A DNA stretch of 50,858 nt, the filler included, from Catajapyx aquilonaris (Eukaryota): the NCBI GenBank assembly GCA_000934665.2. It is 2 parts of 2 records of this genome, joined end to end, with 100 filler letters (N's around TTAATTAATTAA, not from the genome) between each part and the next. Parts side by side here need not be neighbours in the genome. Positions count along the whole stretch, not along the records: positions 25,459 to 50,858 come from JYFJ02005377.1; 1 more part is not named here. One strand, 5' to 3'. The notes beneath the pieces were generated by a model that saw nothing but the letters and a program-made list of their open reading frames with translations, made no database searches and was not told the origin of the DNA. Position numbers and translations under genes: made by a program. Of the stretch, positions 1 through 50,858 are shown in pieces; within the stretch, counting starts at the first letter, position 1, and every line of letters begins with the position of its first letter.

Positions 1-3000
1 CGCAGCCTTTTAGCCTTTTATTATTATTCGCTTCGTCCCCACCGCAACCCTCCTCCCTCCCTCCCTCCCTCCATCCTCCTGCCACCCACACCCAACCCAA
101 CACCGACGCTGGTGCATGTCGACACCCACACCATTGTTGAGGCACATCGCAACCATCTGTGATGCATTGTCGCGCACTCGACATTAGCCTTACACTCTCA
201 TTATACCTGAAACTGCAGTTGAAACACGATGTGTGCTCCAGCACACTCTTTGAATCCATCGCCACGTACGTCTCCAAATTTAAGCATTAAACTCTGTAAC
301 TTATTTTAAATGCGCGAAACAATTAATTTGAAACGAATATTATAGCTCATGCTGGAATGGCGTCATTAAATATCATACGACCGGCGGATTGTGAATGCTG
401 TTTATCATATGACTTCAAATCGAATGGAAATCGTGCTGTGGGATATGTTGCATATTTTACAGTATTGAGGCACTTAACAAACTACCATGGAAAAAATGAA
501 ATGAAGTACTTAGCACCGATACGATTGAAGCCATACGAGTCGTCATATGTAAAGAAAGGCAACGAACATCGTATTTTGTATAGACTGCGGCTTGGTCGCA
601 TCAGAAATAATTTAGGAAATTCTACGATTATGTACAGTACAGGTATCCACCAAAGATGATCACAGATTTTATCTCGGTGAAATAGGTCCTTCGTATTATT
701 TTCCAAAAATTGAAAAATTAGCCCAGGTAACTTTTGGCTAAAAGCGTCAATATATTTTCTATAATATTTGACTGTCTATGGTTACTTCTGCGTCACAGAT
801 CTGAAATATAAATACTCCAGCTAAAAATAACATCCTTGATATGTACGGTATCGGCTTTGATATAGTCATTACATGGGATAAAACGTCTCTCTCTCTCTCT
901 GCAAGTTATTATGTAGATGAAGCGGTACCAATTCATTTAAAAACTAAGCGAGCAAAAGCCTCTCTTATTAGACTCTATCAAGAAATAAGATCGAGATATG
1001 GCTTCGCCCTCCTGCATGGATGACAAATGACCCGTCGAAAAGGTCGAGATGTCATATGCTATCCCTTGCTGTTAATAAGGGCCATTTTTTTAAATGGGGG
1101 AAAAAAACAATGATATAAACCGTGCCGATCATTTAATCCTCCAAAGGGTGGTCAATGTTGCGGAAAGCGTGGCCCGGAAATGGACTCGTTAAAAAAAAGA
1201 GAAAGAGTAATATTCCTGATGGGGGTATACTTTTGGGGCAGAAACGGGTGAGTCGAAGAGTCCATCCGATGACATCGCCAGATAAAAAAAATAACAAATT
1301 CAGGTGGATTAAAAGCGAACGAGGGAGAATGTTGCTGCTGGTTCTCTCGAAAGGGGACAGTGGCATATGCAGGCTTAGAATAAATTATCAACAAACGTTC
1401 ACACAATTTTTATCATTTTTCATGTATGTATATTCGCATGAGTCTTCTGTAACGAGCCCAACAAAAATCACTCAAGTGCAGCAAAGTTTTAGTGCTGGAC
1501 CATTGTTGATAAAACGTCATTCTTCTGCTGGTTACGCTCGTGAAATATTCTCTCCAGTTATTGCTATACTGAAAAACGTCCGTTATAGTTAGCGATTCTG
1601 CAACTATAGTACTAACTAATATACCCCAGATTTCAAAAGCAATTGCTTTAAATAGTGTTAAAAATCGCCAACAAAGACGGATATTTCAATTGCACATGTT
1701 TGGTATATTTGGCATTTCGGATTATTATTGCAACCTCCATGTATACATGATATATCGCACATGGAGCTTAGTCAGCTTACAATAATAATCCGAATTGCTG
1801 GAAGCTGATTCTCCATTAATTAATTTACCGGTATTACCTACTTCTTGTCATACATACAGCAGATACCATCATGTTGAATCCTTGCGCAGAAACCCAAGTT
1901 CTATATAGTTTCCAGTTGATGCACAATTATTATTCAGATCAGCACATGAAGCGCATGCTTCGTCCGTATGATAACATCAGGTGTTATTCCCCGTGACCGC
2001 GTATTTCCAAGATCAATTTTTGTAATCTTTCTGATTATATTATTGAGTCTATATAGTAGCATATGCGCTTCCGTTGCGGTGATGAGGCGGCTCCATACCG
2101 GCCATGCACACAGCACCCAGTCATATATATAAGCGATGGGACTCTATATATTATGTGCGTGGTGTTCCAAAAGCGACATGTGTTGAATCAAACTATCTGG
2201 AATTCCATCTCTGCTGCCCCGCGACACACTATCATTATATATAAAGGGAGGGGGAGACTTGCTGCTGGGGGAGAGCGATTCCTATTCCCCATCTTTCCGG
2301 TCCGAATGTAATTAAATTGCTGGCTCCTTCTGCCTCCAAAAGTTGCAGCCAGAAACAATATTCGCAACAGCACGATCTGATAATAATTTGGCATTGATGC
2401 AACCGGTCCTAAAATATATGACGGAGACGAAGAATCGAAAGAGCGTCGTCGGTGCAACATCACGTAAACCTGGTGGTTAGAGTCTTCAATATTAATGAGC
2501 GACAAACGAGGTCTTTCCTGAACCGGTGGGCGCATCGTGTTCCGGAGCCGAAAAGGTAAGAGGACGAAGAGGAATTTCAATTTCCGGGCTGTCGGAAAGG
2601 AGCCCTGGCATGATCCGGACCGATTACACCAGACTTTTTTCTTTTTTCTTTTTTAAGTTGGAAGGGGCGGTTATATGTCGGCAATGACGACCATCGGGAC
2701 ACCCATATTATGACGAGGAGTGTTCGATAAAGAGGCGGTCGCACGGACTGCCTATCCGGAATCCGGGACGGGGGCTGGGCCTCCATTGGACAGCCCCCCC
2801 GTCTCTCTGGCAAACTTCTGGGGACATGGACACGCCCCCCTCATTTCGCGCCCCCGCCCCGGATCCGCACCCGGCATCAGCGGCACCATGACCACCGCCT
2901 CTCCGGATCTGCACCACTACAGTGCACCCCCATCACTCGACATGATCACTCACTGCTGCTGTCCACCATCAGACACAGCACAACAAGGCTGCAACAACAA

Positions 3001-3024
3001 TCGACCGGGATTCAACAAGACAGG

Positions 3025-6000
3025 ATGCCTCACACAGGTCAGCCTATACCTCCATGTGTTTCTTACAAGACATGACGAGTGGTATACCATCATCATTGTT
3101 GATTGTTCGCAGGTCAGGCGGGGGTGAACCAGCTGGGAGGGGTGTTTGTGAACGGTCGTCCTCTGCCCGACTGTGTCCGGAGGAGGATCGTGGAGCTGGC
3201 CCTGATGGGGGTCAGGCCCTGCGACATCTCCAGGCAGCTGCTGGTGTCGCACGGATGCGTCTCCAAGATCCTCACCAGGTTCTACGAGACCGGCTCCATC
3301 AAGCCTGGATCCATCGGAGGAAGCAAAACCAAGGTAAATATACAGCACCGTCATGAAAGAATCGCTGCCGTCCAATTGTTATATATATACATGACGCACT
3401 AAAAGCGCTCGGGTTGAAGCGCTTCATATCCTTTTGACATCATGTAACCGCAGTTTGAAGCGCTCGCTCGGTTCATTTTGTCTTCTTCTCGTGTATTTGA
3501 ATGACCGTATGTGTGTGTGGAAATGAGTCGTCACAAACAATGAGATGGGAAACAATGTCGTGGGAAAATATCGTAGGGGCGGTGGCGCCTGTCCCGCCCG
3601 GTCCCATCCTCCCCCCAGCAGGTGGCGACGCCGACGGTGGTAAAGCGCATCCTCCGGTACAAGCAGGAGAACCCTGGCCTCTTCGCCTGGGAGATCCGAG
3701 ACAGGCTCTTAGCCCAAGGAATATGCCCTCCCCAGGCCATCCCCAGCGTCTCCTCCATCAACCGGATCCTCAGGAACAGCGGGGCATGGACGGACGCTGA
3801 CCTCTCCTCCGCGGCTGCCGCAGCAGCCGCAGCCGCAGCCGCAGCCGCTGCAGCCGCCGCCGCATCCTCGCACCACCACCACCACCACCAGACCTCATCT
3901 GCTGCTTCTGGAGGCAACCACTCGACGGCCACCACTTCAACAGCGGATCCAGCCGCGGCTGCAGCAGCCGCCATTGCCGCCGCCGCCGCAGCAGCAGCAG
4001 CGTCCAACCGCACCAGTCCTTCCGGATCCAGCAACACCAACACCTCACCATCAGGTCTGTCACCTTCCAAAAGCTCATGGGGTGGGGGGAACTGTTGGCA
4101 GATGGTATAAATACTTCGCAGACACACCAGGTTCATTGTTGACCCGCACGTTAAATTCACTCACTCTATATATATAGCTAGACGAATGACTGTCAAAATT
4201 CCCTAAATGCCACCCTGCCTGGTATATGTCTCCCTCCCTGATGCGGCGGGTGACGTAAGATTGACATGCCAATATTACATTATACAGGTTTGGTCTCGAT
4301 TTGAATGGATTCCGAGCTGTTTTTTTTTTTTTTTTTTTTTTTGNGCAATTCATCGCGGGATTCCCCCGCCGGGTATATACTGAAATATTCAGGCGGAGCA
4401 GGTGCTTCCTCCTTTTGGTTGTCTTGCTTCATCGGCTTCATTAGACAACCTCGCTCGCTTGTCCGTCTCCATTCACAATTTGGCTGCATGGCATGTGCTG
4501 ATGCGTCACTTGGCGACGACTGATCCGGACGCAACAGTCCAAATGTCACGTCATTGGAGGACCCGATAATTGCAGGCTCTCTGCCATCATCGGGAAGGGT
4601 ATCATTTTGAAACCACGCATCAGATCGGACCAACAAGATATGCTGTTACGTGACATGTCGGTTTTTTTTTTGTCATATCTTTCCGCCATGATGTTATAGC
4701 TCTCCGCTTTTGCACCAAAATGAGATCCTCGCGACAAGTGCTGGGAATTATCGCACATTCAGGGATATAGTCAGGGATAGTCTACAGGGAGGGATGGTGT
4801 CCTATATACGTACGAAACACTTGGCACAAGCCATTTATTGATTAAATTAAGAATATTATTTTATTTATTTAACATTACGTATATTACGCCATGGATGGTG
4901 CCCTAAATATAGTTACGTGCTAAGCTCCTAAGCCATTTTGCGGCTCATGGGAATACCAATTCAAAGAAATTCACTTATGCAATGTCGTCAAACACTCAAA
5001 CTAATTGTCAATCAGCATGGTGGGACTTTCGTTGGCATCCCCCCCCAAAATTTTTTTTTAATAATAATCACATTTTTGTTCAGTTATTGCAAGAATAAGG
5101 GCATAGGTTTTACATCAAGCAAATATGAAAGTTTCCGATTAACCATAATTGAATTATAATGAGGCATTGCGAAAGAATTGTTTTCAATAAAAATATTGTC
5201 GTCCAGCAGTTTACAGTGAAAGACATGAAAAACCCTTATCCAATTTTGGCGATTTTGAGTCATTTATACCGTTCAAATTTTCGTATAAACTTACCTTCCC
5301 CCCTCCCTGCTCTTGTGAAGTCCATTTACTATTTTCCCCGAAAGACTCGTACGGAGCTATGAGGTCAGGATTTTCTGCCTTCACTGGCATGCGAACAAGT
5401 CAAAGATCAATTCTTTACCTTCCATTATATCGCATCAGACAAGCCGTCACAGTTCTCTGCGTATCAAAATGCAACCGACTAATTATTGGAATAATTATCC
5501 AAACTAAATTCTACCTTACTGCACACAATGCAGTTCGTAATGTCTTACTCATATAGTAAGACAGTAGTCCCACAAATGGACCAGCCTCTTTGTCATTGCC
5601 AGGTCACGACCACTCGGTCCAGCCAGATCACCATCACCACCACCACCACCACCACCAGTGTCTGCCCCAGGTGCACCACTACACCACCTCCCTGACCCCA
5701 TCTTCCCTGGTCCATCGGGCCTTCCCCACCCCTACCTCTTCTCATTCGTTTCCCCCATCCGCATACTTCCCTGCGCCAGACAGGTTCGGATTCGCCTTCC
5801 CTGCATCCTCCGCATCTCACAGGTACTACCCACCACCTCCTCCTCCCCCTCCCCCACCACCACCCCCTCCTCCCCCACCCTCATCATCCCAAACCACTAA
5901 TGGTTACTTCACCCTCCGCCTGACCCCATCCTCCCTCCCGTCCACGTCCTCCAAGCAGGACCCCTCCTCCGATGCACCCAAGTCACCAAGCAAGCCGTCT

Positions 6001-6384
6001 TCATCAGAGGCAGCTGCATCGCCCAAGCCATCAGCAACAAGCAACAAGCAGCGCAATCCATACTCAATCGAGGAGCTTCTCAAGAAGGACACAGGCCCCA
6101 AGAGACCTAGGAGGCTGCTTCCACCTGCCGCTGCATTCTACACTGGGTCGTCAGCCTTCCAGCCGGTCATCAATGCTGCCGCCTCCCAGCACCACCATCT
6201 CCTACCTGCAGCTGCTTCATGCTGCGGTGCCATCTCCCTGTTGACAGTCCCACATGAACAGGTCCAGCCCCCACAGCAGCCATCCTCCTCCGCTTCCTCC
6301 TCCTCATCCTCTGATGCATCCTCCCCCACACCCATATCTCTACCAACCAACAAAACTGCAGTAACCGTAGAGGAAAACCACTAG
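3025..6384 (+). CDS. Poxn: Pox neuro paired-box transcription factor (~483 aa, 4 coding exons)
   Basis: Exons 3025-3037, 3113-3333, 3619-4054 and 5603-6384 join in frame (1452 nt) with GT-AG introns. The product begins [86 protein letters not shown]...[10 protein letters not shown], a paired domain nearly identical to Drosophila Poxn as I recall it. C-terminal [11 protein letters not shown] octapeptide/eh1-like motif and no homeodomain. The exon 3 donor (CAG|gtctgt) was chosen by phase and is the least certain junction. Confidence 0.93.
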
Positions 6385-8078
6385 AACTTTTGAACCACTC
6401 ACAACTGCTAGAATGTCAAGTCACGACAAGCATGGCAGGTTGGGATGCTACCCACATGGCAACTGACATCATTAATGGGGTCATAACCATCCAATCATGG
6501 AACCAGAAACTTCCATGGGCAGCCTCAGATTGACTGGAGGATGATATTCTATTAAAACCTTGCTTATGCAGACCACGCACAGACTTACAAGCTACAGTAA
6601 CAACATACGAAACCTTGTGCTTGATGTCGGACTTCCCTACGTTAATGTTATAAAATCACTGGCAATTAACTGGCAAGTAAGCCTCTCTCATATGTAGAAA
6701 ACCTTACACAATCATCTAATAATAATAATCTGTGACCAGCTGTTAAAAGAAAAAAAAACTTGGAAAGCAAGTGTAGATGTTGGAATTGTCGTGTTCCACA
6801 TTGCACCTCAGAAAATATAACACCTATGATAACTGTGGTTATTGGCAAGGGCCATTTGATCCCACGTTGGGTTGGAGTACGGATGGCATTAAAATGGCGA
6901 GTCAGCTGCTCGTAATTACACACTGTGTAAAAACAGCCCTGAAGAAACATCAGGCGGTACAATGAAAGAAATTATGGAATGAGTGGTAATTAGGACAATC
7001 TGATCCATTTTGTAAGATGCGGCAAACATTTGTGTCCCATCACAGGTAAGAACGGTTTTAGCACCCATTTACACAAATTCACGCCGCTTTGTACACATGC
7101 TGTTTGTGGCATTTCAGGTTGTGACATCACTTTGGTTTTTGTGGTAGTGAAAAGTTTAACTGCAATAACAAGGTGTTTTCATTTATGCAAATTGTGCATC
7201 AAATGCCAGTTCTAGTCTCGATGCGCTTTAAAACGTGGCACCTTCAGTGTAAAAAATATTGTATAAAAACTGCATGCAAATAAATATGTTTCTTAATAAT
7301 TACCCGTTTTCTCTAGCACCATGTCATTACAGGGTCATTAGAAAAGGTGCCCCTCTCTCATGCTGGACCAGGTAGGGTAAAATGCTGTAAATAATGAAAA
7401 TTATCCCTTGCTAAAGAAGTATCAAAATATATTTGCAATTGAGATTCAAGTACAAGAATAATAAATATGTATAAAACCAATATTATGTCCCATTGCTACG
7501 GAAGCATGTGCACCCCTTTCACCCAAGGCAGTAGTTGCTAATATTATTTGTTTTATGCACATTTGTAGTTTCAGTCAAGTTACAATTTTTTTTTAAACAA
7601 ATAAAACATGTCAATACCACACTTACGCTATCTGGAATTGACATGATAATTATACACACTAGTCAAGTCAAATAAGCTAAATCAAAAGCTAGCCTGTCTA
7701 TAAGTTACAAAATTCAGATCATAGTGAGATAGATTACAGGTTAACCCTGTCTCCTTCTAGTCACTTAATTCAAAGCTATTTAACTCTCCCCAATTCCGTC
7801 GAGGTGTATGCTGACAGCAACACCTTCTATTCGAACCGACCTTGGTCGTGGAGGGAAGAGGGGAGAATCAGACGCTACCACGAATGCTCAGAGAATACTG
7901 CGAGTCAATCAAAATTACCTGCCAAAAATTGTTGCAACTTATACACAACCTTGTTACTCTTGGACGGCCATTAAAATGAGAACCTACCACCATAAGTACC
8001 TTAAAATGCTTTTTAGAAAATGCCAACTTCCCTCAAGGGACTTCCCCATCCCAATTTCCTGTGCACTTCATGTACATG

Positions 8079-11000
8079 TTAGAGCTGGAAGTTCTGCACT
8101 GAGGAGGCATACTCTGCCCTGTAGGCAGAAGACTTTGACCTTCCTGTCCGCTGGGAGAACTCGGAGAATCTGTCAGCCTCTGGCTGCGGCATCAGAAGTA
8201 CAGGTTGAAGGTTCAGGGACTTCCTCGAGCCGCTCAGGGAATGTGTGTCTGCCACGAATGCTCCATTTATCTCACCTGCAGGAGGTAGCACAAGGTCAGG
8301 GGAGTTCACAGAAATAAAAGAACTGGCTGGGACGTTACATCAGGGCAACTGAATGAGAAGTAGGACACACGCAAGAGTCGTGGCAATATCTGTCATGCGA
8401 TTCCTGTGCATTACAATGCAATCCTTGCCCTTTCATCAGTCAGGAGCACACATGTAGGTGAGGTTCTTACCCTTGTAAAGTGATCCATTGAACCTGGGAG
8501 ATGGTGGCAGAGATGCAGAGTTTCTCCCCATTGGGTTAGGATCAGGTTGCAGCCTCACATGCCTTCCAGCCAGCACAAAGGCCAGGGAGGAGAGGACGAG
8601 GGCATCCAGAAATCCTATTGCAGCCAAGATGTAAGCCCAGCGGACGCCACACAGGCCCAGGGAAAAGCGTCCTGCAAGAGGACCGCAAGTCCAGCGCACC
8701 TCTGCAGCATCCCAACCAGCCGGGAAGACCAAGAGGCCCACCAGCATGCACACAGCTGTAAAAATAAAACGGGTGGTCAGGAAATGAAAATGACTAATAA
8801 TAAACTCATAATAAACTCCAGCTTGCCCCATGTGGACATTACAAAAACAAAAGGAACTCTACAAAAAAATTTGGGCTGTACTGTACAGTTTAACTGTCAA
8901 TGCCTAACACTACACTGTTATTTTCCCAGTCCAAGTCCGACATAATGATAATGGTGCACTTGAATGGCTTTACAAAGTGCTCACTTTTTTTTTACACCAA
9001 GGCACACACTTTTATTCTTCATTTCAACAATAGCGACACAAATGAGGTGCGAGAAGGATACTGCTTTTTTCATACAATCCCCCCGTTTGTGAAAGTCACT
9101 GATAATAAAATAATTTGCCACGGAAATGTGGTACATGGCTGCATTGTTTAAAATGCTGCCTTAGGGGCAACTGTAAGTGAAAACCGCGCATTAGCCGAGG
9201 AAATTAAATGATATTCTGCACTGCATTGTGAGCCCACAGCATGAAATTATTTATTGCAATAAATTAGTAACTACAGCTCACACAGTATTAGAATTTAATA
9301 CAGTGTGACAAAAAAAATAATACTTTTCTGAATTATGCACCTAAAATCATTTTACATATCAGATTGTGGCATAAAATTATGCTTCCTTCAATGGAAATTA
9401 ATATCAGATCAAAATCCTTCAACATTTAAAACCAGAAAATAATGATACCTCCACTACATCTTGTTCGTGAATATGAACCGTGTTTTCTTCATGCAACAGC
9501 ACAGATTTAGAGCACCACTCTCATAACACACACTGTACAAGAAGGAAGTTGTCAAGACCAGCAGCAAAATAATAGGGGAAGTGAGGAATCCCATAACTTT
9601 CTCTTTCCCATACCTCACTTTCCCTCCCGGACCATCCCTGTTTCTTTAATGTTTGTGGTCATCATGTTTACAACAGTTGAACAGCGTAACACCTGGCCTG
9701 TCTGGTATATACACACAAAAAATAAGGCGCCCACCAATGACCCACTTTATGCAGAGCCTCAGGGAGAATAAAAGAGGGAGGCTTGTAAACTGTTAGCTGT
9801 TGCCAAGAGAGAACAGTTATCCGGCATTCCATTCTCCCAAAAGGTCAACCTCTTCCACCCTATTCTTTGATGCACTTCCTTCCTCCCACCTGGTCTTTGC
9901 CTTGACTCAATTTTGCATTATCCTTGGCTCAAACTTTTTGCCTTGAACCTGCCTGTTGCCGATTTCTTTGTTTCAACGGGACCAATAAATGCCACACAGT
10001 CGTGCGCAATTAAACGGCAATTATCTTTGTCAAACACTTACCAGGCATGGCGACCCACATACTGCGTATTGTTGACTCTGGATATGACAGACTTCAAGGG
10101 TCGGCAGAAAAAAAAGTGTTATAGCCAAATGGCCTCTTTTGCAACAAATACATAACTGCTTTCCATATGCTTATAATGCACTCTACTTCATTTATTAATG
10201 AAACTATCCGCAATAATGCAAAATTAGCTCACCTGTAAATTATGCAGGACCCCCAAAAAAACTGTCATTTTCTTCTGCCATCTCCTTGTTGCTAAATATA
10301 GCAGAAAAATAATGATTTTCAGTAGCTTAGATGAGTGACAGATGCGAAAATCACCTCATCTCCACTATTCTCTGTCTTTCAGTGCTTGAGAAAGTTGAGT
10401 AATCAAAAAGAGCATTTTTCCCTCCGAGGGGCCAAAAAATGGTGTGTTATAGCCGAGGTGAGGTGAAAAATGAGTCTGTTACATCAACAGTAACAATACT
10501 CAAAATACAAAAAGCGGCGTTTACATGTGAGCGATTTTGATCAGCTATGAATCCAATTGTTTGATTCCTGCCACAACGATGACATCACTGATCAAATCGC
10601 TCACATGTAAACGCTGCCGCTTTATGGATGTACGGCGGGACTTGCTTTTTCAGTCTGTTACAACTGAAAGCTACCGAGGCTGTTATATCCGGATTCAGCA
10701 GGATTACTGTATATCGGCAGAGGCAAACATGTTAATGTGAATTACCTGAGAGCAGTTGCGTCCATCCGCAGAGCCTGAGTACGGTTGGTGTGGCAAGGAA
10801 GAGGAACAGCAGCATACAGGCGATGCAGAGGAGGGACAGAAGGGCGGAGATCCCAACGAAGGCCGTGGCTGCTCTGAAGGGGGCGTTGAGGACAGAGTGG
10901 AAGTCGTCCAGCCTTCCCCTGCACACCAGGTCCGGTCCGTCCCAGCCCACAAAACAGAACTTCCAGAGGCCAAAGTAGCCGGCCGAGTTGGAGTCACGCG

Positions 11001-11464
11001 TGTCCCCAATCCACTGCGGCTGGACGAACACCACCACGCAGATGATGGCCAGGCAGACGGTGAACACGCCCCACAGAACGCCAATAGCCTGAAAGAGACG
11101 AAATGGGTTCGAACGGAATGAGACGAAATTCGTTCGAATGGGAGGAGACGAAATGTGTTCGAATGGGGGGAGACGGAATGTGTTCGAATGAAAAGAGACG
11201 GAATGTGTTCGAATGGAAGGAGACGGAATGTGTTCGAATGGGAGGAGACGGGATGTGTTCGAATGGAAAGAGACGGAATGTGTTCGAATGGGAGGAGACG
11301 GAATGTGTTCGAATGGAATGAGACGGAATGTGTTCGAATGGGAGGAGACGGAATGTGTTCGAATGGAAGGCCCCGTGTAACGTGGCCCGTACCTTTGAGT
11401 TCCTGACGTAGCTGGTGGTGTAGAGCTGAGAGGACTCCACGTACTCTATCTTGGAGCCTCCCAT
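8079..11464 (-). CDS. Tmhs: LHFPL family tetraspan membrane protein, Tmhs/LHFPL3-5-like (~298 aa, 4 coding exons)
   Basis: Exons 11464-11393 (MGGSKIEYVESSQLYTTSYVRNSK), 11088-10746 (AIGVLWGVFTVC...QWIGD...GYFGLWKFC), 8755-8471 (VFPAGWDAAEVRWTCGP...FSLGLCGVRWAYILA) and 8275-8079 join in frame (897 nt). YVRNS-AIGVLW, WIGD, GYFGL and PAGWD-C motifs are LHFP family hallmarks. Confidence 0.92.
10517..10614. mobile_element. Short MITE-like inverted repeat in Tmhs intron 2
   Basis: GCGTTTACATGTGAGCGATTTTGATCAG (10517-10544) is the reverse complement of CTGATCAAATCGCTCACATGTAAACGC (10588-10614) apart from one indel; ~43 bp spacer. Confidence 0.6.
11091..11370. repeat. 25-bp minisatellite, ~11 copies, filling Tmhs intron 1
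   Basis: Unit GAGACGGAATGTGTTCGAATG plus 4 purine-rich variable bases, in direct tandem with no spacers. Confidence 0.92.
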
Positions 11465-12244
11465 CACGAGATTCGATGCGTTGTTGGTGCCAGGGAGGAA
11501 CGAAACGGGCAGAGGAGGCAACGGGAAGGAAGGAGAAAAGTCAACGGAACACTCCCAAATCAACCAACATGGCCGACTGAGGCCGCCTTCATATCCACCA
11601 CATCTCGTCACGAAAAAAACAGTTCGCAGTTGGTAGGCCCAACCTGAAAATTCAAACAATGATTACTGGACCCAACACGATAACTGTTTAATGTAATGCT
11701 AATTATAGTGTGGTAATAATTAACAGGGCACTTGGTTCGCATTCCTCGCAAATCAGCCGCACGAACGCACCCTTCAGTGTTCCATTCTCAAATTGACCAG
11801 AACAAATTAACTTTTTTTCTTTTCTCCTTCAATTTTATCAGCTCCTTGCATAGATAATTATGTTTAATGTCAATTGGCACACAATTAAATAGCAGCATTG
11901 TGTACAGCCAGTGTACAGACTGTACATTATCCCACACATTTTCTATCATTAAATACAGTACCTCGATGGCTCGAAGTCCAACAGGCCTGCTCCTGAAGGA
12001 CTGGCTGCGACAAATGGCTGCGGAAACGGGGGAGGATAAAAAGGGAAGGGGCAGCAGATTCACAGTCTGTTTGCCGCTTGAAGAAGGAGAAAGGGAGAAA
12101 GACATGCTCCAATAATGCGGGGGGAAAACATAAAAAAAGAAGGTGCCACTTGTGGTCGCTCAACCCGATTTTTTTTCTTTTATTTAATTATTGAATGAGT
12201 GGAACCATTTAGGTTGCCCCCTTTAAGAGAAACAGGGGGGCTAA

Positions 12245-13127
<883 letters not shown>

Positions 13128-13264
13128 TTAATAAAAATGCAGTGCAATCATTTCTGTTTCCGCCACTGACTGTTATTACTTCCGTGGTTACAGATTCTGT
13201 GCAATTTGTTGCTCCAGCCAAAGTAACCGTAACACAGATTTACGAGAGCGGTCACTTCACAGGC

Positions 13265-15264
13265 ATGGCATTGTGCTACATGCAGACATCGCTGGAGGAG
13301 CACAGCCTCAATCGAGTCACCTGGACGGTACTGGACTACTGCCAGAAGCTTTACAAGAAAAAGACCCAGCTGTTGGAATTTCTGGACAGCAAGCCATGCC
13401 AAACCTTCTTCAGGCTTTCGGCACTTCGATGGCACAAGTTTAAGGCCAACGTCTCCAGCATAGGTGCGATTAAGCAAAGTATGTCAACAGCTTTAAGCGA
13501 GTCTTATGGTAACATTAACTCTCACAGCTGTTCATGAAGGACCACTGCCACTGCAGCTAATTGCCACCTTCCAGATCCACGACGTCTTGTTACAAGAAGG
13601 GCTCGCGGGGATCAAGTCACTAGCGGAAATGACCTTGTTCTTAAGATATACGCCAGACTATGGCGACAAGTACTTGGAAGTATTTTTCACATCCATTGCA
13701 GATGAACGGATTACGTCACGAATCTGCTCACTTGACGAGGGTGACACTTCTCACATGTGAAATTTTGGGGCAATTAAATGAGAATATTGTTTTCATAGGC
13801 ATGGCTCGCAAGCCACCATCGCTGGAGTCGTCCTGCCTGAAGCTCTCTGCATCCATGATGCTGGCCGGAAACAGGAGGCTGCAGAGAATGCGGTCTGAGG
13901 CTCAGCAGTACGTCCAGAGTATTCCACCGCACTTTGCCAATGGCTACATGCAGACGCTGCTAGGGAATCTCGCGATCCGCTCACTACAACCAGGAGTGAG
14001 CCTCTCGGAAGCCATTCATCCAAGGTGCACTCAAATCAGGAAATTCAGCCTGACTAATGTGAACGTCGCCAGAGCAGTCATTGACAATTTTCACCTTATG
14101 CCAAACATTCAACTGATGGACTTCCCAGCCGACACTGAAAACTCGGATCTGGCCAAAAAGGTACTGAAAAACCTGCCGAAGCTCAAGAAACTGCAGGTTT
14201 TAAGGCTCAGTTCATCGTGCATCACTGACGAAGAAGAAATGGCAGTTAAGCTGATCCGACACTGCCCAGACTTGCAGGAGTTGTCGTTTAAGTGGTCCAT
14301 GTCACGGAATCAGCAAGCAACACTGGCAAGCTGCACCAATTTGAAGCACGTTTCAATAACGTATGTCGGTGAAGACGCTGCGGATCTTGCACACATATTG
14401 GACACCATCCCACAGCTACACACGCTGACCTTCCCGCCGCAACTGTTTGGCCCAGTCATAGAGCAATGCTCCAAAACGTACCACCTGAGGAAGTGCGGCC
14501 CACAGCTGATCCATGCAGGACTGTTGCCAAGCCTCGTGACTCACTTTCCACACCTGCAGGTCTTATCCGTGAGGACAACAAGCGATTCACTCCAGCCTCT
14601 GAATCACTTGCAGCACCTGCACGACCTCACAATTCAGAAGGCGCCAGCAGAAAGCATTCATGTGCTAGCATCGCAGTGTCTGGCTCGCCTCACCTCATTG
14701 TGCCTGCAGCAAGTCACCGGGATGGATTCGTTACTGAGCCTAGGAGTGGAGCTTCCAAACATGACAGCATTTTACCTAAATTCATGCACCGGAGTTGACT
14801 TGTTCCTAATCGGAAAAATGATGCCGAACCTACGAAAGCTGACATTGTTCTGCTCCGAGTTGGTGCCGCACCAGCCGACACCAACAACCGATAGCCAATA
14901 CCATCACCTGGCGTTCCTACTTGTCCAGGACAACGCCGACTCCCTCCACCCGATACACTTCCATCAGCTGCTTTCCGGCAGCAGCACACTTGCGGCTCTA
15001 GAGATCAACCAAGGAGCGGCGCTGGACAACTTGGCAGTGGACAAGCTGATGCAATGCCAAGCGGTGCGGAACGTCTGCGTCCTGTCCCTCCACAGCTCCG
15101 CCATGACGCTGGAGGTCATTCCCATCATAACCAAGAGAAGCGGGAAGCACCTCACTGTCGTCTTCTTGTATTTCGACAACATGCCGCAACCGCCAGACCT
15201 GGACTCCCTGCTTCACAAGCACTCGTCCTCCGGAATATTGTTCCGCACTCGGTTCAGCAACTGA
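13265..15264 (+). CDS. Leucine-rich-repeat (RNI/FBXL-like) protein with N-terminal extension; true start uncertain
   Basis: Large exon 13799-15264 has degenerate LRRs (LPKLKKLQVLRLSS, CPDLQELSF, FPHLQVLSV, MPNLRKLTLF). Upstream open exons 13194-13463 and 13528-13740 join it in frame through phase-1 GT-AG introns of 64 and 58 nt. The first in-frame ATG inside exon 13194-13463 is at 13265 (~625 aa); an alternative start lies at 13801. Confidence 0.75.
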
Positions 15265-15475
15265 TTGCAACCAATTTACAATTGTAATTTGCTACAAATA
15301 TACATGACGCTTCTGATCAATACGGTATTATTCGTCGTAACCCAAATGTACTGGTGGTACGCAATTGTTGTTCTGATTTCCTCTCGGCTTGTCATTACTT
15401 ATTAAAATGTACTACTTGCAGGTTCAGTGACACTGCAGTTTGGTTAGTACCTCTTGTTTTATGCACCCGTTTTAC

Positions 15476-15606
15476 CTTCAGATCAACTGGCTCGGACTGG
15501 TGCTCTGGAAACGCTGTGCAGACGACGACCTGTTTTGCACGACCCGAAAAATGCGAAACCGGCAAAAATGTCGAATCACCAAGAATGGAACGCGGCGGCC
15601 ATCTTG
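15476..15606 (-). promoter_or_regulatory. Putative PSMA5 promoter and non-coding first exon
   Basis: YY1/Pho consensus CAAGATGGCCGCC on the minus strand (15594-15606) in CpG-rich DNA, followed by a donor AAG|gtaaaa at 15476/15475. The PSMA5 ATG has an acceptor (tcttttccacag) 2 nt upstream that needs a partner donor. Confidence 0.5.
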
Positions 15607-16524
15607 GATTTGCTTTTGCAAAAAAAAATAAAAGTGCCGGAGATTCGACTTGTCACGCCAACTGAATTTCGCCATGAACGCGACATTTAAACACTAAATT
15701 GGCGATCATTTTGCGATTTAAGTTTTAAAATATAAAGCCGGGATTTAAATTGACCGATAAATTGCCATTGTGGCTGTCCCACTACCTGTGTGCTCCGTTG
15801 TGGCCGTGTGGCCTACTACCCGTTCATTAATTGGCGGTCAATTTGAACCCAAATGTGAAGAGTTGGAATTATTCCAAAGTGAGAGTTCCATACGTGTTCT
15901 ACAGGCACAGGAACCACGCGGCAGAGTCCATCAGGATCGTTGTTGCAACTAGAGAGATCGCCCAAGGAGAAGAAATCCGCTCCTCCTACTACTACACGGT
16001 GGTGCACTAACGCTGCCCTCGCCGAAGATACTTAGTCAGATATTAACGGGGTTATTCCAGACCATGTAGGTCCTTAAACCCCGGGCCCCACATAGGGCCT
16101 ATATCCGAAGCCGAAGATACTGGCCCTCGCAAGAGACAGTTTGTGAAAAGCACACTAGTCAATAAATGCTCTATGATGAGGTTGGAACAACCACTCTTGT
16201 GACCTTCCAGTCCAACAGCCAGGCACACATATTCCTTAATAATTACATTTCACGACAGTGAAAATCACACCTTCACCCAACAGTCACGGAAAAAGTCTCG
16301 CCATATTCAGTAACAAAATGTACCGCTGTACACAAAATAGTAAGTTGCGCAATTCAGAGTAAATCCTGAACAAGGAGTTGTTATCCATGTCCACCAACCA
16401 AAAGGATCAACAACTTGTCGCAGATTTACTATCAATCGGACAACCAACCTTAAAAACCTTAAACATTAATGAACGTAAAAACCTAAAGTTGCATGACTTC
16501 AACGAGGTTGCTTCAAAAAACCTG

Positions 16525-17840
16525 TCACAATCCTTTCTTGGCAAAGATGTAATCGTTGGCCAGCCAGCCAGAGTGGGTCACTTCACTGTGGACGTAATAC
16601 CCTTTGTCCTCCATGAACTTGCGCATCACCAGCTTCCCTTCCTTTCCATGAATGAACTCGACTGAAAGGGTCTGGAGGGGGGAAAACCGATCTCATTAGT
16701 CCATAAAAACCATGCAACTTGTAGCTTACTTTGATGTCTAGCTTGTCAAACGGAATGGTTCTGAGCACGTCCAGTTCATCCCCCTCGACATCGAGGCTGA
16801 AGTAGTCTATCCTGGTTCTATTCAGCGCCAGCATGAATGAGTAGAGAGGGAAGCAATGCACGTCCACGTAACCGTTCCCCACATGGCCTGCGTCAAAGTC
16901 TGAGATGCGACCCTGGTTTGCCAGCTGCCTGAACGACACCTGAAATGAATGGAAACATCCTGTACTGGTATGCCCATACAGTTACCAGAATTACGCAGTG
17001 AAACCTGTTCGTAACAGACCCTCCAGGAACTTTGGCTCCAGGGCGCTGTAAACAAGTTTCACTGTGCGCTGATTGATGGTACCCACCACTGTTGGATAGT
17101 TCCGGATCCCGAGGCATGAGCCGGAGATCCAGGCCTTCCTCTGCTTCATGATGACCTGTGCAAAGTTAACTGGGTCGGCTTCCAGCAGCAGTCCTTCCCA
17201 TCCCAGCTCCTTCTCGAAGAACAGGCTGTTTGATCTGATCTCTCCATCCAGTGCGCCACACTCGACAAAGAAACCGTTTCTCTGAGGTGCGACACAATCA
17301 ATTATTTCAACTGCTATTCCTATCGTGGCCGATGATGCTTTTAAATGTACTTGCCACGGGTCCTAGAATTTCCCTGATCTTCTCCCCTTGACCCATTGAT
17401 GGGTCGGTGACCAGTGGACGTTTCAGGTTGTAGGGAAGGGTCGACGGTGGGATGAGGTACTTTGACCTTATCTTGGCAATGACCCTTGGGTCAGATGGGT
17501 TCACATCAGGTCCATCCAGCTCATCACTTTTTCCGTCAGGTGAGGTCTGGCCAAATTCTTTCCGCTGCGTAGAAGTGTCTGTGGTGACCTCGATAGTGAC
17601 AGCCTCGGTGGTGACGACCTTGGTGGTGACCTAAGAGAAATGAAACACTGTCAAGATGATGCGCCAAAAACATGCAACCGCAATAACTACATTTTGCTTC
17701 AGTGCCTCTCGTTGTCCCTGGTTTATAATCACGTTACTGGCGGGTGATGCCCTGAGCAAGAGCTCATTGTTGTATAGGATGACGAGGATGACAATCATGC
17801 CAACTAAGGAGATCAATATTTCTGCCCTGTACTTCAGCAT
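16525..17840 (-). CDS. Star-like type II membrane protein with FkbM/Methyltransf_21 domain, paralogue A (~325 aa, 5 exons)
   Basis: Exons 17840-17691 (TM anchor ILISLVGMIVILVILY), 17630-17355, 17281-17087 (RNGFFVECGALDGEIRSNSLFFEKELGWEGLLLEADP), 16939-16730 (CFPLYSFMLALNRTRIDYFSLDVEGDELDVLRTIPF) and 16671-16525; 978 nt in frame. Confidence 0.88.
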
Positions 17841-18293
17841 CTTCACGACAGCGACCCAAGTTCACTGCACATGCGACCGCTAACGTCCTCCACTTGCAGG
17901 ACAGCACCGCTCACATGCCAGGCCCAGCACCACCAGAAAGCTCAGGCCGCTTGACACATTCCAAACCCTTATCCCTCTCAGGACATGCCCCCAAGCGGTC
18001 TCAACCATTATCACACGCAAAGCACTCATTGTTTTAGAACAGTGATACCACAGCTTTATTCTGTCAATTGAGGTATAAATAGTCTGATCTGAGTTTTATT
18101 ATCGAGTGTTGACAACACTCGAAAGGTTGCCAGGTGAGTATACCATCAACATTATTTTGTATGATACGGAACAGGTTGTCCGGCTACTGCTGCCAACAAT
18201 GAATATTGTTACCCTGGGTTTACTATCGATCGTGCACCAAGGACATGGTGGCACCCATTTTCAAATGTCATCAGTTTTCATTTTGTTAATTTG

Positions 18294-19148
18294 TTAGGAC
18301 TGGAGAATCGCACGACATATTTGCAGCCATACGTTTGCTTCACAAGAGCCCTCCCCTATGCTTACCAGTTCTCTGCGAGGTTCAAATGGATTGGAATCTG
18401 GCGTCGGCTTCTCTGGGTGGCTTCCTCTTCCGACACCATGAACAATAGTCTTCCGTTCTCCCAGGTAAGGCTCAGTTACTATCTCTGCGTTGTCTTTGGG
18501 GGTTGTTTCAGTTGCTGACAGGACGGAAGTGTCATTCATAGTGGATTGAACCTCCATGCGTTTGCTTTGGGTCACGAGGTCAGCCAAAAGAGGATCACTC
18601 GTAGTCGACTCTTGGGTGGGATTATCCGTGTAGTTCTCCTGGCTTAGCTCGTCCTCCACACTTGGGCGCAACTGAGTTTCCTCCGTTGCGTCCACCGGAA
18701 CGTACTCGTAGGAATATTCAGGCCGGAAATCAGGAAGGTTTTCAAAATCCCAATCACGACGACGGGTGTGCTTCCTGACCTTCACCATCATCTGGCTCTT
18801 TGCAAACCGAAGTTTCTTCTCCAGCGAGGTGTCTTGAAATGGAATGGTGGAATGTTCCACTGGTTCTTCCATATCTTCTGGCCGATGCGAATCCGCATTG
18901 GTTATACGCAGTGGTTGCAATATCTGGGAAGAAAATGAACGGCAGTCAGTACCGGTGCTTTACGCTGGGGCACATTCTTACCTCTGTAGAGAGCACATGT
19001 TCTTGCTGCCTGTAAAATAATATATGGGTCAGTTTATTCCTGTTCAATCAGCAACAATAATTCTGTACTAAACTTACGGTGTGCGGTTACATGCTTGAGA
19101 AACTTGTGTCGCTAGAAAGAGAAAAGAAAGCAGTGGAACCACTTCCAT
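18294..19148 (-). CDS. Orphan secreted acidic protein (~242 aa, 3 exons)
   Basis: Exon 19148-19078 encodes a signal peptide (MEVVPLLSFLFLATQVSQAC) and ends at CC|gtaagt. A 28-nt exon 19009-18982 and exon 18923-18294 follow in frame. TCAGT initiator-like motifs lie just upstream and AATAAA downstream (18055-18060). No family recognised. Confidence 0.75.
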
Positions 19149-19683
19149 CTTGGACAAACTGAACAGCGGAAATGGATGAGCGACACTGACGAGGGAATGC
19201 CGTCCGACACAAGTATTTGTCTTATCAGCATTGTTTACCAGTCGAATTCTCTTTCCATGTTTTTCCCCCCCAAGTCACATTGCATAACTTTTGATCATCA
19301 GCTGCCTCCGAGCTCTCCAAATATGCAAAAACAAGACATCTACTATACGGCATGATTGTCATAGCTTGGTTGGTATGCATGCAAAACATACCTGTTTTGT
19401 TCGCCTTATTACGTTATCATTGCGAAATGTCAAGTAAGAGAGAGGTTAGTCCAAAATTCGTTTTTTATTCAGTACGGCTTGCATATTGATCATTGGTTGT
19501 TCTAAGCAGTCATGGTGATGTTGCAAACACAAACCGCTGCCAATCACAGCAACAGAATAAACACAATGCTGTACAAAATAAAGTGGGCTTGAGTACAAAA
19601 AGGGTAATAAATAGGCTTGCATATTCAAAAGTGTTAGAGAGAGAAAGAGAGAGAGAGAGTAGAGATTGTTGCATGTGGCATTG

Positions 19684-20842
19684 TCAGTGAAACGGCAGGT
19701 CTTTTCTGACAAAAATGAAGTCGTTGGCCAGCCAGTCGGGGTGAGTCACTTCGCTGTGGACGTAGTATCCTTTGTCGTCCATGAACTTCCTCATCACCTC
19801 CTTGCCCTCCTTGCCATGAATGAATTCAACCGAGAGAGTCTGGGGAATAAAATAACGTACATCACAATCTAGAAAACCATTTGCGGAGAGGTTGGCATTC
19901 GCTTCACTGTCCAAATGTTAGCAAACGAAGCATGTATGTTCCGAGTTACTCACCGAAATGTGTAGTTTGTCAAACGGAATGGTTTTGAGCACTTCAAGTT
20001 CCAGCCCCTCGACATCGAGGCTGAAGTAGTCTATCCTAGAGCGGTTCATGGCCAGCATGAATGAGTAGAGAGGGAAACATTGGATGTCCACAAATCCCTT
20101 TTGCATGTAGCCAACGCCGTAGCTGGAAATGCGGCCCTCGTTCGCTTTCTGCTCAAACGACACCTGAAATTACGCAAAACAATGAGAGCGTGTAAGCAAC
20201 GCAAACGACCGTGTACGTGCCATAGTGGGATAGTTTTTGACGCTGAGGCAAGCAGGCGAGATCCATGCTTTCCTCTGCTTCCAGATGACCTGCGCAAAGT
20301 TGGACGGGTCGGCTTCCAGCAGCAGTCCTTCCCAACCCAGCTCCTTCTCGAAGTACAGGGTGTTCGACCTCGTCTCGCCATCCAGCGCGCCACATTCGAC
20401 GAAGAACCCGTTCCTCTGCGGAATAAAAGGCGTCACTTTCCAACTGGCCCTTTAAATGCCCGCCGGTGACTTTTACCATGTTGGGTCCGAGGATGGTCCG
20501 GATCTTCTGCGCCTGACCCATTGAAGGGTCGCTGACCTCCGCGTGACTTAGGTTGTACGGAAGGACTGACGGCGAGATGAGGTACCTTGACTTGAGCTTC
20601 GAGATGACCTTTGCGTCAGACGGGTTGACATCGGGTCCGTTCAGCTCCCCAAACTCCCTCTTCCACTGGTAGCTGGAGAAGAACCGCCGTGTGAGCGCGG
20701 AGGCAGGGCTGCGCAGGAAGGACCCGCTGGGGTCGTACGTGGCTCCGGACATGATCTGGTTGCTGTAGAAGACAATCAGGACCATGGCCACCCCTCCCAG
20801 GAGCAGGAGGAGGGTCTTCGTTCGGGTGCTCATCAGAATCAT
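19684..20842 (-). CDS. Star-like type II membrane protein with FkbM/Methyltransf_21 domain, paralogue B (~308 aa, 4 coding exons)
   Basis: Exons 20842-20477 (TM LLLLLGGVAMVLIVFY), 20415-20221 (RNGFFVECGALDGETRSNTLYFEKELGWEGLLLEADP), 20163-19954 (IDYFSLDVEGLELEVLKTIPF) and 19839-19684. The 195- and 210-nt exons match paralogue A in length. Confidence 0.9.
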
Positions 20843-21334
20843 CGCGGCGGGTGGTCAACAATGCCTGGGAAATGGTACAGGGTGTTCAACAATGCCTGGG
20901 AATAATGGTACAGGATGAAACACAACGTCTTGCGCTACCTGCTGCCTGCCCCGGGGTCAACCAACTAACCTGCCTGGTGTCTGCCCAGGTTCCATGCCCC
21001 CTGGTGCCGCCCCTGGTGCCTTCCGCCCCCTGCTGGTGGCCGACCTGGCCCACAAATTAATTAGAAAGGGAGATAATTATGAGGGGGGGAAAAAAAGGTG
21101 TCAAGTTAATCTTCCGGAAGGTGCTGCCGTCTTCCGGGCGGAGTGCAAACCAGAGGGTTACATCTTCAGACGACAGATGGCATGATGTCACCTCTTCCGG
21201 AAGGTGCTGCCGTCTGCTGGGGGAGCTGCAAACCATCAGGTCAGTACCGTATCGGCCATTACGGTTGGGGTCATTTTAAAGACAATGGGATTAATTGGAA
21301 CTGATTTTTATGTAGATAAACATGTAACAATGTC

Positions 21335-23070
21335 TCATGAGGTGAGGTTGCGTTGATGCTGCTGTTGTCGCCTGTACTCGGCTCTCAGCTCGGTCAGGTT
21401 GGCCTCCAGGAGCATCACCTCGTCCGTCTTCCCAGCCTCCCTGCGGATGGACAGAGCCGTTAAGTCTGCGGATCGGACATGCGTTGGCGTGTCTCACCTG
21501 GCCTGCTGCAGGTAGCTCTTGATGATGCGGATCTGCTGCAGCATGGGGTCCTCTTCCTGTCCCGCGCCCAGGACGGCCGCCTGGGGGCTCCATCCGCCAC
21601 CCTCAGATGGCGGCTTTGGTGCAGCAGTGGCCACCTTGCGCTTTGGGGACTCCCGCTTCACTCTCTCGTACTGCTGCTGAGCCACACGGCTCTCCTCCGC
21701 AAGCCTCTGGTGGGCCTCCATCCTGCGTCTCTCTTGAATGGTGCGGAGGTCTTCCTCCGTTGGCAGTGGAGGCAGCCCGAGGAAGTTGTGCGTCAGGAAT
21801 TGTGCCGCGGCTGACCTGATCTTCTCCCTGAGTATCCCCTCCCTTGTGCCTGGTATGACCCCGGCCCCTGCCTCAACCACCATCTTGCTGATGCGGTCAA
21901 TCCTGTCTGCGGAGGCCTGGAGCTTGCCAAAGAGCTCCTTGGCCTGGTCCAGCCTGCAGTTGGTCCTCCCTTCCCTCAGACCGACAGCCAGACCCCTGTA
22001 GGCACCCAGCAGCCTCTCCGCCTCTTCCCGCTCGCACATCAGCCGGCTGTATAGCTGCACCAAGGGAGAAGCCCCACCCTTGCCACGCGTTTCCACCGAG
22101 CGCAACCTCCCATCCAGGGACATGTGGCAGTGTGGACAGATGCGAATGCGCCAGTCAGATTCATCCCCGTACGAACCCAGGGACGATGAAGAGCCGCGTC
22201 TTAGAAGCGACGAGTCCACCTCCGGCTTCATCGTGCCAGTTAGCTTTTCTGTCAATTAAAATAGCTGTGCTCACTACTCATGTGTTGCACAAGATAGTGG
22301 GGAACCGTACTTGCGTAGTGCTGGGTGGCAAAGCAGGAGCAGTCGTCGCACATGATGCCACCACAGAGTCGGCAGTGGTGTTTTCTCCGAGCCACATGAA
22401 ATCCTCTTGCACAGTGCGGACAGAGGTTGACATGCTCATCCTCTATCCAAGGGACCAGACCCTTCTCGTGAGCTGTTTGGCAAGAAAAACAGTCAGGTCA
22501 AGAGTAAAGCGATTGGAAACACGGGTCGTTTATTCACCCTTCCGCTTGACAGGGTCCGACGGGGCTTCCAACAGCAGGCGATGCATGCGGATGATGAGTT
22601 TGTTAGTCTCGGTGGCGTAACGCTGCATGCGGGCATTACGAGTGCGCTTGAAGTAATCCGTGTGGCGCCTGGTGACACCTTTGGCAAGGTCAAAAGAATA
22701 AAGCTGGTGCGATGAACATTGATTGCAGTATACGCACCTGGTTCTTGCGGCTCCTCCTCCCCTTCCACCTGCACGAATCCGGCGTGGGGTGCCACGGCTG
22801 CTCCGACCACTCCGCTCTCCTCCTCCTGCTTCAGGATCTTCCTCTTGGCCTTACCGATGAAGCCTGTGGGAAAAGCACCAACATAAGTCATTTGGAGTCC
22901 TTTATAAACGAGAGACAGGCCGTACCCTTGATGGAGTGCAGCACGTCCTGGTCTGCGTTCGAGTGGGTGGTCTCAAAGTGCTGCTGCAGCTGGGAGATGG
23001 TTCCCAGGTCCTGCAGGCACATGGGGCACAGGAAGCCCTCCAGGACTCCTCCAGACTCCGTCCCGGACAT
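21335..23070 (-). CDS. Rbsn-5: Rabenosyn-5, FYVE-domain Rab5 effector (~476 aa, 6 exons)
   Basis: Exons 23070-22926 (C2H2 finger EGFLCPMCLQDLGTISQLQQHFETTH), 22863-22738, 22678-22538 (ETNKLIIRMHRLL), 22472-22311 (FYVE WIEDEHVNLCPHC...RRKHHCRLCGGIMCDDCS), 22248-21498 and 21440-21335 (Rab-binding DPMLQQIRIIKSYLQQAREAGKTDEVMLLEANLTEL); 1431 nt in frame. Confidence 0.93.
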
Positions 23071-23169
23071 CTCGGGGCTCTATAATTGATCGGGACAGCA
23101 GCTGTCGCATCAAGAAGAGTTTCAAGAGATGATGATCCGCCCATCAGACGGGCGCGGACATCTTGGAGG

Positions 23170-23240
23170 AGTGACGTCATGAACGTGAGGCAGGGTTGCC
23201 AGATCCGGCTACCCGGAAATGAACAGGGTTGCCAGATCCA
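23170..23240. promoter_or_regulatory. Putative Rbsn-5 proximal promoter motifs
   Basis: CRE TGACGTCA (~23172-23179), two copies of CAGGGTTGCCAGATCC (~23191 and ~23224) and an ETS-like CCGGAAAT, 100-170 bp upstream of the ATG. Confidence 0.4.
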
Positions 23241-23679
23241 GCCCGCGTGATTCAAACACGAGGTCAGGAACAGCAATAATAAGTACAAGTGGGAGTCATA
23301 TTTGCAGGGAGGGGGTCTTTAATTCTTGTTTGGTGATAAAAGGGATAATGATTTAGTGCTAATTTTCGACTCAAGTGGCATCATAGCCCTTTTTTTTGTA
23401 TTTAAAAAATGTGGACTATTTTTCTGTATGTATGACTGTCAAGTACTTGTACCCTCAAAATAGTATCTCATATAATTAATATGGCAAAAGGGAAATCAAA
23501 ATAGAACTGCCAAATTTTACGCAAAATTTGACAAAAGCAAGAAATGTAGACTACTGTATGTATGGAAAATGTGAAAATTAAATGAAACTAATCAAAATTG
23601 ATTAGGCCTACTTTTATTCCATTTCTTTCCTGAACCTGCTGCTGTATCCCCTATCATATTCGCATAATAAATATTGACC

Positions 23680-24121
23680 CAAGGGGGTAGTCACTTCGGA
23701 GAGCAGGTGTACACCCTCACTGGTGAGCCGAGGAGAGCCGCAAGAGAGCCGAGGAGAGCTGAGGAGAGCCGAGGAGAGCCGCAGAGCCAACTACGTCACA
23801 ACCTTGTGTCACACTTGGTGTCACATATGTGCTTGATTCCTGCCTCAATCCGGCCCGTTTATGGAGCTCGGCTGTGGGCGGGGATTTTTCCTACAAAATG
23901 CGCATTTGCTCATCATATGACGTAATTATATGACGTCAATATGACGTAGTTTTTCTTCGGCTCTCTGCGGCTCTCCTCGGCTCTCTGCGGCTCTCTGCGG
24001 CTCTTCTCGGCATCGGTGAGCCCATAAGACCGTGGGTGAGCCTGCCGGTGAGCCGGGGGAGAGCCGCGGAGAGCCGCAAGAGAGCCGGTGTGCACTTTTT
24101 TGAGGAGTGACTACCCCCTTG
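23680..24121. mobile_element. 442-bp MITE with 16-bp TIRs and 8-bp TSD (P or hAT superfamily)
   Basis: Perfect TIR CAAGGGGGTAGTCACT / AGTGACTACCCCCTTG. Identical flanks TATTGACC at 23672-23679 and 24122-24129. Internal arrays of a 10-bp GAGAGCCG(C/A)(A/G) unit in both orientations. Confidence 0.92.
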
Positions 24122-24194
24122 TATTGACCCTCTTGCATCACACAGACGAGGTAGTTGGCACTGATTTGTTGCAATCACAATCACTTTGGAATAA

Positions 24195-24395
24195 TGGGAG
24201 TCGAGCAAGAGGAGGCTCCAGTACACGGACTGGAGCCCTGGAGAACCAGACGGGTTCAGGAAGGGTCTGAACCAGCACTGCGCCCAGATGAAGGAGGCCC
24301 TCATCTACAGGTGGAGCGACGCGGAGTGCTACCAGCCAGCCACCAGCTTCATCTGCGAAAAGAATCTCTCATTACTACAACTATCTGACTGCTAG
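24195..24395 (+). pseudogene. C-type lectin domain C-terminal fragment
   Basis: A frame not in the ORF track reads WESSKRRLQYTDWSPGEPDGFRKGLNQHCAQMKEALIYRWSDAECYQPATSFICEKNLSLLQLSDC*, the CTLD signature W-x-PGEP(D)...C...W(S)D..C...FICE. An in-frame TAA lies immediately upstream and no strong acceptor or upstream exons are visible. Confidence 0.75.
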
Positions 24396-24676
24396 TGGCA
24401 GTTGCGATTATTATAACCAAATAAGTGATTTTTGTACGAGTGAACTGGACACAAACGTGTTAGGGGTCAATAAAAGCAAGGGCAAGAACTCGTGAAAACC
24501 ACCACCTTTTCCCCCCGTACAACTCCTTTTTCTCCATCAATATCCAGTAGTCATTCTTGCTCAAGACAGAGATGGGCACATATACTCTAAAAATGTATAT
24601 TATACAGTATACAATATACATATACACGGCAAAACGTGCATATTATATACAATATACAATATACTTTCAGAATTTC

Positions 24677-25231
24677 CAGGGTGGGCGAAAAGTCCCAGGA
24701 CACCTGGCTTTTTTTGCCTGCAAAACAAATCTGCGCATGGAAAATGCGTCGGGGATGCTGGTGTGACATAGTCTGGACACTGACGGAACTGTTTGATGAG
24801 GGGAGACATCTGGGGACCCCCAACAACACCCACAGTAAGTTAACAATGTTAACAGTGCAATATGGCGGATACGAGCGGGTTCACTGTGGAGGAGAGACTT
24901 GTGGCTACTGTGTGGATCCACGGGAGGCCTCATACGGGAAAGAACATAACGCACATCATGCAGGATATCGGGGCTCCTTTTGGTAAGGTGCCAAGTGGGA
25001 GAAAAAAGCATTCAGCATGGGAAATGTGAAAGACGGGAAGCGTGAAAGACACTTCCCTTGCTAAATGCTTTTTATGGGTGTTGTTGGGGGTCCTCAGATG
25101 TCTCCCCTCATCAAACAGTTCCGTCAGTGTCCAGAAGATGTTACACCAGCATTTCCGACACATTTTCCATGCACAGATTTGTTTTGCAGGGAAAAAAAAG
25201 CCAGGTGTCCTGGGACTTTTCGCCCACCCTG
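24677..25231. mobile_element. 555-bp non-autonomous Tc1/mariner-like element with ~156-bp TIRs
   Basis: 24677-24832 (CAGGGTGGGCGAAAAGTCCCAGGACACCTGGC...) is the near-perfect reverse complement of 25075-25231. The right end is followed by TA, the left flank is degenerate, and both flanks are TATAC-rich. Confidence 0.85.
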
Positions 25232-25263
25232 TACATATACATATACAATATACATATACAATA

Positions 25264-25358
25264 CTAGCAGGTTACCCGGCGTTGCCCGGGTATGTTGGGG
25301 TGCTGGTAAGGGGTACATATACACTATTTTAGGAAGTGTGTTTGTTTGTAAAAATTTC
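25264..25358 (-). mobile_element. Helitron 3' terminus running into the gap
   Basis: The minus strand reads TACCCGG-GCAACG-CCGGGTA (7-bp stem hairpin), then ACCTG, then CTAG|T: the canonical Helitron subterminal hairpin and CTRR end before a T. Confidence 0.65.
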
Positions 25359-25458
25359 NNNNNNNNNNNNNNNNNNNNNNNNNNNNNNNNNNNNNNNNNN
25401 NNTTAATTAATTAANNNNNNNNNNNNNNNNNNNNNNNNNNNNNNNNNNNNNNNNNNNN
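25359..25458. other. Artificial assembly gap/linker
   Basis: Exactly 44 N + TTAATTAATTAA + 44 N = 100 bp. The 12-mer puts stop codons in all six frames. Confidence 0.95.
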
Positions 25459-25689
25459 CCAGATGACCTCCTTAAGAGGAAAGGGTTGGGTCCTCAAGAT
25501 CCTCTGTCGGAAACTGACTAATGTGATTACATGTCTTTCCGGTTTAAGAAAAAAAATCTGGACCGGTTTGTTTCTACGCCTAAGGGCTTAATTTGCAATT
25601 AATTGTGAACGAAATGTTTCAATCAATCAGAGGTACTATTTGAATTATCTTCTATGTGCACTATTAAATTAAACTGACAAGAAATATCA

Positions 25690-26000
25690 TATATTTTGGG
25701 TATTTATACTCAAAAAATGTAGTTTTCGGACTTTTCCATCAATAAGCAAATTTCAGCACGCTCAGTAGTCTGAAAGTGGGACATACAGACAATCTTTCTG
25801 CTTTATTATGTAAGAAGATTGACGAGAAAAAAATTCAGTCTAAATTTTGGGTATATTTAGACTCAAAAAATGTAGTTTTCAGACTGTTCCCCTCAATCAG
25901 CAAGTACGCCATCAGTGTGCCGAGTGTCAGCACTCTCAGTAGTACGAAAGTGAGTAAGGCAGCCCGGACATACAGACAAACTTTCTGCTTTATTATGGAA
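25690..26000. repeat. Degenerate two-copy direct repeat (~150 bp period)
   Basis: TTTTGGGTAT..ACTCAAAAAATGTAGTTTTC, TCAGCAC.CTCAGTAGT..GAAAGTG and GGACATACAGACAA.CTTTCTGCTTTATTATG each occur twice in the same order. Confidence 0.75.
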
Positions 26001-26942
26001 GATTATGTAAGAGCATTGAGACAGTTTAACGCAAAAAAATTAACTCAAAAACATGCCAACTATTTTTTTGTGTGTGCAAATAGTCTCTGGATTGAGTTCA
26101 AATTTCTGAGCATAGTAATTGGCAAGTCAATGACAGGCGAGTTATTTCTACTCGTCAGTAAGACTAATTGTCTGTCTATTTTTTGCTGTCGTCTTTTTCC
26201 CCCCGACAATTGGGTTTTCGGTCGAGAGGATTCAAGAAAGGTCGGCTGTGACATGCAATGGCCTTTTCCCTTTCGCTGCACCGTTACCAAAATTAGATTT
26301 GGCTTAATTGGTCCAGCAGCAGCAGCAGCTGTGGCGGCAAGGGTGACAGCAATTTCCATTTCGATGCACTTCACATCGGTGACACATATTCAATCAGCAC
26401 ATTTCTCACTCGAACCGTAACGAGAGAGTTATGGAAACACTCTTCAAAACAATACCGATCCGACCTTGGTTTAAACTTTCCAATGAACTTGGAGTACAGC
26501 GAAGAGAGATTTTTTTTTTTTTTCCACATTGGTGGAGCTGCATGCAAAAAAAAAACCCCCATGAGATGATTTCGTTAAGTTTCCGCCCATATGATGTTAT
26601 CGAAAGTTGAGGGATTTTCTTTGCCATGACCTGCCCCATTTGACCCCACATTTACGTATACCTGAAGAACCTTTCCTTCTTTCGCTGGCCACGATTAAGG
26701 GGGCATCATTTCGCCTTTAAAAGATATAAAAGAGTTAACCATGAGAAAGTCTTAAGTCACGCTCCGGAGGATGAAAGAGAGAGGTGACTTTTGCTGCTGC
26801 TGCTGCACACTATACGGGATTGTTATCATGTCACTATCGCTGCTACACTAACCCGCATTCACAACCTCCTTCACACGTGATGAATGAATTGTGGTAATTT
26901 TTTTCAATCTCTCCCTTGTCCTTTTTTTTCATTTTTCTCCAG

Positions 26943-28361
26943 GGACGACGTCCCTGAGTAAGACCATCGTTTTTAGAGAGCCAGCAAATCCATCTCCATC
27001 AACCAGGCCGCAGCATGCTTCCATAACGAAAGTCGTTACTCATCAGAAAGTAAGTTGAAAAGAAACTGACCGCACGAGGTGATATCTGTTCACCCGAGCG
27101 TTCAAATCTCCATGTGCGCAGGCCACGGTATCAAGAAGCACCGAGTACGATGCCCAAAGGAGATTGCGTTTGTGTTTGTCCATAAACTATCGGAGCGTTT
27201 CGCTGCTGGTTAAGAAACACATGGATATACTACGAATGGTACCTGCTTAGTAAATACCTCGGTGCCCGGTGAGAAACCAAGTGGAAAAAAGAATTACGTG
27301 AAATCTGTCGCCATGTTCCGGTGTAGCATTTTAAAAAAAACTGTCACCTTCACGCCCGACCACGAAAGTAGAAGGCGTGAAAATTAGCCAAGTTTTTAGT
27401 CCAGACATATGCACAACATTTTTTTTGCACACCTTTCAAGCTAGTATGTTGTTTGTTGTGTGTGTGTGTATATTTTTTTTTGCTGTGTCTCAACCGGACT
27501 TTCTCTTCGTAGCCCCCGGATCCTCCGAGTCCAGTGGATTCGGAAATGGCGGAACAACGCTTTTTCGGGCACCCATTTAACGACTTTCCCTTCGGATTAC
27601 ATCCATCTCAGCTGCAGCAACCAGCTTCCAGGCCGCCCATATTCCCTGGACCATCTATTTCCAGTGGAGGTGGACCATTCCAGGCACGCCTAATCCGCTT
27701 ATTCTCTCCGTCGGATGTTTGTCCGACCTGATAGTACCACTATCTCCCGCGCGACTTAAGAGTGGCAGGAGTGTGCAGGAGAATGGTGCGCCATCTATGA
27801 GTGAAGAATAGTACTACGTGGTAAATAGGCCTCCAGCCAGGTCGGACAAACATCTGATGGAGAGAAATTAGAAGAACGATACGTACGGGTTCAATAGTTT
27901 ATGCTAAAAGTGGTTCCTTTTTTAAATTTCTCCAGTCTGGAACAGCACCGCATGTCCGACCAGTGGCTCCGTCCAGACTGTTGGGTTCCGGCAACTTTGC
28001 TGTTCTTCGAGGAGGCACATACTATGGCAGTGATGAAGATGGAGACGACATTGGACATCATCCGTTCCTCTCCTTTGGGAATGCCCATGGCGGAGGACAT
28101 CATTTGGGATCGCATCCTCCAAGGTTCCCTCCTCCTCGAGACTTCTTGTCCAACTTTAGGGACTTTGCTGACCTGCATGCCCATGCGCCTCAAGCCTTCT
28201 CGCATCGGACCAACGTCTTCGCGCCGTCATCAGCAGCCCTGGATGATGACTATGCAGCTTCAGACACCGCACCGAACAACCAGAAGCCGCCCAAGAAGTA
28301 CTTGAGCCACCAGGAAAAATCTAAAAAATGGAGGCCTCCTAAAGAAGAAGTTGCAATGTGA
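26943..28361 (+). CDS. Partial uncharacterised Pro/Gly/His-rich protein; first coding exon not identified
   Basis: Phase-compatible exons 26943-27049, 27513-~27683 and 27936-28361 have good acceptors. They encode LLGSGNFAVLRGGTYY and DFLSNFRDFADL, motifs I recall from uncharacterised arthropod proteins (unverified). Confidence 0.65.
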
Positions 28362-30509
28362 AGATTACCGAGAGTGTTATTGCCACCAAAGACTACTTTC
28401 ACCAGAGCGATTATTACGATACAGGAAATGGACCTGATATCCCGAGGCAGGAAGAAAACTTCTCCAACAACACTAACTGTAATAAGATCGGTCGTGTAAA
28501 AAAAAAATGTGTACGTACTATTTATGCAGATGAGTGATGGATACAACATGGTCAATTATTCGTATGGTAGTGAAGTGCCATTGCTATTAATCACATCAAC
28601 TTGACAGTCCTAATTGTTTTACGGCGTCTTTTTCCCCCAACGATTCATGAAAAGCATTCGTTTTACACATTTCCTACTTTCCAATGACATAACTTTGTAC
28701 TTGCTCACTTTTCTGCTGTAATTGCCGAAGTGTTTGACACTTGCCTCCGAAGGACTTTTTGGTTGAAATGTTGTTATTCGTTATGTTCTTATGATTAAAA
28801 CATGAGACATTACCTTTCTATTAATTTCAATGCCCTTCCTAACAATGTGTTTCTCCACAAATCTGAGCACAGACCTGCCAATTAACCTACGGCCTTTTTT
28901 CCCACTTATCACTTACGAGGTCCACTTCCTCAGCGAAAGCCAACCAGAGATAAAGTGGCGCTCCTTCTTTCCGATTCCGTCAATCATGTCACTTGAAAAT
29001 GCAGGTTAAACAACCGGACGTGAACTGCGACCTACATATTGAAATATCCTGGAATTCCGCAACATGCATCACTTGGCAAGGACATGGGTGACTTGCAAGG
29101 TTGCAGCACTCCAGGATAATCATGGCAGCAATGCATCTTTGATCACATCTGGGTACTAATTATTATTATTTTTCCAGATGATGTGCAGGTGGAAAGTTAT
29201 TACTAATTATGCTAAATACTGCCTAAGAAAGACTGGGAGATATTTTCTGAAAAGCACTCAAATTACGTCGTGTTTGGGGAGATGCGGGTAATTAAACTCT
29301 TTCCCTACGTCAGCTCCGGCACATGTGGTGCCCAGCTGACTGCCACCATATTCCGAGCAACAACTTTTAACGGCAGTGCCATCCTTGAAATGATTTACTA
29401 GCAAGGAAGCTACTCTCGACACCATAAAATTTGCATCCTTCGCTCCAAAAGTCTCGCAACAACTGCAAGGAGCCAGTACTCAAAAGGCTCAAAAATCTTT
29501 TCCCAAGCACAAAATCACAGCACATTCAATATTATAGAAGGAAATTAAACAAGATATATTCAAAGAGAGTCCATGTATTATTACTTCAAAGAAAAACATA
29601 CAAAATAGTACATAACTACTTTCTAACATCTGACATTTTCTCTGGACTATTGCGTTTACTGGCCTACTACAGTACATCCTGTAGTATAACACATACTGGG
29701 CGAAACATCAATACAACTGGGTGAGACACATGATCAGAAATGCTCTTCCGCTCTCAAAAGAGCAGCATCATTACAGCTGCCCCAAACGAGTTATTAACAC
29801 TGCTTTTCAATCACAGCATATAAACCTATGCGATATAACTCGGCATACTTTTCTTTAAAAAACAAAAGGTTGGTGGGGAGCTCAAGGAACAGAAAACAAA
29901 AAAAAAGGCAAAGAGATTGTCACCTAACCTATAGTACACCTTTGTACATGGAATAAATAAAACAAGAAAAAAATCTTACACAAAATGAGGTTTGTACTGT
30001 CAACTCAACCCGCAGCCAACTCTTGTCCTAGATACTATATTTTTTGTTCTTGCCGTAAAGATTTTAAGTAGATCATAATTATGCCCATCATGCCTGATAA
30101 CACAATAGCGCTCTAAGTAGTACGTTATGTTGTGGCAGCCGACTAGCATGTGATTGTGTGACTTGGCTGCTCCAAAATATTATACAGAAGCCATCCTTGA
30201 GCAAAATTAAGCAGACATCTCAAATTTGTTCTAAATCCAATTATCTAAAAAATAAAATAACAATCATCATGGAAAACACAGTGCCACATTACTTTGAAAC
30301 CTGTGAAATGCAACATAAACCCAAGGCGCTCCCTTTTGGAAATATCAGTACTTTACAACAAGCTCCTTCCACAACTTCTTTGTTTTAGTCTTACCACTAT
30401 TTTTGCTAGTTAAGTAGCTGGCCGCTTTTTATCCCGCAAATGCAATGAGTTATGGTGATCCCCCCAACAAGTCAGATCACCTTTTTTTCCCCCTCCCTTC
30501 CTTTCTTAA

Positions 30510-33500
30510 CTAATGATGACCTGCATGGAGAGACGCATCAGATCCATCACTCTCCGCACTGCTTGGAGGAGTGTCCAACTGAGGAAACTCGAGCTCGAGG
30601 TAATCCTGCGAAAAAAAAATAAGCAAGACCCAGTTTCAAAATACGCATGAAATTCTGTCACCTTGCAAACCAAGTGAAAGCAACACAAACCTCATTAGCT
30701 GCCGTTGCAAGGAGGTAATCCAGGTCCACCACTAGCTGCGAGAATGTGGGCCTCTCTGATGGCCTATCCAGCCAACATCCCTGCATCAGCTCATACCTGG
30801 CACGGAAGAGAATAAATCAGAATCCAACGTTCACGCTCATTCCAGCCATGGACTTACATTTTGAGAGAGCAGTTCTTTGGCCTCTCCATGCGATGCCCAT
30901 TCTTGAGCATCTGGTAGAGGTGCTCTGCATACACTGATGGGTATGGAGTGGCGCCCAGGGTCATGATCTCCCACAGAAGAACGCCAAAAGACCATCTGAA
31001 AGAGCATGAAAGTTTAGTGTCAAGAGCGGTTCTCAATAACGGCGCTAGAAACTGGTTAACAAAAAAAGGTACTGACACATCTGACTGGGTAGTGTAGACC
31101 CTCTGGAAGAGAGCCTCGGGGGACATCCACTTGACAGGAAGCCTGCCATCAGTGGTTTTCCTGTAGTAATCATGATAGTGAACATCCCGGGCCAAGCCAA
31201 AGTCGGCTATCTTCAAGACCCAGTCCTCGTTCACAAGTATATTTCTGGCCGCCAAGTCTCGGTGTATGCACTGCAATATAAAACCGCTGTTACCATGTGC
31301 CGTGCGGCGAACATTCACTGCATATTTGCAATGTGTGAACGGGCTTTTTAATCAATAGCGAACTACTTTGAATTTACAGTCAAGATTTGCATTTCCACAC
31401 AGATGGCATAAAATGCCAATTCCAAAAATTAAATTGCACTTGACTAGCCAAAGAGTGTCAGAATAAGTAAAGATGAGCTCACCCTCTTTGAGGCGAGGTA
31501 CTCCATCCCTCTGGCGACTTGATATGCAAATGACACGAGGGTCTTCTGCGTGAGCCACTGCTTTTCCCTCCCAACTGCTTGCTCATATCCAAACTCCCTC
31601 CTCCGATCCCTCAAAAAGTCTCTCAAGTTCCCGTTTTTGGCATACTCCACGACCACTAACAATGGTCCTCCCTGGGTGCAGCAACCCAACAAGTTGATGA
31701 TGTTGAGGTGTCTTCCAATCACTTTCATCATCTCCATCTCAGAAACCAGGGACAGCATTTCAGCATCAGTGTGGCCGTCTTTCAGCATTTTCACGGCAAC
31801 CACAGTTGTGGTGCGTGCCTGGGTTATTCCAACAGCTTCGGCCAGTACCACACGTCCAAATGCGCCTTCACCAAGGTGAGACTTGAGCTGGAGATGCTCA
31901 CGAGGAAATTCCCAAGCCAAGTCCAGTGGAATCTCATACTCGCAGAAGGCAGTTTGCTTGTCCTTCTCGTCAGGCCCTAAGGGACATATAACGGCTTGTT
32001 TCTCCAGGCGGACAACAGTGTTCAGCTGGGGGGAAAAAAGTAGAATATACAGTCAAAAACATTGCTTCAAGTGACCTGCAGTTAAGTCTTACCCATTTCC
32101 GCTCTGCTTAGAAGCATGGAATATGGAGAATCAAAAATATTGTAATTGATACATGTATAACTTAAGAGTCTGTGTCAGTTGGATTTGCCTTCACTTCAAT
32201 GTGGTTCACATTAATGTTAACAAAATCCTAGCACATCATATTGTTAACATGATAATTTAGATGGTGTGTCTTTCAAATCTTTCCATTTAGAGCAACAAAA
32301 ATTTCTGAGCGCATTGCAAAGAAACAAGTGCAACACTCACCAAGGGTTCATCCGAGTTGTTAACATTAATTCTCTCAATGTTTATCTTCTTAGTTGTCCT
32401 TTCCACAACTCTCACTTCATGTGGGACCTTCTTGTTGCGCCTTCTAATCCACAGAAGGATCAACCATATGACAACCAGTATTGCTATCATCCCTGCCACT
32501 GCAACCAGGATATGCACCAAGCTGAAGGATGAGGAAGGCTCCAGGGGCCTCTTGGTCGGGTCTCCTTCTTCTTCCAGTTCATCCACAACGTGAAGGTACG
32601 CACTGCTCTGAGACACCCCAAGCGAGTTGCCAGCCAAGCAAGTGTACCATCCTTCATCTTCTCGAGTCACATTGTGGAGAACCAGCAGTTGCGGATCAGT
32701 CATGTTCTCGCCTCGAGACTAGATTGGAAAAAAGTTAAGGTGTCAGTATGACAGGTCAATCGGTTTGCAGGGAAATCATTGGTGCATGCAGGCATGACTG
32801 AACTCATGCTGGTTGAGAGGAATTTGTTAATGTAAGCATTCACATACAATGTCAACACAACAGGAAACAATGATGGGCCAAGCAGTCACATTTTCTGCAC
32901 AATAATTGAAGACCTCGGGGGGGGGGGGAAGAGCGATCAAGGTCCACTCTTTTGTCAAAAAATGAGTTACATATCTCAGTTTCCCATGGGGTGGACCTTG
33001 ATCATTCTTCCCCTGAGGTCTTCAATTAGGAAATGGTATGCACATGACATTTAATAAGTAGTATTCAAGGGGTATTGTAAACTCACTCACTTTCAATTTA
33101 TGATGTCTAGTTATTGCATTATCTCAGTAACACATTTTAAAAGCACTGAAGTGATTGATTGAACTTTTATCGTGCAACAGCAGCAATGGGTAGTGTAGTG
33201 AGTGGGTATCTTTGAACAATAATATGCCGCCGACAATAAGTGATTCTATATTTTCCCTTAATTTGAGCAGATACAACTGACCTTTAATGCATTTTTCAAA
33301 GTTAACGTATTTTAAGCACCACAAGAAAATGACATGTACACAACATTCAGCAAAAAAAAAATGATGAAGGGATCTGAAGATCAATTAATTTTTGGTGACA
33401 TGAAGTAATGCAATACGGTACTGCAGGATGTAAAGTCTGTTAGTCCTGTGCTTTCTAGTTTCTAGTTTATCTGTTGTTAAAGTAGAATCGGCCTATTTCT

Positions 33501-36500
33501 ATTGCAGACTTTTCCATGAGCCTCACATAAATTTAGACTTCTTTAAATGCACTGCAAATAAATGGACAGTCAAGAATTAATGTGGTATTGTAGGAGCATC
33601 CCATAATGCATTTAATCCATTAAAAAATTCATATTTTGAACCACATGCATTTTAAAATAATTAGCACAAAATTTGTGGTCACAGCAGGCATGCAACCCTA
33701 TCTAAAAGTACTTAGTTAAGGTGACATGCCTCAAAACACATTCTTTCATCACACAACAGTAGGCCTATTTTCTCAAGTACACCTGGTTTTAAAAATTATT
33801 TAAACTGCTGATTGCTGTTGGCAGTCTAAATAATTTTCATTTTGGGTACCAACTTGCTGTTGCATGAAGTAATGTGTTCCCTAACTCATTGTCAATGTTT
33901 GCATGAACTTGTCCTTGGCTTACAGACGACAAGTACATTATTAGTAGGCATATCAGTACAGCATGCTAAAATATTAATAATGATCAGCAAGCATTATGGC
34001 ATGTCCAACTCTCCGTCTCGCTGGCAGTTGGTGAAAACATCTGCAAACATTTTGGGGCTACAGTAATTAAGGGAAAGGGTGAGACGTCACAAAGTGTGTG
34101 GCCTCTTCTTGGCAGGGCAACAGCAATGAAGTTCTCAGCAAGCATGTCATCTCTTGCCAGGCCAAAAACTTCAAAACACACAAACTCCATCTCCATGCAC
34201 ATTCTCGTTTCCGAGTCCAGACCTGTATTTCTAAGTGGTACGGTATGCTGTCACTGTCGATGTACGATTCATTGATCAGGTAGTGCCTAATCCATATGAT
34301 GTGTGGGTGGAGGTCCGAAAAAATCTTGCAGGTGAAGTGTACGGTGGAGCCGATAGATTCAGTCAAGTTGTGAGACGTCTCGGTGAAGATGGGTCTATGC
34401 ATCACACGTTCTGAAAACGAAGATTTCCAATGGGCCTTTCTGCTTGTACTTTTTCACCCAAAATCTTTTTTGTACCACCCTGATCCTCGGGGATCTCTCA
34501 AGCCTTTGGCTAAATCTAACCTGTCCTCCGCTGAATCCTCACCTGTAAACACATGCAAACACCAAGCATGCCACATATATTCCACACAAATTCCAGTGCA
34601 TGTGGGAGGTCCCTCCCAGTTGCACCACTTCCCACTCATGCACTTACTTACCTCCATAATCTGGTAAGTGTCGTGCATTTCATATGTGAAGTTCAGGCTT
34701 GAGTGGAACACCCACTCAAAGAAGGGCTCCAAGTCTACGAAATACAGTGGGCACTTGAAGGCTGCCACTGTCCCCACCAACGCTGTGATGTTCTCCGGGT
34801 AACCAGTTTTGATGTATGGCCGATGAGGAAGTCGCTCTGAAAACAGCATGCGCATGCAGAGGGGTGAGGAAAACGAGAGGTGTTAGAGGGACTTGGCTTA
34901 TTCCCACCCATTCCGTAATCTCATTGAAGATTCACTTTTCTGCATTTAATAACTGAATGTAATTGCAATGCATGACTGACACAACAAAGAAAGTTGCATC
35001 AAACTGATGTGGACCAAAAAATCATTACTTTGTCTTTCCATAAGAGTTACGTCACTATTACACACAGCAATGTTTGTGTCACAATTTTTTATTGATTAAC
35101 TAATTATATTTATGTAAGAAGATTGGCTGAACATTTTAAGTACAGGATGGTACACTGCTTAAGTTGACACTGCCAACTATTATGTGGGATAAAACGTGAT
35201 GCTCCAGATGTGTCTGTGCATTTCCATCCAGCATTAATCCATCACATTTTACCCAAAGCTATTGTTGGAGGTGTCGCCTAACAGGCAGTTTACCACCCTG
35301 CTTATTCTGTAATATTCTATGATTGTTACGTGCCCGTCACCGCAATCATATACATGGCAGTCCTTATTACACATAGCTGGAATTTTTTAACGGCCTTGTA
35401 ATCACTAATTTTTATATGACTTTTAAAGGCTCACCCCAGGCTGCCATTTTTTCCGTGGCCCTCTGTGGGAATGGGAACAAGTCCAATTTTATGCACACAC
35501 ATTTCATTTTTTAATGCTCTTGCTGAGAAACCCGCTTAGCCGAGATCAAGTTTATTTTGGAATTTATTGTCCTGCTGGTTCAACAACAAGTTATGGTACC
35601 AATGAGCAGACGGCAACATGAAGAGTAACTGAAGGCCCCAAACAGTTATTAGCTCAATTTCCATAGGCAATTAATTATGATGTTTAATGGTCTCATAATT
35701 ATCATTATATTGCAAGTTTTTGCCTAATTTTGTTGTTACATGTAAATTGTGCATAAATTGAAGGTCTGTAAAATACCAAGGTACGTAGAAGGATAGGTCC
35801 CAATGCAAAGATTTCTCCGACTTCTAATGAACAATAATTAATCTCGTATACGTATATTGCATCTTCCTGTACATCCAAATTTAGGGCAAATAGTTTGACC
35901 ATGTAACAAGGACTGCATGTACACATTTCCAAAGTCAACAATACCCAACTTTTAGAGATACTGCAAAAGTAACAGAATCGATCTAATTCTTTTCAGCAAC
36001 AATTCCCAAAAAGCAACCAAACCAAAGCCAGAAGAAGGATTTACAGCAAGGTAGGGTTCATGCACCACTCCAAGTTTAAAAAATTCATACATCATGCTGC
36101 ATATGTTAGGTTACGCACATTAGAGGCAGCTAAATACAAGCTCAAGCTTTTCAAAAAAAAAAAAAACCTAGAGGAATAAAGCCAATATCTGTGCTCCAAA
36201 AGTGGCACAAGCATTAACTTTAATTCCTCTTTGGCTACTCACCACCACCATCACCAGGACCACCACCACTAGCCACTGTACTCACAAGTCACAACACAGC
36301 ACATTTGTACACCCAAACTCAATCACAGCATGCACACCATAATCCGGCAGTGAAATCGTATTAAAGTATTTTCTGAACAAAGAGAATGCCTACCTTGCAC
36401 TTCCAGTTCAAAGACGTGACTGATGACCCCTTCTGTATTGTTCACAATGCAAGTGTAAACACCTGCGTCAGAAACCACCACTTCCTCCAGAGTCAAGCCC

Positions 36501-39500
36501 CATTTTGTGATCTTCACATCTCCAAGTTGACGAGTAGGAGGATGCCCACCTTTTAGCCATGTCACTTGCGGTGTAGGATATCCTGCAAAAAATAAATTTT
36601 GATTGATGTCACTGTATAATTTAAGAAAAATTGCAAATTTGATGCTCACCATCTGCTTTGCACTTAAAATTGGCTGTGGTCCCTGCAGGTTTGACCATAA
36701 GTGGAAGCATCATCTTTGTGAAGACAGGCGCACGGGGTGTTTCTCCCTCAGGATCTTGCTCCGCTGTTTCCTCCGGTTCCTCAGTGTTGTTGGTCAACGA
36801 TTCCTCAGTGTCCACGGTTGCATCAAACATCTGTTCTGTCTTGTCCCCTGTCCATACCCTGGACAGCACCTCATGCTTGACAGTAGATGTAACGTCTCCA
36901 TTCTCAGCATGCTACAGTGCAAAATCTCAGTATTAAAAACTCAGGTGAAGGCCAATTATTGCAATAATCACCTCTGAGATCAGAGCATCAGCATCTCCAA
37001 GTGGTATCTGAAACTCAGGCTGTCCTTCCCATACGGACCCATCTTCTCCTAGCACAGCAACAGTGAGGTTCCGTACGTCTTTTCCATGTCGACAGGAATA
37101 CACTCCAGAGTCCTCTTCTTCAGCCTTGTTAATCACCAAACTGTACAAGCATGGTGTTAATTAGTTACTTAGTCACTAACAAATAATTAATATGCAAAGA
37201 TTAGGTGCCCTTACTGCAACTTCTTATCCTTGAACTTGATTCGTTTAATGTTGGTTGAGTTTCTCTTGAAACCCTGACCATTCTTGAACCATTCCCTCTG
37301 GATCTGCAGCTGACATACCAGTCTCAACGTGGTCCCTGCATTCACAACAGCCACTTCCGATCGTGTCCGAGACGACCAATCCTCCAATACTGAAACACAC
37401 ATTCATTAATTATTGTACCGGTCGTTCCCCCATTAAAATTCATCACATTCCAGGAAAACTAGAGCAACATCACAAAAAAACTTGGCATAAAATCTGATGT
37501 CCTCATCTCTTTCTGTCGGCGCTCAACCACTCCCCCGGGGTCAAAGGTCAGTCGCTCAGAGGCGGCCGGTCAATTCGGCGCGCGTGTACAAAAGTGTCTG
37601 CACGTGACCTCATGCTCATGATGCATTTTTATCCATAGCTCAACTACGCCTCAGGGAGGGGTCATCAGATTTTTTGGGGGGAGGCCTCTCGACCTTCGCA
37701 ACCTCCCGGCTTAGTTGCCAAACTTTGGGGTCCTCGGGTATACACAAAAACCCACCATTTTTCTATGCAGACAGGTCACAAAAGGATGGGCACCAAGTGG
37801 ACAATAAAAAGGTGAAAAGGCCTTTCCTTATTGTTCCCACTGATCGACCTTGGCCAAAGCTGCATGACCTGCTCATGTTCCTTCGAGGGAGGAGGTGATG
37901 TCACAGAAGCCAGGGCTAATTGCTTTCTAATAATACACCAATACATCAGAGGTCATTTTTTTTAAACGCATCCAAGCTACCTGATCCTAGAGGCAAGGTC
38001 CGCAAAAATATTTGTTACTGATACTTAACACGAGCTACTTATCAACATGTCACAAACAAAGAAGTGATAGCATCTGAACGCTGCACTCTTTTTTTAAAGT
38101 ATATTTCGATCAAATTTTTTTTGGTACATGTCGTCTACATGTGGTGGTGAAGGTCACCGCGATATGGCCCCTCCTTATCCCTCAGGATGAGAGGTCATCG
38201 TCGCCTCCAGATTAATACATGTGAAGAAAGATCCGCCAAAAAGAGCGTACAGGCACGTGTAGGTCTTGACTTTTCCTGGACAAGAGAATTTTCCCTCCCA
38301 AAAATTTCGGAGGGGGGGTCGGAGCCCAGCCGTTGGCAGGGGGGCCAAAAGTGGTTAGAAAACCCAGCAGGGCCCATATAACCCAAACACGAAAACGGTT
38401 TTACTATGGTGCTTGTTGCCAGGACCCCCAAACTTTTGTTTTTTCTCTCTTCACCGAATATGTAACCGTACGCAGAATAATGCTCCCTGGCAATCCTGCA
38501 ATTCCGATTGCGATCTTAGTTGCGAAACATGACGTCTTTTCGTCTGAAAAAAACCCCCTGAATAATAGAATTTTCTACGCAGTATATCATCGGGTCCTTT
38601 TCCTTTTTCTTCAAACTCCAAGCACTTGTCCCGTATTGTCCAAAAACGGGATATTTCTAACAAAGGAGCAGCCCCCAAGTGACAACCATGGGCAATGGTC
38701 AGCAACTAGGGGCTATCAATTACCCTGCCGCCCCCCTGACGCGCTTCGAAGCTCCCCCTGGCCCCTCTTCTCAACCCAAAAACACCCACCAAAAAGGGCC
38801 AAGAGTCCTTCAAGGAGGGAACAGGGGGAACACTACAACCCCTGAAGTGAAAAGAGGACAAAAAGCAGCACCTGGGTACAAGCTTTCCCCATCAAAAAAA
38901 AGAGCATCGAGTTCATCAAAGAAACCAGCATCCCTGCAAAATCCATTCCTTGGGGACGTGCAGCCAAACCCCAGGGTCCCCCTTCCCCCGCCCCAAAAAA
39001 ATCTTTTTTTTCCAGGAAGGACCCCCCGAAATTTTCCTCACTGAGAAACACGAACCTTTTCAGCCCCCCTCCCCCTGGGGGGCTAACCCTAGAAGATTTT
39101 GGGGATTCAATTTTGGCGCTATTTTTATAACACCCCGGGTAAAATCCTCTCCGGCTCCAGTAAATTACGAGTGTAAAACCATTTACCACCTTTTGAGCGG
39201 CTGTCATGACCATTCTGCATGACAAAAGGCGCACCTGCCCCGATCGTCCATCTCACTCCGGAGGAACAAGACCTCTTTAAAAAATTCCTTCAGCATCCTG
39301 GAGCAAGCCCGCTAATTAATTTTATCCGATTAAAAAAAAGGACTGGTCATCACTCCGTTTAATCGCCATAGTACATGATGCAATTATCCGGATGAGTCGA
39401 TTAACCGACAGAACGGGCCAGAAGTTGTCATTGAATATTTTTTTTTGGGGGGGGGGGGGAAGCCGTGAAGGATAATGATAAGACGAACATAAATTAAATT

Positions 39501-40534
39501 AATCTTTAAAAATGCATGGAGCTTCGGTGCACCGCAGCGGTTCGCCCAAAATGGATAAACATTCCACTTTTAGCAGTGTTTATGCAAAAATATTATTGGA
39601 TAGCCTTGGACGTTGCATATAGGCCCAATTATTCACCTTGTCGATGTTTACACGACGGGTCGTTTTTCCTCACAACCAGTGCATTAGCAGGCACAGCGCT
39701 CAGAAAAATAATGTTAAGTCCAGGCTGCGTCCGTTGTCGAAAAGCCATATACCAAGGAAGCCTTAGGGGGCGTCCTTTTCAAAATAAATTTCCCTGGACG
39801 CCCATTGGCCGGTTCAGAAAACTTCTGCAGAGATGAAGCTTCTCCCTTTTACAGCATCTGCTTGGCAGATGACTGCCCTTTTCAGCATGAAGCCTATTTG
39901 AGGAGCACCCGCAGCATGTGTGTGAGTGACTCGAGGCGCACGACTTGAGTAATGCAACCTTGCACAGTGCAAACCATAACCCTATTTATTACTAGGAGGG
40001 GTGTAACTCAAAAGCAATCCTTTCGCCACTAATCATTTTTGAGGTGTCGCGCCAAGATGGCCGCGAGAAAGAAATCCAAGTTGCATATTGTGCAAGTGGC
40101 GAATTAACTGGGTCAGCAGGTGTGTACTCTTCAAGATTGGAGATGCTCCAAAGGGTCATGCCTGGCTCAGAAATCAGACGTTATATCAGGCAACTGCAGC
40201 CAGAAAACTAAAAGGACCTCCAAATTGTGCTGATGCCTCCTAAAATTTTCTTCCCACGCACTAAAGTCTATCTCAGCACATCTACGTTTCGGTCTCCCAA
40301 AAAAATGTTCAGGAGAGTCTCTCATCCCATGTGCTCGTGTCAAGCCAAGGTAAGTGCGCAGTCATGCTGGATAACCAACTGCAGCTGGTGAGAGCCGATT
40401 AGGACCATACCCGAAAATGTTGGGTTATCGACAATTGGGCGCCGGCCGGCCCGTCTCTACATGATAAACTCACCTAATTTGGTCTCCTTGGCGATGGCCA
40501 CAGCAACCAGAGTTAGCAACCACAGCTGCTGCAT
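30510..40534 (-). CDS. FGFR: Fibroblast growth factor receptor: signal peptide, 3 Ig domains, acid box, TM, tyrosine kinase (~831 aa)
   Basis: Exons 40534-40474 ([15 protein letters not shown]), 37389-37215, 37140-36972, 36911-36650, 36582-36394, [34836-34652 or 34410-34223], 32718-32341 (TM), 32025-31483 ([16 protein letters not shown]), 31270-31077 ([35 protein letters not shown]), 30995-30858, 30796-30691 and 30605-30510 (DYLEL). The total is 2496 nt in frame using the first alternative exon. Confidence 0.96.
32903..33028. mobile_element. ~126-bp MITE-like inverted repeat in an FGFR intron
   Basis: TAATTGAAGACCTC(G)n-GAAGAGCGATCAAGGTCCAC pairs with GTGGACCTTGATCATTCTTCCCCTGAGGTCTTCAATTA; TA at both outer ends. 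Confidence 0.7.
34223..34410 (-). CDS. FGFR: FGFR alternative exon B (N-terminal half of IgIII)
   Basis: ttttcag|AA CGT GTG ATG CAT AGA CCC ... ATA CAG|gtctgg; 188 nt, phase 1 to 0; [43 protein letters not shown], the more canonical FGFR-like version. Confidence 0.88.
34652..34836 (-). CDS. FGFR: FGFR alternative exon A (N-terminal half of IgIII)
   Basis: ttttcag|AG CGA CTT CCT CAT CGG CCA ... ATG GAG|gtaagt; 185 nt, phase 1 to 0; [45 protein letters not shown]. Confidence 0.8.
37538..38197. promoter_or_regulatory. Nuclear-receptor half-site cluster with a perfect DR1
   Basis: GGGTCA-A-AGGTCA at 37538-37550 plus RGGTCA/TGACCY at 37605, 37659, 37773, 37865, 37950, 38151 and 38192. Confidence 0.5.
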
Positions 40535-43500
40535 CGTACCTCAGTGGCCGCCTGAAACAAACATCAGAAAAATCAGTCCAACAGTCTCAAAGTTACCAAA
40601 AACCGCGTGATGCATCCAGCCCTAATCCAACAGTCAGACAAACACATTAATTGGTCTTCAAGGTCCACACCAATCTAAATCTCCTGGGAAGTCGGGAGCC
40701 ATCTCAGGACACTCAACCAGACATGCATATAAGCCCCCAAAAAATTCACATTTTTATCGGCCACTCCTTATGCTGAGATGACCACACCAAAAAATATTTG
40801 CATACAAAGACAGGAATTGCACGTCTTGGTATATATAAAGTGTGGGAAACTCTCCAAGAAAATCGTGACATGTCTTACTGGACAATGGGGCTATATTGAT
40901 GATGGATTGGGTTGATTGGATGTTTGGGAGTCTGCGGGTTAAGTGCTGGAGATACACCTCTTAGGGCCATGTGGAAAAGATAATTCCAGGGGGGGATGAT
41001 AAGACTTTGGGAACCAGAAGAGAAAAGAGATGGCCCGGGAAGAAAAGAAATCCAAGGTCGAATTCTCTTGAGGAGGGTGACATTAAAAGGCGGGTTTGAG
41101 ATTTCGAGGAGGGGATAAGGGGGAAAAAATTATATATAAAAAAAACATCTTATAAAAATATAGGGTTCCTGAAGGAAGAGCCTGGAATTTATTGAACTTT
41201 TCCCACACAAATTTTGGTCCAACAAACCGTTAGCTGTCTGAATTCATATAGACCGAACTGAACGACTGTAGCAACGACGCTCGTGTGAACCCGCTTTTTT
41301 TTCCTAGCCTAAACACATTTCGACCCCCCCTTCTCTTGTAAGGATCTTTCGGCGAGATCCTCCAGTGAATAAAAACGTCTGAAGTTAGCGTCCCAACTGG
41401 TTGCGCTTGACTGAAGAGGAAATTCCTGCGAATGGCGCCAGCCCGGAAGTGCTACCGAAGAGATCGTAAATCAAGCTCGCACGTTGGCTAACTCAAGAAG
41501 TAAGTCACCCCCTAGAAAACTCCACCTTCCAATCCTATATAACTACATTTTTAACGTAGACGTTACTTGTTTCCAACTATACGATTGGTCCAGAGTCTCT
41601 CAAGAGAGCCTTCTTTTCCCACGGGCTCGAGATACAGGGGGATACAAGTCTTCTTCTTGCTGGAGGATGGGTGTCCCCCAAGCCCGAACTAATTGGTGTT
41701 CCACTAGTTCCAGGCCCAGAAACGGGGTAAAAGAGTGGTCCTGGGCGTCCCCCAAGCCAGTCTCAACGGGATTTCTGACAAGGACGCCTCTCATTTTGTC
41801 ACACAAAAACTGATGAGTCGTCCAGTCAAAGCGAGTCAAAGTATCAAGTTAATTCGTCAGTGAATCACGCCAACGTGGGTCTAAAACCTATTTCAAGGTG
41901 AGGTCCTTACATTTGAAAAGCCGATCACACGCTTCTTTGACAATAGAGCCATGTGGCTTTTAGTCAAAACCATATGGTATCGCACCTGACTGAGCCGCAT
42001 AAGCAGCTCTCTCACCAGAACTTACAGATCGAACAGGGCAATGTAAATGACCCCAATGGCGTCTTATTTTAAACCATGTGCTCACCACTAATTCGAACCT
42101 GGTTGTAATAAAACCGGCAGCAGCGTCAAATGCCAATGTAAACACAGTAGCTAGGGATCTGCCGCTAATCCTGCTCCATTCAACACTTTTTTCGCGCGCC
42201 AAAATCTGCTGACCTCTCTCCTTTGACCCAACACCTGGGCGTAACCAACCGAACAAGTGCCTAATCAGCACTGGCCCAAAGCTTACCTCTTTTTTAAAAA
42301 AAAAAAAAAAAGTCTGCCCAACCCAACCGATCAACCCTGGTTAAAAACCGTGGCCAACTGGCAACAAGCCTGCTGTTCCTCCTTCCCTAAAAAAAGATAA
42401 GCCCACCATTTTATATCCTCCACATCTTACAGGTCCGACTTGCTAAATTGTACCTTGAGCCGGGTCAATTTTTTTTTCGGGGAGTCTCAAAAAATTCAAG
42501 AGAGGGGTGCAACACATCTGGCCCAACTTTTCCATGGTGTTTGTGTATCTTGGCTCACCCAACCACCCACTGCTTTTTTGGGAATCGGGTTGCAGCATCT
42601 TCCCACCAAATCGCACCTGTTTCTCCGCTTCAACTTTTTTTTTTTAAATCCAGAAGGTCTGTCAATCACCACCAAAAAAAATGTCTTCCGTGCCACCTTA
42701 TCTGGGCGAACTTGTCTTTCACTCGGCTTTTTTTTGGGAGTTACCTGTGTGCCTTGTTCGTCAAACGCAGCCTTTGACAACGGTCCAGTGGCAACAATCG
42801 CCTGTCATAAACAGATGTCAACGACTTTGTTTTTCTCCGGCCCGGCGCTAAATCCGCTGAGCAAGGACACACAATGCTTCCTCAAATTCCTAAAGAGGAC
42901 TTGGGTGATAACTAAAACCAACCCTTTTGCCCGTCACCAGATACGACAACAACATAATGCAACCTGCGGTGCCACCCGTCACCACACATGCCTCTGTCAA
43001 CCGAACAACAATTGACAATTTTTGTGTGGGTCTGTCATATACGTGCAGCGTGACTGATTTTCAACAAGTTTCGCAAGACCGCAACATTTGCAGTTTATTT
43101 ATACCGGCAATGTGTGTACGTGTGTGTGTGTGCACTCGAAGCAAGCACATTTCACGGTGAGTGTATCGCAGTTTTGCGGCCAGCACGTGGATAGCGCAGT
43201 TTAGAGGAAGCCGCTTACGCAACTCTTTTTCGTAGAATCCTTTCCAACCCATGATTTAGCCCAGTCCCAGATGCAAATGGATATAGCTCCACATACTGAT
43301 GGCATGTATATCTAGTGACGCATAGCAGAACATGTCAAGATCGACTTTAAAACAAACCAGAACACCAGACTTACTAGTATAGTACCAGGTGTCACTAAAG
43401 TAATGCACCGAATGCGGTACATATTGTGACGATTAGGGGGAAAAAAAAGCGTGTCACATGTTTTTTTTTTAAATTTAAAAAATAGTTGGTGTGTGAATGC

Positions 43501-46500
43501 GTTAATAGCAGTTAAAAGCACAAACCTTTTTCACGCGGCTGTCTCCGTCATGTTTGCCACCGTCAACAAATAGTCACTGATTCCGACGGTGTGTCACTTT
43601 TGGCAATTTCCAACTCAACAGACCTTACTCGAAGACACGGTCTCAGAAGACTGAGGAGAAGCAAACTGGGGCTGGGGCTGGGGGAAAAGGGGAGCTCCCG
43701 TCACACTAGCGTCTCCCCCATCTGGTTGCCGCTAGTGCGAGCCCCCGACCGACCAACCACCAGTCTTCCTCCTTCCCCGAATCTGAGCGCCGCCTAGGCT
43801 AATCTCCAAGCCAAGAGGCGCAGTTTATTTCTGGACCACCCCGCGTTTTCGGGATTAACCTCTTCTTGCAACAAGGGTTACTGACTGCCCTTTATCTCAC
43901 TCCATACGCCCCCCCCCCCCGTACTACACCCCCCCTATGTCACGCACGTAACATTTTCCCCCAGTAAGCCACGCCCACAGACTCCCCCCCATGTCACGCA
44001 TGTAACACTATTCCGGACACCCCCCCCCCCCTTTTTAAATTAGCCACTCCCACGCACTTGTGTGTACCTCCCTTCTTGAAGATTGTGTAGCTAAGGCTAA
44101 TCGTAGGCCGGATGAAGGCCTGGCTATATAAGATGACACTGACCAGAGGCGTTGGAAGCCCCAAAACCGACACCTGGGGAGCATTAGTTTATTTGACTTT
44201 TTGGTTGCTGAAGTTTGCGAAGCGCGCCTGTGACTCCAGGGAAGAGATCAGGGGACCGGGGGGTTCAAAACACGGGGGCGCCGTGATTCGGAAAGGGGCT
44301 GGAATATTAGTGGAAAGTCATAAAGGATTGATTGTTCTGAGCATGTTTCAGGAGGGGATGGGGAGTCACATGGGTTGGATCCAAGCACGTCCTGCATACG
44401 GCTGACAAAAAGTTTGGGGACTCTCATTACAATTATCATACTACTAATCCCCTTATTCTCTCCGTCTGTTTATACTTTGACTCATCGCCTAAGTAGTAGC
44501 TTCAATGCTTGTGGACTTTGTCCGCGCGGTGACTCATCACCAACGTGCATGCAGTGCTACTTTCTCCCTGAGAGTGGCAGTAGTGTGCAGAGAGGGACGT
44601 TCAAGTGTGTGTGTGNGGCAAGCAGTGTTGCCAAAATTAGGTAACGAGTCATCTACTAGTTAGGGTCGAATTCAGAGCTAGATGTCCTAAACGCATGGTT
44701 AGAGGGTGTTTAATATTATGTCGCATGTCGTACCCTGTAAGGACACCTCATAAAACACTTACAACTTCGTAACACCATATTTCGCAAATGATGACGATGT
44801 AACAAGGGGACTCAAAAATAGCCAAAAATTTCCGAGTTGCAACATTAGAGCACGTGTGCAATAAAACAAGCCAAATTTGGCAACCCCGACCAGGTCGTCA
44901 CCCGTATATCACAGTATGCAAAAACCCAGCCCTCACACAGCGTGTAATAATATAAGAGAGAGAGAGAGAGTCGCATCGACAAACCTACGCATGTGTACGT
45001 GCGTCCAATCGCAGATGATGAACATACCGGATCCTACCTCCTTCTTTGGCATTTTCTTCGGATATGATCTACGAGCATCTACCTCTACAACTGACGTCTG
45101 CACTTATGTACACACATGCGGTTTGCCATTTTTCTTCTTGTTGTACTATACACCGACGCAAATGTCCTTCCTCAGCATCACATCAGCCAGGGCAGTAAAC
45201 AGCTAAAAAATTTCTGATTTCCGGCGCCCACACCGCGCAGATATTTTGGACCCCTAAAAAATAGGGCCTGCCCTAAATACATATCCGCAACTCCAAAAAA
45301 AAAAGAAGCTATCTCAAGACCTGGCCATACGCCACACCCCTCCTTAAGAATTGATAATAGTCCTCCCAACACCTTTCCAGCTAAAAAGCCAGACTGTGCG
45401 ACGCCCCCAAAGATGTGTACTACAGGTCCGTCCCGAAAGAGGCGTCGTCAGCGTCGGACTCATGCCAAGGTGGGGTCAACTCACAGAAGCGCCGCGATCA
45501 TTTCAACCTACCTTTGGTCTTCTCGCCAATTTCCGCTCGTAACCGACCATTTTCTATGTGCTGCTGTGTGCGCGGATCTAACCCGCCTTCATCCATCTTC
45601 AGCTTCCGGTTTCCTTTTTTCATTTTCCATTGGGGTCCCATCCCATTCTTAGGGGGGTCCCCTTTTGCTAGTCTCGGATGTCTTCTGCTTCCTGCACCTT
45701 TTCTTCCTGGATCGTCAATGGCCTTTTATCTCTGGAGCACCAAGGACTTTGATGATAACCCACTCGCCTCCACTTTTGGGACGATTTTGTAGAAAAAGGG
45801 TGACACTTGGGGGTGTCAAGTGGTTTCGTTTGACGACACTCAAAGCGACAGAAAGAGCAACAAAGGGTGATTTTATAAAGCGAAATTATTCCCGAAATCG
45901 CAATCAGAACAATTCGCGAATAATGCAAATAAATTACTGGGCGCACGTGCGACGCCCACGTCATGACTGAGGTAACCCCTACGCCCCTTCTTGTCTTCCT
46001 CTTCGTATTTTTTCTTTCGTTGATGGCACGAACCATGAGATGGACGAACCTGGCGCACCGCCTTTAAGATATTTCCAGTCTCCTAAAAATAAAGGCGGCG
46101 GCTTAGAAAAAAAAGGAGGACTCGAAAAAAAGAAGAAATGGAATGAAAGACTTTTTTTTTTTTCTTTTGCTCCAACCATTCCCCAGCACCCCCATACCGT
46201 CACCTCATACCCGTCATTATAACATAGAACTTCCAGCGCGAAATTTTGGGCTTGAGACCAGCGAAAAGGACCTTCGAAGACAGGATGGGACCGCACGTGC
46301 GCCAAAAACCATCCCACCTTGGACCCCAGGCTTGCTTTTCTGGTTCATTCAATAATCATCCAGAGGCTGCTTCATTCAAGCTTCAAAGAGAGTACGCCGA
46401 ATGGGGACGAAGAACACACGTGGCTGCTGTCCTTCATGACACCTGGGTTGGGGATCATCAGGACGGATCATCTTTGCGGTTTGTTTGTAACCCGATCATG

Positions 46501-46517
46501 TTACACGCGCACGGATC

Positions 46518-46981
46518 ACGATTCAACCAATAGGAGTCAGCGACTCCTAACAACAGCCAATCGGCATTGTTTGAGTGGGAGGAGCCAGTAGAGTCTCTCA
46601 ACCAATCCCAGGCAGCGATTCCTGTTAGAAGCCAATCGGAAGTGTTTCAGTGGGAGGAGCCAGTAGAGTCTCTCAACCAATCCCAGGCAGCGATTCCTGT
46701 CAGCAGCCAATCGGTATTGTTTGAGTGGGAGGAGTCAGTAGAGTCTCTCAACCAAACCCAGGCAGCGATTCCTGTCACCAGCCAATCGGCATTGTTTGAG
46801 TGGGAGGAGCCATTAGTCTCTCAACTAATCCAAGACAATTGTTAGACTCCGCCCAGTCAAACGATGCCTATTGGCTGCTGACATGAATCGCTGTCTGGGA
46901 TTGGTTGAAACACCAGACTGGCTCCTCCCACTCAATCTCGATTGGCTGCTGTTAGTCGCTGTCTGCTATTGGCTGAATCGT
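46518..46981. mobile_element. Foldback-like element: 75-bp tandem array plus an inverted copy
   Basis: About 3.7 copies of a 75-bp unit (AGCCAATCGGCATTGTTTGAGTGGGAGGAGCCAGTAGAGTCTCTCAACCAATCCCAGGCAGCGATTCCTG...) at 46555-46830 and an inverted degenerate copy at 46870-46950. The termini ACGATTCA(A/G)CCAATAG are inverted repeats. Confidence 0.75.
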
Positions 46982-49900
46982 CCAATTTTCTGCGCCCAAA
47001 ATTTTTATGCCCAATTATTTTCTTCCCCCCTTTTTTTTAAGCGCCATAAGCCCGCGCTTCAAGATGGCGTCTCCGATTCAACAATATTTTTTGGGATCAG
47101 GCCCAGAAACAGTTGGCAGCTTAGCCCCCCTGTTTCTGTGGACAAAGTCCCGTGTCCCTCGTTCCCCTTGAGCGTGCAACCCTAGTAAATGATAAATCAC
47201 GTCTGGGGGAGGTGGGCTGGACAGAGTCTGGCTGGCAAATCCCCAGAAAGTGTCCCAGGATGGTCAAGGGCCACTCCTAAGCTTCCTCTTCGTCTTTTTT
47301 TTTTCCTTCTTCTTTCTCTACACGCAGCAGACCACTCCTCAAGTTCTGACTTACGACCTCTGCACATATTATTTTTCCTCAAGAGTGCATTGGCATTTTT
47401 GTTTTTAAAATGAGGTCGTTTGGCAGACTGAGTTCTCTCAAGTGGCGTCAAGTGCTATCTTCAGATGGGTTGCACCGATAGCTTGTTTCGGCCAAGTACC
47501 ATTGAAGAAACATCCCATCCACTTTTGGCGTCGGAGGGAAAGAGAGACGTCGGTTGGGTGTTGATGAGAGGAGACGGCGTATATAGGGGAAAAGGGGGGA
47601 GAAATTTTCTGTCGGAAAAAGTTTCTTTTGGGCAACGACCCTTCTTTTGCTATCTTTGGCTGCCAGATGAAGCCGAGCTGATTTTTGGGGCCGACCAGTT
47701 CTATGTAGGTAAGCGCAGTATTTATGAACAGTATTGAACTTGAGTCGGCTATAATTACTTTTTTTTTTTCAAGGTGAAAGGAAGACCGCAAGGTTTTAGT
47801 GTGGGCCAGGTGCACCCTTGCGCCCCAAAATCCAGGGTAACACCATCCGGACTGTTGCAACTACGATCTGCCAACTTTGGAGAAGAAAAGCACGTGGCCC
47901 CCATCCATGTTGCCTCTCTTCAGCCCCCTTTTCAAACACCCAACTAACCCCTTACGACGACTTTGTCTTCGAGTCAATAAAGTACAACGAGTTGCAACCT
48001 TGCGATGGAGGGGGTTCCTTCGTGTGGCATAAACAAAAATCAAAAGTGGAGGAGGAGGGGGGTTTGCTTCTAAAGTTGTGGGCATCGAGCCAATCTCAAG
48101 AGTTTTTCCAAGGTGTGGCCACCATTTCTGTTGGGGAGTCCCTGCCTTGAATTCCGCCATTCTGCCTTACATGACATCCGTTTAGAAAGCCAATTTCTAT
48201 CAGTCAAGTCCATATATACGCTCTTGGTTTTCATTTTATGGTAAACCTGTCAGTTAATTGTTTCAAAATATTTTTAGAATTATTGAGTAATCAGTAGGCC
48301 AACCAAAGAGTCAATGGACTGGCTGCTCCGAACTGAAATCAGTTTAGGTTAAATGTTTTGCAGCCAGTTCGGTGTTTAAAACTGGCCGATATTCTCAGGT
48401 TTATAGCCTGGCTGTTCCACAGAAATGGGCTGTATATCATTTACCTCTTTTGGTGAATAGGCCCTGTCTTATGAGTAAGTATTTATGACCTGTTTCTAAA
48501 AGAAGGTTCGTTAAAATAAAAAAAAAAGTGGGCTCCAGTTTGGGGGAAATTTTCTGCCTCGAACTGTCATCAAACCAAAAATTATTTCAGAGGTGGTGAC
48601 CGTATCTAACAGTTAACATGTGTTGCCCTTGCTTAGCCCCTACACTTCATAAAGATGGTTTTGTAAGAAAATTGCTCCTGGTTAAGATCTGCCGTCGGTT
48701 CAACCCTGCGTGACAGCCACACCCTTTTTTTTTTTTTTTTTGGTGGCTACAATTCTGTATAAATATTATGGTTGATATTAACTTACTGTTGTGACACTTG
48801 CTAAGTACAAAAGTCAGAAGCAAGCAAAGCAGACTTGCTGCCCAAATGTTTAAACGACCTCACGCGCACAGTTTACATCATTGACAAAACAAGTAACCCG
48901 GCCGCTCAGTACTCTTGGCACCAGACACTGTTGATGTGCAAGACCACTGATTGACACCTGGTGACTTAAAATACGCCATTGCTTCTTGGGGGCCACCTTA
49001 GGAGTCCCCCCCAAAAAATAAGGAGGAAGTAAGGGGGGGTTGTGAAAAGGAGGAGAGAGAAAAAAAAGAAGGGCAAGGCAGGCAAAGCATCTGGAAATTT
49101 GTCCGCCTCCTGTCGCTTAAAATAGCCGCGACTATCTCTCCTGGCTTGAGACTACCAACTAAGAAGGACGCAGCCAGTAAGGATCATGCTGGCTGGCTTC
49201 CTCCTACAAATTGCACGCCACCTTCTTCCCACCTTCCAAAAAGCAGAAGGCTCTTTCTCGTCTTTCCTCTCTGGCACGTGACACTTCATTTTTTCACCCC
49301 CACCCTCCAGACTTTTGTCTTTTTCTTACCCCCTCCCTATCCGCACACAACTGTCTCTTTCTGTGGCTGTCACCACTGAGGAAATGGCAAGTCGGAAAGA
49401 AGGTGTGACGCCCCCCATGGGGAGAGGCTTTGACAATAATTATTTCTGGGGTGTATTCCGGTCTCATTTTCTTTCCCCGCCAGCAGCAATGTTTCCAACC
49501 AGATACTACCACTAGGAAAGATTCTGATTGTCCCCAGCAGCAGTGGAACAGATGGAAAGTTGTTTGGATAGGTTCGACGCAACGCGTGCCACTCGTTTGT
49601 TACAATCTTCCTCTGGTATAGCAAACAAAGGAGGGCCAGTTGGTAGATATGCGGACAAGTGGCAGGAGACTATCCATTTTATCGAACACACAAATTAATT
49701 TGAACGGCTTCCAAGGCAAATAAAACAAATGCCAGAGTTGGCACCATGAAGCTGTCTACTGCTGGCTGCTGGGGTGGAGATGAGATATACTCTGGGTTTG
49801 CTTGCTGTCTCTACAAATGAAGGAGTTCATTTCCAGACCAGCTGCTTTTTCTTGTACCCTGATCTTGGATGGTTTCAACCACAATGGACACAATGATTCA

Positions 49901-50858
49901 GAAGAAAACAGTGTCGTTATTTTTAGAGGCAGACGCTGTTTTGCGAAAATTGGCATCAAGGTGTGTCTGTGAGAGACAAGCCTGCACTGACACTATGTGC
50001 CACGTTGATTTCTCTATTTTTAGACACCTCCATTTACGGTCCGACTTCCCATAAATAAGCATTTGATCATACATATAAAACTTATTGGTTGCTGTTCAAT
50101 CAGCAACAAAATCGCTGGCCAAAACGGACAGTAGGTTTTTTTGAAAACACCCTGTATAAGGCCACAATGATGTCAAGTAGGCTGTAAAGATACCATAATT
50201 GCTCTCTCCTTCCTCGGATGTTTCTGGGGCGGTACTCCTCCACTTCGTAGGCAATAAATTACACTTCAGAGAGTATGAGGCCTAACCCCTCGAGCCTGCT
50301 GGAGACAAATGGCGTGCTCTTCAACTCGAAATGCTACTTCTCAATCTTTAAAAAAAATTCAGTACCGCTAATCCAACTTATCCACTATCACATTTTGCTG
50401 GGGGGGGAAAAATCGGGTCAGTCAATATAAATTAATAACTCGATATGGATAATAATTTCGTCATAAACTCAACTTGGAAAGCTTGGGAGAAATATCCGTC
50501 CCACTGCTAGTTACTGCTAACTTTTAGCAGTGCCAGTATCAACACTGGTACTGCTACTCCCTAGCAGTGGGACCCGAAAATTCCACCATTTGTCAGCTGA
50601 AATGTTGCCACGAATTTATCCAGAGGAATATAATTATTACATAAACCCGATTTTTTTTAAAGATATTTTTCTATACTGCAAATTATGCAAATTCCGCCTA
50701 TTAATGTGATGCTCACTTAATCACGGAGTTATTTCTATCTCGCGATTTATTGTGCGTTTTCGTTACGTGATATGAACAGTCCCGTACTTCAAGGTTGCGT
50801 AACGTCCTACGCAAGTGCAGCTTATGCACCGATAACCGCTTCCATGAATTCCTCTACA

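Follow-up and report, generated by a model that had tools for sequence, protein, structure and literature searches.

In C. elegans, the mutually exclusive exons 5A and 5B of egl-15 give one FGF receptor (FGFR) gene two ligand-specific forms. These exons lie outside IgIII, between the immunoglobulin-like (Ig) domains IgI and IgII, and they are unrelated to the pair of exons considered here, which encodes the first half of IgIII (IIIa). For Tribolium, the exon-IIIa pair was reportedly described among the Tc-fgfr isoforms by Sharma et al. in 2015 (Dev Biol 402:264), and the title of that study is said to state for this beetle an idea that was also put forward for the locus analyzed below, namely that one gene may do what Drosophila does with the paralogues htl and btl.

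The legend to Fig. 7 of Burguera et al. (2017; PMC5703972) describes a drawing of the exon-IIIa pair for both honey bee and Tribolium. Passages of the same paper present the IIIb/IIIc duplication as chordate-specific, the single IIIb/c exon as constitutive in non-chordates, and other alternative-splicing events as having arisen independently at this 'hotspot' region. According to the legend to Fig. 2 of PMC11885702, Tribolium has one FGFR gene with distinct isoforms for FGF8 and for Branchless. Outside insects, two alternatively spliced FGFR1 isoforms are mentioned for two crabs in passages of PMC11024359, which do not indicate the site of the difference between them, and we found no literature treating this exon-IIIa pair. 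Through exchange of the linker plus the N-terminal half of the Ig domain that binds ligand, the pair can let a single FGFR gene serve two ligand families, a principle that is already established for Tribolium and annotated across insects. The original prediction had entertained the possibility that the splicing pattern at the present locus was new; given the drawing in PMC5703972, this novelty is lost. The pair itself has already been described in beetles and bees, and the sole possible news is how far beyond insects it reaches.

The window analyzed here is a stretch of 50,858 nucleotides, filler included, from Catajapyx aquilonaris (assembly GCA_000934665.2), and all positions are counted along it. 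Its minus strand carries an FGFR gene at 30500-37200. An extracellular Ig-like part is followed, after IgIII, by a hydrophobic stretch in the shared exon, and by a cytoplasmic tyrosine-kinase domain that is most like that of named FGFRs; Pfam matches on the exons of the gene comprise I-set Ig halves as well as a tyrosine-kinase domain. Using the first kinase exon as a query, 4757 proteins were retrieved at E ≤ 1e-20. Among the best 120 of these, nearly all of the closest matches that carry a name are arthropod FGFRs, with identities of at most 73%, and no kinase-domain relative exceeding this value was found among the best 120 in the collections searched.

The 5' part of the gene consists of upstream exons for the end of IgI, an acidic stretch and the first half of IgII (36650..37160, limits approximate; based on open reading frames and tblastn HSPs at 36749-36648), followed by a constitutive exon encoding the second half of IgII (36582-36394; borders cag/GATATCC ... 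GTGCAAG/gtaggc). This latter exon matches Pfam I-set positions 26-90 of 90 (E 2.3e-10), is also covered by tblastn HSPs from five relatives, and ends with one base of a split codon (phase 1). Two alternative exons follow, each of which covers the D2-D3 linker as well as the first half of IgIII: exon A at 34836-34652 (185 nt) and exon B at 34410-34223 (188 nt). They are separated by an intron of 241 nt (34411..34651). Downstream, a single shared exon (32718-32341; borders ctag/TCTCGAGG ... CCCTTG/gtgagt) provides the second half of IgIII including the second Cys, the transmembrane helix and the start of the juxtamembrane region, and matches Pfam I-set positions 55-90 of 90. The introns between upstream exon, exon A, exon B and shared exon measure 1557, 241 and 1504 nt, respectively, and are all of the GT-AG type. 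As for the exons neighbouring the pair, the limits given here for the upstream exon and the shared exon are refined ones.

The tyrosine-kinase domain is encoded by exons at 32025-31483, 31270-31077 and 30995-30858 (Pfam PK_Tyr_Ser-Thr, E 1.1e-33 and 1.3e-41), the last two of which are split by an 81-nt intron (31076-30996) that is in-frame and stop-free. Further exons are located 3' of the exon at 30995-30858, near 30795-30691 and 30629-30513 (approximate limits). An Rfam search over 30000-38000 yielded no match.

Exons A and B share a common architecture, and the original prediction was accurate on this point: two tandem homologous exons of the lengths given above, ttttcag acceptors, the E-R-x-x-H-R-P opening, the first Ig cysteine (FKC in exon A, FTC in exon B), a core Trp in both, and a phase running from 1 to 0 can all be read in the sequence. 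The base G at 36394, at the end of the upstream exon, contributes one base to a split Glu codon, reading GAG with exon A and GAA with exon B, and at their 3' ends both exons join the shared exon at 32718 in phase 0. For exon A, the acceptor (...ctgttttcag/) is followed by a donor that equals the consensus (GAG/gtaagt); exon B has the acceptor ...cgttttcag/ and a donor (CAG/gtctgg) that is weaker than that of exon A. The residue aligned just before H-R-P, in the linker, is Pro in exon A and Met in exon B, and the exons also differ across the stretch from Cys to Trp, in which the betaB'-betaC loop is located. Exon B matches Pfam I-set positions 1-37 of 90, while exon A has no Pfam match at E ≤ 0.01. 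The frame of exon A is open beyond both splice sites into the flanking introns (ORF 34882-34454), so that its openness alone is weak evidence.

The peptides encoded by exons A and B are identical at 19 of 51 positions (E 1e-9 in a single BLASTP comparison). At the nucleotide level, no significant similarity between the two exons was detected, the best match being 12 nt (E 0.17); the duplication is therefore old. For the same reason, an assembly duplicate was rejected. To count the copies, IIIa segments from other species, 76 in all, were made into a profile, with which all minus-strand frames of at least 15 aa in 30000-38500 were scored. Exon B scored 73.0 bits, exon A 64.3 bits and the next-best frame 6.8 bits; no third IIIa copy was found among these frames. 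Hence, exactly two IIIa copies, far above chance, are located between the IgII exon and the single IIIb/c-type exon, and the exon pair is real.

The reading frame bears directly on how the two exons can be used. Translation of the four possible splice products shows that the products containing exon A only or exon B only remain open through the next exon. With lengths of 185 and 188 nt and equal phases, the frame is broken when both exons or neither are included, as had been proposed: the product containing both stops after N-V, two codons into exon B, and the product skipping both stops after seven codons (V-S-R-R-E-H-D). Both stops come early and precede the last junctions by far, and nonsense-mediated decay is expected to clear such messages. 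Exclusivity can therefore be enforced by reading frame and nonsense-mediated decay, and not by steric hindrance or spliceosome incompatibility. Indeed, the intron of 241 nt between exons A and B is long enough to be spliced and steric hindrance does not account for exclusivity; U2/U12 incompatibility was likewise rejected, all four sites being GT-AG. The intron pairing that the original prediction had suggested looking for gave no clear candidate: 14 inverted pairs of 13-23 nt are present in 32600-36500, none of which ties both exons to one site, and no convincing set of docking/selector RNA pairings of the Dscam or 14-3-3xi type was found among the introns in this interval.

The stop two codons into exon B in the product containing both exons, together with an intron between them that can be spliced, would also fit a gene in which the main role of exon A is that of a 'poison' exon, whose inclusion along with exon B leads to a premature stop and lowers receptor output and does not yield a second receptor. 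We give this reading hardly any credence, as the coding-level conservation of residues in exon A, detailed below, would be unexplained in an exon that is never translated and as insect records include proteins that contain the A-type segment without the B-type one.

In insects, two sharply distinct versions of the IIIa segment are found at one residue number. The first (A-type) is marked by Pro at position 4, P-Y-I-K, G-x-P, C-P and D-L-E-P, the second (B-type) by P-I-L-T and S-D-L-H-P. Both types occur at the same residue number in seven insects, with paired records from Apis mellifera (X2/X1, residue 271), Tribolium castaneum (X1/X2, residue 432), Diabrotica (X1/X2), Xylocopa (X3/X2) and Schistocerca (X1/X2), as well as two records each from Popillia and Cloeon; where residue numbers are given, the A-type record is named first. 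Our comparison set comprised the 120 FGFRs from the kinase search, 92 HMMER matches to exon A and further cluster members. These 92 proteins were obtained at E ≤ 0.001 when the whole library was searched by HMMER using just exon A as the query, and the A-type motif is present in many of them. When either exon was used by itself in word-index searches covering longer proteins, there was no match.

The two exons of the window fall into these two classes. In BLAST comparisons, exon A scores 52-67 bits against A-type segments, as opposed to 25-42 bits across classes, and the order is reversed for B-type segments. For Apis mellifera X2, scores are 57.0 bits with exon A and 38.9 with exon B, versus 26.2 and 45.4 for X1. 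The corresponding values are 64.7 and 26.6 for Tribolium castaneum X1 versus 30.4 and 42.4 for X2, and 62.8 and 31.2 versus 24.6 and 50.8 for the two Popillia records. Conservation among 24 A-type exons reaches at least 80% at 17 positions, of which exon A retains 16, including all of the marks listed above; at the remaining one, Lys has been replaced by Arg. All 12 conserved B-type positions are retained in exon B. The window resembles Tribolium and honey bee in having two tandem, putatively mutually exclusive exon-IIIa copies, belonging to the same two classes, ahead of a single IIIb/c-type exon. We consider it likely that the window pair represents the exon-IIIa pair of arthropod FGFRs, a type so far associated with insects, with one copy spliced into each productive mRNA.

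Exon A might nevertheless be an intact-looking relic that is unused or rarely used, the gene making the B isoform only. Such a reading could draw on its long branch (see below), the missing Pfam match, the frame that runs open into the flanking introns, and the word search, in which exon A found no close homologue. It is very unlikely, however, given that the splice sites of exon A are at homologous positions, its donor is a perfect consensus and its frame is intact. Moreover, the A-type positions have been kept despite a divergence that erased all DNA similarity between exons A and B, and neutral sequence would not keep 16 of 17 of them. The exon pair is well preserved and probably functional.

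For a tree of IIIa segments, 69 proteins with a species name and nine without were used; after identical rows, six in number, had been merged and a segment from IgII (Lygus, position 245) had been left out, the alignment comprised 78 rows and 64 columns. Exon A falls within a clade of 25 rows (support 95/92), the other 24 of which are insect A-type segments. Exon B groups with 27 insect B-type rows with weaker support (82/73). The branch leading to exon A is long (1.7), compared with 0.69 for exon B. This tree also bears on the possibility of a separate duplication in the lineage of the window, followed by convergence on the insect A-type motif, in which case the label 'independently evolved' would hold even with respect to insects. 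In an AU test, a tree in which exons A and B of the window are sisters has a lnL that is 16.4 lower and is not rejected (p 0.141), although 64 columns give the test little power. The long branch of exon A could point the same way, as could passages of Burguera et al. (2017; PMC5703972), in which this region is called a hotspot where alternative splicing has evolved repeatedly, and the mutual clustering of two decapod variants (99/90), which suggests that repeated duplications are possible. On the other hand, convergence would have to account for the retained A-type positions, from Pro 4 to D-L-E-P, for the BLAST scores of exon A against A-type segments, and for its placement in the A-type clade by the unconstrained tree. 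In addition, the order found in the window, A followed by B, recurs in a Zootermopsis gene model that wrongly reads through the two exons. We regard a separate duplication as improbable, and favor common descent with the insect pair.

Within the B-type class, the window exon differs from its insect counterparts. Insect B-type segments have lost the older motif R-H-Y-x-x-N-x-S-Y after the Trp, whereas exon B of the window keeps it, resembling tick and vertebrate forms. Of the two types, the B-type is the closer one to the ancestral and vertebrate form.

With regard to ligand binding, we take FGFR1 Pro252 to be the counterpart of FGFR2 Pro253. Exon B aligns to human FGFR1 residues 252-307 (PDB 8jqi_B) and matches D3 of FGFR1-4 in 21 PDB sequences, the region covered being the D2-D3 linker together with the N-terminal half of D3. 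According to passages of PMC6379346, D2, D3 and the linker are all required for ligand binding by FGFRs, both halves of D3 build its cleft, the first with the betaB' strand and the betaB'-betaC loop and the second with the betaC'-betaE loop, and the linker mutations S252W and P253R alter ligand specificity. The swapped piece spans two elements, the linker and the betaB'-betaC loop, that contact the ligand in vertebrate FGF-FGFR structures.

A model can be proposed in which one of two ancient tandem copies, each specifying the D2-D3 linker plus the N-terminal half of IgIII, enters each productive mRNA. Both exons would be used in this species, and regulated splice-site choice, between the consensus donor of exon A and the weaker donor of exon B, would select one exon per cell type. 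The two resulting receptors would differ in FGF preference, one serving FGF8-like ligands and the other Branchless-like ones, as reported for Tribolium. It is plausible that the exon pair is a ligand-specificity switch; which exon would serve which ligand is inferred here by homology to Tribolium.

The vertebrate IIIb/IIIc exons of FGFR1-3 resemble this arrangement in that mutually exclusive exons in IgIII alter the ligand-binding surface of one receptor, within a D3 cleft to which, as stated in PMC6379346, both halves contribute. They differ in that the C-terminal-half exon is the duplicated one in vertebrates; in the window it is single, with only one match in tblastn comparisons with five relatives, in agreement with the single shared exon that had been predicted. 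Duplication of the N-terminal-half exon combined with a single C-terminal-half exon marks an event distinct from vertebrate IIIb/IIIc. An origin independent of the IIIa pair also follows from the account in Burguera et al. (2017; PMC5703972), as far as its passages on the duplication go, and Esrp control is a chordate feature. The proposal of an independently evolved, mirror-image switch therefore stands with respect to vertebrate IIIb/IIIc, but not as a new and separate case, since the exons match the insect A- and B-types that are already in print.

The position of the window among arthropods was evaluated in a kinase-domain tree of 52 rows, made up of 35 named records, 16 unnamed ones and the window. 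The window is on a long branch (0.88, versus a median of 0.034), inside the group holding all sampled insects (SH-aLRT 86) and outside the malacostracan clade (99). It is placed beside, not inside, the sampled insect orders, and in this respect the window gene, with its long branch outside the pterygote orders sampled, differs from those of Tribolium and honey bee. The named carriers of an A-type exon found in our searches are all insects, and the window adds one carrier of the exon-IIIa pair in a part of the arthropods where sampling is poor. Should the lineage of the window fall outside insects, the pair would be older than the literature says, the label 'insect-specific' would need widening, and the age of the switch could be dated.

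Decapods provide a further point of comparison. In each of six species (Homarus, Procambarus, Panulirus, Macrobrachium, Palaemon and Eriocheir), RefSeq FGFR records contain two alternative IIIa versions at one protein position. As in the window, these are alternative versions of the same IIIa segment, but the A-type motif is absent from both, and one version has no Ig cysteine. The two decapod versions cluster together in the IIIa tree, with the support given above; uniting the odd decapod version with the A-type exons is nonetheless not rejected in an AU test (p 0.209). It is conceivable, though we hold it doubtful, that the A/B duplication predates insects, with the lineage of the window outside Pterygota, the odd decapod exon being a diverged A-type exon, and a pancrustacean switch having been kept for hundreds of millions of years. 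If so, heartless and breathless of flies, which have no introns, could be retrocopies, each freezing one isoform.

Of 20 clusters examined to put names to unnamed A-type fragments, ten carry names; the six A-type ones among these are from Timema, Ranatra, Cloeon, Cyamophila, Brassicogethes and Cydia, all of them insects. No named non-insect A-type exon was found in these ten, and the segments from two fishes, from Trichinella and from Strigamia are not A-type. A seventh named cluster, from the midge Culicoides, is A-type-like, and another dipteran record carries a B-type segment.

In FGFR protein records of decapods, the IIIa segment, that is the D2-D3 linker and the first half of Ig domain III, occurs in two versions at the same position. 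This was observed in Homarus (P0070/P0219 versus P0218), Macrobrachium (P0213 versus P0054), Eriocheir (P0220 versus P0111) and three more decapods. One version lacks the cysteine at the expected start of the Ig disulphide and has a loop that is 2-3 residues longer. In a tree of IIIa segments, the two decapod versions group together with support 99/90, and an AU test did not reject uniting the odd version with the A-type exons (p 0.209). The cysteine-less version may be a diverged A-type segment or the product of a separate duplication.

Some public gene models carry A-type and B-type segments inside one protein: P0032 from Zootermopsis, P0027 from Tribolium madens, P0048 from Zophobas, P0061 from Onthophagus and P0127 from Timema. 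The Zootermopsis model has 68 residues between the two segments, an arrangement that resembles a read-through of the two exons. For the beetle models, the separation amounts to 210-454 residues, hinting at fused models or additional Ig modules.

Two features were observed in the FGFR introns of the window. The intron separating exon B from the shared exon contains a long imperfect hairpin (32903-33028) whose nested inverted repeats measure 19 nt (95%) and 23 nt (91%). No Rfam family matched this hairpin at gathering scores. A small transposon with inverted repeats or a structured RNA within the intron may account for it. Within the kinase domain, an 81-nt GT-AG intron (31076-30996) is in frame and stop-free; its retention would add 27 residues between kinase subdomains without truncation.

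The neighbouring genes were tentatively assigned from ORF translations alone. On the plus strand, these are a putative paired-box (Pax) exon (3100-3400) and a leucine-rich intronless ORF of 539 residues (13645-15264). The minus strand carries a putative proteasome alpha-type subunit (12276-13127), two apparent paralogous genes of one family (16583-17362 and 19684-20854) and a putative FYVE-finger protein (21494-22497).

Single N letters or runs of these, at 4344, 25359-25402, 25415-25458 and 44616, were taken as assembly gaps, 25359-25458 being the filler join. Upstream of the FGFR exons (37600-50858), many ORFs are of low complexity and repeat-like. Finally, a long open stretch on the minus strand (10700-11660) can be translated, and this in more than one frame, into a tandem peptide repeat (…FEHIPSPPIRTHSVSFHSNTFRLLP…) whose unit spans about 19 residues.
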